Assembly (NCBI GenBank): GCA_947589405.1
Contig: CANQBT010000001.1
Coordinates: forward strand, 1 to 47,788
Source: an uncultured Clostridia bacterium
GTDB lineage: Bacteria > Bacillota > Clostridia > Lachnospirales > CAG-274
Reading direction: 5' to 3'
DNA: 47,788 nt
Below are positions 1 through 47,788 of the stretch, piece by piece. The notes under the pieces were generated by a model. The model made no database searches and was not told the origin of the DNA. It saw nothing but the letters and a program-made list of their open reading frames with translations. Both the position numbers and the translations under genes were made by a program. Numbering within the stretch: the first letter of the stretch is position 1; each line of letters starts with the position of its first letter.

Positions 1-78
1 TATGTGTTTATCAGCGTTACAGCAACCTTCTGCATCTACGCTCTTAATGTCACAACACGAATATATTACCATATTTTC

Positions 79-100
79 GGCTTGATTGCAAGCCTTTTTT
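79..100 (+). terminator. Rho-independent terminator-like hairpin at the window edge
   Basis: Stem GGCTTG (79-84) pairs with CAAGCC (89-94) around loop ATTG, followed by T6 (95-100). The orientation fits a + strand transcript entering from upstream of the window. Confidence 0.5.
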
Positions 101-207
101 AAATAAATTTCGTAAATTATTAACTAAATTTTCAAATTATTATGCCTAATTTTTATGGCATTTTTTACAACAAGGGTAAAATTTTGCCTTTACAGGCACT
201 TTTTATA

Positions 208-663
208 TCAATAATCCCACATTCTGCACAGCACAAGAGAATCATCTCTCTGGCTGTATACGAAGCCGCACTTGATATTTTTCTTCTTGTCATTGTACTC
301 TATTTCCATAAGGTCCTGCTCCGTATCATATATCTTCTCCGTATAGTCGGCGCCCAATACGGCTATGACATCTTCCTTATTTTTGCAGTCGTGTATGCCG
401 TTTACACATATATCGGCATACTCAAATTCTGCATTTATCCTGGTGATGCGGTTTTTCCTTTCGGTTATCTGACACTCCTCAAAGTTGTGTACCCCTTCTC
501 CTTCGGGAAAACGGTCCGTTGCCTTATAGCTGCTCGTATCTATATCCGAAAAGCGGTCGCCTACAGCCATTTTGTCAAATGTGACGCCTGACAGATCCAC
601 AGACCTTACGCCGCAGCCTGCCATAAATAAAATAAGCGCTGCCAGGAGAAACACCCTTTTCAT
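208..663 (-). CDS. Hypothetical lipoprotein (151 aa)
   Basis: ATG start with a GGAGGGG RBS just upstream. N-terminal signal peptide with lipobox LFMAGC. No family recognised. Confidence 0.7.
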   Translation of the reverse strand: MKRVFLLAALILFMAGCGVRSVDLSGVTFDKMAVGDRFSDIDTSSYKATDRFPEGEGVHNFEECQITERKNRITRINAEFEYADICVNGIHDCKNKEDVIAVLGADYTEKIYDTEQDLMEIEYNDKKKNIKCGFVYSQRDDSLVLCRMWDY

Positions 664-719
664 ACTATCCCCTCCGTCTTTTTAACAAAGAAAGGGCAGA
701 TGCTATCCGCCCTTACGCA

Positions 720-1163
720 TTAATCTTCTTCTCCCCTGTATTCTGCAAACATACCGTCAAACAGATACTTTTCAACTATCCTTGCGCAGTCCACAACACA
801 GCCTCTACAGCTTCTGAGTCTGTCCGTAACTCCGTCTGTACCTCTTATTTCAGAACAGAGCATAGACTTGTTTTTCTCCTTGAACTCCTCTGCCATAGCC
901 TTGCCAAGTGCAAAGGTCTCCAGCTTAGAGCCGGGATTTTCCATATTGCCATCGCTGTTCTTAAGTCCCGCCAGGAATATCATGGCACATACGCTGCCGC
1001 ATATATTATACATTCCCGCTATTCCCAGTCCAAATCCTTCGCTTGCTCTGAAAGCCGTTCTTTCGTCCATACCCATCAGGTCGCAGTATGTACAGACAAC
1101 CGCCTGACAACAATTATAACCGTTCTTATGCCGATCATATGCATCGTATACTCTACTTTTCAT
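720..1163 (-). CDS. C_GCAxxG_C_C-family putative redox-active protein
   Basis: 147 aa with the family's Cys pattern (NCCQAVVCTY..., GLGIAG...CGSVCA, C-terminal CRGCVVDC). GGAGG RBS upstream of the ATG. Confidence 0.7.
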   Translation of the reverse strand: MKSRVYDAYDRHKNGYNCCQAVVCTYCDLMGMDERTAFRASEGFGLGIAGMYNICGSVCAMIFLAGLKNSDGNMENPGSKLETFALGKAMAEEFKEKNKSMLCSEIRGTDGVTDRLRSCRGCVVDCARIVEKYLFDGMFAEYRGEED

Positions 1164-1231
1164 AGTTGCAGTCCTCCTATTCTATATAATAATCACCCTA
1201 CAACCAGTATAACCCAAGTGGCTTTAAATTT

Positions 1232-1272
1232 CAACAAAAAAATAACTGCTGCACAAAAAATTTATGCAGCAG
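1232..1272 (-). terminator. Rho-independent terminator of the ACT-hom-lysC operon
   Basis: CTGCTGCA (1246-1253) pairs with TGCAGCAG (1265-1272). On the minus strand it is followed by TTATTTTTTTGTTG, about 80 nt after the lysC stop. Confidence 0.7.
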
Positions 1273-1349
1273 TACTTTGAAAAATTCAGGGAGAGGGGAT
1301 TGCCCTTTTATTTCTCATTGTATAATATTATAGAATTTCAATTTTGTGA

Positions 1350-2573
1350 TTAATTTCTGTGTTGCATAGCCTTTGTAATAAACTTGTCGTGTATTGCAAG
1401 AGCTGCTGCGTCTGCGTCCTTAGCGGAAACAAGTATTGATATTTTTATTTCGGAAGTAGAGATCATCTTAACATTGATGCCTGCGTCGTAAGTAGCTTCA
1501 AACATAGCTGCGGCAACGCCCGGATTGGTAGCCATGCCTGCGCCTACAACGGAAACCTTGGCTACATCGTCATTATAGCTTATTTCCTTAAAGCCAAGTC
1601 TGTCAGCATTGTTCTGGAGGACCTCCACAGCCTTCTTCATATCGCCCTTTGAAACCGTAAATGAAATATCCTTTGTAAGCTCACGGCCTATAGACTGTAT
1701 AATAAGGTCTACGCTTATTTTTTCCTTTCCCAAAAGTGAAAATATCTTAAAGGCTGAGCCCGGCTGATCCTTTATGCCTACGACTGCTATCCTTGCTACA
1801 TCTTTATCTACGGCTACGCCGTTTACAAGCATTTTTTCCAATTTAGATTCCTCCTTAACAACAGTACCTTCCGCATCTGTCATACTGCTTCTCACTACTA
1901 AATTAACATTGTATTTCTTGGCAAGCTCTACCGAACGATTGTGAAGCACCTTAGCGCCAAGACTTGCCAGCTCAAGCATTTCGTCATATGTTATTTCCTC
2001 AAGCTTTACGGCGTCCTTAACGATACGTGGATCGCAGGTATATACTCCGTCCACATCTGTATATATCTCGCAAAGGTCTGCGCCAAGCTTGGCTGCAAGA
2101 GCTACCGCTGAGGTGTCGGAGCCTCCTCTTCCCAGAGTTGTAATATCCAGATGCCTGTTTACGCCCTGGAAGCCTGTTATTATTACAATGTTCTTTTTAG
2201 CAAGCTCGTTGTTTATCCTTTCTGTGGATATTTCCTTTATCCTTGCATTGCTGTAATTGGACGTAGAATAGATATGGCATTGGAACGCATTAAGGGAAAT
2301 AACGGGATACCCAAGCTTCTCAATAGCCATAGCCATAAGAGCTACCGACTGCTGTTCTCCTGTGGACAGAAGCATATCCATTTCTCTCCTGCTTGCATTA
2401 GGGTTTATTTCCATAGCCTTTTCTATAAGCTCATCTGTAGTATCGCCCTGTGCGCTCAGCACAACTACCACCTGATTGCCTTCCCTATAGCTGTCCGTTA
2501 TAGTTTTGGCAACATGCTCGATCCTTTCGGCATTGGCAACAGATGAACCGCCGAATTTTTTAACTATTAACAT
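1350..2573 (-). CDS. lysC: Aspartate kinase (aspartokinase) with C-terminal ACT domains
   Basis: N-terminus MLIVKKFGGSSV, kinase core GGSDTSAVALAA..DVDGVYTCDPR, and a tandem ACT-like C-terminus. AAGGAG RBS. Sits directly downstream of hom. Confidence 0.9.
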   Translation of the reverse strand: MLIVKKFGGSSVANAERIEHVAKTITDSYREGNQVVVVLSAQGDTTDELIEKAMEINPNASRREMDMLLSTGEQQSVALMAMAIEKLGYPVISLNAFQCHIYSTSNYSNARIKEISTERINNELAKKNIVIITGFQGVNRHLDITTLGRGGSDTSAVALAAKLGADLCEIYTDVDGVYTCDPRIVKDAVKLEEITYDEMLELASLGAKVLHNRSVELAKKYNVNLVVRSSMTDAEGTVVKEESKLEKMLVNGVAVDKDVARIAVVGIKDQPGSAFKIFSLLGKEKISVDLIIQSIGRELTKDISFTVSKGDMKKAVEVLQNNADRLGFKEISYNDDVAKVSVVGAGMATNPGVAAAMFEATYDAGINVKMISTSEIKISILVSAKDADAAALAIHDKFITKAMQHRN

Positions 2574-2586
2574 AATATATATCTCC

Positions 2587-3825
2587 TTAGCCTTCCATTC
2601 TTATTGTATTGAGTATACCGTTTATGCCATCGCAGTTTAATAACTCCTCAAGCTTCATATCGATCTCTCTTTCGCTTGCTTTGTCTGTGACAAAGGCAAA
2701 TTCATCATATGCGTTTTCAAGCTCCAGTATATTATCTGTGCCGAATACTCTCTTCACACAGGATATTGCCTTGTCCTTATTGCTGTATTCCACTCTCACA
2801 AGCTTACTTACGACAACGTCATCTATGTCCATAAGCTCTTGTTTATCCTCTGACCATTTTATGCCAAGATTGATATTTTTGTGCCTTACGGCGTCCACAA
2901 TGTCGCTTACGACAGCGCTTGCCGTAGGCAGCTTGCCTGCGCCTCTGCCGTAAAACATAACGTCTCCCAGCATATTGCCCTTCAGAAGAATTGCGTTGAA
3001 TACATCATTTACCATACTGAGAGGATTGCTGCCGGATACTACTCCGGGAGCAACTCTTGCCCATACTCTGCCGTTTTCAAATCCTGCCTTTCCCAAAAGC
3101 TTGATCTTGCCTCCAAGCTTTTGGGCATAGAGCATATCTGTTGTGGAAATATTGGTTATTCCCTCTGTATATATATCCTCATATCTTACTGTCTTTTCCG
3201 TAGCAAGAGAAGCAAGTATGGCTATTTTCCTACAGGCGTCATGTCCCTCCACATCGGCGGCGGGATTTCTCTCTGCATAGCCCTTTTCCTGAGCGTCCTT
3301 TAAAACCTCGTCATAATCTATGCCCTCAGTACCCATTTTGGTAAGCATATAGTTGGTGGTACCGTTGAGTATTCCCGTAACAGCTTCTATCTTGTCTGAA
3401 GTAATGCTTCTGTTTATAGGCCTTATTATAGGGATACCTCCGCCTACGCTTGCTTCAAAGAGAAAATTCACATTGTTATCCTTAGCTATCCTCATAAGCT
3501 CGGCGCCGTGAGCCGCCACAAGCTCCTTGTTTGAAGTACATACGCTCTTGCCGTTTAAAAGAGCGCTCTTTACAAAGGAATAGGCAGGGTCGACTCCTCC
3601 CATTACCTCTACGACAAGCTCTACCTCACTATCGTTTAGAATATCGTCGTAATTATGAGTAATTATCTCCTGCACAGGATCTCCGGGAAAATCCCTGAGA
3701 TCAAGTACGTACTTGATATTTACAGGCTGTTCCGCCTTTGACTCAATAAGCTCTTTATTTGAGCGCATGACCTCTATGACCCCTGAGCCAACAGTACCGT
3801 AGCCTAAAACTGCTATTACCGCCAT
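2587..3825 (-). CDS. hom: Homoserine dehydrogenase
   Basis: NAD-binding motif VLGYGTVGSG, a catalytic-domain region, and a C-terminal ACT-like domain. The ORF opens with GTG at 3834 (GTGA overlap with the upstream stop). ATG at 3825 has a better-placed GGGAG RBS, so the exact start is uncertain by 9 nt. Confidence 0.88.
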   Translation of the reverse strand: MAVIAVLGYGTVGSGVIEVMRSNKELIESKAEQPVNIKYVLDLRDFPGDPVQEIITHNYDDILNDSEVELVVEVMGGVDPAYSFVKSALLNGKSVCTSNKELVAAHGAELMRIAKDNNVNFLFEASVGGGIPIIRPINRSITSDKIEAVTGILNGTTNYMLTKMGTEGIDYDEVLKDAQEKGYAERNPAADVEGHDACRKIAILASLATEKTVRYEDIYTEGITNISTTDMLYAQKLGGKIKLLGKAGFENGRVWARVAPGVVSGSNPLSMVNDVFNAILLKGNMLGDVMFYGRGAGKLPTASAVVSDIVDAVRHKNINLGIKWSEDKQELMDIDDVVVSKLVRVEYSNKDKAISCVKRVFGTDNILELENAYDEFAFVTDKASEREIDMKLEELLNCDGINGILNTIRMEG

Positions 3826-3830
3826 TGCTT

Positions 3831-4274
3831 TCACTCCCTAGCTATTATTTTAATAGTCTGAACGCCCTTTATTGAAGCTATCCTGCCTATAAGTGCGCTC
3901 AGCTGTTCCTTCATTTTGCTTGTTTCCATACTTATAGTGACGTTTGCCACATTGTTTATGGGGATAGTCTGATTGATAGTAAGTATGTTGGCTCCCCATT
4001 CCGCCATTACGTTGAGCACATTGCTCAAAAGACCTGCTTCGTCCATAAGGTTAAAGGCTATTATGGCAGTTCTTCCCTTTGCGCCTATACCCGGTTCCGA
4101 AATGTGATCCTTATATTTGTAATAGGCGCTGCGGCTTACGCCAACCATATCCGCAGCCTCCTGTACAGAGGAGGCAATATGCTGTTCCAGAAGTTTTTTT
4201 GCCTTTACGACCTTAATGCAGACATCAGGCAAAGCCCTTTTGTCCACAATGTAGTATTCCGAAAAATCGTCCAT
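3831..4274 (-). CDS. ACT-domain protein (UPF0735/PheB-like) with an N-terminal HTH-like segment
   Basis: 147 aa. Residues ~35-55 (VQEAADMVGVSRSAYYKYKD) look like a helix-turn-helix. The C-terminal ~75 aa look like an ACT fold (TAIIAFNLMDEAGLLSNVLNVMAEWGANILTINQ). First gene of the operon. Confidence 0.72.
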   Translation of the reverse strand: MDDFSEYYIVDKRALPDVCIKVVKAKKLLEQHIASSVQEAADMVGVSRSAYYKYKDHISEPGIGAKGRTAIIAFNLMDEAGLLSNVLNVMAEWGANILTINQTIPINNVANVTISMETSKMKEQLSALIGRIASIKGVQTIKIIARE

Positions 4275-4596
4275 ATCTGTTCACCCTCTGCATACAGTTG
4301 TATTCCATAGATGGAAATATATCATATATCTCATTAAAAATCAAGGGATTTTTTAAAAGTTTTTGTTAATGTTGAAGGGGCGTGTGTGAATAAAAAATGA
4401 ACACGCAATATACTATTGGGAAAAATCTCAATAAAAAAGCTATTTATATTTATAACCTTTGGTGCTTACTTCCCTGTTTTTTGCATTTCCATAGACTAAG
4501 GGGGCTGTCGATATGACAACCCCCTATGCACAAAGCCTGTGCTGCACCCCATCATCTATATCACGGGCATAAAAGTTCCGCCCGAAATATAGCCAT

Positions 4597-6864
4597 TTAT
4601 TCCATTGCTATGCTAACTATGTTTTCAAAATCATTTACATCGACAACATCTGTTCTTTCTGAGCCGAAGCAATATATATGACCGTTATACTTGAAATAGT
4701 GTACGTCTTTATTATTGCTTTCGTCTATAGTTCCTATTCGCTTAAAGCCCTCGTCCATGTTGATGTCATAGGCATAGCTTCCGTTAAATGTAACCTCTCC
4801 CGATGCCATATCCTTAATGACAACAGGAAGTACGAACCTGTTTCTCTCTCTGTCAAATTCAAAGTAATCGGAATTTTCAAAAAGAGGAGTATCTATATTT
4901 TCCTTTCCCAGCTCCTCGCTGTACAATCTTCGGGCATTGTCCATACCCTCTATGCTGTATACGTTCATTTTCAATATACTTTCGCCATTGTCAATGGTTA
5001 GTATATGGCTTTCGTCATAGGGATATATAAGTATATTGCCTGTTGAAAGCTTAAGTATGCCCTGACCTTCTGGATTGACAGGATTTGAGCTGTCTATAAG
5101 ATACATAGCCTGTCCTCTTTCGGCAGGTATGAGGAATATCTTGTTTTCCGTAAATATGGCAGAACGTATTGCAGCATTATTGGCTATCCTGTTTGCCTCG
5201 CCGCAAAGCTCCATATTGTTGTTGAGAATATATATATTTGTTATATTCTTATCCGTGCCCTTTTCCTTGTATTCCGTAGCAATGCTGAAATATCCTGAAT
5301 TTTCATTCATAGAGTTTCTGTCCAGCACATAGCCCTTCACATTTCCTCCGCCTTTGGATACTATATTGCCTTCGGAAAGGGACATTCTATATATAAATGT
5401 ATTTTCGGTATTTTCGCCTGAATCAAAGGCTGTATATCTGCTCTTGGCAACATATAGATTATTCTCGGAGAGATATACGTTGCTGCCGCCGCACAGATAT
5501 GCCTTTACATTGGCAGCCGCAGACATATCGGCTATATTTAAGCTTGATATGAGCGTATAGTCGTTTGTGCCTGTTTCGGGGAAATACTGTATATTTTCAA
5601 AGCCAAGAGTATTTATCTGACCGCCCATAGCCGAATCCCTGTAGGAAGGCGGATAGAAATGGCCTTCTCTTTCATTGTCGAAAACCGAAAGCTGTGAAAG
5701 AATATATACGTAATCCCCATGCTTTACGGTATCTATAAGCGTTCCGTCTACATCAAATTCTCTTTCCTTTACTGCATTGGCTCTGTCGCCTATGTTATAT
5801 ACATATACTGCCGAACAGACGCCTTCTCTGTCATCGCTTTGGGTATCCTCCTCCGCCGTTTCTGCCGATGAGGCGGCTTCTGTAGAAGCTTCCGTAGTAG
5901 TTTCGGAAGAAACGGTTTCCGTTGGCTTCTGAGATGTATCTCCTCCGAACCTTCTTGTGCCTGCCGCAACAAGGATATTGTCCTGCAGATAGAGTCTTGA
6001 TATGGTAAAGTCGTTTTCCATATCTATCTTATTTATTATTTTGTTTGACAGATGATCCGTTATATATATTACGTTATCTCTGCCAAAGTATATATATTTT
6101 TCATCATTTGCAATGAGTCCGCTTTTCTTGTCCGCAATAAGCTTGACAACGGCGTCCTCTTCAGAGCTCCTGCCTCCCACAACGGTGCCGACACGTCTTA
6201 AAAAGCCGTTACGGCCCAAAGTGTCCGTAAGCTCCTTCAGATTGCCTTCATTGGCAACATACGGAAGCTCCGTTACCTGTGCCTTAAGGCTGTTTATGAA
6301 ATCGTCGCTTTCCTCCTGCGTGAACGCCTTTTTATCCCCCGATATTATAACAAGGTCATTATAATAATGTATTTCCTTGTCAAAGGCCTCCGCAAAAACA
6401 TCAAGAGGTATATACATAGTATTTCTTCTTATAAAAATACTGTTGTTATACTCCAGATCTCTTTCCGAAGAGCTGCTTACAATATCGGCTTTTTTCCTAT
6501 CCAGCACAAGAGCCTCGTTATTCAGCCTGATAGCGGCGCTGCCTGCACCTGCGTCATATGTTACGCTGGCGCCGTAAGCGGATTTAAAGAAGGAAAGAGG
6601 AACATATGCCACTTGGTTTTCAATAAGCGGTACAAAAGAAACATTGTTCTTATCTATGAGCATCTGTTTTTTATTAGCCATTATAACAGGGCTTTCCTTA
6701 TACAGGACCACAGCTCTGTCAAGTCTGTCCTCAGCAGCTACCTCTCCCGATGTAGTGGGAGAAGATACCACATCGTTTTTCCCTCCAAAGACCTGAAGGA
6801 AAAGCACAAACGCCAATATAAGAAAATAAACCATAAGTATACCAAGAACCATTTTGTTCTTCAT
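4597..6864 (-). CDS. Membrane-anchored protein with a copper-amine-oxidase-N-like stalk domain and a C-terminal beta-propeller domain
   Basis: N-terminal TM helix. Stalk-type motif (YVPLSFFKSAYGASVTYDAGAGSAAIRL). T/S/E/A-rich linker. Long C-terminal region resembling secreted beta-propeller-domain proteins of Firmicutes. The track ORF starts at GTG 6873; ATG 6864 has a GGGTGA RBS and is preferred. Confidence 0.72.
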   Translation of the reverse strand: MKNKMVLGILMVYFLILAFVLFLQVFGGKNDVVSSPTTSGEVAAEDRLDRAVVLYKESPVIMANKKQMLIDKNNVSFVPLIENQVAYVPLSFFKSAYGASVTYDAGAGSAAIRLNNEALVLDRKKADIVSSSSERDLEYNNSIFIRRNTMYIPLDVFAEAFDKEIHYYNDLVIISGDKKAFTQEESDDFINSLKAQVTELPYVANEGNLKELTDTLGRNGFLRRVGTVVGGRSSEEDAVVKLIADKKSGLIANDEKYIYFGRDNVIYITDHLSNKIINKIDMENDFTISRLYLQDNILVAAGTRRFGGDTSQKPTETVSSETTTEASTEAASSAETAEEDTQSDDREGVCSAVYVYNIGDRANAVKEREFDVDGTLIDTVKHGDYVYILSQLSVFDNEREGHFYPPSYRDSAMGGQINTLGFENIQYFPETGTNDYTLISSLNIADMSAAANVKAYLCGGSNVYLSENNLYVAKSRYTAFDSGENTENTFIYRMSLSEGNIVSKGGGNVKGYVLDRNSMNENSGYFSIATEYKEKGTDKNITNIYILNNNMELCGEANRIANNAAIRSAIFTENKIFLIPAERGQAMYLIDSSNPVNPEGQGILKLSTGNILIYPYDESHILTIDNGESILKMNVYSIEGMDNARRLYSEELGKENIDTPLFENSDYFEFDRERNRFVLPVVIKDMASGEVTFNGSYAYDINMDEGFKRIGTIDESNNKDVHYFKYNGHIYCFGSERTDVVDVNDFENIVSIAME

Positions 6865-6880
6865 ATCCTTCACCCTTTTA

Positions 6881-8116
6881 TCAATAAATATATCCTGTAG
6901 GATTTGTATGAGCGCCGTTTATCCTGACCTCAAAATGTGAATGGACGCCTGTAGAATAACCGGTGGTGCCGGCTCCTGCAATGACCTGTCCTCTGGATAC
7001 CTGCTGACCCACGCTTACCTTCAGTACATTGTTATGAGCATACAGCGTTGAGTATCCGCCACCATGATCTATTATTATACATTTGCCGTATCCGCCTCTC
7101 CAGCCTGCATATATCACAGTACCGCTTTCGGCTGCTATAACGTCTGTATTAAGCGTAGCCTTAAGATCAAGACCCGTATGGAATTCCTGCTTGCCGCTTA
7201 TAGGGCTTCCTCTGTAGCCATAGCCTGAGTTAGGCGCATAGCCGTTATAGGCAGGAATAGGGTACTGATATTTCTTGCCGTCTGTATTATATACTCTGTT
7301 GCTGCTGGAGCCTCTTGATACCGAAGAGGAGCTTCCGCCTGAGCTAGAGGCTGCGGAAGCCGCAGCGGCAGCAGCGGCAGCCTGAGCCTGAGCCTTTTGT
7401 ATAAGACTCTGTACATTGGCGTCCTGCTGCTGAAGTTCGGCTATCTGAGCCTGATATGTAGCGGCATTGGCGTCAAGTCTTTTGACAATAGCATTTTTTT
7501 CTGCTATTTTCTTATCCAACTCAGCCTGTTTTGTCTGCTGTTTAGCCTTTATATCCTCTATGGATTTTTTATCCTGCTCTATGCTCTTGACATTATCTCT
7601 TATTATCTGCTCGGCTCTTTCATATTCGGCAAGCATATTGCTGTCATACTCCATAAGCCTGTTGGTATACTCTACCCTCGTAAGGAAATCGCCGAAATCC
7701 TCTGCACTCAAGAGCACGTCCAGATAACCGTTGTTGCCATGCTCGTACATTACCCTTATTCTCTTTTTAAGAGTATCGTGCTGCTGCTCTCTTATGCGTG
7801 TAGCCTCTTCAAGCTCCTTCTGACTCTTTTCAAGACGTGCCTGCGTTTCGCTGAGCTGGGTATTGAGCTGCTGTATCTCCGCCTGTACCTGACTAAGCTC
7901 GGTATCCAGCTTATTTACCTCTGTCTGAGTAGTTTCCTTTTGCGCATTGGTAGTATTCAGATTCTGCTGAGCCTGATTTATCTGATTTTTAAAGGCTGAG
8001 CTTTTATTCTTAAGAGAGCTTATGCTCTCCCCATGAGCAAATGAGGCCGTGCAGAAAACAAAAGCCGTCAATACTGCAATTATTCTTTTATTCATATATT
8101 TCTCAACTCGATTCAT
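6881..8116 (-). CDS. M23-family peptidoglycan metalloendopeptidase with a long N-terminal coiled coil (EnvC/PcsB-like architecture)
   Basis: Signal peptide, ~230 aa of heptad-rich Q/E/K coiled coil, an Ala/Ser/Gly linker, and a C-terminal LytM/M23 domain (HTGLDL ... YAHN ... HSHFEV). Immediately downstream of ftsEX. The start could be the internal Met at 8095. Confidence 0.85.
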
Positions 8117-8144
8117 ATTATGTATATATTATTTTGTCATTTGC

Positions 8145-9470
8145 TTATACGTTAAGATGCTTTCTTATAGAGCTTATAGAGCCTACTGCGCCTATGAGCA
8201 TACCTACAAGAAGAGATACGGGTATTATTACTATAAACAGATCTTCAGCTGTTCTCAGCTCTATAATGCTCCTGAGAGCCGAATATTGAGATGTAAAGAA
8301 GCCGTATAGCTTATAATAGCCAAAAAAGCACAATACAGAAGGTATTGCAGCTCCTATAAGACCGATAATAAGTCCCTCTATTATAAAGGGCCATCTTATG
8401 AACCAGTCTGTAGCGCCTACGTATTTCATAATGTTTATTTCATTCTTTCTTACATATACCGTAAGCTTTATTGTATTTGTAATAATGCCTATGGCAACTA
8501 TACAGAGTATAGCTATGAGCACAACGGCGACCACCTTGAATATAGCGTCTATTGTAATAAGAGTTTCCGTGACCTGCTGAGCATGTCTTATGCTCTCTAT
8601 TCCCTTGAATTCATAGTCTGCATCTCCGGGCTTTGACGCTGTATCAACAGTATTGACCTCCGTAACGGCCTCGCTCTTAATAGAAGGCGTAGGCTTTGCG
8701 TTGGCTGCCTGATCCACACCGGCAGGCGCCTGAGCGTCCTTGTTCACAACGGGTGCCGATGTTGTGGTCTGAGTTACTGCCTGTGAAACAGGCTGAGTCT
8801 GAGTTTCCGCATGGACCTCTTCTGCAAAGGGATCAAAGATCATTGCCGTTTTCTGTGCCTGAGTCGCAGGCTGAGTCGCTGCCTGTGTTGCTGCCTGTGA
8901 AGCAGGCTGTGTCGCTGCCTGTGTTACCGCCTGTGAAGCAGGCTGTGTTGCCGCCTGTGTTGTTGCCTCTGTTGTACGCTCAGTCTGTGCTCTCTCCAAA
9001 GCGCCCTTAGCTATAAGCTCCTGTTCGTAATCCCATTGAAGCTGCTCTATCTGCTTTATGAATTCCTTCTGATACCTTATGGCAGTCAGCTTAATATCAA
9101 GTGAACGGGGGAACGGGTTATCGTCCTCAAGTCCGTCTAAAAGCTCGCTGTCCCACATTGTCTTGGCAGACTCAAGAGCCTCGTCGGCTGACGTATATTC
9201 AACAACTGCCACATGGGGCATCTGCTTTATTCTTTCTTCAAGCTCCTGTACCTCTTCATCTGTAGGAAGATCTCCAAGATACACCGTAACGCCTATGTTG
9301 TTTTCTATCTGATCCAGTACGTTATTTACATTGGCAATAATGCAAAGGGATAATATGACCACAAATATACAGGCGCTTACTATGACTATTGAAGCAAGGC
9401 TCATGAGCCTGTTTTTGAAGATACCCCTGAAACCCTGATCAATAAAGTATTTCCAAGTCCGAAGTTTCAT
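8145..9470 (-). CDS. ftsX: Cell-division ABC transporter permease-like protein FtsX with a long low-complexity insertion
   Basis: N-terminus MKLRTWKYFIDQGFRGIFKNRLMSLASI with TM1, an extracellular domain, and three C-terminal TM helices. Start taken at ATG 9470 (GGTGGTGGA RBS) rather than the track's 9494. Confidence 0.85.
   Translation of the reverse strand: MKLRTWKYFIDQGFRGIFKNRLMSLASIVIVSACIFVVILSLCIIANVNNVLDQIENNIGVTVYLGDLPTDEEVQELEERIKQMPHVAVVEYTSADEALESAKTMWDSELLDGLEDDNPFPRSLDIKLTAIRYQKEFIKQIEQLQWDYEQELIAKGALERAQTERTTEATTQAATQPASQAVTQAATQPASQAATQAATQPATQAQKTAMIFDPFAEEVHAETQTQPVSQAVTQTTTSAPVVNKDAQAPAGVDQAANAKPTPSIKSEAVTEVNTVDTASKPGDADYEFKGIESIRHAQQVTETLITIDAIFKVVAVVLIAILCIVAIGIITNTIKLTVYVRKNEINIMKYVGATDWFIRWPFIIEGLIIGLIGAAIPSVLCFFGYYKLYGFFTSQYSALRSIIELRTAEDLFIVIIPVSLLVGMLIGAVGSISSIRKHLNV
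8857..8975 (-). repeat. Three and a fraction tandem 36-nt repeats inside ftsX
   Basis: Units at 8857-8892, 8893-8928 and 8929-8964, plus a partial fourth. They encode reiterated TQAATQPASQA(V/A). A degenerate extra copy lies near 8775-8805. Confidence 0.85.
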
Positions 9471-10146
9471 CGTTGTATCCACCACCTTCAACATCTCTTA
9501 ATATAACGCCCTTGTTAATAGCCACAACACGCTTTTGCATTCTGTCGACAATGTCTTTGGCATGTGTGGATATAACGACTGTCGTTCCGTTTCTGTTTAT
9601 CTCCTGAATAAGCTCCATTATCTCCCATGCGGTATCGGGATCCAGATTGCCCGTAGGCTCGTCTGCCAACAGTATAGGCGGTCTGTTTATTATAGCTCTG
9701 GCAAGAGCGACTCTCTGCTGTTCACCGCCTGAAAGCTGATTGGGATAAGCCTTTACCTTTTTGCTCAGACCTACCATAGCCAATATCTGAGGTACATTTC
9801 TCCTTATTATTCTGGGGCTCGTTTCGACTACCTGCATTGCAAAGGCAACATTTTCATAAACGGTCTTGGAGGGAAGGAGTCTGTAATCCTGGAATACAAC
9901 TCCTATTTTTCTCCTCAGATAAGGTATCTGACGTCTTTTAAGAGTGGTTATGTTTTTACCGTCTACTATTATTTTACCGCTGGTCGCCTCAGTTTCCTTA
10001 AGCAAAAGCCTTATAAATGTAGATTTGCCTGAGCCTGAGGAGCCTACTACAAAAACAAACTCTCCCTTTCCTATATGCAGATTCATATCCCGCAGTCCCA
10101 CAGCGCCGTTTTCGTATATTTTTGTGACATTCTCCATATCTATCAT
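9439..10146 (-). CDS. ftsE: Cell-division ATP-binding protein FtsE
   Basis: Walker A GSSGSGKST, ABC signature LSGGEQQR, Walker B ILLADEPTGNLD. AAAGGAAG RBS. Directly upstream of ftsX. Confidence 0.9.
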   Translation of the reverse strand: MIDMENVTKIYENGAVGLRDMNLHIGKGEFVFVVGSSGSGKSTFIRLLLKETEATSGKIIVDGKNITTLKRRQIPYLRRKIGVVFQDYRLLPSKTVYENVAFAMQVVETSPRIIRRNVPQILAMVGLSKKVKAYPNQLSGGEQQRVALARAIINRPPILLADEPTGNLDPDTAWEIMELIQEINRNGTTVVISTHAKDIVDRMQKRVVAINKGVILRDVEGGGYNDETSDLEILY

Positions 10147-10210
10147 GTCATATACTTCCTTTCATCGCAGAAACAGAGCCGACAAATGCAGACGCTGTTC
10201 CCATTTGTTG

Positions 10211-11302
10211 TCAATATATAAAGTTTTCTCTGTAACTAAGATATTTGCTGACCATAAGCATTATCTTGAATATTATGGCATCGTCAAAGTTTCTCAGATC
10301 CAGTCCCGTCATCTTCTGAAGCTTGTCCAGTCTGTACACAAGAGTGTTCCTGTGTATATAGAGCTGACGTGAGGTCTCTGACACATTCAGATTGTTCTCA
10401 AAAAACTTATTTACGGTAATGAGCGTTTCGTCATCGAACTGTTCCATTGAAACGCCGTGAAGCACTTCGTTTACAAACATTTTACAAAGAGAACCGTCAA
10501 GCTGATATATAAGTCTGCCTATACCCAGCTGTTCATAATTCACAACGTTCTTGCTCTCTTCAAATATCTTGCCTACCTCAAGAGCAAGCTTTGCTTCCTT
10601 ATAGGAAAGAGATACGTTCTTAAGGTCGTTTACGGCTGTGCCTATTGATACGTATACGCTTGTCATAGCCTCAGCGGTAAGTGTATCGTATATCGTCTTG
10701 GCAATAGCCTCTATTTCCTCCTTGCCGTCCTTTTCCTTAAGCTCTTTTACAAGTATTATGCTCTTTTCATTTACCGCTGTTACAAAATCCTTCTGCTTTG
10801 TGGGGAATATGCTCCTTACTATCTCCACTACATTAAGATCCTTGTCTATTTCCATTTCTATAAGGTATACTATACGCCTTACGGAATTTTCAATATGAAG
10901 CTTCTTGGCCCTTGAATATATATCCACAAGAAGAAGATTATCCAGCAAAAGATTTTTTATGAAATTATCTCTGTCATATCTTTCCTTATAGGCAACGAGA
11001 AGGTTCTGTATCTGGAAAGCAGTCATTTTGCCTATTCTGTATGTTTCCTCGTCATCGCCCTTTATCATTACTATATACTCGGCTGAGCCGTTGTCAAAGA
11101 CCTTGAAGTACTGATAGCCCTGTACAAGCTGATTTTCAGCAGGACTTGCAATAAATATTTCGGCATTTTCAATTGAGGTATTGACCATAACATCTTCCGT
11201 AGTAGCCACTATCTTGCCTTCACGTTCCGCTACGGACAGTTCACGTCTTGTAATGTTCTTTAGTCCGTCGATAGTGCTTTGTAAAATCTGATTTGAAATC
11301 AT
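10211..11302 (-). CDS. PucR/CdaR-family transcriptional regulator
   Basis: C-terminal PucR-type HTH (VSETSRQLYIHRNTLVYRLDKLQKMTGLDL). The N-terminal region resembles a sugar-diacid-recognition-like domain. AGGAGG RBS. Confidence 0.75.
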   Translation of the reverse strand: MISNQILQSTIDGLKNITRRELSVAEREGKIVATTEDVMVNTSIENAEIFIASPAENQLVQGYQYFKVFDNGSAEYIVMIKGDDEETYRIGKMTAFQIQNLLVAYKERYDRDNFIKNLLLDNLLLVDIYSRAKKLHIENSVRRIVYLIEMEIDKDLNVVEIVRSIFPTKQKDFVTAVNEKSIILVKELKEKDGKEEIEAIAKTIYDTLTAEAMTSVYVSIGTAVNDLKNVSLSYKEAKLALEVGKIFEESKNVVNYEQLGIGRLIYQLDGSLCKMFVNEVLHGVSMEQFDDETLITVNKFFENNLNVSETSRQLYIHRNTLVYRLDKLQKMTGLDLRNFDDAIIFKIMLMVSKYLSYRENFIY

Positions 11303-11575
11303 TCCCCATATCCTCCTTTTTTAATAACGACTGTATATTATTTTTTTCATATAGATACATATACCTAATGATATTTTATAACAAAAGTACAAAAAAGAAA
11401 AGAGAAATTTATAAAAAAACAACAAAAAACTGTTAAATTTAATATTAATTTAATATTTTGTAAAGAAATTTTAATGTTATATGGGATACATTTGAGTAAA
11501 AATGTGGTATTATGTATATAGGAAAATATTGCAGTACTTAAAATCAGAAAATATATACAATAAAGGAGGATAATT

Positions 11576-12493
11576 ATGGCCGGCAGCACAAAATCAAAGG
11601 TAGAGGTCGTAATAGGCGGTAAAATATACAAACTTGCAGGAGATGAAAACCCTGATTATATTCAGAATGTAGCCAGGTATCTGGACAATAAGCTCAATGA
11701 TCTTAAGAGAGCCGCTGCTCCAAGCATAATATATGACGAAAGCTTTCCTATTATATTGGCGCTTAATATAGCAGACGATCTTTTTAAAGAAAGAGAAAAC
11801 AAGGAGGTCGTTGTCACAGAGACAGGGGAGGATCTGAGCAGCAGACTGAGAGAGCTTACCGAAATAAAGAACCAGCTTGCCATAAGGACTAACGACTACA
11901 AGCTTCTTCTGGATCAGTTTGAGAGCAAAAGCAGCGAGGTAGACGGACTCAAGGCAGAGATAATAAGCAAGGACGACAAAATGGAAGCCCTTAACAAAAA
12001 GCTTGAGGACGCAAAGACGGCTCTTGAGGAAGCCAATAAAAAGATAGATGAAAAATCCGTATATATAACCAATCTGAACGCTAAAATATCAGACAAGAAT
12101 CAGGAGCTGAACAGCCTTAGCAAAAAGCTTGCCGAGAAAAATTCGGCTCTTAACGATCTTAACAAGAAATCAGCTGACAGGAATATAAAGCTCAATACGG
12201 TAAATAAGGAAAGAGATGACCTTGCCATAAAGCTTAAATCCGCCAACAGCAGCATAAAGACTCTTGAAGGAAATGCCGTAAAGGCAGCTGAAGCAATTAC
12301 TCAGCTTACAGCCCAAAGAGATGATTACAAAGCAAAATACGAGCTTCTGAACGAACAGTTTGAGGTATATAAGAAGAGCCTTGAGGTAAGCAATGAAACT
12401 CAGCTTAAGGCAGCCTTTGCCAAAATAAAGGCGGAAAACCTAGAGCTTATGAGAAAAGCGGAAGCATTGGAAGCTCAGCTCAGCAAGAAATAA
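11576..12493 (+). CDS. zapA: ZapA-domain cell-division protein with a long coiled-coil extension
   Basis: N-terminal ~90 aa match the ZapA pattern (VEVVIGGKIYKLAGDENPDYIQNVARYLDNKL). The remaining ~210 aa are K/E/L/N-rich heptads. AAGGAGG RBS. Confidence 0.8.
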   Translation: MAGSTKSKVEVVIGGKIYKLAGDENPDYIQNVARYLDNKLNDLKRAAAPSIIYDESFPIILALNIADDLFKERENKEVVVTETGEDLSSRLRELTEIKNQLAIRTNDYKLLLDQFESKSSEVDGLKAEIISKDDKMEALNKKLEDAKTALEEANKKIDEKSVYITNLNAKISDKNQELNSLSKKLAEKNSALNDLNKKSADRNIKLNTVNKERDDLAIKLKSANSSIKTLEGNAVKAAEAITQLTAQRDDYKAKYELLNEQFEVYKKSLEVSNETQLKAAFAKIKAENLELMRKAEALEAQLSKK

Positions 12494-12553
12494 CATCAGC
12501 CGATTTAAAGACGCATACCTCCTAAACAGGCAGTATGCGGAACAGGTGATACT

Positions 12554-14875
12554 ATGAAAAGACCCGAGATCCTGGCACCAACAAGCACAATGGAAAGCGT
12601 CATCGCAGCCATTAACGGCGGCTGCGATGCCATATATATAGGCGGCACCGGCTTTAATGCACGCCGCTATGCGGAAAACCCCTCTGACAGCGAGCTTAAG
12701 GATATTATCAATATCTGCCGTTTAAGAGGGGTTAAGGTGTTTATAACCCTTAATATACTTTATAAAGAAAAGGAGCTTCCCGCTGTGCTGGATATTGTAA
12801 GCAAGGTGTATTCTTGGGGCGCCTACGGACTTATTGTACAGGACATAGGAACGGCGGATATTATAAGAAAGCACTTTCCGCACATCAGACTGAGCGCTTC
12901 TACACAGATGACTGTATATAATAAGGAAGGGATCGCTGTTTTAAGAGAGCTTGGCTTTGACAGAGCGGTGCTGGCAAGAGAGCTTAGCCTTGATGAAATA
13001 AAGGAAATATGCAATAATAAGAAGGATATTGAAATAGAGATATTCGTACACGGTGCTCTTTGCGTATGCTGGAGCGGAAGATGCCTTATGTCAAGCATGA
13101 TAGGAGGCAGAAGCGGAAACAGAGGAAGCTGCGCACAGCCCTGCCGTATGGAGTACAGTCTTTACAAAAACAAAAAGAGCATCAAAAAAGGCTTTCTGCT
13201 TTCTCCAAAGGATATTTCAGCCATACCGATATTAGACGAAATACTGCTCTCGGGAGCGGACAGCCTTAAAATAGAAGGCAGAATGAAAAATCCCGAATAT
13301 GTATACAGGACCGTTTCGGCATACAGAAAATATGTGGATATGGCATGGGAAGGCAAGGGCTATGAGGCAGACAGCAGAGATATAGAAGAGCTTAACCAGG
13401 TATTCAGCAGAGGAGGCGCCTCCTCTCGGGGATATTACAAAAGCTTTTCCTCAGAAGAAATGATGAGCACCCTTTCGCCTAAAAACAGCGGTACAAAAAT
13501 AGGACATGTGGTATCCTATAATAAGAAAAACAACACCTGTACAATAGAGCTTGACAAAGGCGTAGTACCCGGCGACGGCATAGAGATATGGTCTAAGCCT
13601 CATTGGGGCACAGGCATAAACAAAAGAGCGGGTAAAGGCGAAAGGATAACGGTGACTGCCGAAAAAAGCAGTATCTCGCCAAACGACCCTGTGTATAAGA
13701 CCTACGACAAGGAGCTTACAGACAGACTCAGGCTTAACTGCCAAAAGCTTACCGCTCAAAGAAGTATAGACGTATATGTACAAGCACAGCCCGAAAAGCC
13801 TCTTATACTAAGGGCAGAGGGCATAACTGTCACAGGTCCCGAAGGTCAGATACCCCAGAACAGTCCCATGACTGAGGAAATGATAATAGGACGCATTAAG
13901 AAAACAGGAGATACTCCCTTTAAATTTAATGTAAAGGCGGATACGGGAAACGTATATTTTCCGGTATCGGCTCTTAACAATGCCAGAAGAGAGCTTTGCA
14001 GAAGGCTTGAGGAAAAAATAAGCTCGGAAGGACTCAGAGAAAGTATATGTGTCAGCTGTCCGCCGCCTTCTCCCATAAAGGCAGACAAAACAGTCATAAC
14101 GGCTCTCGTAAGGACAAATGAGCAGTTCAACGCCTGTGTCGATGCAGGAGTCAAAAGGATATACAGCGAAATTTTCAATGAACATTTCATTGAACGATGC
14201 CATGAAAAGGATATAGAATTATATTATGCCCTGCCCTTTATAGCAAGGGAAAAGACATATCAACAGTATATTGACAGCCTTGAAAACACAGACTGCGACG
14301 GTTATCTTATAAGAAGTCTTGTAAAAATAAACACAGGCAAAAAGATCATTGCCGACCATACCCTTAATATATTCAACTCACAGTCAATGAAAACGATAAG
14401 AAGGGTATTGGATACGCCCTTTATAACTCTTTCAACAGAGCTGAATTCATATGAGCTGTATGAAATAGCAGACTGCAACAGCGAAATGATCGTATATGGC
14501 AGACTGCCTCTTATGACCACTCACCAATGCCCCATAGGGCTTTACGAGGGTCACAAGGGCAGCGGAAGATACTGCTCATTAAGACACAAAAAAGCCGATT
14601 ATTATATTAAAGACAGGAAAAACGCAGAGTTCCCCATAATAAGGGACTGTAACGAATGTCTTGCCTTTATACTCAATTCCGCACCTGTCTATTCTATAAA
14701 CAAAAAGGAGATCCTCCATATCGGAGTAGGCTATATGCGTATGGAATTTACGACAGAGGACTATGACACAACATACGATATTGCAAAAGAGCATATAAAA
14801 ATCGCAAAGGGAGAGCCGCCTTCCCTTTCGCCTAAAAATACCACAGGCGGACATTTCAGCAGAGGAGTGATGTAG
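12554..14875 (+). CDS. U32-family protein (collagenase-like peptidase U32 / Fe-S enzyme family) with a long C-terminal extension
   Basis: N-terminus RPEILAP...AGCDAIYIGG. Conserved Cys cluster CVCWSGRCLMSSMIGGRSGNRGSCAQPCR. LKIEGRMK motif. Confidence 0.85.
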   Translation: MKRPEILAPTSTMESVIAAINGGCDAIYIGGTGFNARRYAENPSDSELKDIINICRLRGVKVFITLNILYKEKELPAVLDIVSKVYSWGAYGLIVQDIGTADIIRKHFPHIRLSASTQMTVYNKEGIAVLRELGFDRAVLARELSLDEIKEICNNKKDIEIEIFVHGALCVCWSGRCLMSSMIGGRSGNRGSCAQPCRMEYSLYKNKKSIKKGFLLSPKDISAIPILDEILLSGADSLKIEGRMKNPEYVYRTVSAYRKYVDMAWEGKGYEADSRDIEELNQVFSRGGASSRGYYKSFSSEEMMSTLSPKNSGTKIGHVVSYNKKNNTCTIELDKGVVPGDGIEIWSKPHWGTGINKRAGKGERITVTAEKSSISPNDPVYKTYDKELTDRLRLNCQKLTAQRSIDVYVQAQPEKPLILRAEGITVTGPEGQIPQNSPMTEEMIIGRIKKTGDTPFKFNVKADTGNVYFPVSALNNARRELCRRLEEKISSEGLRESICVSCPPPSPIKADKTVITALVRTNEQFNACVDAGVKRIYSEIFNEHFIERCHEKDIELYYALPFIAREKTYQQYIDSLENTDCDGYLIRSLVKINTGKKIIADHTLNIFNSQSMKTIRRVLDTPFITLSTELNSYELYEIADCNSEMIVYGRLPLMTTHQCPIGLYEGHKGSGRYCSLRHKKADYYIKDRKNAEFPIIRDCNECLAFILNSAPVYSINKKEILHIGVGYMRMEFTTEDYDTTYDIAKEHIKIAKGEPPSLSPKNTTGGHFSRGVM

Positions 14876-14877
14876 CT

Positions 14878-16479
14878 GTGACAGATGTTTATATTATAAT
14901 TGCAAAGTACCTTTTTATGATATATATAGCTGTATTTGTATTCAACGGCTTTATGATAAATCTTGCAAAGCAGGATATGGCAAAATACAATATAATAGCC
15001 GGACTCTCAGCTCAGAGGGTATGTATTGCCCTTTTCCACATTACCGCCTCCGTAATACTTATTGCAAATTCATTGGAGTACGACATACAGCCTGTTGTAA
15101 TATACTGTGTGATAGGCTTTGTGATAACTGTGGGCGGAAACGCCCTTACAAGAGCCATATATCCCGAAGGCAGTCATATGCTCTATAACTGTGTGTTTTT
15201 CCTTATGGACTTAGGACTTGTAATGCTTTACAGACTTAACACAGACCTGGCTGAAAAACAGCTTATATGGAACAGCATAGGTATTATAGCTATGCTTGTG
15301 CTGCCTAAGATACTGGAGGTCACTCCTCGTCTTGACCGCTTTAAAAGACTTTATATAATACTTGCATTCATACTTCTGGCGGCAACGCTTATATTCGGCA
15401 AGGACGAAGGAGGAGCTACAAACTGGATAAGCATAGGTCCCATAGGCTTTCAGCCTTCAGAGCTTATAAAGGTGCTTTTCGTATTCTATCTGGCGGCTGC
15501 CCTTGACAAAAAGCCAAGCTTTAAAGAGCTTATAGTACCTGCTATCGTCAGCGGAGCCATAGTACTCTGTCTTGTAGCCCAGACCGATCTCGGTTCGGCG
15601 CTTATATTCTATATGACATTCCTTATAATGGTATTTGTTGCTACCTGCAACTATTTCTACTTTATTTTGGGCATAGGCGCCATATCTCTTGCATCGGTAA
15701 TAGCCTACAACCTCTTCTCTCATATACAGATAAGAGTAGAGGCATGGCAGAATCCCTGGCTTGATGTAAACGACAAGGGCTATCAGATAGCCCAGTCCCT
15801 TTTTGCCATATGCACATGGGGCATAACAGGAATAGGCTTTACAAGAGGATATGCCGACAGTATACCTGTAGTGGAGAGAGATTTTATATTTGCGGCAATA
15901 TGCGAAGAATTCGGCGTAATATTTGCAGCAGGTCTTATAATGGTATTTATATTGATATTCCTGGAGGGCGCAAGAGGAGCTCTTGAAAACAGAAACAGCT
16001 TCCTTACTCTTCTCTGCACAGGCTTTACGGCGCTTTTCGCATTCCAGGCGTTCCTTATAATAGGCGGCGTAATAAAGATGATACCCCTTACAGGCGTTAC
16101 TCTGCCCTTTGTAAGCTATGGCGGTACATCAATAGTTATAAGCTATGTTATAATAGCGGCAATGCAATGGATAATAATGCGCAATGAGGCATATGCTCAC
16201 GACAAGCCCATTGAAGAAGTAGATACAAGAGTACGTCACGCTCAGACAAGGCGAGCACTTGAAAGACCGTCACGCAGAACGGCTGCGGACTCCGATGCAA
16301 TAAAGGAGAGAACTCCTGTCAGAAAGCAGCCTGTTCAAACGCAAAAGCAGTCCGAGAGCAGCCGCAGGCAGACAAGCCGCAATACCCAAAAGACCGCAGT
16401 AAGCAGAAACACGACCCAAAGACCTGCAAGGCATAAGACTGCGCAAAGCTCTGCAAAGGAAAGGGGGAGCAGAAAATGA
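14878..16479 (+). CDS. SEDS-family protein (FtsW/RodA/SpoVE) with a basic C-terminal tail
   Basis: Multi-TM protein with SEDS motifs (GATNWISIGPIGFQPSELIK, TDLGSALIF, LPFVSYGGTS). GTG start 3 nt after the U32 stop. Its stop overlaps the PBP start as ATGA. Confidence 0.85.
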   Translation: MTDVYIIIAKYLFMIYIAVFVFNGFMINLAKQDMAKYNIIAGLSAQRVCIALFHITASVILIANSLEYDIQPVVIYCVIGFVITVGGNALTRAIYPEGSHMLYNCVFFLMDLGLVMLYRLNTDLAEKQLIWNSIGIIAMLVLPKILEVTPRLDRFKRLYIILAFILLAATLIFGKDEGGATNWISIGPIGFQPSELIKVLFVFYLAAALDKKPSFKELIVPAIVSGAIVLCLVAQTDLGSALIFYMTFLIMVFVATCNYFYFILGIGAISLASVIAYNLFSHIQIRVEAWQNPWLDVNDKGYQIAQSLFAICTWGITGIGFTRGYADSIPVVERDFIFAAICEEFGVIFAAGLIMVFILIFLEGARGALENRNSFLTLLCTGFTALFAFQAFLIIGGVIKMIPLTGVTLPFVSYGGTSIVISYVIIAAMQWIIMRNEAYAHDKPIEEVDTRVRHAQTRRALERPSRRTAADSDAIKERTPVRKQPVQTQKQSESSRRQTSRNTQKTAVSRNTTQRPARHKTAQSSAKERGSRK

Positions 16480-17924
16480 AAAGCGCCATTAAAAAAATAT
16501 TCTGGCTTTACCTTATAATATTTCTTCTGCTCATAGGCTATCTTCTCAAGCTATGTCTTTACGATTCCCATTCCTTTGTGGCAAATCCCTATAACAAAAG
16601 GCTTTCCCAAAGCGAGGAGGGAATAAAAAGAGGATCTATATACGACGCCAACGGCGATGTCATTGCAGAGGACGTGCTTCAAGAGGACGGAACATACAAA
16701 AGAGTATATACAAATGCCGAAAGCTATGCTCATACCGTAGGCTATACCGTAAAGGGCAAGGCAGGCGTTGAATCCAAATACAACTTTATGCTTACATCTG
16801 TAAGCTTTGAGCTGGCTCAGAGGATAGCAAGCCTGTGGGGTACCGAAATAGAAGGCAATTCCCTTGTGCTTACCCTTGACGACAGACTTCAGCAAATAGC
16901 GGCAAAGGAGCTGGCGGGACAGAAGGGCGCCATAGTGGCTATGGAGCCTTCTACAGGCAAGATACTTTGTATGGTATCGACTCCCTCCTTCGACAGTAAT
17001 TCCGTAGATGAAAACTGGGAAGAGCTGAATTCCGATGAGGACAATTCACCTCTTCTGAACAGAGCAACACAGGGACTTTATCCTCCCGGCTCAACATTCA
17101 AGATAGTAACTGCCGCCTCCGCAATAGCAAACGGACAAACGGATATGCAATATAAATGTACGGGTGCCGAAAAATTTGCTCACAGCGTGATACATTGCTA
17201 CAATGAGCAGGCTCATGGAAATATGGATCTGACATCTGCCTTTGCCGAAAGCTGCAATACCTATTTCGGCACTTTGGGAGTGCAGCTTGGAGCGGAAAAG
17301 CTTATAGAAACGGCTGACAGCTTTAATTTCAACAAGGACATAAATCTTGCCCTTGAGTACAGCAAATCCACATTTCCCATGACGGCAGACGCCGATGTGA
17401 ACGAAATTGTGGAAACGGCATTCGGTCAGGGCAGAACACTTGTATCTCCGCTTTTTATGGCAATGATAACATCGGCTGTAGCCAACAACGGTATGATGAT
17501 GCAGCCCTATGTTGTAGACCATGCCCTTACTCCCGGCGGAGGTGTGCGCAACAGGACACTTCCCGCAAAGCTCAGTCAGATAATGAGTCCTTCAACGGCA
17601 TATGCCCTTAAGGATCTTATGTGCCAGGTGGTAAACAGCGGGACCGCAAGAAACGCCGCCTTTAGCACAAGCTATGAAACTACGGAAACTCTTGCCTCAG
17701 GCTCTTCCGTCATATCTACCGAAAGCGATGATGTCCAGGTAGCAGGAAAAACAGGCACCGCAGAAAATCCTCACGGCGACGACCACGCATGGTTTGTGGC
17801 ATTTGCGCCTGCCGATGATCCCGAAATAGCCGTAGCCGTGCTTTTGGAAAACGCCGGCAAGGGAAGCAACGCCATACCTGCCGCAAGGAAAATAATGCAG
17901 GAATATATACAGAATATAAATTGA
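16476..17924 (+). CDS. Class B penicillin-binding protein (PBP2/PbpA-like transpeptidase)
   Basis: N-terminal TM anchor. Transpeptidase motifs STFK (PGSTFKIV), SCN (AESCNTYF) and KTGT (AGKTGTAE). GGGGGAG RBS. Confidence 0.87.
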   Translation: MKSAIKKIFWLYLIIFLLLIGYLLKLCLYDSHSFVANPYNKRLSQSEEGIKRGSIYDANGDVIAEDVLQEDGTYKRVYTNAESYAHTVGYTVKGKAGVESKYNFMLTSVSFELAQRIASLWGTEIEGNSLVLTLDDRLQQIAAKELAGQKGAIVAMEPSTGKILCMVSTPSFDSNSVDENWEELNSDEDNSPLLNRATQGLYPPGSTFKIVTAASAIANGQTDMQYKCTGAEKFAHSVIHCYNEQAHGNMDLTSAFAESCNTYFGTLGVQLGAEKLIETADSFNFNKDINLALEYSKSTFPMTADADVNEIVETAFGQGRTLVSPLFMAMITSAVANNGMMMQPYVVDHALTPGGGVRNRTLPAKLSQIMSPSTAYALKDLMCQVVNSGTARNAAFSTSYETTETLASGSSVISTESDDVQVAGKTGTAENPHGDDHAWFVAFAPADDPEIAVAVLLENAGKGSNAIPAARKIMQEYIQNIN

Positions 17925-17948
17925 TACAGACCTTTATAATTCAATAAT

Positions 17949-17995
17949 AAAAAAAAAGGCTGCCGCAAATGTTTAATAAACATCTGCGTGCAGCC
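17949..17995. terminator. Bidirectional terminator between convergent genes
   Basis: Long imperfect hairpin at 17958-17995 (GGCTGCCGCAAATGTTTAA/T/AAACATCTGCGTGCAGCC). An A9 run precedes it, which reads as a U-run for the minus-strand gene; CTTTATATT follows it. Confidence 0.7.
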
Positions 17996-18016
17996 CTTTA
18001 TATTATGCTGTGCAAA

Positions 18017-18664
18017 TTATTCTGCTTCTGTAGTTGTTTCTGTAGCTTCTTCGTCAGCTTCTGTTGTTTCCTCAGCTGCTTCTGTAGCTTCTTCATCAGC
18101 TTCGGTCACATTCTCTGTAGCTTCCTCAGTAACGGCTTCAGTCGTTGCCTCAGCAGTAGTTTCCTCTGTCTTTGCGGCGTTTACGGTAACAGTTCTTGTT
18201 GCTGCGTCCCACTCTACCTCAAAGCCAAAGTATTCTGAAAGGAATCTGACGGGAACCATAGTTCTGCTGTTTATGATAGTTGCAGGAGTGTCAATGTCTA
18301 CAGTATATTCTGTATCTCCGTCGTTATAAACAAGCTTAGGCTCGCCTATAGTCATGGAAGCTGTAAGACCGTCCTTTTCCATAACAACTGTCTTTGTATC
18401 TGCCTTCCAGTCAACGTCACAGCCAAGAGCCTCTGCAATTACTCTGAAAGGTACCATAGTTCTGTCGTTTACTATAACGGCAGGCTGGTCGCTCTCTACA
18501 GCGGCGCCTGATACTATAACTGTAACGGCTGAACCTGATGCTACGGGAGCTGCTGCAACAAGAGCAGGAGCATCTGCTTCTCCGTCACCTGCTGCATGAA
18601 CAGGTACCATTATTGCTGCCATTGTCATTGCCATAGCAAGTAACATACATAATTTCTTTTTCAT
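18017..18664 (-). CDS. Secreted protein with two copper-amine-oxidase-N-like stalk domains and an acidic T/E/A repeat tail
   Basis: Start moved to ATG 18664 (MKKKLCMLLAMAMT signal peptide, GGAGGAAAC RBS). There are two stalk-type motifs, VNDRTMVPFRVIAEALGCDVDW and INSRTMVPVRFLSEYFGFEVEW. The C-terminal ~50 aa are TEEAT-type repeats. Confidence 0.75.
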   Translation of the reverse strand: MKKKLCMLLAMAMTMAAIMVPVHAAGDGEADAPALVAAAPVASGSAVTVIVSGAAVESDQPAVIVNDRTMVPFRVIAEALGCDVDWKADTKTVVMEKDGLTASMTIGEPKLVYNDGDTEYTVDIDTPATIINSRTMVPVRFLSEYFGFEVEWDAATRTVTVNAAKTEETTAEATTEAVTEEATENVTEADEEATEAAEETTEADEEATETTTEAE

Positions 18665-18711
18665 TTTTGTTTCCTCCAATTTATAAAATTTATGACCTGC
18701 CATAAAGGCAG

Positions 18712-18745
18712 GCAAACACAAAGGATGGGCATAATACCCATCCTT
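18712..18745 (-). terminator. Terminator-like hairpin after yqeY
   Basis: AAGGATGGG (18721-18729) pairs with CCCATCCTT (18737-18745), 12 nt after the yqeY stop. On the minus strand it is followed by TGTGTTTG. Confidence 0.5.
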
Positions 18746-18757
18746 AGGTACACGATC

Positions 18758-19210
18758 TTATAACTGCATAAGCGTTTTTCTTACGATTTCGCTTACCAGC
18801 TTGTTGTCGGCACGGCCTTTGGTCTTGGCTGAAACAGCGCCCATGACCTTGCCCATATCCCTTACGGAACTTGCGCCTGTTTTGTTGATAGCTTCATTAA
18901 CTATTTCAATTATGGACTCCTCAGATAACTGCTCGGGAAGGTAAGCCTTGAGAAGCTCCAGCTTTTTATTGGCAACGTCTATCAGATCCTGACGCTCTGC
19001 TTTTTCAAAATCGGGCATAACATCGTTAAGCTTCTTTATTTCCTTTGTAATAACGCCTAACACGCCTTCGTCGTCAAGATTGTCGATATGGTTGTCCTTT
19101 TCTATCTGTAATACGCCGGCACGGACTATCTGGACTATTTCCTTTTTGACGGTGTCCTTTTCCTTCATTGCCTGCTTGAGATCATTAAAAAGCTGTTCCT
19201 TTAATAACAT
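18758..19210 (-). CDS. yqeY: GatB/YqeY-domain protein
   Basis: 150 aa starting MLLKEQLFNDLKQAMKEKD, with the typical YqeY-family layout. Directly downstream of rpsU, as in many Firmicutes. Confidence 0.85.
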   Translation of the reverse strand: MLLKEQLFNDLKQAMKEKDTVKKEIVQIVRAGVLQIEKDNHIDNLDDEGVLGVITKEIKKLNDVMPDFEKAERQDLIDVANKKLELLKAYLPEQLSEESIIEIVNEAINKTGASSVRDMGKVMGAVSAKTKGRADNKLVSEIVRKTLMQL

Positions 19211-19239
19211 AAACTATCACTATCCTTTGTGTAAATTAA

Positions 19240-19416
19240 TTAGTTGTACTTACGCTTTCTTGCAGCCTCAGACTTCTTCTTACGCTTTACACTAGGCTTA
19301 TCATAGTGCTCTCTTTTCCTTACCTCGCCCATGATACCTGCCTTAGCACAGTTTCTCTTGAAGCGACGAAGAGCGCTATCCAATGATTCGTTTTCTTTTA
19401 CTCTAACTTCAGACAT
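19240..19416 (-). CDS. rpsU: 30S ribosomal protein S21
   Basis: Not in the ORF track because it is 58 aa. My manual translation of the minus strand gives [74 protein letters not shown] stop at 19240-19242. Confidence 0.9.
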
Positions 19417-19486
19417 GTTTCTCCCCTCCCTCCGGTTACTCGATCCTAAGCCTGAACATAGTTGCTCTATTTTCAGACACTACAAA

Positions 19487-19515
19487 ATTATACACAATTT
19501 TTTAACGCTAGTCAA
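19487..19515 (-). promoter_or_regulatory. Sigma-A-type promoter for rpsU-yqeY
   Basis: On the minus strand: TTGACT (19515-19510), a 17-nt spacer ending in TG, then TATAAT (19492-19487). About 70 nt upstream of the rpsU ATG. Confidence 0.6.
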
Positions 19516-19629
19516 CCTTAAAATAGAAAAATTTTAAATTTTTATTAAGTTTTTCATAAAAAAATACTCCTGTCATCAGTCCGCACTATGCTTTTGCATA
19601 TGGTTTGTGACGAATTTTGACTTATAATA

Positions 19630-19658
19630 TTGACAAAAAAGCCGGTATTGAATACAAT
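19630..19658 (+). promoter_or_regulatory. Sigma-A-type promoter for feoAB
   Basis: TTGACA (19630-19635), a 17-nt spacer, then TACAAT (19653-19658). 43 nt upstream of the ATG. Confidence 0.6.
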
Positions 19659-19700
19659 TATTCTATCATGCATATCAGAAAATAAGGAAGGTAGAGCATT

Positions 19701-22052
19701 ATGACACTTAAGGAACTGGAAATAGGAAGATCAGCCGTTATTACCGCCGTAGGCGGAGAAGGCTCTCTGCGCCAGCATTTTCTGGACATGGGAGTAATAC
19801 CGGGAGCCAAAGTAACGCTTATAAAATATGCGCCTATGGGCGACCCTATGGAGCTTATGATACACGGTTACGAGCTGACTCTGCGTATTGCAGACGCAGA
19901 AAAAATAGAAATAGATACCTCTGTACCAAAGTCTGCAAATGAAGGGGAAAGCAAAAAGCTCCCCAATACGAAAAGACCTCATCCCGGCTTAGGCGAAAGC
20001 GGTAAATACCAGGTGAAGGAAACGGAAAATCCCCTGCCTGAGGGAACATTGCTTACATTTGCTCTTGCAGGCAATCAGAACTGCGGAAAGACCACCCTTT
20101 TTAACCAGCTTACAGGCTCCAATCAGCATGTAGGCAACTTTCCCGGCGTTACCGTAGACAGGAAAAGCGGCGTTATAAGAGGACATTCCAATACTCTTGT
20201 GACAGATCTGCCCGGCATATATTCCCTTTCTCCCTACAGCAGCGAGGAAATAGTTTCACGTCAGTTTATACTTGACGAAAAGCCAAAGGGCATCATAAAT
20301 ATAGTAGACGCTACAAATATAGAGAGGAACCTTTACCTTACAATGCAGCTTATGGAGCTTGACATACCTATGGTGCTGGCTCTCAATATGATGGACGAGG
20401 TAAGAGGAAACGGCGGTTCCATAAGGATAAACGACATGGAAGCCATGCTTGGCATACCTGTTGTGCCCATAGCCGCCAATAAGAACGAGGGCGTAGACGA
20501 ACTTGTAAAGCACGCTTTGCACGTTGCCAAATATCAGGAAAGCTCTGTTATAAAGGATTTCTGCGATAAGGACGACAACGGCGGCGCCGTACATAGATGT
20601 ATACACGGTATAATGCACCTTATAGAGGATCACGCAAAGGCTGCACACATTCCCGTAAGATTTGCTGCCAATAAGCTTATTGAGGGAGATGAAAGAGTAC
20701 TGGAGGCTCTTGAGCTTTCAGACAAGGAAAAGCAGTTTGTAGAGGATATAATTGCACAGATGGAGGAGGAGAGAGGTCTTGACAGAGCGGCAGCCATTGC
20801 CGATATGCGTTTTGCATTTATAAAAAAGGTGTGCGACAATACCGTTATAAAGCCAAGAGAAAGCAAGGAGCACGAAAGGAGCCGCAAAGCCGACAGGATA
20901 CTTACAGGCAAATATACGGCTATACCTGCCTTTGCAGGCATAATGGCGCTTGTGTTCTGGCTTACGTTCAACGTAATAGGAGCATGGCTTCAAGGAATTC
21001 TTGAAAATATAATAGGCAAATTATCCGATATTACAGACGGAATACTTGTAGCTGCAAATGTAAACGATGTACTCCGTTCTCTCGTTATAGATGGTATATT
21101 CAACGGCGTAGGCAGCGTACTCAGCTTTATTCCCATAATAGTGACGCTGTTCTTTTTCCTGTCCCTTCTGGAGGACAGCGGATATATGGCAAGAGTTGCC
21201 TTTGTAATGGACAAGCTTCTGAGAAAGATAGGTCTTTCGGGCAGAAGTATAGTGCCTATGCTTATAGGCTTCGGCTGTACGGTACCGGGAGTTATGGCAA
21301 GCCGTACTCTGCCCTCCGAGAGGGACAGAAAAATGACCATAATGCTCACACCCTTTATGAGCTGTACTGCCAAGCTTCCCATATACGGCTTTTTCACGGC
21401 GGCATTTTTCCCGAAATACGGCGGTCTTATAATGGTGTGTCTGTATTTTATAGGAATATTTGTAGGCATACTTGCAGCCCTTACTCTTAAAGGCACTCTT
21501 TTCAAGGGAGAAGCCGTTCCCTTTGTTATGGAGCTGCCTAACTATCGTATGCCCGGCGCCAAGAATGTTGCTCACCTTCTTTGGGACAAGGCAAAGGATT
21601 TCCTTCAAAAGGCGTTTACCGTAATATTCATAGCTACCATAATAGTATGGTTCCTTCAGACCTTCGATTTCAGATTAAATGTCGTAAGCGGTTCTCAGGA
21701 CAGTATACTTGCAGTTATTTCAGGTATTATAGCGCCTATATTCAAGCCTTTGGGCTTTGGTGACTGGAGAGTTTCCACTTCTCTTATAGCAGGCTTTATA
21801 GCTAAGGAAAGCGTTGTTTCCACACTTTCTGTGCTCTTCGGCTCTACGGAGGGACTTCTGGCGCTTATATCTCCCGTATCGGCTTTTGCCCTTCTGGTGT
21901 TCTGCCTGCTCTATACTCCGTGTATTGCAGCGGTTGCATCAGTCAAAAGAGAGCTTGGCGGAAAATGGGCGGCAGCCATTGTTTTGGAGCAATGTACTAT
22001 TGCGTGGATATGCGCTTTTATAGCTAAAATAGCTGTAGGATTTTTTATATAA
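19701..22052 (+). CDS. feoB: Ferrous iron transporter FeoB with a fused N-terminal FeoA domain
   Basis: Residues 1-72 are FeoA-like (LKELEIGRSAVITAV...MGVIPGAKVTL). A ~45-aa linker follows, then the FeoB G-domain (ALAGNQNCGKTTLFNQLTG, DLPGIYSL) and the polytopic membrane domain. Confidence 0.9.
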   Translation: MTLKELEIGRSAVITAVGGEGSLRQHFLDMGVIPGAKVTLIKYAPMGDPMELMIHGYELTLRIADAEKIEIDTSVPKSANEGESKKLPNTKRPHPGLGESGKYQVKETENPLPEGTLLTFALAGNQNCGKTTLFNQLTGSNQHVGNFPGVTVDRKSGVIRGHSNTLVTDLPGIYSLSPYSSEEIVSRQFILDEKPKGIINIVDATNIERNLYLTMQLMELDIPMVLALNMMDEVRGNGGSIRINDMEAMLGIPVVPIAANKNEGVDELVKHALHVAKYQESSVIKDFCDKDDNGGAVHRCIHGIMHLIEDHAKAAHIPVRFAANKLIEGDERVLEALELSDKEKQFVEDIIAQMEEERGLDRAAAIADMRFAFIKKVCDNTVIKPRESKEHERSRKADRILTGKYTAIPAFAGIMALVFWLTFNVIGAWLQGILENIIGKLSDITDGILVAANVNDVLRSLVIDGIFNGVGSVLSFIPIIVTLFFFLSLLEDSGYMARVAFVMDKLLRKIGLSGRSIVPMLIGFGCTVPGVMASRTLPSERDRKMTIMLTPFMSCTAKLPIYGFFTAAFFPKYGGLIMVCLYFIGIFVGILAALTLKGTLFKGEAVPFVMELPNYRMPGAKNVAHLLWDKAKDFLQKAFTVIFIATIIVWFLQTFDFRLNVVSGSQDSILAVISGIIAPIFKPLGFGDWRVSTSLIAGFIAKESVVSTLSVLFGSTEGLLALISPVSAFALLVFCLLYTPCIAAVASVKRELGGKWAAAIVLEQCTIAWICAFIAKIAVGFFI

Positions 22053-22111
22053 AATTTTCTTATATATCCCTAAAGCTCATAATAAATATCTCAATGTAAT
22101 AGCAGTATTTT

Positions 22112-22140
22112 CTTGACATTTTTCCGTAAATAGGGAATAA
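22112..22140 (+). promoter_or_regulatory. Candidate promoter for the NCS2 permease gene
   Basis: TTGACA (22112-22117), a 17-nt spacer, then AATAAT (22135-22140). Confidence 0.45.
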
Positions 22141-22170
22141 TAAAATATAGGAGAATATGGGAGGTATTTT

Positions 22171-23610
22171 ATGAGAGAAAGGATAAAGGAATTTATAAGA
22201 AAAATATTCCACATAAGAGAGATGGAGACCTCTCTTAAAACTGAGCTTTTGGCAGGAGTGACAAATTATTTTACAATAATATATGCCGTAATGCTTGTGC
22301 CTGAAATACTCATTGGCGCATTTCCGGGAGCCGTTGACGCTCATGGCGAGCTTGTGAAGGACGCTGTGATAGCGGGAAACTTTACGGCTGCCGAAATGCT
22401 TGTGGCGCTGACTGCCGTAGCCTTTGCGGTATCGGGCTTTGCGTCAATATTTATGGGCGTTGTTACCAATATGCCCTTTGTGCAGGGTCCCAGCATAGCC
22501 ATAGGCACATTCGTTACCTATACGATATGCAAGGGCTTTGGATATACCTATAATCAGGCTCTTGCAATAGTGTTTGTTTCCGGCTTGCTTTTCTTTGTGC
22601 TTTCGGCTACGGGTGCAGAGGAGAAAATACACAAGATAGTCCCTCATAATATAAAGTGTGCCGTAAGCGCAGGCATAGGCTTTTTCATAGCCTTTACGGG
22701 AATTGAGAAAGCTCATATAATAGACTATACGGAAGAAGGCGTGCGTTTTTTCAGCTTCAATATGGCTGACAAGGACAACCTGAGCGCCATGCTTGCCATA
22801 GCCATAGTCATATTCATAGTGATACTTATCAAAAAGCATGTACACGGCGCCATATTCATAGGCAAAATGGTCTGCATAGCCCTTGCTTTTCCTCTTGGTC
22901 TTATAAATGCGCTGGGACACGGCAGCTTTGGCTACAGCATACCTATAACAAGCCTTGCGTTCAAGCTGGATTTCAGGTTATTGCTGGATATGTCATCGCC
23001 ATGGGATATAAGCAAGAGTATCGTAACGGTGATCATAATAGTATTTGCCATATGCATTATGGATATATTTGAAACAATGACTCTGCTCATAGCTATGGGT
23101 AATTATTCAGGCATTACATTTGAAAAGATAAAGGATAAGAAACAGCTCCCCAGAATACTTGAGGTAGACGCCATTACAACCTCCGCAGGAGCCTTGATGG
23201 GCTCTACAAGCGTATCCACATATGTAGAATCCTCTACAGGAGTTATAGAAGGAGGACGTACCGGACTTACGTCTGTGATCACAGGTCTGTTTTTCCTGCT
23301 GTCCATATCCTTTACACCTCTTATGAAGGTGGTGCCCTCAGCCGCTACGGCTACAACGCTTATTGTTGCAGGCGTTATGATGATGGGCGTTCTTAAGAAT
23401 ATTAATTTTGACGATATAGCCGAAGCTGTGCCGGCATTCTTCACCATGATGCTTATGCCGATAACAGGCAGTCTGCTCATAGGCATAGGCTTCGGAGTCA
23501 TAACCTATGTGCTCATACATGCTTTTATGGGATATAATACAAAAATAAACGCTGCCCTTGTGGCTCTCGGTATACTTATGTTTATTACGCTTATGTTTAT
23601 ACCGAGATGA
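22171..23610 (+). CDS. NCS2-family nucleobase permease (AzgA/PbuG-like adenine/guanine/hypoxanthine permease)
   Basis: N-terminal pattern FHIREMETSLKTELLAGVTNYFTIIYAVMLVPEIL. About 12 TM segments. Motif VESSTGVIEGGRTGLT. GGGAGG RBS. Confidence 0.85.
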   Translation: MRERIKEFIRKIFHIREMETSLKTELLAGVTNYFTIIYAVMLVPEILIGAFPGAVDAHGELVKDAVIAGNFTAAEMLVALTAVAFAVSGFASIFMGVVTNMPFVQGPSIAIGTFVTYTICKGFGYTYNQALAIVFVSGLLFFVLSATGAEEKIHKIVPHNIKCAVSAGIGFFIAFTGIEKAHIIDYTEEGVRFFSFNMADKDNLSAMLAIAIVIFIVILIKKHVHGAIFIGKMVCIALAFPLGLINALGHGSFGYSIPITSLAFKLDFRLLLDMSSPWDISKSIVTVIIIVFAICIMDIFETMTLLIAMGNYSGITFEKIKDKKQLPRILEVDAITTSAGALMGSTSVSTYVESSTGVIEGGRTGLTSVITGLFFLLSISFTPLMKVVPSAATATTLIVAGVMMMGVLKNINFDDIAEAVPAFFTMMLMPITGSLLIGIGFGVITYVLIHAFMGYNTKINAALVALGILMFITLMFIPR

Positions 23611-23630
23611 TCGGCTTTGTGGAGTAGTTA

Positions 23631-23830
23631 TTGGCTTTTGCAAAGCAAAAGTGCCGGGACGCCTTATGTTTATGCTCCTCAAATGAAAAACCGATATTTA
23701 TCACTAGATACGCATACGAAAGCCGTCCCTTAGCCTTTTAAGGCGTAAGGGAAGGTGTCCGCCCAATCATTTCTTTACAATAACATTACATTTGCATTGG
23801 GCGGACGGAAGGGTCGACCTTCCCCATAAC
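23631..23830 (+). repeat. Structured intergenic repeat, diverged copy C
   Basis: Shares module order and the right-end sequence TTTGCAT(T)GGGC(G/T)GAC(G/T)GAAGGGTCGA with the copies at 33370-33765 and 42981-43257. Has hairpins GTCCGCCCAAT (23757-23767) with ATTGGGCGGAC (23796-23806), and GGAAGG-GTCGA-CCTTCC. Confidence 0.6.
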
Positions 23831-23854
23831 TTAATCACCAACCCCACAAATCAA

Positions 23855-23895
23855 AAGAAGCTATCACAGGTCTTATGCGACAGCTTCTTTTTTTA
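23855..23895. terminator. Bidirectional terminator (livF on minus; permease and repeat transcripts on plus)
   Basis: AAGAAGCTATC (23855-23865) pairs with GACAGCTTCTT (23879-23889). Followed by T-runs on both strands. Ends 6 nt before the livF stop. Confidence 0.65.
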
Positions 23896-23900
23896 TATTA

Positions 23901-24614
23901 TCATTTTTTCTTTCCAAGATAAAGCTCCTTGACATGTTCATTTGCCAGAAGCTCGGGACCTGTGCCCTCAAGACCGATACTGCCTGTTTCCATAACATAG
24001 CCGTAATGGGCTATTTTAAGAGCCGCATTTGCATTCTGCTCAATAAGGAGAACGGTCATGTTCTGCTCTTGGTTTACCTTTTGTATTATCCTGAAAATAT
24101 CCTTTACCACAAGAGGAGCAAGACCAAGACTGGGTTCGTCCATCATAAGCACCTTTGGCTTGCTCATAAGAGCACGACCTACGGCAAGCATCTGCTGTTC
24201 ACCGCCTGAGAGAGTGCCGCTGAGCTGCTTTGATCTTTCCTTAAGTATAGGAAACATCTCATGTACAAAATCTATGTCCTTCTTGAAGTTTTCCTTGTCC
24301 TTACGGAGATAAGCGCCTATCATAAGGTTCTCATCTACGGTCATATCCGCAAATACATGTCTGCCTTCGGGAACAAGGGTTATACCCATTTTTACAATAT
24401 CCTTTGTGTTAAGTCCTATAAGCTCCTTGCCGTCATAGGTAATAGAGCCTGATACGGGACTTACAAGGCCTGTTATCGTGCGAAGAGTAGTGCTCTTGCC
24501 TGCGCCGTTGGCGCCTACAAGTGTTATTATTTTTCCTTCCTCCACATTCATGGATATGCCGTTAAGGGCGGTTATACCGCCGTATTTTACAACCAGATCT
24601 TTTATCTCAAGCAT
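23901..24614 (-). CDS. livF: Branched-chain amino acid ABC transporter ATP-binding protein LivF
   Basis: Walker A GANGAGKST, signature LSGGEQQM, Walker B LMMDEPSLGLAP. TGATG stop/start overlap with livG. Confidence 0.9.
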   Translation of the reverse strand: MLEIKDLVVKYGGITALNGISMNVEEGKIITLVGANGAGKSTTLRTITGLVSPVSGSITYDGKELIGLNTKDIVKMGITLVPEGRHVFADMTVDENLMIGAYLRKDKENFKKDIDFVHEMFPILKERSKQLSGTLSGGEQQMLAVGRALMSKPKVLMMDEPSLGLAPLVVKDIFRIIQKVNQEQNMTVLLIEQNANAALKIAHYGYVMETGSIGLEGTGPELLANEHVKELYLGKKK

Positions 24615-25387
24615 CAGTTGATCTCCTCCTCTCCAAGATAAGCCTTTATAACAGCAGGGTTATTCTGTATCTCAAAGGGAATACCTCTGGCTATGGTCCT
24701 ACCGTATTCCAGTACCTGTATTTTGTCCGAAATATCCATAACAAGCTGCATATGATGCTCAATAAGTATTATAGTGAGGTGGAATTTATCTCTTATTTCT
24801 CTTATAAATTCTGTCAGATCAACGCTTTCCTTAGGATTCATACCGGCAGCAGGCTCGTCAAGAAGGAGTATCTTAGGTCTTGTAGCCAAAGCTCTTGCTA
24901 TTTCAAGACGTCTTTGCAGTCCGTAGGGAAGGCTTGAGGCAATGTCGTCTTTATGCTCTATAAGTCCTGTTTCCTCAAGAAAAGAGCACGCAAATTCTTT
25001 CATTTTCTTTTCCTCCTTCATAGCGTAAGGCATATGGAGTACCGATGAAAAGAAATCCGTTTTTACGTTAAGATGAGTGGCTATAAGTACGTTTTCAAGT
25101 ACCGTAAGGTCCTTGAAAAGACGTATATTCTGGAAGGTTCTGGCAATACCCATCTTAGCTATCTGATCCGGGCGTTTTCCGTTTATCTTTATACCGTCGA
25201 ATATAATATCTCCCTCTGTAGGAGCATACACGCCTGTAATAAGGTTGAAGGCAGTAGTTTTGCCTGCGCCGTTAGGGCCTATTATGGCAACTATCTCACC
25301 GTCGTTTACAGTCAGGTTGAGAAGATTTACCGCTACAAGACCGCCAAAGCGTATTGTTACGTCCTTTGTTTCAAGTAATGCTGACAT
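24614..25387 (-). CDS. livG: Branched-chain amino acid ABC transporter ATP-binding protein LivG
   Basis: Walker A GPNGAGKTT, LivG-type signature region LPYGLQRRLEIARAL, Walker B LLLDEPAAGMNP. Confidence 0.9.
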   Translation of the reverse strand: MSALLETKDVTIRFGGLVAVNLLNLTVNDGEIVAIIGPNGAGKTTAFNLITGVYAPTEGDIIFDGIKINGKRPDQIAKMGIARTFQNIRLFKDLTVLENVLIATHLNVKTDFFSSVLHMPYAMKEEKKMKEFACSFLEETGLIEHKDDIASSLPYGLQRRLEIARALATRPKILLLDEPAAGMNPKESVDLTEFIREIRDKFHLTIILIEHHMQLVMDISDKIQVLEYGRTIARGIPFEIQNNPAVIKAYLGEEEIN

Positions 25388-26457
25388 TATTCAGACACCT
25401 CCTTTTTAGGAGATCTGTGGAATATAGAGCCTATGAGCTTAAAGAATCCACCTATGCCTTCCCATGAAAGCTCCTTGTTGCCGAATATACCCTTACGCCA
25501 GAGTATTATGACGAGCATAAGGAGCGCTGAGAATACAACCATTCTCATACCGCCTATGCCTGGATAACCTAAAGCGGGGATAGGTTCGTCTAAGAATCTC
25601 AGCTTCTCAAGGGCTATCCTGACTATGAATGCGCCTGCAATAGAGCCTGATACCGAGCCTTGACCGCCTAATACTACCATAAGCAGTATCTCATAGGCTA
25701 CTGTGAATTTGAACTGGTCGGGACCTATGGCGCCTACAAGAGAAGCAAGCATACCGCCGCCTATACCTGCCATAAATCCGCTCAATACAAAGGCAAGCAT
25801 TTTATGCTTAAAAAGGTTTATACCCATAGCCTGAGCTGCCACCTCATCTTCCCTTATGGCAAGAAGGGCTCTGCCGTATGTGGTACGCATCATGGCAAGG
25901 GTGAATATAACTATTACCGCAAGTATGAGAAGAGATACCCACATATTGATGTGAGAAGGTATTCTATTTATACCTGTGGGACCATTGGTAACGCCCTGCA
26001 TATTTGTAATGCATATCCTTATTATTTCCGAAAATCCCAAAGTGGCTATAGCCAAATAGTCGCCTCTGAGCCTGAGCACAGGGAAGCCTATAAGAAAGGC
26101 AAATACCGCCGCCGCAACTCCTCCCAGTATGAGCGCAACAGGAAAAGGCGCTGACAGGTTTGCCATAAAGTCGGAAATAGGTATTATTTTGTATATTGAA
26201 ACCTTGTCTGCCGTAGATACTGTAAATATAGCCGTAACATATGCGCCTATTGCCATAAAGCCAGGCTGACCAAGTGAAAAAAGACCTGTGAAGCCGTTTA
26301 CCATATTCATTGAAAGGGCGCATATAGCGTAAATACAGCAGGTATTGAAAATTCTTTTGTTATAGGGATTGAAGCTTGCATTTGCCCAGAACATAAAGCC
26401 TATAAGGGCAGCAATGGCAACTATATCCAGTATAATATGTACCTTTTTCTTGTCCAT
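25387..26457 (-). CDS. livM: Branched-chain amino acid ABC transporter permease LivM
   Basis: Polytopic membrane protein with a LivM-like core (GLFSLGQPGFMAIGAY, YLAIATLGFSEIIR). GGAGG RBS. Operon position fits. Confidence 0.87.
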   Translation of the reverse strand: MDKKKVHIILDIVAIAALIGFMFWANASFNPYNKRIFNTCCIYAICALSMNMVNGFTGLFSLGQPGFMAIGAYVTAIFTVSTADKVSIYKIIPISDFMANLSAPFPVALILGGVAAAVFAFLIGFPVLRLRGDYLAIATLGFSEIIRICITNMQGVTNGPTGINRIPSHINMWVSLLILAVIVIFTLAMMRTTYGRALLAIREDEVAAQAMGINLFKHKMLAFVLSGFMAGIGGGMLASLVGAIGPDQFKFTVAYEILLMVVLGGQGSVSGSIAGAFIVRIALEKLRFLDEPIPALGYPGIGGMRMVVFSALLMLVIILWRKGIFGNKELSWEGIGGFFKLIGSIFHRSPKKEVSE

Positions 26458-26471
26458 AGTGCTGCACCTCC

Positions 26472-27371
26472 TCAGACCTTCTCGGCGATCTTTTCGCCTA
26501 TAAGACCGTTAGGTCTGAACAGCAGTATACCTATGAGAAGTACAAATGAGAATATGTCCTTATATGCTGAGATCTCAGGGAAGAAGGCAACTGCCATTAC
26601 CTCTATGAAGCCTAAAAGGAGACCGCCTATAACGGCGCCCTTTACATTGCCTATACCGCCTATTACCGCTGCTATAAAGCACTTAAGACCCGGCATAACG
26701 CCTACAAGAGGTGAGATCTGAGGATATTTCAGTCCCCAGAGTATAGCGCCTACTGCGGCGATAGCTGAGCCTATGGCAAATGTAAATGAAATAGTGCCGT
26801 TTACATTTATACCCATAAGCTTGGCAGTATCCAGATCCTTTGAAATAGCTCTCATTGCCATACCGCTTTTTGTCTTGTTTATAAGGAAAAGCAGTATGCA
26901 CACGAATATTATCGTTATAACGGGAACTGCTACGGCAAGTCTTTGCAGTCTTACAGAGCCTATCTGCATCATATCAACAAAAAATGGTATCTGTGGAAAA
27001 GTCTTTGGCTTGGCTGTAAATATGACCGTTGCCAAGTTTTCAAGAAAATATGAAGCGCCTATCGCTGAAATAAGCATTGATATTTTAGGCGCATTCTGAC
27101 GCCTTAAGGTACTGTATGCCACCTTTTCAAGTCCCATACCCAGTACCGCCGTTGCAACTATGACCGCCGCAAAGCTCAAGGGCCACAGTCTGAAATCCTT
27201 TGCCACAAAGAAAAAGGCAAAGTACATACCCATCATGAATATATCGCAATGAGCGAAATTTATAAGCCTGAGTATACCATAAACCATAGTATAACCAACG
27301 GCTACAAGAGCAAACAAGCTGCCCAGCAGCAGTCCGTTGCAAAGCTGCTGCAATAGATCTGACCATGCCAT
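26472..27371 (-). CDS. livH: Branched-chain amino acid ABC transporter permease LivH
   Basis: MAWSDLLQQLCNGLLLGSLFALVAVGYTMVYG is the typical LivH N-terminus. The track ORF begins at TTG 27383; ATG 27371 is preferred. Confidence 0.87.
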   Translation of the reverse strand: MAWSDLLQQLCNGLLLGSLFALVAVGYTMVYGILRLINFAHCDIFMMGMYFAFFFVAKDFRLWPLSFAAVIVATAVLGMGLEKVAYSTLRRQNAPKISMLISAIGASYFLENLATVIFTAKPKTFPQIPFFVDMMQIGSVRLQRLAVAVPVITIIFVCILLFLINKTKSGMAMRAISKDLDTAKLMGINVNGTISFTFAIGSAIAAVGAILWGLKYPQISPLVGVMPGLKCFIAAVIGGIGNVKGAVIGGLLLGFIEVMAVAFFPEISAYKDIFSFVLLIGILLFRPNGLIGEKIAEKV

Positions 27372-27459
27372 ATCGGTCACCAACCTTTCGTCTGATATTA
27401 TGAAATACAGTTATTTCAAAATCACCTTCCATTTGCCGAATTTTGAAATGACTATATAC

Positions 27460-27495
27460 TCAAAAATTCGGGGTGCTTTTATTCAGCACCCCGAA
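27460..27495 (-). terminator. Intra-operon terminator/attenuator between livJ and livH
   Basis: TTCGGGGTGC (27467-27476) pairs with GCACCCCGAA (27486-27495), 18 nt after the livJ stop. On the minus strand it is followed by ATTTTTGAG. Confidence 0.65.
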
Positions 27496-27513
27496 ATATT
27501 GTAGGGTCAAAAT

Positions 27514-28689
27514 TTACTGAACAGTAACCTGATCTGCAAATACGAACTTACCGTTTTCAACCTTCTTGATAACGGCAGCCTTAGTAGGATTACCGTTTTC
27601 ATCGAACTTAACGGGACCTGTAACGCCTGTAAAGTCGCTTGCTGCAAGAGCGTCTCTTATAGCAACGGGATCGGTCGTGCCTGCTGCTTCGATAGCGTCG
27701 CATACAAGATTATAAGCATCGTATGCAAGAGCAGTAACGCCTGCAGGGTCCTTGCCGCCGTTAGCATCTCTGTACTTCTGAACAAATTCCTTAGTTAAAG
27801 GAGTAAGCTCTGCGTCGGGATCGAAAAATGCTGAGAACTCAACGCCCTCGCTTTCTGCGCCTGCTACGTCAAGGAATTCCTGTACCTCATAGGTATCGCC
27901 GCCAAGTAAAGGAACAGTTACGCCGTTCTGCTTAGCCTGCTTGATAAACATAGCGGCTTCCGTAAAGTTACCGGGAACAAAGAATATATCGGGGTTATTA
28001 GCCTTTAAGCTTGTGATCTGAGCATTGAAGTCCTGATCGCCTGTCTGATAAGCTGCCTCGTATACAGTACCGCCCAGCTTCTCAAATTCAGCCTTGAAGT
28101 ACTGAGCAAGACCTACAGAATAGTCATTGCCCTGCTCTGTAGTAACGGCAGCAGTCTTTGCGCCTAACTTGTTGTATGCATAGTTAGCCATTACCTGTCC
28201 CTGATATGGGTCGATGAAGCAAACTCTAAAGTAGTTGTCATTGCCTTCGGTAACGGCAGGATTGGTACAGCTAATACCGACTGCGGCAACATTGCCGTTT
28301 CTTACTACATCATATGCGCCAAGAGAAGGTGTAGATGAGTAAGAACCAAGAATAACAGATACTTCGTCCTGCTCTATAAGCTTTGTTGCAGCATTTGCAG
28401 CCTCTACCTTGTCAGACTTGTTATCAGCCTTTACAAGCTCTACCGTAACGTCCTTGCCGCCTATGTTTACTGTAGGTCTTTCGGAGTTGGCAAGCTCGAT
28501 ACCCTCTATCTCTATAGCTGCTCCTGCTGCCATACCGCCTGTTATAGGCTGAAGTACACCGATCTTAACAGTATCTCCCGAAGCTGCTGCGCTGTCTGTA
28601 CCTTCTTCAGCAGCACCGCCGCCGCAGCCTGTGAGAGAAGTAAGAGTAAGAGCAGCGATAATTGCAACTGCCATAATTTTTTTCTTCAT
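27514..28689 (-). CDS. livJ: Branched-chain amino acid ABC transporter substrate-binding lipoprotein (LivJ/LivK/BraC family)
   Basis: Start moved to ATG 28689 (AGGAGG RBS; MKKKIMAVAIIAALTLTSLTGCGG signal plus lipobox). Type-I periplasmic-binding fold pattern. Heads the liv permease/ATPase genes. Confidence 0.87.
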   Translation of the reverse strand: MKKKIMAVAIIAALTLTSLTGCGGGAAEEGTDSAAASGDTVKIGVLQPITGGMAAGAAIEIEGIELANSERPTVNIGGKDVTVELVKADNKSDKVEAANAATKLIEQDEVSVILGSYSSTPSLGAYDVVRNGNVAAVGISCTNPAVTEGNDNYFRVCFIDPYQGQVMANYAYNKLGAKTAAVTTEQGNDYSVGLAQYFKAEFEKLGGTVYEAAYQTGDQDFNAQITSLKANNPDIFFVPGNFTEAAMFIKQAKQNGVTVPLLGGDTYEVQEFLDVAGAESEGVEFSAFFDPDAELTPLTKEFVQKYRDANGGKDPAGVTALAYDAYNLVCDAIEAAGTTDPVAIRDALAASDFTGVTGPVKFDENGNPTKAAVIKKVENGKFVFADQVTVQ

Positions 28690-28760
28690 AAAAATTTCCT
28701 CCTTGTATATTTTCTTAAAAATATAAGGGCACCGTAAAGATGCCCTCACCGACGTTTATT

Positions 28761-28789
28761 ATTATAGTTTAACCGTTTTTATTTGTCAA
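28761..28789 (-). promoter_or_regulatory. Consensus sigma-A promoter of the liv operon
   Basis: On the minus strand: TTGACA (28789-28784), a 17-nt spacer, then TATAAT (28766-28761). About 70 nt upstream of the livJ ATG. Confidence 0.65.
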
Positions 28790-28897
28790 TAGAAATAAAG
28801 AAATTACTTCCTATATAATTGTGATTTTAGTACATTTGTGAATTTTTAAACAGAAAATCCTGCAAAATCTGTGAATTTTTTAACGCAGTAAAGCGTA

Positions 28898-29965
28898 TTA
28901 CTCTTCCTCCGACTTAGTTTCATCGGGTGCATCTATCGGCTTGAGTCCGAAATGCTCCCTTACCTTGTTTTCTATTTCAAGACAAACATCGGGATTTTCT
29001 TCAAGATATTTCTTGGCATTTTCACGACCCTGACCGATCCTGTCCTCACCATAGCTGTACCATGCGCCGCCCTTATGTACCACGTCTATCTCCGCTGCAA
29101 GGTCAAGCACATCTCCCGTATGGCTTATACCTGTGCCGTACATTATGTCAAACTCCGTTGTCTTGAAAGGCGGAGCCACCTTGTTCTTGACTACCTTCAC
29201 CTTTGTCCTGCTGCCTATGGCTTCTGTGCCTGATTTAAGAGTTTCGCCCTTTCTTATGTCTATTCTTACGGAAGCGCCGTATTTAAGGGCAAGACCGCCT
29301 GTTGTGGTTTCGGGATTGCCGTATATCACGCCTATTTTCTGTCTGAGCTGGTTTATAAAGAGTATAACGCAGTTGCTCTTGCTTGCTACTGCCGCCAGCT
29401 TTCTCAGAGCCTTTGACATGAGCCTTGCCTGAAGTCCCACCTGATTTTCGCCCATTTCTCCTTCTATCTCAGCCTTTGGCACAAGAGCCGCAACAGAGTC
29501 CACAACAACTATATCTATAGCGCCTGAACGCACCATTGTTTCTGTTATCTCAAGAGCCTGCTCACCGTCGTCGGGCTGTGATACATAGAGTTCATCTATA
29601 TTTACGCCTAAATTTCTTGCATATACGGGATCAAGAGCGTGCTCCGCATCTACAAAGGCGGCAATTCCTCCTGCCTTCTGGGCTTCTGCTATTATGTGCA
29701 GAGCAAGCGTAGTCTTGCCGCTGCTCTCGGGACCATATACCTCTATTATTCTTCCTCTCGGCACACCGCCTATACCTAAGGCTATATCAAGAGAAAGAGA
29801 GCCTGTAGGTATGGATCCTATTGACATATCCACCATATTATCGCCAAGCCTCATTATAGAGCCTTCTCCAAAGCTTTTTTCAATATGGGATATTGCCATC
29901 TTAAGAGATTCCTCTTTTCCGTTAGGTGAGGGTATTACCTTTTCATTAGTTTTTGCTTTTGCCAT
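28898..29965 (-). CDS. recA: Recombinase RecA
   Basis: Unmistakable RecA sequence: [61 protein letters not shown]. Confidence 0.97.
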
Positions 29966-31199
29966 TTTTATCCTCCTGTATTATCTGTTGCCTTAACAGC
30001 TCTATTGCCGCTGCGGCAGCTGCATTTCTTATTTTGTTCCTGCTGCCCGAAAGCTGTAATTTCTTTGTTACGGCTTTCCCTTTTACCGAAACTCCTATAT
30101 ACACAAGACCTACAGGCTTTTCAGCCGTACCGCCGCCCGGACCTGCTATCCCTGTAGTGCTTATGCCTATATCCGCACCGCTTCTCTCAGCTGCGCCTAT
30201 ACACATTTCTTCCGCTGTCTGAGGGCTTACGGCACCGTATTTTTCAAGAGTATCTTCACTAACTCCCAGAAATTTTGCCTTACTTTCATTGGTATAGGTA
30301 ACAAATCCTGTCATAAATACTGCGGAGGCTCCGGGATAATCTATAAGCCTTGAAGCGACCATACCGCCTGTGCAGCTTTCCGCAGAAGCTACGGTAAGCC
30401 CTTTTTCTATAAGCCTTTTCATAACGGCAGAAACAAGGGTTTCATCGTCCTCACCGTATATGAACTGTCCAAGCCTTGAATATATTTCATCTGCAACAGG
30501 CTTAATGAGAGCTTGGCATTCCTCCTTATCCTTTCCTCTTGCCGTTATACGGAATACCATTTCGTTGGTCTTGGCATAAGGCGCTATTGTAGGATTGGAG
30601 CTTTTCTGCATAAGCTCTCTTATCTGTTCCGCCGCTGCCGATTCGCCTATTCCCGAAAGATGAAGCACCTTGCTTACAAGAGTAAACTCCTGCTGCTTTT
30701 CAAGATACGACCTTACGCCGTTTTCAAACATAGGGACAAGCTCTGAGGGAGGTCCCGGAAGCACCGCTATGGTTTTGCCCTTGTCGGTTATTATGCAGCC
30801 GGGAGCCGTACCGTTGTCATTGTCAAGGACAATGGCACCCTTCGGCATATAGACCTGCTTCATATTGGTAGGGGACATATTTCTTCCTTTAAAATAGGTA
30901 AGAAGTCTGTCCCTGCTTCTTTCGTCAAGCACCATTTCTTTATTGAAATACTTAGCGGCTGTTTCCTTTGTAATATCATCGTCTGTAGGACCCAAGCCGC
31001 CGCTTGTTATAATAATGTCCGCTCTGTTAAAGGCTATATCCAAAGCCTCCGAAAGTCTTTGCTCATTATCTCCCACAACTGTCTGATACTGAAGCGTAAT
31101 GCCCAGCTCAGCCAACTGACGTGCTATGAATCTTGCATTAGTGTTGAGAATATCTCCCAGCAGAAGCTCTGTGCCTACTGCTATTATCTCAGCCTTCAT
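29946..31199 (-). CDS. cinA: Competence/damage-inducible protein CinA (MoCF-binding domain plus PncC-like NMN deamidase domain)
   Basis: [30 protein letters not shown]-terminus and a C-terminal AESCTGG motif. Start moved to ATG 31199 (GAAGGGAGA RBS). The 3' end overlaps the recA start by 20 nt. Confidence 0.88.
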
Positions 31200-31411
31200 A
31201 TACATTTCTCCCTTCAGCCAACCTTTTCTCTTAATGTAGTATATCACAATATTCATGTATAATGCAACAAAATATTGAAACATTTTTTCGATTGCTTCAT
31301 ATTTTCGATTGTATTTTTATAAAAGTAATGATATTGTAATATTTTATAGGGATATTTTTGATATAATGATATTTATGGAAAAGGGCAAAATATAAATGAG
31401 AGGCTGATAAT

Positions 31412-33169
31412 ATGAATAAAAAAATGAAAATTTGTATCTTTTTGTGTGTGTTCACACTTATTGCGGCAGTACCGGTATATGTAGGAGCACGAACGGTAAA
31501 GGGTGTTACAAGAAGCTATGAACCTACCGAGACCACAACGGAAGCAGAAGCGACCACCGTTACCGAAAAGGAAAGCGAGACCACTACTCTTAACAGAGTA
31601 GTATCTGTTTCAAAAAAGATAAAGGGAACTACTACCACTACCGAAGCTGCTTCAATGACCACAACTGCCGAAGCTGCCACAGAAACTACTACAATAAATT
31701 TAAGTCTTTACGAAGGCTCTGTGGAAATATCAACAATAAGTATACCTGACTATCCAAGCGACCCTGTTGATAAAAACGGCAATCCTCTTACAGGCATAGA
31801 CCTTAAGGCATACAATGCGGTAAAAAAGACATTTAAGGACAAATGGACTGCCATAACCTCTCCCAAGATCAGCGAGGAGACTCTTTACAACGATGCGGAC
31901 CATACCATAAAGGCAAAAACCTTTGCCTTTGACGATGGGGATATATATACCATAAAAAGATATACCTTCGGCGCCAATGCCGATGAAAGGCTTACGGACA
32001 GTCTTACCATAGCGGGAAATACCGTTGAGATAAGATATATGAACGACGATGGCTGGTATATGTCCGGCAATCCTGAAAATACCGATAAAAAGACTATGTT
32101 TATAGATACAGACAAGGTTTCTGTTATGATAAGCATTCCCGCAGTATATACAAACAATTTCCAGTACAATACCCTTCAGTATCACCCCGATATGGAGGAA
32201 AAGGCTGAAATAACCATAAACCCTGACAACACCGTTACAATAAGCTGGTCTTTCCCTCAGAACACAGGCCTTATAGGAGAAATATGGTACCTCTGTTCCG
32301 AAAACAAGCTTGCCGACTGGAACAACGGCAATCATTTTGCTGCCCTTGCTCAGGATCTGGCTGTAGAGAGAAGATTTTCATGGGACGGTTATTATTTCCC
32401 TATCCCTGCCAACTATATACCAAACGGCGATCATATGCTCTACAGACAGCCTTCTAACTATACAGGCGCAAGCTTTACGTCCTACGGTGATTTTCCGGCT
32501 GCATTCAAGATGGGCTATGTTATGACATATACATGTATGCTCAATCAGAATGAAAAGGGCTATTGGGCTACCATGCCTAAGTCAGGCTGGCTTTCAGAGG
32601 ACTTCAATATAGGAGGAGGCTTCTATGACACAAGGTTCAATACCGACTTTGCCGAAAACCTTCTTTCTGCCTATAAGAGATACAATAACGACGAGTTCTT
32701 GTTTGCTGCCTGCAAATATGCGGAATACTTTATACAGCACGCCAATACGGAAAGCTATACTACAAAGAACGGCGGCCTTCTTGTTCAGGACTACGGCTAT
32801 GACTATGACCATTTGGATACTCATGTTTCACTTAATCACCAGCTGGCGGAGCTTGACTATCTTTACAAGCTGTATCAGATAACAAGAGAGGATTCCTACA
32901 GATTGCTTGCAGACCAGATGCTTATAGCAATAAATGACACAAAGGATCAATGGGTGCTTGCAAACAACAATCTGAACTATGCCCTCTACTATGTGGCAGG
33001 TACCAATCCTATGGTAGATTATCCATATCTTACCTATAACGATCTGTTTGAAACGCAGGAGCTGTACACAGCCATATATGGCAAGGAAAATGAGACCGTT
33101 AAGTACCTTATGGACTGTAAGCTTCAATGGATGACCGAAAACAGCATAACCGGCTACAGAACAAAATAA
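31412..33169 (+). CDS. Hypothetical secreted protein (585 aa) with T/E/A-rich linkers
   Basis: Signal peptide/TM (MKICIFLCVFTLIAAVPVYVGA), two Thr-rich low-complexity stretches, and a ~480-aa globular region rich in aromatic residues. No family recognised by eye. Confidence 0.7.
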   Translation: MNKKMKICIFLCVFTLIAAVPVYVGARTVKGVTRSYEPTETTTEAEATTVTEKESETTTLNRVVSVSKKIKGTTTTTEAASMTTTAEAATETTTINLSLYEGSVEISTISIPDYPSDPVDKNGNPLTGIDLKAYNAVKKTFKDKWTAITSPKISEETLYNDADHTIKAKTFAFDDGDIYTIKRYTFGANADERLTDSLTIAGNTVEIRYMNDDGWYMSGNPENTDKKTMFIDTDKVSVMISIPAVYTNNFQYNTLQYHPDMEEKAEITINPDNTVTISWSFPQNTGLIGEIWYLCSENKLADWNNGNHFAALAQDLAVERRFSWDGYYFPIPANYIPNGDHMLYRQPSNYTGASFTSYGDFPAAFKMGYVMTYTCMLNQNEKGYWATMPKSGWLSEDFNIGGGFYDTRFNTDFAENLLSAYKRYNNDEFLFAACKYAEYFIQHANTESYTTKNGGLLVQDYGYDYDHLDTHVSLNHQLAELDYLYKLYQITREDSYRLLADQMLIAINDTKDQWVLANNNLNYALYYVAGTNPMVDYPYLTYNDLFETQELYTAIYGKENETVKYLMDCKLQWMTENSITGYRTK

Positions 33170-33266
33170 TGCCCTGTGCTTTTGGCATAATATACTGTCC
33201 TTTAGGAAATTTAGGAGATGTTTGTTGCATAGACGGCATCTCCTCTTTGTTTATGACAAAAAATAA

Positions 33267-33313
33267 CTGCTGAGATAGGATCTGTATAAAATCTTATCTC
33301 AGCAGTTTTGTTT
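33267..33313 (+). terminator. Strong rho-independent terminator after the 585-aa gene
   Basis: CTGCTGAGATAGGAT pairs with ATCTTATCTCAGCAG (14/15 bp, 33267-33305), followed by TTTTGTTTG. A weaker hairpin (GGAGATG/CATCTCC, 33214-33243) precedes it. Confidence 0.75.
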
Positions 33314-33369
33314 GTGGTGTGAGAGTTGTTTTTATTTTTGCAAGTATCAACATTATTTTTGCTTTAGAA

Positions 33370-33765
33370 CGACCCTTCCACCATTTCAAACAATGTTTGA
33401 AAGGTTCAGCACTTTTGCTTTGCAAAAGCAAGCCTACGGCTTGGCGGATAATTCTTCCGCTGCAATGTCCCCCTCCCCTCCGACGCCCTACGGGCTATCA
33501 GCACTTTCGGCAAGCCGAAAGCCGACCTGACGGTCGTCCGATAAATCTTTCGTTGCAACGGGGAGGCTAGAGGTGGGGAGGAAAGGGAAGCCTTAAGTTT
33601 ATGTTCTTTAAATACTTTTATAATGTTAAAAAGCTAGTATTTATAACTAACTAAAAAATTATGGGGAACTACAAACTAGGCTCCCCTTGGAGCTAGGGGA
33701 GCTGTCAGCCCAACCAAGAATTACAAGTTGTGAACGGATTTGCATGGGCTGACTGAAGGGTCGAC
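33370..33765 (+). repeat. Structured intergenic repeat, long copy A
   Basis: Ends CGACCCTTC (33370-33378) and GAAGGGTCG (33755-33763) are inverted complements. Internal hairpins and C-rich/G-rich tracts are shared with copy B. Its last 59 nt are 56/59 identical to copy B by my manual alignment. Confidence 0.7.
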
Positions 33766-33792
33766 TCAATTTTGTAAAAAAATAATTAAGAA

Positions 33793-34209
33793 TTATAGAT
33801 TACTCTTGATTTTTTCAATTATTTCTGTATACTCAGTATCAGTAAGATATTTAGGAGGCTCCACATTCATTTCAAATGTGCCGCCAAAGCCGTAGCCGTC
33901 CTTCTGCTTCGGTACGATATGCACGTGAAGATGAGGAAGCGTATCGCTGTACATTCCATAATTTACTTTGGCAGGGTTTACGCTTTTCATTATCGCCCTT
34001 CCTACAGTCTGCATATCCTCTATAAACAGAGCGGAATCCTCTTTTGAAAGCTCTGTAAAGTCCACATTGTGCTCCTTATAGGCGATAACGCAGCGTCCGT
34101 AATAGGTCTGTTCTCTGAAAAGATAGAGCTTTGTGACCTTAAGGTCTGCAATGTAGATCATGAGGGAATCTAATTTTTCCTTATTTTTGCAATATAAACA
34201 ATTTTCCAT
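33793..34209 (-). CDS. HIT-family (histidine triad) protein
   Basis: Histidine triad HLHVHIVP. The track ORF opens at TTG 34224. ATG 34209 (MENCLYCKNKEK) sits 8 nt after a GGAGG and is preferred. Confidence 0.85.
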   Translation of the reverse strand: MENCLYCKNKEKLDSLMIYIADLKVTKLYLFREQTYYGRCVIAYKEHNVDFTELSKEDSALFIEDMQTVGRAIMKSVNPAKVNYGMYSDTLPHLHVHIVPKQKDGYGFGGTFEMNVEPPKYLTDTEYTEIIEKIKSNL

Positions 34210-34321
34210 TTCATTTACCTCCAAAATATGTTATACTTTAATTATATAATGACATTATGCTACTGTCAATTTTATTTTTGACGATATTTTGCAAATTATA
34301 TTGAAAAAAGGAGAGATGCAT

Positions 34322-35794
34322 ATGATAACGCTGGCACGTGATTTTTTTGTGATAGGTGCTGTTATAATGTATATCACAAATATCATTTTTGCCATTTTTG
34401 TCGTTTTCTTTGAGAAGAAAAATCCCGGCGTTACATGGGCTTGGCTCATGGTGCTTGTAATGATACCGTACTTTGGTTTTCTTTTTTACATCGTTCTGGG
34501 CTTTGAGGGCAGGAAGCATAAGGTTTTTGGCAAAAAGCTCACGGAGGATATAAAGTTCTTTGAAGAATTTACAGAAAAATATCCTCAATATGCTGCCGAT
34601 GAAAAGCTTATGGACGAAATAGACGGTATAATACCCAGCAAAAATACTGCCTATCTCAATAACCTTGTGGTAATGAATAAAAACAGCGGCAGAAGTCCTT
34701 ACAGGCAGAACAACAGCGTAGAGGTATTTCATGAAGGCAATACCAAATTTGAAAGCCTTCTTGAGGATATTAAAAACGCCAAAAGCTTTGTACATATGGA
34801 ATATTATCTTATGCATGACGACTCTCTGGGCGTGCGTATTATGGAAGCCCTTGCCGAAAAGGCCCGTCAGGGCGTAGAGGTAAAGGTAATATATGACGGT
34901 ATGGGAAACGCAAGCAACAAGCCTTCTTTTAAGAAAATACTTGTAAACGCCGGCGGAGAGGTCAGGATATTCCTTCCTCCAAGAGGTATAAGGGTCAATT
35001 ACAGAGATCATAGGAAAATAGCTGTAATAGACGGCAAAACAGGCTATATAGGCGGTCTTAATATAGGCGATGAATATATAAGCCTTAAAAAGCGCTTCGG
35101 CTTCTGGAGAGATTCCCATATAAAGATAACAGGCGATTCCGTAAAGGATCTGGAGCTTAGGTTCATGATGGACTGGAATTTCACAAAGGGAGAAAACATA
35201 GGACTTGACGAAAAGTACTTCCCGACTGTTGAAAATCAAGAAGAAAATGTAAATATGCAGATAATATCCAGCGGACCCGATACCCAATGGAACAGCATAT
35301 TGAACAGCTACTTCAAGATGGTGACAGAAGCCAATAAAAATATATATATAGCAACTCCTTATTTCGTACCTGACGACAGTCTTTTGGTAGCTCTGAGGAC
35401 AGCGGCTCTTTCAGGGATAGACGTAAGGATAATAATACCGGGAAAGCCCGATCACCCCTTTGTGCATTCGGGAAGTCTAAGCTATATGGGAGAGCTTATG
35501 GAGGCAGGCGTAAGATGCTATGAATACAGAAAGGGATTTATACACGCCAAAGTAATGACAATAGACGGCATGATAACATCTGTCGGTACTGCCAATATGG
35601 ATATAAGAAGCTTCAGTCTTAATTTTGAAGTAAACGCTCTTATATATGATGAAAATGTAACTGCCGAATTTGAAAAGCAGTTCAATATCGACTTTAACGA
35701 CTGTGATGAAATAATACCTGAGGAATATCAAAATCGCGGAAGAATAGCAAAAGCAAAGGAAGCCTTTGCAAGACTGATTTCTCCGCTGCTGTAA
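34322..35794 (+). CDS. cls: Cardiolipin synthase
   Basis: Two N-terminal TM helices and two PLD HKD motifs (HRKIAVIDGKTGYIGGLNIGDEY and HAKVMTIDGMITSVGTANMD). Start placed at ATG 34322, 6 nt after AAGGAGAG. Confidence 0.9.
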   Translation: MITLARDFFVIGAVIMYITNIIFAIFVVFFEKKNPGVTWAWLMVLVMIPYFGFLFYIVLGFEGRKHKVFGKKLTEDIKFFEEFTEKYPQYAADEKLMDEIDGIIPSKNTAYLNNLVVMNKNSGRSPYRQNNSVEVFHEGNTKFESLLEDIKNAKSFVHMEYYLMHDDSLGVRIMEALAEKARQGVEVKVIYDGMGNASNKPSFKKILVNAGGEVRIFLPPRGIRVNYRDHRKIAVIDGKTGYIGGLNIGDEYISLKKRFGFWRDSHIKITGDSVKDLELRFMMDWNFTKGENIGLDEKYFPTVENQEENVNMQIISSGPDTQWNSILNSYFKMVTEANKNIYIATPYFVPDDSLLVALRTAALSGIDVRIIIPGKPDHPFVHSGSLSYMGELMEAGVRCYEYRKGFIHAKVMTIDGMITSVGTANMDIRSFSLNFEVNALIYDENVTAEFEKQFNIDFNDCDEIIPEEYQNRGRIAKAKEAFARLISPLL

Positions 35795-35806
35795 GGAGGA
35801 GAATAT

Positions 35807-36790
35807 ATGAAGATCAGACGATTCCTGAGCTGTACCGTATTCATACTTGCATTCGCATCTGTTATGAACGTATATGCAAAGGATATAAAGCTGCTTATAG
35901 AGGGACATAATATAGAAACGGATACACCTCCCGTTATAATGTATGACAGAGTGATGCTGCCTGTAAGGACCATATTTGAAGGGGTAGGAGCCGAGCTTGC
36001 CTGGGACGGTGAAAGCAAGACTCTTACCGGGACAAAGGGCAGTCATATTGTCGTAATGACAGTAGGCAAGGAGGAATATACCATTGACGGTGAAGAGCAT
36101 ACTATGAGCGTACCTCCCTGCATACTTAACGACAGAGTATTTGCTTCTGCAAGATACGTAGCGGAAGCCTTCGGCTATACCGTAGACTGGGATAAGGATC
36201 AGCTTATTGCGGAAATAAAAGCCGAAAAGCCTCAGGAGGAAACAACAAAGGTCAAAGACGAACAGAAGGATGAGCACAAGGACGAACAGAAGGATGAGCA
36301 TAAGGACGAACAAAAGACCGAAAAGGCTGAACCAAGTACGGAAACTACCACAAAAGCCATTACTCCTGTGGCAGCTGTGACTCCTTCTCTTTACAACAAG
36401 GTAAAAGAGGATCTGAATATTACCTTTGACGGATATACTCTTGGTACGGCAGAGCATATAAACAGATTTAAAATAGCTACCGTCAATTATTACAAAAACA
36501 GCTGGAGCGAAATGGCAAAGACCGATATAGACAAAACCTTCGTCAGCTACAGCAAGACCCTTTACGACAGAATAATAAGCACAGCCAAGAGAATAGATTA
36601 TGTATATACAAGGGAAAAATATCTCGGAAAAAGAGAGATAAGCGACGACTGCCGTGAAAATAAGGCAATATTGAAGGATTATATAGACCAATATTTTGCC
36701 TGCGAAACTCTTGAGGAATGCAAGGATATAAACAACAAGCTGCGTGAATTCTACACAGGTATAAAAACAAAATATCCCGAATATGAATAA
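35807..36790 (+). CDS. Secreted copper-amine-oxidase-N-like stalk-domain protein with a KDEQKDEH repeat and an unknown C-terminal domain
   Basis: Signal peptide. Stalk motifs ([44 protein letters not shown]). Charged repeat linker. GGAGGAG RBS 12 nt after the cls stop. Confidence 0.75.
36254..36316 (+). repeat. 2.6 tandem copies of a 24-nt repeat inside the stalk-domain gene
   Basis: AAAGACGAACAGAAGGATGAGCAC (36254-36277), AAGGACGAACAGAAGGATGAGCAT (36278-36301), and a partial third copy to 36316. Encodes KDEQKDEH reiterations. Confidence 0.8.
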
Positions 36791-36816
36791 ATATTTGTGC
36801 TAAAAGGGAGGTCGAA

Positions 36817-38391
36817 ATGAACAAGCTTATTCAATTTAAAAACATTGTGAAGGAATTTGATTCACAGATAGTTTTAAAAGGTATAAACTTAGATATATAT
36901 GAAAATGAATTTGTAACGCTGTTAGGCCCAAGCGGCTGCGGAAAGACTACCATTCTGAGAATACTGGGAGGATTCATTGAGCCAAATGAAGGCGAGGTGC
37001 TCTTTGACGGAAAGAATATGGCAGGCGTACCTCCCTACAAAAGGGAAATAAATACTGTATTCCAGAAATATGCCCTTTTCCCACATCTTAACGTATACGA
37101 CAATATTGCCTTTGGCCTTAAAATAAAAAAGGAGCCGAAGGACATTATAGAACAGAAGGTAATGCGTATGCTCAGGCTTGTGGGACTGGAGGAATACGGC
37201 AAAAGAAGAGTGACTGAAATGTCAGGCGGACAGCAGCAGAGAGTCGCCATTGCAAGGGCTCTTGTAAACGAACCAAAGGTCCTTCTCCTTGACGAACCTC
37301 TCGGCGCCCTTGATCTCAAGCTGAGAAAGGAAATGCAAAGAGAGCTTAAAAAGATACAGAAGGAGGTTGGTATCACATTTATATATGTTACCCACGACCA
37401 GGAAGAAGCTCTTACCATGTCGGACAAAATAGTCATAATGAATCAAGGCGAAATACAGCAGATAGGCTCTCCCATCGATATATATAACGAACCTGCAAAC
37501 AGATTTGCCGCCAACTTCATAGGCGAAAGCAACATAATAGACGGAATTATGCTGGAGGACTGCAAGGTCATGTTTGAGGACACGGTTTTTGACTGTGTGG
37601 ACAAGGGCTTTGAAGAAAACGAAAGCGTAGATGTGGTGATACGCCCTGAGGATATTAATATTGTGCCCACTAAAAAAGGAAAACTGATCGGTATTGTGAA
37701 ATCTGTTCTCTTCAAGGGCGTACACTACGAAACCATAGTTGAAACAGAAACAGGCACGAAGATAACCGTGCAGATGACTGTGTCCGATCCCAAGCCCGTA
37801 CAGAATCTATCTGCCGATGAATCCATGAGCGCCAATGACTTCTACATTGACATAAGCGATATTCCCGAGCTGACCATTGCGGACATAACCGCAAGAGCAG
37901 ACGCTCAGGCATGGAAAACCTCTACGGAGGAGCTTGTGTCCATCACTAAGGTGGACTATGAGCTAAAGGAGGAAAAGGGAAGCTATCCCGTTACCTTCTC
38001 CACATCAGCCGGCACTATGCACACCATACACATGATAGTTGCCGATGAGAACAAGGTAGAAGCGGAAAAGACAAATGAAGTCATATACGCCGTTAATATA
38101 TACAAAACAATAGATGATATTAAGGAAAGCATTGCCCTTGAAACAGATCTGAAGACATGGGCAAACGCCCAGGCATGGACCTCAGACGGAGATACGAGCA
38201 TAGCCATTACAAATGTAGAGTATGACTTCGATCCTGAAAATATAGAGATCGGAACATATGATATTACATTCGGCACAAGAGGCTATGAATACAAGATAGA
38301 CACTACTGAGGAATACAATGTAGGCGACAGAGTAGGCCTTACGTTTTCACCTGATGACCTGCATATTATGCCAAAGGAGGGCAGACTATGA
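36817..38391 (+). CDS. potA: Spermidine/putrescine ABC transporter ATP-binding protein PotA with a ~180-aa insertion
   Basis: Walker [11 protein letters not shown]-loop [10 protein letters not shown], signature [15 protein letters not shown], Walker [17 protein letters not shown]-like C-terminus is split by two tandem repeats. GGGAGG RBS. Confidence 0.9.
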
Positions 38392-39227
38392 AAAGCTTCA
38401 GACGAATGGCTTATCCCTATCTGATATGGTCAGCGGTCTTTATAGTGCTGCCTATGCTGCTTATTATAGTATACGCCTTTACAAAGGAAGGAAATTCCGT
38501 TATAAACATACAGTTTACCCTTGACAATTTTGCAAAATTCTTTAGCGATAAGGTATTCTTTTATGTGCTCAGGCGTTCCATATACATTGCAATAGTCACT
38601 ACTGTAGTATGTATACTTCTGGGGTATCCCCTTGCTTATATAATTGCCTGTATGAAGCCTAAATCACAGGTCGTAATGGTATTTATAGTAACTATCCCCA
38701 CATGGATAAACATGCTCGTAAGGACATATGCATGGAGAGGTATACTTGATAAAAACGGTATGCTGAACAGCATTCTCGGTCTATTCGGAATAGGACCCAT
38801 ACAATTTCTGGAAACTGCCTTTGCGGTGGTGCTGGGCATGGTATATAATTTTATACCCTTTATGATACTACAGATATATAATTCCCTGAGCAAAATGGAC
38901 GACAGCTATCTGGAGGCAGCTGCCGATCTTGGCGCAGACAAGGTACAGACATTTATGAAGGTGGTGCTTCCTCTTTCCATACCGGGAGTCATAAGCGGTA
39001 TAACTCTTGTATTCCTGCCTGCTGTGTCCAGCTTCTTTATACCTAAGCTGTTAGGCGGAGGAAAATATGTACTTATAGGAAATGTGATCGAAAGTCAGTT
39101 CCTGACAAGCGGCGACTGGGGCTTTGGCTCAGCCATATCGCTTATTATGGCAATTATAATAATCATTTCAATGCATATTACCAAAAAGCTGGATAAGGAT
39201 AACTCGGCAGAAGGGGGGAATGGGTAA
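38388..39227 (+). CDS. potB: Spermidine/putrescine ABC transporter permease PotB
   Basis: Six-TM binding-protein-dependent permease with EAA-type loop [25 protein letters not shown] overlap with potA. Confidence 0.87.
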
Positions 39228-40024
39228 TGAAAAAGAAAAAACACATTCTCTCTAAAATATTTGCAGGTCTTATGATAGCATTTTTCTATCTGCCTATACT
39301 CTATACCATCGTTTTTTCATTTAATGATTCCCGTTCATTAAGTGTATTTGACGGATTCTCGCTCAGATGGTATGAGAAAATGTTCCACAATTCGGATATG
39401 ATGGAATCCGTATTCTATACTATAGCTATAGCCCTGCTGGCAACATTTATATCCACCATAGCAGGCACAATAGCCGCCATAGGCATATCAAAATCAGGCA
39501 GGATATTAAAAGGTGTCGTAGAGCAGGTGAACAATCTGCCAATAATGAATCCCGAAATAGTAACGGCAATAGGACTGCTTATGCTTTTCAGCTCTCTGGC
39601 AGTTTCAAAGGGCTTTACCACTCTTCTGCTGGCTCACATTATGTTCTGCATACCCTATGTGATACTCAGCATTTTGCCTAAGCTGCGATCTCTTGATCCC
39701 AACATATTGGATGCGGCTCTGGATCTGGGCTGTACTCCCGTACAGGCTCTTGTGAAGGTAATAGTCCCTCAGATAACCTCCGGCATATTTGCAGGAGCGC
39801 TGATAGCCTTTACCATGAGCTTTGACGATTTTGTAATATCATATTTTGTAACAGGCAACGGTGTAAACAATATCTCAATAATGATATACACCATGTCAAA
39901 AAGAATAAATCCTACGATAAACGCATTGTCATCATTGATAATAGCTATTATCACGGCAGTACTTTTAATACTCAATATTACACCAATTATACTGGAAAAG
40001 CGAAAGGAGAAAAAACAAAAATGA
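39227..40024 (+). CDS. potC: Spermidine/putrescine ABC transporter permease PotC
   Basis: Permease with EAA-type loop LDAALDLGCTPVQALVKVIVP. TAATG overlap with potB. Confidence 0.87.
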   Translation: MKKKKHILSKIFAGLMIAFFYLPILYTIVFSFNDSRSLSVFDGFSLRWYEKMFHNSDMMESVFYTIAIALLATFISTIAGTIAAIGISKSGRILKGVVEQVNNLPIMNPEIVTAIGLLMLFSSLAVSKGFTTLLLAHIMFCIPYVILSILPKLRSLDPNILDAALDLGCTPVQALVKVIVPQITSGIFAGALIAFTMSFDDFVISYFVTGNGVNNISIMIYTMSKRINPTINALSSLIIAIITAVLLILNITPIILEKRKEKKQK

Positions 40025-41097
40025 AAAAATTACTGGCTTTACTCTTAAGCGGTGCTTTTATTCTGGCAGGCTGCGGAGGCAGCGGCTCAGAAGATGTTGA
40101 GAAAGTAGAGGGATTTGAGGGACAGACCCTTAAATTCTATAACTGGGGAGAATATATAGGCGAAGATGTTATTTCTAATTTTGAAAAGATGTATGATGTA
40201 ACAGTCGTTTCAGAATATTTCGATTCAAACGAAATGATGTATACCAAGTTAAGCGCAGGGGATTCCTATGACCTGCTTGTTCCCTCAGATTATATGATAG
40301 AACGACTTATAAAGGAGGATATGCTCCAGCCCATAGATAAATCAAAAATACCCAATCTTGCCAATCTCACAGAAGGCGTAAGGAATCTGGAATATGATCC
40401 CGACAACACATATTCGGTACCTTATTTCTGGGGTACGGTAGGTCTTGTCTATAATAAAAACAATGTTCCGCCTGAGGAGATCGAAGCAGAGGGCTACAAT
40501 ATACTCAAAAACACAAAGTACAAGGGAAGCATTTATATTTACGATTCAGAGCGTGATTCCTTTATGACGGCATTCAAGGCTCTGGGCTATTCTATGAATA
40601 CCGAAAACGAAGATGAAATAAACGCTGCCTATAAATGGCTTTCAGACATAAACGCCACAATGGAGCCGGCATATGTTACAGATGAGGTAATAGACGCTAT
40701 GGCAAACGGCAATAAGGACATAGCCGTTGTATACAGCGGAGATGCCGCATTTATACTTTCACAGAATCCCGACATGGGCTACTGCGAACCAAAGGAGGGT
40801 TCAAATCTCTGGAGCGATGCTATGGTGATCCCCAAGAATGCTGAAAATCCCGAGCTTGCTCACGAATTTATGAACTATATACTCAGCTACGAGGCCTCTA
40901 AGGACAATTCCGTGACAGTAGGCTATGCTTCTTCAAACGATCAGGTGCTTAAGGAGCTTTCCTCAGAAGGCGGAGAATATTATCAGAACGAAGCATATCT
41001 GCCAAGAACAGGCTATGAAAAAGATGAAATTTTCCACGATAACGAAACGCTTAGAAAAAAGCTTTCCGAACTGTGGATAAAAGTAAAGGCTGAATGA
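40021..41097 (+). CDS. potD: Spermidine/putrescine-binding lipoprotein PotD
   Basis: Lipobox FILAGCGG. PotD-like motifs (LKFYNWGEYI, YDLLVPSDYM, VPYFWGTVGLVYN). ATGA overlap with potC. Confidence 0.87.
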   Translation: MKKLLALLLSGAFILAGCGGSGSEDVEKVEGFEGQTLKFYNWGEYIGEDVISNFEKMYDVTVVSEYFDSNEMMYTKLSAGDSYDLLVPSDYMIERLIKEDMLQPIDKSKIPNLANLTEGVRNLEYDPDNTYSVPYFWGTVGLVYNKNNVPPEEIEAEGYNILKNTKYKGSIYIYDSERDSFMTAFKALGYSMNTENEDEINAAYKWLSDINATMEPAYVTDEVIDAMANGNKDIAVVYSGDAAFILSQNPDMGYCEPKEGSNLWSDAMVIPKNAENPELAHEFMNYILSYEASKDNSVTVGYASSNDQVLKELSSEGGEYYQNEAYLPRTGYEKDEIFHDNETLRKKLSELWIKVKAE

Positions 41098-41141
41098 TCG
41101 GCCAATAAAAATATAAGCTGAATAGAAAGGGAGGTATTATC

Positions 41142-42893
41142 ATGAATTCAGGCTTAAGAAAAATTATAGGCGCAGCTGCGGCCCTGACACTTCTTGTCAG
41201 CTCATTTGCCGTATATGCAGCAGACAGTACCGATACTGCCAAAGCTGAGATATATGGCTCCGTACAGCAGGTAGTCGGCTTCTCCGACGCTACCGGCTAT
41301 ACTACCGAGACCTATTACACAGGGGACAAGAAGAACAACAAATGCGATGCAAACGTAAGCATAAAAAATGCAGCAGAGCAGGTTCCGCTTAAAGGAGCAA
41401 AGGTAAACATCAAAAACAGCGATTCTACTATTGACAAAACGATAGCCGTAAAGGCAGACGGTACTTTCAGTTATTCGGGTGAAGCCAAAAAGCCTCTTGC
41501 AGACGGTGTGTATACGATAACGGCAGCTGCCGAAAACGGCACTCCCATAGGCGGCGCTCAGACTGTAACAATATCAGGTGGCAAAGCCGACAAAGGCGCA
41601 AGCTTCGTACAGGACGACAGACTTGTGTACACCTTCCAGACGGATATAAAGGACTTTAAGGACGAGATACTCGTTATGAAGGACGGCAAAGAGGCATTCA
41701 GACTGCTGGATAAGTCCTATCACTACCAGACTCAGCCTGCCGGCTCTCCAAGCGATATTGCAAGACGTGCCAGCGTTATACACAGAGTAAAGATGCCTGT
41801 AGGCACATATTCCTTCTTTGTTGTAAAGCCCGGTACCGATATTTCATCAAAGAGATATACTATCTCCGCTTCAGACACCTCAGGCATAAGCTCTATCGAC
41901 ATTACTCAAAGAGGAGCAAGCATGCTCTATCTTGTGCCAAAGGTAAATGACTCGGTTATGGAGGCCGCTAAGGCTGCCGCTGATAAAATAGGCAACGTTA
42001 GAAGGGGTATATATACCTTCACTCCTTCACCTTCATCTAAAAATGCAACTGTAAATCACTCTCTTGGCGGAGTTCCCACACAGGACTATGTTGCAGACGA
42101 CATCGGCGCTTACGGAATACTTGGCGAAGATGCGCAATATAAGAATTCCATTATGGTCAACGGAGACAACTATGTTGTGTTTAAGATAAAGGCAGGCGAT
42201 GAATTTGTTACCAAAATAAATGTAACAAAGCAGTCCTACATACTTGCCGATGTAAACTATACAAGAAAGGTAGAGGGCAGAGATCAGATAGCTATAGACA
42301 GCCGTTTCGGAAATGTTACTCTTACTCTTGGCGAGGGTACCTACGTGCTGTATACTACTGCCGAGAACGAAGGATATGTTAATTCAATAGAATTCAATTA
42401 TTCCTCACCGTTTAATGTTATACAAAGCGTTCCCGCTTCAAAGACAGCATCTGACGGAGCAAAAATGGTAGTAGGCTCCTTTGATACCACAAACAATATA
42501 GAGGATTACTCCAAGTTTGCTATAATGATCTCCTCTAACAGAGATGCTCTTGACTATTCAAGCATAAACAATGAACATAATTCAGAACCTATTCCCGGAG
42601 ATAACACAAGCGTTACATCGGAAGGCGGTAAAATATATGTTCTCAATGCAAAATACGATACAATGGGAGCAAGCACCGCTACTGTAATAATAGAAGAGAC
42701 CGAAACTCTTTTCAAAAAGGTCGTAGATGCTTCAGGCGCAACAATTGCCGAAACAATAGACGATGACTTCTATTACTGTTCCGCAAGAATAAACAATGTA
42801 AGCGGTACATTATATGCCGTAGGCGCAGCTAAAAGAGCAGATGAGCCCGACGGCAAATGGATGGTACAGACCACTCCTTTTGTAATTCAGTAA
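41142..42893 (+). CDS. Hypothetical secreted protein (583 aa)
   Basis: Signal peptide (AAAALTLLVSSFAVYAADS). The N-terminal ~100 aa resemble a small beta-sandwich (LKGAKVNIKNSDSTIDKTIAVKADGTFSYSG). The rest is unrecognised. GGGAGG RBS, 44 nt after potD. Confidence 0.7.
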   Translation: MNSGLRKIIGAAAALTLLVSSFAVYAADSTDTAKAEIYGSVQQVVGFSDATGYTTETYYTGDKKNNKCDANVSIKNAAEQVPLKGAKVNIKNSDSTIDKTIAVKADGTFSYSGEAKKPLADGVYTITAAAENGTPIGGAQTVTISGGKADKGASFVQDDRLVYTFQTDIKDFKDEILVMKDGKEAFRLLDKSYHYQTQPAGSPSDIARRASVIHRVKMPVGTYSFFVVKPGTDISSKRYTISASDTSGISSIDITQRGASMLYLVPKVNDSVMEAAKAAADKIGNVRRGIYTFTPSPSSKNATVNHSLGGVPTQDYVADDIGAYGILGEDAQYKNSIMVNGDNYVVFKIKAGDEFVTKINVTKQSYILADVNYTRKVEGRDQIAIDSRFGNVTLTLGEGTYVLYTTAENEGYVNSIEFNYSSPFNVIQSVPASKTASDGAKMVVGSFDTTNNIEDYSKFAIMISSNRDALDYSSINNEHNSEPIPGDNTSVTSEGGKIYVLNAKYDTMGASTATVIIEETETLFKKVVDASGATIAETIDDDFYYCSARINNVSGTLYAVGAAKRADEPDGKWMVQTTPFVIQ

Positions 42894-42901
42894 TATCTAT
42901 A

Positions 42902-42933
42902 CTGCCTGCAAAGTATTTGCAGGCAGTTTTTTT
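42902..42933 (+). terminator. Strong rho-independent terminator of the cls-pot gene string
   Basis: CTGCCTGCAAA (42902-42912) pairs perfectly with TTTGCAGGCAG (42916-42926), followed by T7. Confidence 0.88.
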
Positions 42934-42980
42934 GTTGGCGAAGGATTTTTTCCTGTGACCCGGTCATGGGGAATTTTTAA

Positions 42981-43257
42981 ATCGACCCTTCCACCATTTC
43001 AAACAATAAAATTGTTTGAAATGGTCCCCCTCCCCTCCGACGCCCTGTGGGCTAGGGGAGGCTAAAGGTGGGAGGATAAGGGACGCCTTAAGATAAGGCA
43101 CCCCAAATGCCTTAATAATGTTGAAAAATTTGTATTCATAACAAACTAAAAAATTATGGAGAACTACTGTCTAGGCTCCCCATTCGTAAGGGGAGCTCAG
43201 CCCAACCAAGAATTGCAAGTTATGAACAGATTTGCATGGGCTGACTGAAGGGTCGAT
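42981..43257 (+). repeat. Structured intergenic repeat, compact copy B
   Basis: Perfect 11-nt inverted termini ATCGACCCTTC (42981-42991) and GAAGGGTCGAT (43247-43257). Perfect 15-bp hairpin ACCATTTCAAACAAT-aaa-ATTGTTTGAAATGGT. Same C-rich/G-rich tracts and right-arm hairpins as copy A. Confidence 0.72.
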
Positions 43258-43445
43258 ACTAATACAAACACCAAACTTCCCTCTCTCCGTCCATTCGGCA
43301 GCATAATATTCCATAACAGCGGCAATATTGCTCCCTCTCCGGATCCATTTTGCTAAAAATTTCAAATTTATGTTGCTATATATTCGTTTTTGGGTTAAAA
43401 TAAACTTGGTATATTATAAAATCCTGTTGGAGAAAGGAGACTATT

Positions 43446-44396
43446 ATGACAGTAGATTTAATAGTTCCCTGCTACAATGAATCGGCTGTACTGAATATGT
43501 TTTATAACGAAGCAAGCAGAGTAGCCGACAGCATTAAAAATTACGATTTCAATTTTATATTTGTAAATGACGGAAGCAAGGATAACACTCTTGAAATAAT
43601 GAAGGAGCTTGCCGAAAAGGATAAGAGAGTAAAGTATATATCCTTTTCCCGCAACTTTGGCAAGGAATCCGCTATGTATGCCGGACTTAAAAATTCCTCA
43701 GGGGATTATACGGTAATACTTGACGCAGACCTTCAGCACCCTCCCGCTCTTATACCTGAAATGCTTAAGGCTATGGAGGAAGGCTATGACTGCTGCGCTA
43801 CAAACAGAGCCACAAGAGACGGAGATCCTTTCGTAAGGACATTTTTCACAAGGCGGTTCTACAGCTTTATAAACAAGATCTCTGAGGTGAATATGCCCGA
43901 CGGCGCAGGAGATTTCAGAATGATGAACCGCAAAATGGTTGAGGCGGTAATAGCTCTCAGCGAGGTACAGCGCTTTAGCAAGGGTATATTCAGCTGGGTA
44001 GGCTTTAATACAAAGTGGATAAGCTTCAACAATGTGGAAAGAGCCGCAGGTCAGACAAAATGGAGCTTTTGGGGACTTCTGAAATATGCTGCCGCAGGCA
44101 TTACGGCATTCTCCACATTTCCTCTTAAGGTAGCCATATATCTGGGAAGTCTTATATCCGTTTCTTCATTTGTATATCTTATATACATCGTTATAAAGAC
44201 ACTTGTACACGGCAAGGACCTTCCCGGCTATGCTTCCATAATAGCAATACTTCTGTTTCTTGGCGGCTGCATAATGCTGTGCTGCGGAATAATGGGAGAA
44301 TATATAGCCAAGATATATATAGAGGTCAAGAACAGACCTGTCTATATAATAGGCGAAACTAATATAGACAAGCCTGAGCACGACTATGGGAGGTAA
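43446..44396 (+). CDS. GT2-family polyprenyl-phosphate glycosyltransferase (GtrB/CsbB-like)
   Basis: N-terminus IVPCYNE...VNDGSKDNT, motif DADLQHPP, and two C-terminal TM helices. AAAGGAG RBS. Confidence 0.87.
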   Translation: MTVDLIVPCYNESAVLNMFYNEASRVADSIKNYDFNFIFVNDGSKDNTLEIMKELAEKDKRVKYISFSRNFGKESAMYAGLKNSSGDYTVILDADLQHPPALIPEMLKAMEEGYDCCATNRATRDGDPFVRTFFTRRFYSFINKISEVNMPDGAGDFRMMNRKMVEAVIALSEVQRFSKGIFSWVGFNTKWISFNNVERAAGQTKWSFWGLLKYAAAGITAFSTFPLKVAIYLGSLISVSSFVYLIYIVIKTLVHGKDLPGYASIIAILLFLGGCIMLCCGIMGEYIAKIYIEVKNRPVYIIGETNIDKPEHDYGR

Positions 44397-44401
44397 CAAA
44401 A

Positions 44402-44845
44402 ATGCTTAAAAATTTACTTTCCCGTATTGCCAACAGAGAAACGATAAGCTATCTTGTATTCGGCGTACTCACTACGATGGTCTGTCTTGTAAGCTATGAG
44501 CTTGTGAAGCTTATGCTTACGGCAGGTGCCGAGCCGACGCCCATACAGATGAATATTGCCAACGTGTCCAGCTGGGTACTGGCTGTGGCATTTGCCTATA
44601 TTACAAACAAGCTTTTTGTATTTCGCTCAAAGTCCTTTGCACCTGCATTGCTGCTTAAGGAGATCTCCTCCTTTGTGGGAGCAAGGCTTCTTTCTCTTGG
44701 CTTTGAAATAGTGTGGATGAATGTGACAGTATCTCTTTTGCACTTTAACGACAGCATATGCAAGATACTGGCTCAGTTTGTAATAGTGGTAATGAACTAT
44801 ATTTTCAGCAAATTATTTATATTTAAAAATAAAGGAGAGTCTTGA
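44402..44845 (+). CDS. GtrA-family membrane protein
   Basis: 147 aa with four TM helices and the GtrA-like pattern (ISYLVFGVLTT..., NKLFVFRS, NYIFSKLFIF). GGGAGG RBS. Confidence 0.83.
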   Translation: MLKNLLSRIANRETISYLVFGVLTTMVCLVSYELVKLMLTAGAEPTPIQMNIANVSSWVLAVAFAYITNKLFVFRSKSFAPALLLKEISSFVGARLLSLGFEIVWMNVTVSLLHFNDSICKILAQFVIVVMNYIFSKLFIFKNKGES

Positions 44846-44846
44846 C

Positions 44847-47633
44847 ATGAACGAAAAAAAGAAAAATCTGTTCTATGACAACAGGTTTGTAATACTGGCG
44901 TTTGTCCTTACGGCGCTTATAATGGGTACTACATATATTCTGAGACATGTATATCCCTTCGGTGATCAGATAGTGCTGAAGGTGGATCTTTACCATCAGT
45001 ACGCCCCCTTCCACGAAGAGCTTAGAAGCCGTATAGTAAACGGACAGAGCCTTATATACAGCTGGGAAGGCGGTCTTGGCAAGGAATTTATAACACAGGT
45101 AGCCTACTATACGGCAAGTCCCATAAGTATATTGATACTGCTCTTTTCTCAGGAGCTGCTGCCGGAAGCCCTTGCCATATTCATACTTTTAAAGACATGC
45201 TTTACAGCGGCGTTCTTTTCCTACTATTTAAGAAAACACTTTGACAAAAACGATATTTCAATTACAATATTCGGTCTGCTCTACGCCTTTACGGCATTTA
45301 TGACAGGCTATTACTGGAATGTCATGTGGCTTGACACAGTTGCCATATTCCCTCTTGTAGCACTTGGAATAGAAAAGCTTATACACGAGGATAAGCATGT
45401 TTTCTATCTTGTAGCACTTGTGTTCACAATGATAGTTAACTTCTATATGGCTGTTATCGTATGCGTATTTTCAGCTCTGTACTTTCTTGTTGTGCTCTTT
45501 TCGGAAAACAGCTGGAGTAAAAACAGAAGCTTTATAATATCCAGATTTATCAAATTTTCAATAGTATCCATAATAGCGGCTCTTATTTCAATGTTCATAC
45601 TGGCGCCTGTTGCCATTGCGCTTGGACAGACAGCTACAAGCGATACAAGCTTCCCACAGTTTGATATATACGACAATGTATATCAGCTTATTACCAACCA
45701 CTTCATAGGCGCAAGACCTGTCGTGCTGGCAAGAAACGAGGACCTTCCCAATGTATACTGCGGTATTGTGACTATGATGCTGATACCTCTGTATTTCTTC
45801 AATACAAAGATAGCGAAGAAGGAAAAAACACTTATAGCGGTTCTTCTTATATTCATGCTTATGTGTGCCTGCATAAAGCCTTTGGACTTTATGATACATG
45901 GCTTCCACTTCCCGTCTAATCTGCCTCACAGATATACATTCATATACAGCTTTATAATGCTTGTGATAGCATATAAGGGTCTTATGAATATAAAGTCTGC
46001 GGATATGATGTGGGTAGTGCTTTCGGGCGTTATATATGCGGTAGTTATACTGGTTACGGAATATATACTGGTGCCGAATATAAGCGATATAGACAGAGTA
46101 CTTTCCGATACAGATATTATTATAAACATTACGGCTATGATAGTTTATGGCGTGCTTATAAGCATGTACAAAAACACAAAGTCCTCCAATGTTACGGGAC
46201 TGCTCTGCATATTCCTTGTGCTGGCAATAGCCGAGTGTCTTTTCTCCAGCTATGAAGGTCTTGACAGGACCACTTCAAGAGATGAATATGTAAGATATAT
46301 AGAAAATGCCGACAAGGCAGTAGAATATCTTGATGAAAAGGAAAACGGCAATTTTTACAGAACGGAATTCAGGCGCTTTACAACAATAAACGATGCAGCG
46401 CTTTATCACTACAGAGGATTTTCACAGTTCTCATCACTTGCGCCCGGCGGTATATCAGAATTCATAGGTCATCTGGGTATAGCCGCTACAGGCAACAGCT
46501 ACAGATATTACGATCCTACGGCTCTTGTAGACGCTATGTTCGACCTTAAGTACGTTATGAATAAGGCGGCGGACAACGGCGACGGTACTATAAAGAACGA
46601 GAGATATGAAAAGGAGACCGAGTTCGGAAACGTATGGATATACAGAAACGACAGAGTGCTTCCTCTTGGATTTATGGTAAACAATGATATTGAGAACTGG
46701 GAAACTACGGAGTCAATGCCTTTCAGGGTACAGAACGACTTTGTAAAGCTGGCGGCAGGCATAGATGAAGAGATGTTCACAGACGTTCAGCCCGACAGTA
46801 TTACAAAGACATATATGGAGGTAACGGAAGATATTAACTCCAACGAATTTAAATATAAGCTGACCGATCCGGCTAATCTGGACCTTCTGCCTACCGTTAC
46901 AACGGAATTTACCTCAGATAAGGATCAATACCTGTTTGTATATGTAGACGCAGGAAACGCCAAGAGAGTCAAATACAAGACCGATACGGCTAACGAGGAC
47001 AGAGAGCTTTCGGCAGGCAAGAGTCTTTTCGATATAGGAAATGTAAAGGCAGGAGAAAAGATAACCGTTACATTTGAGCTTACAAACAAGGGTGAGTTTG
47101 AAAAGACATACAGAAAAGACGGTACTGTCAAGATATACGGCGCAAGCTATAATGATGAGGTATTCCAGAAGGCATATGACAAGCTTAAGGAGCATCCTTA
47201 CAATATCACAAGCTTTGAGGATACTCATATAGAGGGTACCGTAAATGCAGCTCAGGACGGTGTGCTCTTTACATCTATACCGTATATAGGCGGCTGGAAG
47301 GTATTTCTTGATGGACAGCCTGTGGATAAGGTATCTGTAGGCGATGACGGTGTCATAGGCGTTAAGGTACCTGCCGGAGAGCACAGTATCACATTTGACT
47401 TTACCTCTAAGGGACTTGTACCTTCTATAATAGTATCTGCCGCAGGTATCGCTATTGCAATAATATATACTCTTATAGACAAGAAGAGAAGGCTTAAAGC
47501 GGAGGAAAAGGCTGCTCAGGTGAAAGCCCATGAGGAAGCGGTCGCAGAAAGCATAAAAGCTCAAAAGGCAGAAGAAAAACGTATAAAAGCCGAAAGCAAG
47601 CCTAAAAAGCTTTCTAAGAAAGGCAGGAAATAG
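44847..47633 (+). CDS. YfhO-family polytopic membrane glycosyltransferase
   Basis: 928 aa with the YfhO N-terminal pattern (YPFGDQIVLKVDLYHQYAPFHEELR), more than 12 TM helices, a large extracytoplasmic domain, a final TM helix, and a K/E-rich tail. Confidence 0.85.
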   Translation: MNEKKKNLFYDNRFVILAFVLTALIMGTTYILRHVYPFGDQIVLKVDLYHQYAPFHEELRSRIVNGQSLIYSWEGGLGKEFITQVAYYTASPISILILLFSQELLPEALAIFILLKTCFTAAFFSYYLRKHFDKNDISITIFGLLYAFTAFMTGYYWNVMWLDTVAIFPLVALGIEKLIHEDKHVFYLVALVFTMIVNFYMAVIVCVFSALYFLVVLFSENSWSKNRSFIISRFIKFSIVSIIAALISMFILAPVAIALGQTATSDTSFPQFDIYDNVYQLITNHFIGARPVVLARNEDLPNVYCGIVTMMLIPLYFFNTKIAKKEKTLIAVLLIFMLMCACIKPLDFMIHGFHFPSNLPHRYTFIYSFIMLVIAYKGLMNIKSADMMWVVLSGVIYAVVILVTEYILVPNISDIDRVLSDTDIIINITAMIVYGVLISMYKNTKSSNVTGLLCIFLVLAIAECLFSSYEGLDRTTSRDEYVRYIENADKAVEYLDEKENGNFYRTEFRRFTTINDAALYHYRGFSQFSSLAPGGISEFIGHLGIAATGNSYRYYDPTALVDAMFDLKYVMNKAADNGDGTIKNERYEKETEFGNVWIYRNDRVLPLGFMVNNDIENWETTESMPFRVQNDFVKLAAGIDEEMFTDVQPDSITKTYMEVTEDINSNEFKYKLTDPANLDLLPTVTTEFTSDKDQYLFVYVDAGNAKRVKYKTDTANEDRELSAGKSLFDIGNVKAGEKITVTFELTNKGEFEKTYRKDGTVKIYGASYNDEVFQKAYDKLKEHPYNITSFEDTHIEGTVNAAQDGVLFTSIPYIGGWKVFLDGQPVDKVSVGDDGVIGVKVPAGEHSITFDFTSKGLVPSIIVSAAGIAIAIIYTLIDKKRRLKAEEKAAQVKAHEEAVAESIKAQKAEEKRIKAESKPKKLSKKGRK

Positions 47634-47635
47634 AT

Positions 47636-47788
47636 ATGGGTAAAATAAAGGTAACGAAATGCCATATAGAAGGTCTTTGCGTAATAGAGCCTACAGTATT
47701 CGGAGATGAAAGAGGATACTTTATGGAAACATACAATCTCAACGATTTCAAGGCTGAGGGACTGGATATGGTATTTGTTCAGGACAAT
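47636..47788 (+). CDS. rfbC: dTDP-4-dehydrorhamnose 3,5-epimerase (5' part; runs off the window)
   Basis: MGKIKVTKCHIEGLCVIEPTVFGDERGYFMETYNLNDFKAEGLDMVFVQDN matches the RmlC N-terminus (GDERGYF.E...F.Q.N). Confidence 0.85.
   Translation, partial: MGKIKVTKCHIEGLCVIEPTVFGDERGYFMETYNLNDFKAEGLDMVFVQDN

Follow-up and report, generated by a model that had tools for sequence, protein, structure and literature searches.

A Diverged, Left-Truncated Repeat of an Uncultured Gut Clostridia Bacterium Is Probably a Decayed Copy of a Modular, MITE-like Element

Copy C, a repeat located in a 47,788-nt stretch of DNA (the whole stretch that was analysed, hereafter the window), is a real, diverged and left-truncated member of a family of palindromic intergenic elements. 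This family belongs to one lineage of uncultured rabbit-gut Clostridia. We conclude that copy C is probably a decayed copy, truncated on the left, of a non-coding, multi-copy and modular inverted-repeat element which resembles MITEs. It is an ordinary kind of bacterial repeat rather than a new RNA gene. Membership in the MITE class is incomplete because neither a target duplication nor a partner IS was found.

Results and Discussion

Genomic Setting and Anatomy of Copy C

Copy C (positions 23631-23830) is housed in a gap of 290 nt between two convergent genes (Table 1). The stop codon of the permease gene is followed by copy C and then by the sole terminator-like hairpin of the gap. This hairpin resembles the hairpin type adjoining copies D, E and F of the family; a simple terminator scan did not call it. 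The window matches contigs from rabbit-gut metagenome runs. The closest relatives of the window proteins come from uncultured Clostridia, and the named relatives (Tyzzerella, [Clostridium] colinum) are only ~55% identical. In four relatives copy C was absent from the 3' region of the permease gene.

Copy C consists only of the H3 block, the centre, H4, H5, the right end and the outer segment. Folding of its three right-hand hairpins gave z values of -7.2 (+ strand) and -5.6 (- strand). An earlier note on this DNA had described the right end GGAAGGGTCGA as present in copy C and its distant left-end partner as missing, and a motif search of the window agrees. Matches to TCGACCCTTC were located at positions 23808, 33369, 33755, 42982 and 43247, and the motif count in the window was six versus 1.3 expected by chance. 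No left-end partner TCGACCCTTC was found near copy C, which in the test for both ends (TCGACCCTTC ... GAAGGGTCGA) carried the right end only. The sequence CCTTCC(CC), reported to follow the right end directly and to form a local hairpin with GGAAGG, was read at this very place. The hairpin at the left edge was likewise correctly recognized as the reverse complement of a module of copy A (21/21 match to 33409-33429). It marks the left break point of copy C, where the left half of the family is missing. A fragment of a second, smaller repeat caps the break.

Table 1: Positions of the elements, their modules and neighbouring features. Positions refer to the window unless a locus (L001, L002, L013) is given.
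Feature	Position	Strand	Description
NCS2/xanthine-uracil permease	22171-23610	+	Gene on the permease side of the gap with copy C; stop codon at 23610
Hairpin GGCTTTTGCAAAGCAAAAGTGCC	23633-23655	+	Reverse complement of hairpin 1 of the 62-nt module that copy A contains twice; 21/21 match to 33429-33409
Conserved block GGGACGCCTTATG..CTCAAATG	23656-23685	+	H3 region of the family; 80% to A and B, 86% to D
Shortened AT-rich centre	23686-23721	+	Colinear with D, without the ~14-nt TAATAATGTT block
Hairpin H4	23722-23755	+	GCCGTCCCTT-AGCC TTTTAA GGCGT-AAGGGAAGG; lower stem as in the left H4 of D, plus apical insertion
Long-loop hairpin H5	23757-23806	+	GTCCGCCCAAT (23757-23767), 28-nt loop, ATTGGGCGGAC (23796-23806); from covariation and model
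Right terminal inverted repeat core GGAAGGGTCGA	23807-23817	+	From sequence reading, motif search and alignment
8-nt insert CCTTCCCC	23818-23825	+	Pairs locally with GGAAGG; from alignment and folding
Outer right segment (ATAACTTAATCACCAACCCCAC)	23826-23847	+	Related to TACTnAnnnAAACAAAAATTCATCCCC of other copies, similarity weak
Terminator-like hairpin	23853-23895		A-run before, T-run after; between the convergent permease and livF-like genes; from sequence reading
livF-like ABC ATPase	23901-24614	-	Convergent neighbour on the other side of copy C
Copy A, end to end	33369-33764	+	TCGACCCTTC...GAAGGGTCGA ends
Copy A, full length	33318-33767	+	With outer left segment and two nested 62-nt modules (33405-33466, 33498-33559)
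Copy B, end to end	42982-43256	+	TCGACCCTTC...GAAGGGTCGA ends
Copy B, full length	42955-43285	+	Compact, with both outer segments; from comparison with A and alignment
Copy D	L001 1005-747		MAG Lapin-030 bin20, another species; found by pattern scan
Copy E	L002 4972-5272		Related genome; locus fetched via homologues of window proteins
Solo right end F	L013 about 11933-12030		Related genome; locus fetched via homologues of window proteins
Terminator-type hairpins	L001 1044-1091; L002 5317-5364; L013 11850-11894, 7342-7383; window 23853-23895		Instances of the recurring hairpin

Copy C as a Member of the Family

The earlier note had seen in copy C the module order of the right part of copies A and B at much lower identity. 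Colinearity and BLAST comparison confirmed this. The BLAST match to A and B amounted to 71% over 72-76 nt (E about 1e-4 to 1e-5) plus a block of 29-30 nt at 80-83%. The match to copy D was 73-75% over 107-118 nt (E about 1e-12). Copies C and D are colinear over ~186 nt, and copy C is also colinear with E, A and B. Copy C is a true relative of the other copies. Covariance model R2, which was built from seven right-end instances with copy C left out, found copy C at 56.9 bits and an E value of 2.8e-15. The only other matches of this model in the window were A, B and their inverted ends.

Architecture of the Element

Loci from related genomes were obtained through homologues of two window proteins. 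Copy A equals copy B plus two nested insertions of ~62 nt. In copies D and E the order is outer inverted segment, TCGACCCTTC, inverted H5, inverted H4, AT-rich centre, H4, H5, GAAGGGTCGA and again an outer inverted segment. Both are near-palindromes over their full length, and D is 62% self-complementary across the whole element. The left arm of A and B, unlike that of D and E, holds other hairpin modules. Conservation runs ~27 nt past TCGA (TACTnAnnnAAACAAAAATTCATCCCC), with the inverse GGGGAtGAATTTTTGTTT...GAGTA on the left side. Thus, the elements are longer than the earlier reader thought, and a full element measures ~300-450 nt. The terminal inverted repeat of A, B, D and E is composed of a core of 10-11 bp and the outer inverted segment of ~27 nt. 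The ends of the element are poorly defined because only six elements were readable in full. Reading of A, B and D revealed no conserved ORF, and an interpretation as genes for small proteins was rejected for this reason.

Copy Number, Dispersal, and Mobility

Three copies are located in the window, and the others were found in L001, L002 and L013, which represent three other genomes. For an analysis of sequencing depth, contigs from four metagenome runs were placed on A, B and C. The k-mer depth of the element modules was 3-25 times that of the flanks; many short contigs ended inside the elements, and the flanks differed between copies. Contigs in which a right end is joined head-to-tail to a left end were also present. 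One X3 contig joins position 33317 to 33768 via 15 unrelated nucleotides (GGTTGTCCATTAGGT) which replace 450 nt. Its left match comprises only ~18 nt. This contig appears to represent a strain allele without copy A and is not a clean empty site. Downstream of an orthologous gene for a 585-aa protein, the window has copy A and L013 has the solo end F in inverted orientation; L015 has no element there. At the orthologous sites examined in related species the element was not conserved.

Searches for further copies and for a mobility gene gave the following results. Model R1 detected no additional copy in 234 kb of related loci, and in the window and these 234 kb no transposase or autonomous element with such ends was present. 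Among 20 window proteins scanned, none contained a Y1-transposase domain. A blastn search against plasmid and phage collections gave no match to the family. A gapped pattern run against genome contigs, JGI metagenomes and viral contigs yielded copy D in L001 as the sole real extra copy, and two further patterns (viral contigs, one of them also JGI metagenomes) yielded none. Two metagenome matches, L011 and L012, were discarded as chance matches inside GC-rich coding sequence. A look-up of the permease encoded in the window returned no record. Target-site duplications were absent from A, B, D and E at both the TCGA boundary and the outer GGGG boundary, these boundaries being uncertain.

Several known classes of element were also considered for the family. 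Integron attC sites, group II introns and IS200/IS605-type ends were rejected because neither the motifs at the ends nor the general organization agrees with them. The outer end begins with GGGG, but a Tn3-type repeat of 38 bp with its 5-bp duplication was rejected as well, as no duplication was found.

Copies A and B are direct copies with a block of 9.5 kb between them (window 33768-42954). This block contains genes for a HIT protein, a cardiolipin synthase, a Cu_amine_oxidN1 protein, a potABCD-like ABC transporter and a 583-aa protein. The genes which flank the block have orthologues that are adjacent in a related genome (L015 11737-11983). This arrangement suggests that the block is a rearrangement bounded by the repeats. 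An origin of A and B as part of a gene duplication was rejected, as the 585-aa and 583-aa proteins encoded upstream are unrelated.

Covariation of the Hairpin Stems and Behaviour of the Ends

The stem of H5 is GTCAGCCCA/TGGGCTGAC in A and B. In copy C the 5' arm has C for A, the 3' arm has G for T, and the stem is two pairs longer. The compensatory change and the stem extension reported by the earlier note are therefore real, but the change is not private to copy C. It is also present in D, which indicates one inherited event. For a broader comparison the right ends were aligned in eight instances from four genomes (A, B, C, both ends of D, both ends of E, and F). In this alignment 89.7% of the H5 cells were paired, compared to at most 42.5% in slid-partner controls. 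Four of the 11 pairs had changed on both sides (U-A/G-C/C-G, A-U/C-G, C-G/G-C and A-U/G-C). Seven double changes were counted versus one G-U change, and the substitutions require at least five separate events. The covariation score of H5 was reached by none of 500 shuffles. With more copies aligned, the stem stays paired through such double changes. The loop of H5 comprised 28 nt in all eight instances. In F a C.A mismatch in the core stem was left uncorrected.

At the position of H4, the GC hairpin of A and B was thought to be replaced in copy C by an unrelated pairing. The pairing itself, CCCTTAGCC/GGC-G-TAAGGG, is present within 23722-23755. It is not unrelated; it corresponds to a homologous H4 with an apical insertion. 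The lower stem CGTCCCTT/AAGGGAAG, including a G.A mismatch, equals the left H4 of D, and an apical AGCC-TTTTAA-GGCGT has been added. This H4 variant is multi-copy (depth 25 versus about 3 in run X6). Elsewhere it is followed by the ACCATTTCAAACAAT hairpin, which is known from the left arm of A and B.

The terminal repeat behaved differently from these stems. The right end of copy E is GATAGGGTCGA in place of TCGACCCTTC, and the change is not compensated in the left end of E, which results in a mismatch. In the solo end F, GAAGGG is unpaired and has no partner at all. The proposal that GAAGGG is paired in all copies by different means can thus not be upheld. The mismatch in E and the missing partner in F show that the ends behave like a terminal inverted repeat whose sequence is conserved, rather than like a covarying helix. 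Of the idea that the fold and not the sequence is conserved, the part which concerns H5 and the lower stem of H4 stands, as both stay paired through double changes when further copies are compared; for the terminal repeat it does not hold. The spacer between TCGA and the outer segment varies from 0 to 6 nt among the other copies and measures 8 nt in copy C. Alternatively, the 8-nt insert of copy C may derive from a left end (TCGACC-TTCCcCCAT compared to TCGACCCTTCCACCAT).

The 62-nt Module and Neighbouring Repeats

The module nested twice in copy A consists of 62 nt which form three hairpins ("cloverleaf"). It starts with TCAGCAC, ends with TGCAAT/C and has TAAwTCTT as a conserved loop. The two instances in A show covariation of its stems, and its k-mer depth exceeded that of the flank more than 10-fold. 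In other copies of the large element the module, whose loops are UNCG-like, is missing at exactly these points or is located at other helix junctions. No target duplication was seen at the module. It was also considered as tRNA-like; ARAGORN found no tRNA.

A terminator-type hairpin (AAGAAGCTGTCAyGTTATGAC..GTCATAAc..GACAGCTT followed by a T-run) recurs at unrelated loci of several species. In D, E and F it directly adjoins one of the outer ends, and it was also found alone. Hence, the large element seems to be placed next to such terminators. The long intergenic gaps of relatives are filled by a different mosaic of hairpin modules (GCGTGTCGATTTTATCGACACGC; GAAAGAAATGCTTGCATTTCTTTC), as in L002 9461-9973 and L015 7217-7330. 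The extra module inside copy E is represented in this mosaic in inverse orientation. The L015 instance of the mosaic follows the livF orthologue, which is the position occupied by copy C in the window. Tandem repeats of 12-nt and 21-nt period occur inside long ORFs on the - strand (window 8844-8975 and 18022-18129) and are probably low-complexity regions of surface proteins.

DNA Element or Structured RNA

A conserved fold is not by itself the mark of an RNA, and several observations speak against a strand-specific one. When both strands of six copies were folded, the - strand was as stable as or more stable than the + strand in five of them. G-U pairs made up 1-13% of the predicted pairs in the six copies and at most 8% in the five copies longer than 100 nt. 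The changes in the stems are nearly all from one Watson-Crick pair to another. Copies A and B lie after terminators and copy C before one, so the transcript context is inconsistent. The orientation relative to the neighbouring gene is one way for A, B, C and D and the other way for E and F. Together with the palindromic build of D and E, these features are better explained by DNA palindromes of a mobile repeat than by a strand-specific RNA.

In the proposed mechanism an enzyme acting in trans, with its gene elsewhere, would spread the family as DNA, or would once have spread it. Multiplication would be limited to copies with end-proximal hairpins that still fold, so that the stems would stay paired while the sequence drifts. 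Correction from arm to arm of the palindromes during replication may contribute to the pairing. Copy C, being one-ended, would no longer be able to move. Located between the permease stop codon and the sole terminator-like hairpin, it is probably co-transcribed as a structured 3' UTR, where it would have at most a side effect on mRNA stability. The pairing of the stems could be due to selection on transposition-competent folded ends, to selection on RNA or to palindrome correction.

The most serious alternative, which we nevertheless regard as unlikely, is a structured RNA, either an sRNA gene or a cis-acting 3' UTR element acting as mRNA stabiliser, terminator helper or protein sponge. Copy C would then be a functional short form with its end closed by the local hairpin. 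The folds are strong (z -5 to -8), H5 covaries with a loop of constant length, and the position of copy C between stop codon and terminator-like hairpin would suit such a role. Furthermore, the loops of the modules are often UNCG-like (TACG, TTCG) on one strand, the + strand, which hints at selection on RNA. Transcription and compensatory changes are documented for the known repeats bcr1 and ERIC (PMC3184786). The strand equivalence, the rarity of G-U pairs, the near lack of G-U intermediates in H5, the full-length palindromes of D and E and the mixed context and orientation described above all stand against an RNA, as does the lack of conservation of the element at orthologous sites. Moreover, a promoter scan restricted to the intergenic region of copy C revealed a single promoter-like site, which was weak and lay beside the terminator, outside the element. 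A search against Rfam 15 gave no match across the whole window, and around A, B and C only generic hairpin matches below the gathering threshold appeared.

The stems might also be paired without any selection, if gene conversion or template switching within a strand carried mutations from one palindrome arm to the other. The correction of quasi-palindromes is established as a source of mutations. It would account for Watson-Crick to Watson-Crick changes almost without G-U intermediates and for the equivalence of the strands, and CCTTCC(CC) beside GGAAGG in copy C looks like a templated palindrome extension. As the whole explanation we consider arm copying improbable. The 28-nt loop of H5 is long for an efficient snap-back, and both the terminal repeat of E and the C.A mismatch of F were left uncorrected. 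Such copying also explains paired stems and not the identity of the element, and it is compatible with the mobile DNA repeat favoured here.

We give equally little credence to a reading in which the family is not a classical cut-and-paste MITE. The elements would be sets of exchangeable hairpin modules whose movement relies on the recognition of folded single-stranded DNA or RNA and leaves no target duplication. The 62-nt unit would then be the smallest mobile unit, possibly a self-contained mobile module of an undescribed kind, and copy C would carry a fragment of it.

Finally, it is very improbable that GGAAGGGTCGACCTTCC at the right end of copy C is an empty or ancestral target palindrome, or a junction with a deleted tandem neighbour, instead of a fold-closing device: the insert region does match the left end of A and B in 14/16 positions (one mismatch and one gap), reaching 5 nt beyond the palindrome, and the suggested check for recurring junctions of right and left ends did retrieve head-to-tail ones with 6-47 nt between the ends in metagenome contigs, but the motif GGGTCGACC occurred nowhere else in the window or 18 loci, the sequence after it resembles the outer right segment and not the left arm, and no empty outer palindrome was found. 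For want of any empty example, the outer palindrome was likewise rejected as an independent insertion target.

The decayed mobile repeat which we favour adds one more family to the many palindromic repeats of bacterial intergenic regions, here from an uncultured lineage of gut Clostridia, and this alone matters little. The elements of the family break metagenome assemblies of the lineage and mark strain differences and rearrangement points. They could also pass for structured RNA genes in covariation screens. As a natural example of stems that are paired through changes of the Watson-Crick type only, they bear on the question of upkeep at the DNA level versus the RNA level.

Comparison with Known Repeat Systems

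Integron attC sites have a length of 57-141 bp and end in RYYYAAC/GTTRRRY. Like these sites, the elements are located downstream of genes, are imperfect palindromes and are conserved more in structure than in sequence. Unlike them, they are accompanied by no integrase gene or cassette array here and are 2-4 times longer.

What is conserved in REPINs is the hairpin, in which two-sided compensatory changes occur frequently (PMC3116915). As in REPINs and REPs, the hairpin is kept in the family, and truncated singlets of those repeats are seen as dead remnants, as copy C would be. REPs are 20-40 bp long, carry GTAG or CGTC tags and are associated with RAYT transposases; none of these was seen here, and the hairpins of the family varied without a common tag. 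The pneumococcal SPRITE repeat is found preferentially at gene 3' ends, above all those of convergent genes, and is tied to terminator-like hairpins (PMC3184786). The placement of the family with terminator-like hairpins at gene 3' ends is similar. SPRITE, with ~105 nt, is itself terminator-like, whereas here a separate terminator-type hairpin lies beside the element.

BOX of S. pneumoniae (boxA-boxB(n)-boxC) and the enterobacterial BIMEs share with the family conserved end modules and variable internal ones, as well as intergenic, tandem or clustered arrangements (PMC3184786, PMC2817692). The module sequences are unrelated, and the 62-nt three-hairpin unit at several helix junctions sets the family apart.

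In bcr1 of the Bacillus cereus group compensatory base changes keep a cruciform-like fold (PMC3184786). The present family differs from bcr1 with its 5-bp repeats and from RUP of Streptococcus pneumoniae with its classic target duplications in that no flanking direct repeats were found. It also differs from both in its unrelated sequence, in the lack of a known partner IS and in its longer build (~300-450 nt) of exchangeable hairpin modules. In common with MITEs, bcr1 and RUP, its elements are small, non-coding, multi-copy and intergenic, and possess terminal inverted repeats and a cruciform-like predicted fold.

Follow-up and report, generated by a model that had tools for sequence, protein, structure and literature searches.

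ERIC sequences, also termed IRUs, are imperfect palindromes of about 127 bp found in transcribed intergenic regions of enterobacteria, and their longer variants arise via inserts at fixed internal sites. REP units are defined as hairpins of 21–65 nt with a conserved 5′ GT[AG]G at the foot (PMC6006769). The ends of IS200/IS605 elements carry subterminal hairpins that are recognised as single-stranded DNA, with motifs near the hairpin foot setting the cleavage and no duplication being generated (PMC6006769). BOX elements, organised as boxA-boxB(n)-boxC, are composite repeats with paired termini, optional self-folding modules and a length that varies between strains (PMC3049150). REP, BIME, BOX and MITE repeats are well studied in Proteobacteria and streptococci, and none was found described for the uncultured Clostridia that dominate the gut.

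The repeats described here were identified in a stretch of 47,788 nt from an uncultured Clostridia bacterium, which is referred to as the window. They are built from a unit of about 45–95 nt, termed R, which comprises a first hairpin (hpX), the dinucleotide TG, a second hairpin (hpY) and a tail of sequence [T/G]GA[A/G]GGGT. hpX follows the scheme G-C-N-TCCC..GGGA-N-G-C, is fairly conserved and often displays a purine-purine mismatch at a fixed position; hpY is GC-rich and its stem sequence is different in nearly every copy. An element consists of an inverted pair of such units, R′ and R, separated by an AT-rich centre, and this inverted arrangement results in termini ACCCTTC...GAAGGGT that are able to pair.

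Comparison with described repeats

R-unit repeats share a number of properties with the REP, BIME and REPIN sequences of E. coli and Pseudomonas (PMC6006769). In both cases a hairpin is accompanied by a short conserved linear motif beside it, and units are arranged as inverted doublets and mosaic clusters, matches to the covariance model R1 presented below being found on opposite strands at the element ends. Both kinds of repeat are extragenic, often positioned between a stop codon and a terminator, lack target duplication and occur as several sequence variants in one genome. In contrast to REP, the R unit has no 5′ GT[AG]G; hpY has [A/G][C/G]TG at its 5′ foot, and conservation lies in the 3′ tail, GA[A/G]GGGT. 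Thus, the R unit may be said to work like REP but is not a member of REP. Further differences are the presence of two hairpins per unit, a doublet split by an AT-rich centre of up to ~90 nt, smaller modules nested inside, the Clostridia host and the absence of a RAYT among the window ORFs scanned.

As in pneumococcal and streptococcal BOX, the architecture is that of a modular Firmicutes repeat with paired termini, optional inner modules that fold independently and a length that varies between strains, a likeness that is architectural only; other species carry further module types, again as in BOX (PMC3049150). Unlike BOX, optional modules are located at different internal points rather than in one tandem boxB array, and each element is bounded by two inverted copies of a single two-hairpin unit. 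R elements resemble MITEs such as RUP, Correia/NEMIS and Nezha (definition in PMC3049150) in having terminal inverted repeats and insertion polymorphism, in being small, non-coding and multi-copy and in folding tightly; they differ from them in having no target-site duplication, in not being AT-rich overall and in that no insertion sequence with matching ends was found. The ends of IS200/IS605 elements and of their non-autonomous derivatives, the PATEs, are similar in their subterminal hairpins, the short motif at the hairpin foot and the lack of target duplication. In contrast, those elements are without terminal inverted repeats and insert beside a fixed tetra- or pentanucleotide, whereas R elements have repeats and varied left flanks. 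ERIC/IRU sequences, as they are described, are likewise palindromic intergenic repeats lengthened by internal inserts, but their hosts are unrelated and they have no described two-hairpin-plus-tail unit. In the literature on REPIN/RAYT and MITE sequences of Firmicutes and Clostridia no description of the R-unit family was found, and this family of uncultured gut Clostridia is apparently undescribed.

Genomic context

Copy A occupies positions 33370–33764 of the window and is housed in a gene-free gap of 623 nt (33170–33792), bordered on the left by a plus-strand ORF without Pfam match that ends at 33169 and on the right by a minus-strand HIT-family gene that ends at 33793. A preliminary description of this DNA had recognised the 623-nt gap and its lack of genes, both of which were borne out, and had delimited the element as 33370–33765; the right boundary is displaced to 33764. 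The two terminators that it proposed ahead of the element are seen in the fold of the plus strand at 33213–33317 as two hairpins, each followed by a T-rich run. They belong to the flank and not to the element, are also present at the empty site of locus L006, and received no call in the terminator scan.

All 30 window ORFs scanned are chromosomal genes of ordinary kinds, among them those for aspartokinase, homoserine dehydrogenase, FtsX/FtsE, RodA/PBP, FeoB, a permease, Liv-type and Pot-type ABC transporters, CinA, HIT and GT2-YfhO. No transposase, recombinase, reverse transcriptase or TnpB-like protein was found among these 30 ORFs, and the scan of the window ORFs gave no Y1 or HUH match. Copy B precedes the GT2-YfhO surface-glycosylation operon (43446–47633), and downstream of copy B there is a promoter-like site that belongs to the GT2 gene itself. 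The proteins encoded upstream of copies A and B (585 and 583 aa) are unrelated, and the two copies are thus not 3′ UTRs of paralogous genes. GC skew, considered as an indicator of replication direction, tracks gene orientation and is therefore uninformative, and exact-protein look-ups with the genes flanking copies B and C gave nothing useful.

Architecture of copy A

All features of copy A are given on the plus strand. The 5′ terminal inverted repeat CGACCCTTC (33370–33378) is complementary to the tail of the R unit and is paired with the right terminus, read directly as GAAGGGTCG at 33755–33763 and, up to the last base of the element, as GAAGGGTCGA at 33755–33764, in agreement with the earlier proposal that the termini are inverted complements. 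The same 5′ terminus is present in copy B, and copies D and E, from a related MAG, have a variant of it, TCGACCCTTC. The hairpin just inside the left end, ACC-TTTCAAAC-AAT-GTTTGAAA-GGT (33380–33405), likewise anticipated as TTTCAAAC-AAT-GTTTGAAA and located at 33384–33402, corresponds in position to hpY of R′, the inverted left unit. It is followed by nested module 1, TCAGCAC...CTGCAATG, a closed three-hairpin insert of 62 nt (33406–33467) at the hpY′/hpX′ junction that is absent from copy B. The C-rich 5′ arm of hpX′ (CCCCCTCCCCTCC) and then a small GCCC-TAC-GGGC hairpin in the hpX′ loop extend over 33468–33497. Nested module 2, TCAGCAC...GTTGCAAC, also of 62 nt (33498–33559) and also absent from copy B, is inserted in the hpX′ loop, and the G-rich 3′ arm of hpX′ (GGGGAGG...GGTGGGGAGG) plus AAGGGAAGCC complete this half at 33560–33592. 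The counterpart of AAGGGAAGCC in copies C and D is their homologous arm GAAGGGACGCC.

The C-rich (33468–33488) and G-rich (33560–33581) tracts were correctly located in the preliminary description, whereas its likening of them to anti-SD and SD sequences is not supported: in the model alignment of copy B they make up the stem of hpX in the inverted left unit, one arm each. The AT-rich centre (33593–33679) contains the conserved motif (T)ATAATGTT, with TATAAT at 33619–33624. The right-hand R unit (33680–33764) is composed of hpX (33680–33702), TG, hpY (33704–33753) and the tail TGAAGGGTCGA (33754–33764), and is matched by model R1 with 57.7 bits (E = 1.4e-16). Its two hairpins are those reported earlier for the right arm, GCTCCCC/GGGGAGC at 33680–33702 and GTCAGCCCA/TGGGCTGAC at 33704–33753; indeed, every sequence feature listed for copy A was found where it had been placed. 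Small ORFs in the right half were considered and rejected, the ATG-started frames (read by eye) not being conserved between copies A and B.

Copies B and C

Copy B (42983–43256, plus strand) represents the 274-nt core form, with R′ at 42982–43061, an AT-rich centre and R at 43175–43256. In its left half the model pairs CCTCCCCT-17 nt-AGGGGAGG as hpX of an inverted R unit, and an AT-rich hairpin stands between this hpX and the tail of the inverted unit, in the hpY position. Copies A and B have in common the first 25 nt, the C-rich tract and the G-rich tract. Their right halves are 82.5% identical over ~200 nt, and the last 60 nt are 95% identical (family D5), in keeping with the near identity noted before over the last 59 nt. 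Since the right halves are only ~82% identical, there is no sign of recent transposition in the source genome. Alignment A1 agrees with the earlier observation that copy A carries two extra modules of ~62 nt which copy B lacks. Judged from the sequences, copy A is the copy B form with two nested 62-nt inserts, one in the hpX′ loop and one at the hpX′/hpY′ junction.

Copy C (about 23611 to 23817, plus strand) is one-ended. It comprises an R unit at 23723–23817, a centre, a remnant GGGACGCC and a CTTTTGC/GCAAAAG hairpin, and has no 5′ terminus; its left part is diverged, starting at ~23611, and it ends at 23817 with GGAAGGGTCGA. The copy lies between the stop codon of a permease gene and a terminator-like hairpin. 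The pattern GGGANGCCTTANG-N(135-165)-GAAGGGTCGA has exactly three matches in the window, copies A, B and C, against 0 expected. The proposal of a simple three-copy family is not supported, as one of the three is one-ended and the family reaches well past this genome.

Conservation and covariation of the R unit

Pairs were counted on 15 R units from four lineages, and both stems of the unit were found to covary strongly. In these 15 related units 93.2% of cells are paired against 77% in the shuffles, none of which (0/500) reaches the observed value, and 34–53% are paired when the partners are slid. Changes on both sides of a pair are seen in 11 of 18 pairs against 5.8 expected (0/500 shuffles reach the observed value), and the covariation score reaches 0.338, compared with 0.102 for shuffled sequences and no more than 0.076 with partners slid; the sequences counted are related and the shuffle control ignores kinship. 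The pairing of hpY is not circular because hpY was not used in selecting the units. Covariation of stems fits RNA as well as single-stranded DNA.

A covariance model built from R units (R1) was run on the window and on relatives. In the window it matches the right ends of copies A (33680–33764, plus strand, E = 1.4e-16), C (23723–23817, plus strand, E = 7e-15) and B (43175–43256, plus strand, E = 5.9e-8) and, on the minus strand, the left half of copy B (42982–43061, E = 2e-4), with no further match in the 47.8 kb. In the relatives 65 matches were obtained on both strands. Matches on opposite strands at the two ends are displayed by copies B and D and by the elements of loci L031, L039–L043 and L047, and the left ends of copies D and E are exact inverted R units.

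Nested 62-nt modules

The consensus of the 62-nt module (alignment A4) consists of TCAGCA[C/T], two covarying hairpins, CCGATAAATCTTTCGG and TGCAA[T/C]. Homologues are located at 33406–33467 and 33498–33559 in copy A, at ~L029:1657–1718 and at ~L040:7977–8037, the last two in other species, and the module is found in four different backbones. The L040 module sits in the hairpin loop GACCA^TTGGTC, and the same hairpin is intact in the neighbouring units; the L029 module lies within an isolated hpX-like module. In copy B the site corresponding to module 2 is the junction GGGCTA|GGGGAGG, without insert. No target-site duplication accompanies the 62-nt modules at the two junctions that can be checked. 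The earlier view of a modular element with inserts at loops and junctions is supported.

Relatives and distribution

Terminal-pattern scans indicate that the family is rare in public data. Among 185,579 representative GTDB genomes there was one true match, locus L005 of the rabbit-gut MAG GCA_947628755.1. JGI metagenomes gave 0 matches with the two-motif pattern and 18 chance matches with the 3′-end pattern, and terminal patterns searched in viral contigs, including IMG/VR, returned high-GC chance matches or nothing. Further loci from near and more distant relatives were obtained through exact-protein look-ups centred on the HIT gene and on PotA homologues.

Copy D, at L005, is about 255 nt long and has termini TCGACCCTTC/GAAGGGTCGA. 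Its left end, TCGACCCTTCA-GTCAGCGCAGT...ACTGCGCTGAC-AGCTTCCC..GGGACGCC, mirrors the right end of the window copies, and it was this copy that gave the first clue to the inverted-unit architecture. Element sizes range from 255 to 396 nt. The 47.8-kb window holds three copies, and GCA_947628755.1 adds copies D, E and F. Copies A and B have termini CGACCCTTC/GAAGGGTCG, and with copy D included the terminal inverted repeat amounts to 9–11 bp, (T)CGACCCTTC/GAAGGGTCG(A).

BLAST searches of copies A and D and of an array from a relative against plasmids and phages retrieved three contigs and no others, all of them human-faecal, unannotated and labelled "Bacteriophage sp."; each contains compact R elements. 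In these contigs both termini have changed together, to ACCTCTC/GAGAGGT and to ACTCC../..GGAGT. A species with a PotA protein 79% identical displays compact R′-R units of ~100 nt plus a 33-nt spacer in tandem arrays whose length differs from strain to strain; one of them starts at a stop codon and another runs antisense to the genes on either side. In a third lineage consecutive elements lie tail-to-tail, the end of the first facing the start of the second. No R unit was detected in the ~21-kb loci L048 and L049 of two other lineages. The distribution is patchy. No insertion sequence with matching ends was found in the window, the relatives' loci or the plasmid and phage collections, and neither a transposase nor a RAYT was found among the 30 window ORFs scanned.

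Strain variation and insertion traces

Locus L006, from a related strain, represents an empty site for copy A, at which 15 nt stand in place of 33318–33767 (450 nt); its flanks are 100% identical to the window right of 33768 and only 84% identical on the left. A filled and an empty site with both flanks intact were not found as a pair among the loci compared. Locus L007, from another related strain, is 99.3% identical over 1,487 nt right of position 33620, with the same right unit in the same orientation, and 9 of the 10 differences fall inside the 146-nt element segment, none of them in a stem. Its left half is unrelated and is made of other hairpin modules, position 33620 thus being a mosaic breakpoint. 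Nucleotide synteny with MAG GCA_947628755.1 covers exactly 33768–42902, an interval that starts at the right end of copy A and stops 81 nt short of copy B. Beyond it synteny is lost and the gene order differs, and both orthologous sites in that MAG hold other family members, copies E and F. The gap that contains the array in L039–L043 has a strain-dependent length of 370 to 746 nt among strains with identical PotA protein.

No direct repeat indicative of a target-site duplication flanks copies A, B or D. The only shared flank bases are A...T at copies B and D, which are indistinguishable from an extension of the inverted repeat. The left flanks AGAA, TAAA, AGTA and TAAA define no fixed target.

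Folding, strand symmetry and transcription

Copies A and B fold better than shuffled sequences on both strands, with z = -5.8 (plus) and -7.9 (minus) for copy A and -7.2 (plus) and -6.9 (minus) for copy B. Read in R orientation, the stems contain 576 Watson-Crick pairs, 12 G.T, 6 A.C and 34 G.A or A.G pairs; most of the G.T pairs derive from one inherited position and the mismatches are mostly purine-purine. Rfam 15 gave 0 matches over the whole window at gathering thresholds and, at permissive settings (E-value limit of 10 or 1), nothing above noise for copies A and B or the L040 array, so that the earlier statement that no known RNA family is recognisable was upheld at both levels. The tRNA/tmRNA scan detected none in the window or the elements, and only an ordinary tRNA-Leu in locus L027. 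The description of the family as a non-coding, intergenic and highly structured repeat is supported.

The centre motif (T)ATAATG(TT) is kept across lineages, in copies A, B, D and E, in L031 and in the L040 units. In copy E it forms part of TTGAAT-16-TATAAT, a promoter-like site matching at 10 of 12 positions, and this is the only copy with such a site; the promoter scan found none inside copy A and no rightward-reading one inside copy B. Several copies lie within likely 3′ UTRs and are probably transcribed as a result, and passive transcription of copies is likely.

Discussion

The observations are best accounted for if copy A is a non-autonomous, interspersed and mosaic DNA repeat of REP/BIME- or BOX-like kind and not a gene, a reading to which a probability of roughly 0.6 is assigned. 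An enzyme supplied in trans would spread and reshuffle the copies, and homologous recombination between copies may add to the reshuffling. Recognition would take place on folded single-stranded DNA, as by the HUH/Y1 transposases of the REP-RAYT and IS200/IS605 type. The retention of stems by compensatory change, the fixed motif beside a hairpin and the lack of duplication together make recognition in single-stranded form the most likely one. The inserts in hairpin loops would fit a single-strand-specific insertion step, and any influence on nearby genes, exerted by 3′-UTR structure or by a centre that is occasionally promoter-like, would be of secondary importance.

Two other readings had been offered in the preliminary description, a large structured RNA and a nested MITE, and the latter is the closer of the two to the evidence. 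The family would be a classical MITE if its copies had arisen by deletion from a DDE-type insertion sequence and were mobilised in double-stranded form via a transposase binding their terminal inverted repeats, with the internal hairpins being incidental. The 9–11 bp terminal inverted repeat, the small, non-coding and multi-copy nature of the elements and their presence/absence polymorphism point in this direction, as does the joint change of both termini in other lineages, which is expected if one protein binds both. This origin is nevertheless unlikely: copies A, B and D and the nested modules have no target-site duplication, one-ended copies and tail-to-tail arrangements occur, the stems are kept by compensatory change, which recognition of double-stranded DNA does not need, and no matching insertion sequence was found in the window, the relatives' loci or the plasmid and phage collections. 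A family of large structured non-coding RNAs, expressed from its own promoter or in a 3′ UTR and with the extra modules as lineage-specific expansions, would agree with folding far better than chance, with the covariation of both unit hairpins and of the 62-nt modules, with the placement of modules at loops and junctions, with the conserved TATAAT-like centre motif and the TTGAAT-16-TATAAT of copy E, and with copy C and several relatives being flanked by a stop codon on one side and a terminator on the other. Such a family is improbable, however, because a single element contains the unit in both orientations, as do the loci taken together, and because the two strands fold alike and exhibit no asymmetry of wobble (G.U versus A.C) pairs. 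The RNA reading is further undercut by mosaic and presence/absence polymorphism, the left half being swapped wholesale in L007 and the whole element being absent from L006, by synteny breaks, and by tandem arrays, some of them antisense to both neighbours. Copies A and B, moreover, are downstream of terminators, the scan gave no promoter in A or rightward promoter in B, and there is no Rfam match. The occurrence in both orientations, the swapping of halves and the location of copies after terminators, in 3′ UTRs or antisense argue against a dedicated RNA gene, and the same points speak for an interspersed DNA repeat, the hairpins of which are important in the single-stranded state.

An inverton, in which inverted repeats flank a promoter segment that is flipped by a site-specific recombinase, for example in control of the GT2-YfhO operon, was also considered. 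Inverted repeats do surround a segment of 250–380 nt with a TATAAT-like box, and copy B lies upstream of the surface-glycosylation operon at 43446–47633. Against this, copies A and C are located between convergent genes, the promoter-like site of the GT2 gene is its own and downstream of copy B, no recombinase gene is present among the ORFs scanned, only one orientation is seen in the window and L007, and tandem arrays and one-ended copies do not fit, so that invertible promoters are very improbable here. A more speculative extension of the interspersed DNA repeat is that gut Clostridia might host a REPIN-RAYT-like system of their own, in which a domesticated single-strand-DNA enzyme, of HUH/Y1 type or new, would recognise the two-hairpin-plus-GAAGGGT unit. 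By the same logic closed modules such as the 62-nt TCAGCA...TGCAAY would be inserted without duplication into the loops of other hairpins and so become nested; this proposal is a tentative one.

R-unit repeats form a new family of bacterial repeats whose general kind is known. The family marks synteny breaks and strain-variable intergenic regions, and therefore probably contributes to rearrangement, to breaks in MAG assembly and to 3′-UTR structure. It also provides a caution for RNA discovery, as strong folding and covariation are here no sign of an RNA gene. The defined unit, a hairpin pair with a conserved tail that covaries across lineages, offers a handle for finding the enzyme that acts on it, and a partner enzyme or a loop-targeted mode of nesting, if new, would raise the importance of the family.

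Boundaries of the syntenic block

A single block of the window, 33768-42902, is syntenic with the related rabbit-gut MAG GCA_947628755.1, at 80.6% nucleotide identity, and its boundaries are formed by copies A and B, two of the window members of the hairpin repeat family. On either side of this block the gene order of the window differs from that of the MAG. The rabbit MAG site orthologous to copy B carries a tRNA-Leu(CAA) gene (L027:15074-15156) followed by a different hairpin-rich element (L027:~15316-15562), which begins with TTGACCCTTCC and contains GGGAGACC..GGTCTCCC hairpins.

Within the block, a 349-aa ORF adjoining the HIT-family gene on the - strand (34238-35287) overlaps 34289-35794 of the + strand, has no Pfam match and is probably a spurious call. 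At this position relatives display a 490-aa PLD/cardiolipin-synthase-like gene, located on the strand opposite HIT.

Other hairpin-rich elements and the AT-rich centre

A second hairpin-rich element of ~235 nt, unrelated to the family built from R units (two hairpins, hpX and hpY, joined by TG and followed by a tail), is present in PotA-linked array loci. It occupies L042:2672-2915, where L039 presents an empty site (~2710), and L039:4870-5105, where the empty site lies in L042 (~5080), providing clean filled-versus-empty pairs between strains whose PotA proteins are identical. In both occurrences the insertion point is directly 5' of a terminator hairpin, and the left end of the element bears a terminator-like hairpin of its own, GGCTGTCGA-TAAA-TCGACAGCC. 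More repeated hairpin modules, including CTTCTCCCCTG...ATATAGGGGA and GAGAGGGGTTA repeats, are clustered next to an R unit in a human-faecal contig (L045:1400-1950).

The AT-rich centre, which separates the inverted and direct R units, contains the motif (T)ATAATG(TT) at window positions 33619-33625 and at the equivalent positions of copy B, of rabbit MAG copies D and E, and of the L031 and L040 members. This motif is retained across lineages that have otherwise diverged, and in copy E alone it takes a promoter-like form, TTGAAT-16-TATAAT.

Coding regions elsewhere in the window

Two ORFs contain in-frame tandem repeats: the repeat at 8844-8975, with a 12-nt period, falls in an FtsX-like ORF, and the repeat at 18022-18129, with a 21-nt period, in an ORF with a Cu_amine_oxidN1 domain. 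Downstream of copy B, a GT2 gene shares an operon with YfhO and an ORF of 147 aa, extending over 43446-47633; no sign that copy B controls this operon was seen. The operon looks like a three-part surface-glycosylation system.

Follow-up and report, generated by a model that had tools for sequence, protein, structure and literature searches.

A 277-nt stretch of intergenic DNA (copy B, positions 42981-43257) on a contig from an uncultured Clostridia bacterium raises the question of what such a conspicuously structured sequence is doing between two plus-strand genes, the second of which is the first gene of a GT2-GtrA-YfhO operon. The stretch of DNA that we analysed, 47,788 nt in full, is referred to here as the window. 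We conclude that copy B is probably a composite interspersed repeat that is neither coding nor autonomous, namely a foldback MITE of BOX-like modular construction that lacks the internal module, M, found in other copies. The family to which it belongs is a previously undescribed, lineage-restricted group of palindrome-rich repeats located after gene ends in a few uncultured gut Clostridia. A search of the literature turned up no such repeats for uncultured gut Clostridia.

Sequence features of copy B

The gene upstream of copy B encodes a 583-aa protein (41142-42893) and is ended by two terminator-like hairpins that together span 42901-42973. Copy B begins 8 nt later, and 188 nt separate its end from the GT2 start codon at 43446. 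The original prediction described 11-nt inverted termini, a 15-bp hairpin, C-rich and G-rich tracts, and right-arm hairpins, and each of these is present where it had been placed (Table 1). The two termini, ATCGACCCTTC and GAAGGGTCGAT, are 100% complementary. The tip sequence TCGACCCTTC, with no more than one mismatch allowed, occurs 6 times in the window compared with 1.26 times expected; five of the six occurrences are element ends. The loop of the right-arm hairpin carries a conserved TTTGCAT motif, and the spacing from GCCCAA to GGGC in this arm is a constant 32 nt in the five copies compared. The minimum free energy fold of copy B takes in nearly all of the hairpins and tracts listed in Table 1. 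The sequence features of copy B are far beyond chance.

The 30-codon ORF within copy B exists as predicted, and its homologue in copy A is indeed interrupted by a stop, a TAG after 11 codons in the same frame. The counterpart in the L010 copy has 6 codons. We considered the ORF as a candidate small protein or toxin and judged it to be spurious, given that it is unconserved in copy A, L010, and L005.

Table 1. Coordinates of the features of copy B, its context, and related copies and modules. Positions are those of the window unless another locus is named.
Feature	Position	Strand	Description
Left tip (A)TCGACCCTTC	42981-42991		Family-wide terminal sequence; inverted partner of 43247-43257
Left hairpin hp1	42993-43007 / 43011-43025		Perfect 15-bp stem ACCATTTCAAACAAT/ATTGTTTGAAATGGT, 3-nt loop
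hp1 region	42993-43025		Type I left half, common to copies A and B and one reverse-oriented L007 copy
C-rich tract CCCCCTCCCCTCC	43026-43038		Pairs with the G-rich tracts at 43055-43061 and 43068-43076
G-rich tracts	43055-43061; 43068-43076		GGGGAGG; GGTGGGAGG
Small hairpin	within 43026-43104		GCCCT/GGGC
Inner-left palindrome GGGACGCCTTAAGATAAGGCACCCC	43080-43104		GCCTTA/TAAGGC hairpin
Asymmetric AT-rich centre	43105-43174		..TTAATAATGTTGAAAAATT..ACAAACTAAAAAAT.., from alignment of copies
Inner-right palindrome	43175-43196		GCTCCCC-loop-GGGGAGC; pairs with inner-left palindrome in symmetric copies
Right arm	43197-43257		Hairpin TCAGCCCA/TGGGCTGA (43197-43244), then tip GAAGGGTCGA(T)
ATG ORF	43156-43248	+	30 codons; without a Shine-Dalgarno sequence
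Terminator-like hairpins upstream	42901-42927; 42949-42973	+	Two, from terminator scan
Promoter-like site TTGCTA-17-TAAAAT	43373-43401	+	Only such site near the GT2 operon; outside the element
Copy A	33369-33764		Full length; copy B architecture plus two M modules (33406-33467, 33498-33559)
Copy C	~23634-23817		Consists of the right half (inner palindrome, remnant of the centre, and right arm), with an inverted M fragment before it
Further copies	L005; L010 3916-4176; L012 ~4296-4361; L088 2403-2577		L012 copy partial
Nest of element pieces	L007 2016-3046		Pieces in both orientations
M modules in L007	2320-2595; 2679-2747; 2953-3012; 2141-2286		Those at 2679-2747 and 2953-3012 inverted
T modules	L005 4206-4320; L010 4177-4292, 14766-14851; L088 11961-12052, 2577-2620		Terminator-like hairpin plus spacer

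Other copies in the window

Using blastn and an nhmmer profile of the family, we found exactly three copies in the window, namely A, B, and the partial copy C. Copies A and B are 82.5% identical over 206 nt and 93-100% identical over shorter blocks by blastn, and they differ mainly by two additional 62-nt blocks in A. The M modules of copy A are inserted at two points of the stretch that is homologous to 43026-43104 of copy B. Both A and C are located between convergent genes, which in the case of A are 31412-33169 on the plus strand and a HIT gene on the minus strand (33793-34224). The arm stem of copy C carries compensatory changes (GTCCGCCCAAT/ATTGGGCGGAC). Because the window copies are only ~82-94% identical to one another, they do not demonstrate recent transposition.

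Copy C terminates (23807-23823) in a near-palindrome, GGAAGGGTCGACCTTCC, which is followed by CCATAACTT. Judged by its sequence, this terminus resembles a right end linked, by way of TCGA, with a left end of type I that has decayed (TCGACCCTTCCACCATTTC), in what would be a head-to-tail or circle-junction-like arrangement.

The window is otherwise ordinary core chromosome, carrying recA, cinA, ftsW, a PBP gene, feoAB, liv-type and other ABC transporters, and thrA/hom. No transposase or recombinase gene was found within its 47.8 kb, and exact look-ups of the window proteins returned no record. Copies A and B are each preceded by a gene for a protein of ~584 aa (31412-33169 and 41142-42893, respectively). 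Neither protein has a Pfam match, and the two are mutually unrelated. For this reason we rejected segmental duplication, in which a gene would have been copied together with the element as its tail, as the origin of the pair. The 41142-42893 protein has only three homologs in a database of 5.8 billion proteins, indicating that it is lineage-specific. Three proteins in the window have a Cu_amine_oxidN1 domain (4597-6873, 18017-18721, and 35807-36790). In the second of these, encoded on the minus strand, degenerate 21-nt tandem repeats (CTGCTTCTGTAGCTTCTTC...; 18022-18129) occupy the 3' part of the gene and encode a low-complexity C-terminal tail rich in Glu, Ala, and Thr.

Distribution of the family

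A scan of GTDB, with one genome per species and a pattern for the right end, yielded two true matches, both in uncultured Clostridia MAGs from rabbit gut (L005 and L007), along with 7 chance matches in GC-rich genomes. Homologs of the GT2 protein (89-91% identity) and of the 583-aa protein encoded upstream of copy B (72-80% identity) gave access to loci from three or four related species. At least 7 copies are present in two relatives, where they occupy unrelated intergenic sites in both orientations, and the genomes carrying the family have, as sampled, ~2-5 copies per 50 kb. These dispersed copies, in the window and in relatives, confirm the repeat family that had originally been proposed. 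The accompanying claim that all copies share one orientation holds within the window; in the relatives, both orientations are present.

As far as sampled, the family is confined to the window organism and to two uncultured species of gut Clostridia related to it. The 21 kb surrounding GT2 in a more distant relative (82% identical) contain no copy, nor do two short contigs from a relative with 86% identity. A first pattern scan of JGI metagenomes gave 0 matches; a scan with a pattern for the centre gave 71, of which the nhmmer family profile confirmed none beyond one weak AT-rich match. Searches of phages and plasmids by blastn and of IMG/VR viral contigs by two pattern scans gave no match. A protein search aimed at other copies, using the spurious ORF as translated from copy A, also found nothing.

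One Logan contig (L089) begins inside an element copy, at its positions 1-115, and two contigs of a third relative (L092 and L093) both break off within a GTGTCGATAAAGTCGACAC palindrome, 64 nt past the 582-aa gene. These contig ends suggest that repeats break short-read assemblies at these points. An element that may break assemblies, as where L089 starts inside a copy, could also be used as a strain marker.

Architecture of the element

The unit is bounded by the inverted tips TCGACCCTTC...GAAGGGTCGA, and copies range from 260 to 400 nt. In the symmetric copies, those of L005 and L010, both ends run on into an inverted arm of ~62 bp, the left arm being an inverted copy of the right arm, loop included. 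Comparison of ten arms, read from the outside in, shows a 10-bp stem, then a loop of ~31-32 nt in which a GCAAA motif is conserved, and finally the return strand. Across the ten arms, pairing in the stem amounts to 95.8% with a single G-U cell, and 6 of the 10 stem pairs have been altered on both sides; these values were matched in 0 of 500 shuffles. Such two-sided changes that keep the pairing, together with the lack of conservation of the ORF, uphold the earlier suggestion that it is structure and not a peptide that is maintained.

Inside the arms lies a second pair of palindromes of ~20 nt (CTCCCCTT...AAGGGGAG), and there is an asymmetric AT-rich centre, ..TTAATAATGTTGAAAAATT..ACTAACTAAAAAAT.., which is conserved in A, B, L005, L010, and L088a. 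The left halves of copies A and B are asymmetric and have no arm hairpin. This type I left half consists of the tip, a short variable hairpin, and the C-rich tract paired to the G-rich tracts.

Two arms from different species and unrelated loci, L005 4323-4397 (E5_L) and L010 3917-3991 (L010_R), are ~95% identical over 66 nt, loop included, and one of their three differences is a compensatory stem pair. Orthologous intergenic DNA of these two species is otherwise unalignable. Two further candidate features were discarded. An apparent inverted centre in L005 was considered as an internal inverton and rejected, since the whole core is reversed and has two similar arms, and an A/C-rich tail past the right end of B, L005, and L088b was dropped because the blastn similarity was not significant.

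M and T modules

M is an independent module of 62-64 nt with three small hairpins and the consensus TCAGCACTTT..AAAGC..G.C.GATAA.TCTT.CG.TGCAA. Its hairpins keep their pairing through compensatory changes. Its number varies from 0 in copy B to two in copy A; it occurs once, inverted, in E7 and at least three times in tandem in L007 (2402-2590). The position of M differs slightly between copy A and the L007 copy. ARAGORN gave a negative result for a tRNA-like nature of the M modules. By analogy, M behaves like the boxB of BOX elements.

A second recurrent sequence, T, consists of a terminator-like hairpin (GCTG..GTTATGA...TCATAA..CAGC) and a spacer of ~45 nt. Its occurrences are 75-80% identical and follow unrelated genes. 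T is found directly to the left of the core three times and once alone, where it is followed by GACCCTT; no copy of T was found in the window. From this placement, T may be a third module type or a preferred target.

Folding without strand bias

The original prediction raised the possibility of a structured non-coding RNA or a cis-regulatory leader on the plus strand. The predicted fold is indeed very stable, with z = -8.9 relative to shuffled controls, its stems are conserved through compensatory changes, and the three window copies share the orientation of the plus-strand gene upstream of each. The minus strand, however, folds as well or better: its z for copy B is -8.5, and in seven copies fold energies and G-U counts are similar for the two strands, neither being consistently ahead. 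There are almost no G-U pairs, and they are not biased toward either strand. Furthermore, both orientations are represented among the arms, the M modules, and the whole cores, and between L005 and L010 the whole core is opposite in orientation relative to a homologous flank of ~100 nt. Strand-neutral folds, inverted arms, M modules that face either way, and the reversal of the core between L005 and L010 thus point to a constraint at the level of DNA, in double-stranded or hairpin form, and not at that of a single RNA strand.

Searches for known RNAs were likewise negative. Rfam returned no relevant match in the window or in the relatives' loci, either at gathering thresholds or at a permissive E<=10, and ARAGORN found no tRNA-like structure in the element. 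Within the element and just upstream of it there is no promoter-like site; in particular, a promoter scan found none in the AT-rich centre (43105-43174). The element is also absent at orthologous operons, as described below, and is thus set apart from an Rfam-type RNA or riboswitch on three counts: the lack of a match, its absence there, and the equal folding of its two strands. Structure at the RNA level is therefore disfavored, and we regard an RNA or leader as the least probable of the readings weighed here.

Copy B and the GT2-GtrA-YfhO operon

It had also been suggested that copy B, by virtue of its position, might serve as a cis-regulatory element or 5' leader of the cell-envelope glycosylation operon. 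Four relatives have a GT2 protein 82-91% identical to that of the window (L010/11, L012-14, L015/16, and L094), and in all four the element is absent upstream of GT2. In the three closest relatives the operon is intact and its upstream neighbor is different in each case (DUF4956, a dockerin protein, or secE/nusG). What is conserved in these closest relatives is the last ~90-100 nt before the start codon (~43347-43445 in the window), at 80-85% identity, and this proximal stretch bears the promoter-like site listed in Table 1. The element is missing both upstream of orthologous GT2 operons and downstream of the 583-aa gene ortholog in L090; therefore, copy B is not a conserved leader of the operon, and the suggested role is not supported. 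We infer that copy B has no dedicated role in GT2-GtrA-YfhO control and that the operon's own conserved promoter region lies downstream of the element. This result guards against annotating copy B as a riboswitch or as the leader of an operon for cell-envelope glycosylation.

Presence and absence at orthologous sites

Comparison of orthologous sites between relatives revealed presence/absence differences at the species level, in L012 and L090 and at the GT2 orthologs. The ortholog of the 583-aa gene in L090 is followed by 53 nt with a plain terminator and no counterpart of copy B. The site of copy A, just 3' of the HIT gene, is likewise empty in L090 (79 nt with a plain terminator); in L088, the site is occupied by a copy whose left half is different and whose right arm is replaced by a T hairpin. 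L010 has a copy between MatE and DUF3793 that the orthologous spacer of L012, 209 nt long, lacks; the exact empty-site junction in L012 is not definable because the flanks are too diverged. Since intergenic DNA is in general too diverged between these species for exact empty-site alignment, we infer insertion at these loci.

In L088, the ortholog of the 583-aa gene is followed (11808-12330) by a minus-strand tRNA-Leu(CAA), a T module, and a palindromic unit that has diverged strongly. This unit (TTGACCCTTCC...), which the family profile missed, has two GGGAGACC..GGTCTCCC hairpins around an AT-rich centre.

Ends and target sites

The ends of the element are sharp: 12 of 14 start exactly at TCGACCC, and the flanks outside are unrelated. 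Across all 14 ends, the flanks share nothing but a preference for A at position -1 and AT-richness. TCGA bounds both ends, and there is no direct repeat outside it. Because TCGA is itself palindromic, it can be read either as the tip of the inverted repeat or as a duplicated 4-bp target. The earlier observation that no target-site duplication flanks the copies thus stands insofar as there is no direct repeat beyond TCGA, and falls short insofar as the TCGA at both ends could itself be the duplication. As an argument against a MITE it is weak, given that inverted ends, dispersal, presence/absence, and both orientations are all seen.

The same ends could be viewed as crossover sites. If the TCGACCCTTC/GAAGGGTCGA sites were recognized by a master site-specific recombinase, the family would be one of invertons in which flipping alters read-through or promoter activity, and copy B could make the surface-glycosylation operon phase-variable. 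The size of the element and its 10-11-bp inverted repeats fit known invertons, a surface-glycan operon such as that downstream of copy B is a typical phase-variable target, and joined ends would form the palindrome GAAGGGTCGACCCTTC, of which the end of copy C is a near-copy. The reversal of the core between L005 and L010 relative to the homologous flank would fit as well; these two loci, however, are not orthologous, so insertion could explain the difference in orientation equally well. Copies A and B contain no promoter-like site, A and C are between convergent genes, and there is no recombinase gene nearby. Moreover, orthologous GT2 operons are without the element yet retain their own promoter region, and the orientation of L088a is identical in two assemblies. 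Given this evidence, we find an inverton family highly improbable.

A possible host function at gene ends

The main rival to a mobile repeat is a host function of the REP/BIME kind, namely termination or stabilization at gene ends, and structured RNAs and inverton families are less likely. Here the arms, the inner palindromes, M, and the T-like hairpins would be kept by selection, acting as bidirectional terminators, as stabilizers of mRNA 3' ends, or as nucleoid or gyrase sites. The units would have spread through a domesticated hairpin-recognizing enzyme or through recombination rather than by means of a classical transposase. Consistent with this, the copies are intergenic and lie mostly just past gene 3' ends or terminators, several of them between convergent genes; the inner-right hairpin of copy A is the only terminator-like site for the minus-strand HIT gene; and the terminator-like T hairpin and its spacer recur beside cores and alone. 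The stems covary, and arm identity is 95% between species in which the rest of the intergenic DNA cannot be aligned. As judged from the sequences, the combination of stem compensation with this arm identity could reflect host-level selection for function instead of selfish spread. Most of the hairpins, however, are without T-tracts, and a plain terminator without any element is found at many of the window's gene ends. The units are also far larger and more complex than REPs, with no conserved GTAG-type REP head, and no RAYT-like gene was seen. On balance, we consider such a host-maintained system unlikely.

A more elaborate combination would have the core be a cassette that a dedicated recombinase moves or flips at the junction GAAGGGTCGACCCTTC, with crossover in TCGA, while arms, M, and T form a three-tier, BIME-like host system of orientation-dependent terminators or insulators and copy B gates read-through into the glycosylation operon. 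This is improbable; if true, it would mean family-wide phase variation in an uncultured Clostridia lineage.

A composite mobile repeat as the preferred explanation

Copy B is thus best explained, in our view, as a non-autonomous composite repeat. The family is dispersed and modular, has sharp inverted ends, and occurs in both orientations; it differs in presence between species and has neither coding capacity nor strand bias. The two arms would be putative binding sites, as double-stranded DNA or extruded hairpins, for a transposase or recombinase whose gene is located elsewhere in the genome. Acting in trans, this enzyme would place the unit, facing either way, in AT-rich DNA between genes just past terminators, either at a TCGA or in a manner that creates one. 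Inserted copies would be passive, their contribution being at most that of additional hairpins or terminators where genes end. Neither the window nor the gene tables and ORFs scanned for the related loci examined yielded a cognate transposase or recombinase.

With respect to class, the element is small (260-400 nt, where MITEs are below about 500 bp) and non-coding, its sole ORF being unconserved. It has terminal inverted repeats, 11 nt in copy B and arms of ~62 bp in L005 and L010, and its dispersed copies vary in presence between related genomes, all as expected of a MITE. No autonomous element or transposase with the same ends was found in the loci examined or in phages, plasmids, and viral contigs. 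As in BOX-type repeats, terminal modules surround a variable internal module that is capable of tandem repetition. The units exceed those of REPs, BIMEs, and REPINs in size and have an inverted tip of 10 nt, and the loci examined yielded no Y1-transposase gene. PATEs have subterminal hairpins of the same orientation at both ends on one strand and lack terminal inverted repeats; the ends and arms of the present element are true inverted repeats of each other, which separates it from PATEs derived from IS200/IS605.

The result is chiefly one of annotation, in that a striking structured sequence between genes is accounted for by a lineage-specific interspersed repeat. Among uncultured gut Clostridia, the family clearly exemplifies modular, nested palindromic repeats, and its stem compensation and near-identical cross-species arms raise a modest question about the enzyme that recognizes them.

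Comparison with known systems

Invertible promoters, such as those controlled by Mpi in Bacteroides fragilis and RecV in Clostridioides difficile, resemble the Clostridia element in being 150-400 bp in length with short inverted repeats, in having several copies per genome, and in that one copy lies upstream of a surface-glycan operon. Unlike them, the Clostridia element has no internal promoter signal, no nearby recombinase, and no observed orientation polymorphism at a single locus, and its copies lie between convergent genes and are unconserved at orthologous loci.

The REP/BIME and REPIN sequences of Enterobacteria and Pseudomonas are likewise mosaics of palindromic units in alternating orientations at gene 3' ends, with maintained stems and possible roles as terminators or stabilizers. 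REPs, however, are 20-40 nt in length and have a conserved 5' tetranucleotide and a linked RAYT gene, neither of which is a feature of the Clostridia element, whereas an inverted tip of 10 nt delimits the Clostridia units, which also contain an asymmetric centre.

With bacterial MITEs such as Correia/NEMIS of Neisseria, RUP, and Nezha, the element shares small size, a non-coding and intergenic nature, multiple copies, terminal inverted repeats, strong foldback, and presence/absence between related genomes. It differs from them in that the only candidate for a target duplication is the ambiguous palindromic TCGA at both ends, in that no matching IS element or transposase was found, and in its modular interior and old, diverged copies (~82%).

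The BOX elements of Streptococcus pneumoniae and S. suis are composite repeats of the form boxA-boxB(n)-boxC (Croucher et al. 2011, PMC3049150). In pneumococcal BOX, the terminal modules pair, the internal module varies in copy number and folds independently, and the mobilizing enzyme and target duplication are unclear (PMC3049150). The Clostridia element is larger (260-400 nt), with hairpin-containing arms of ~62 bp, inner palindromes, and a conserved AT-rich centre, and its hosts belong to an unrelated lineage of uncultured Clostridia, so that sequence homology to boxA, boxB, or boxC would not be expected; no hint of such homology was noticed. The likeness, drawn from the description of BOX, is one of build. 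That likeness is nonetheless extensive: both are highly base-paired, composite, non-coding intergenic repeats in which terminal modules pair around an internal module that is absent, single, or in tandem, copies of both cluster and nest within each other, and in both the mobilizing enzyme is uncertain.
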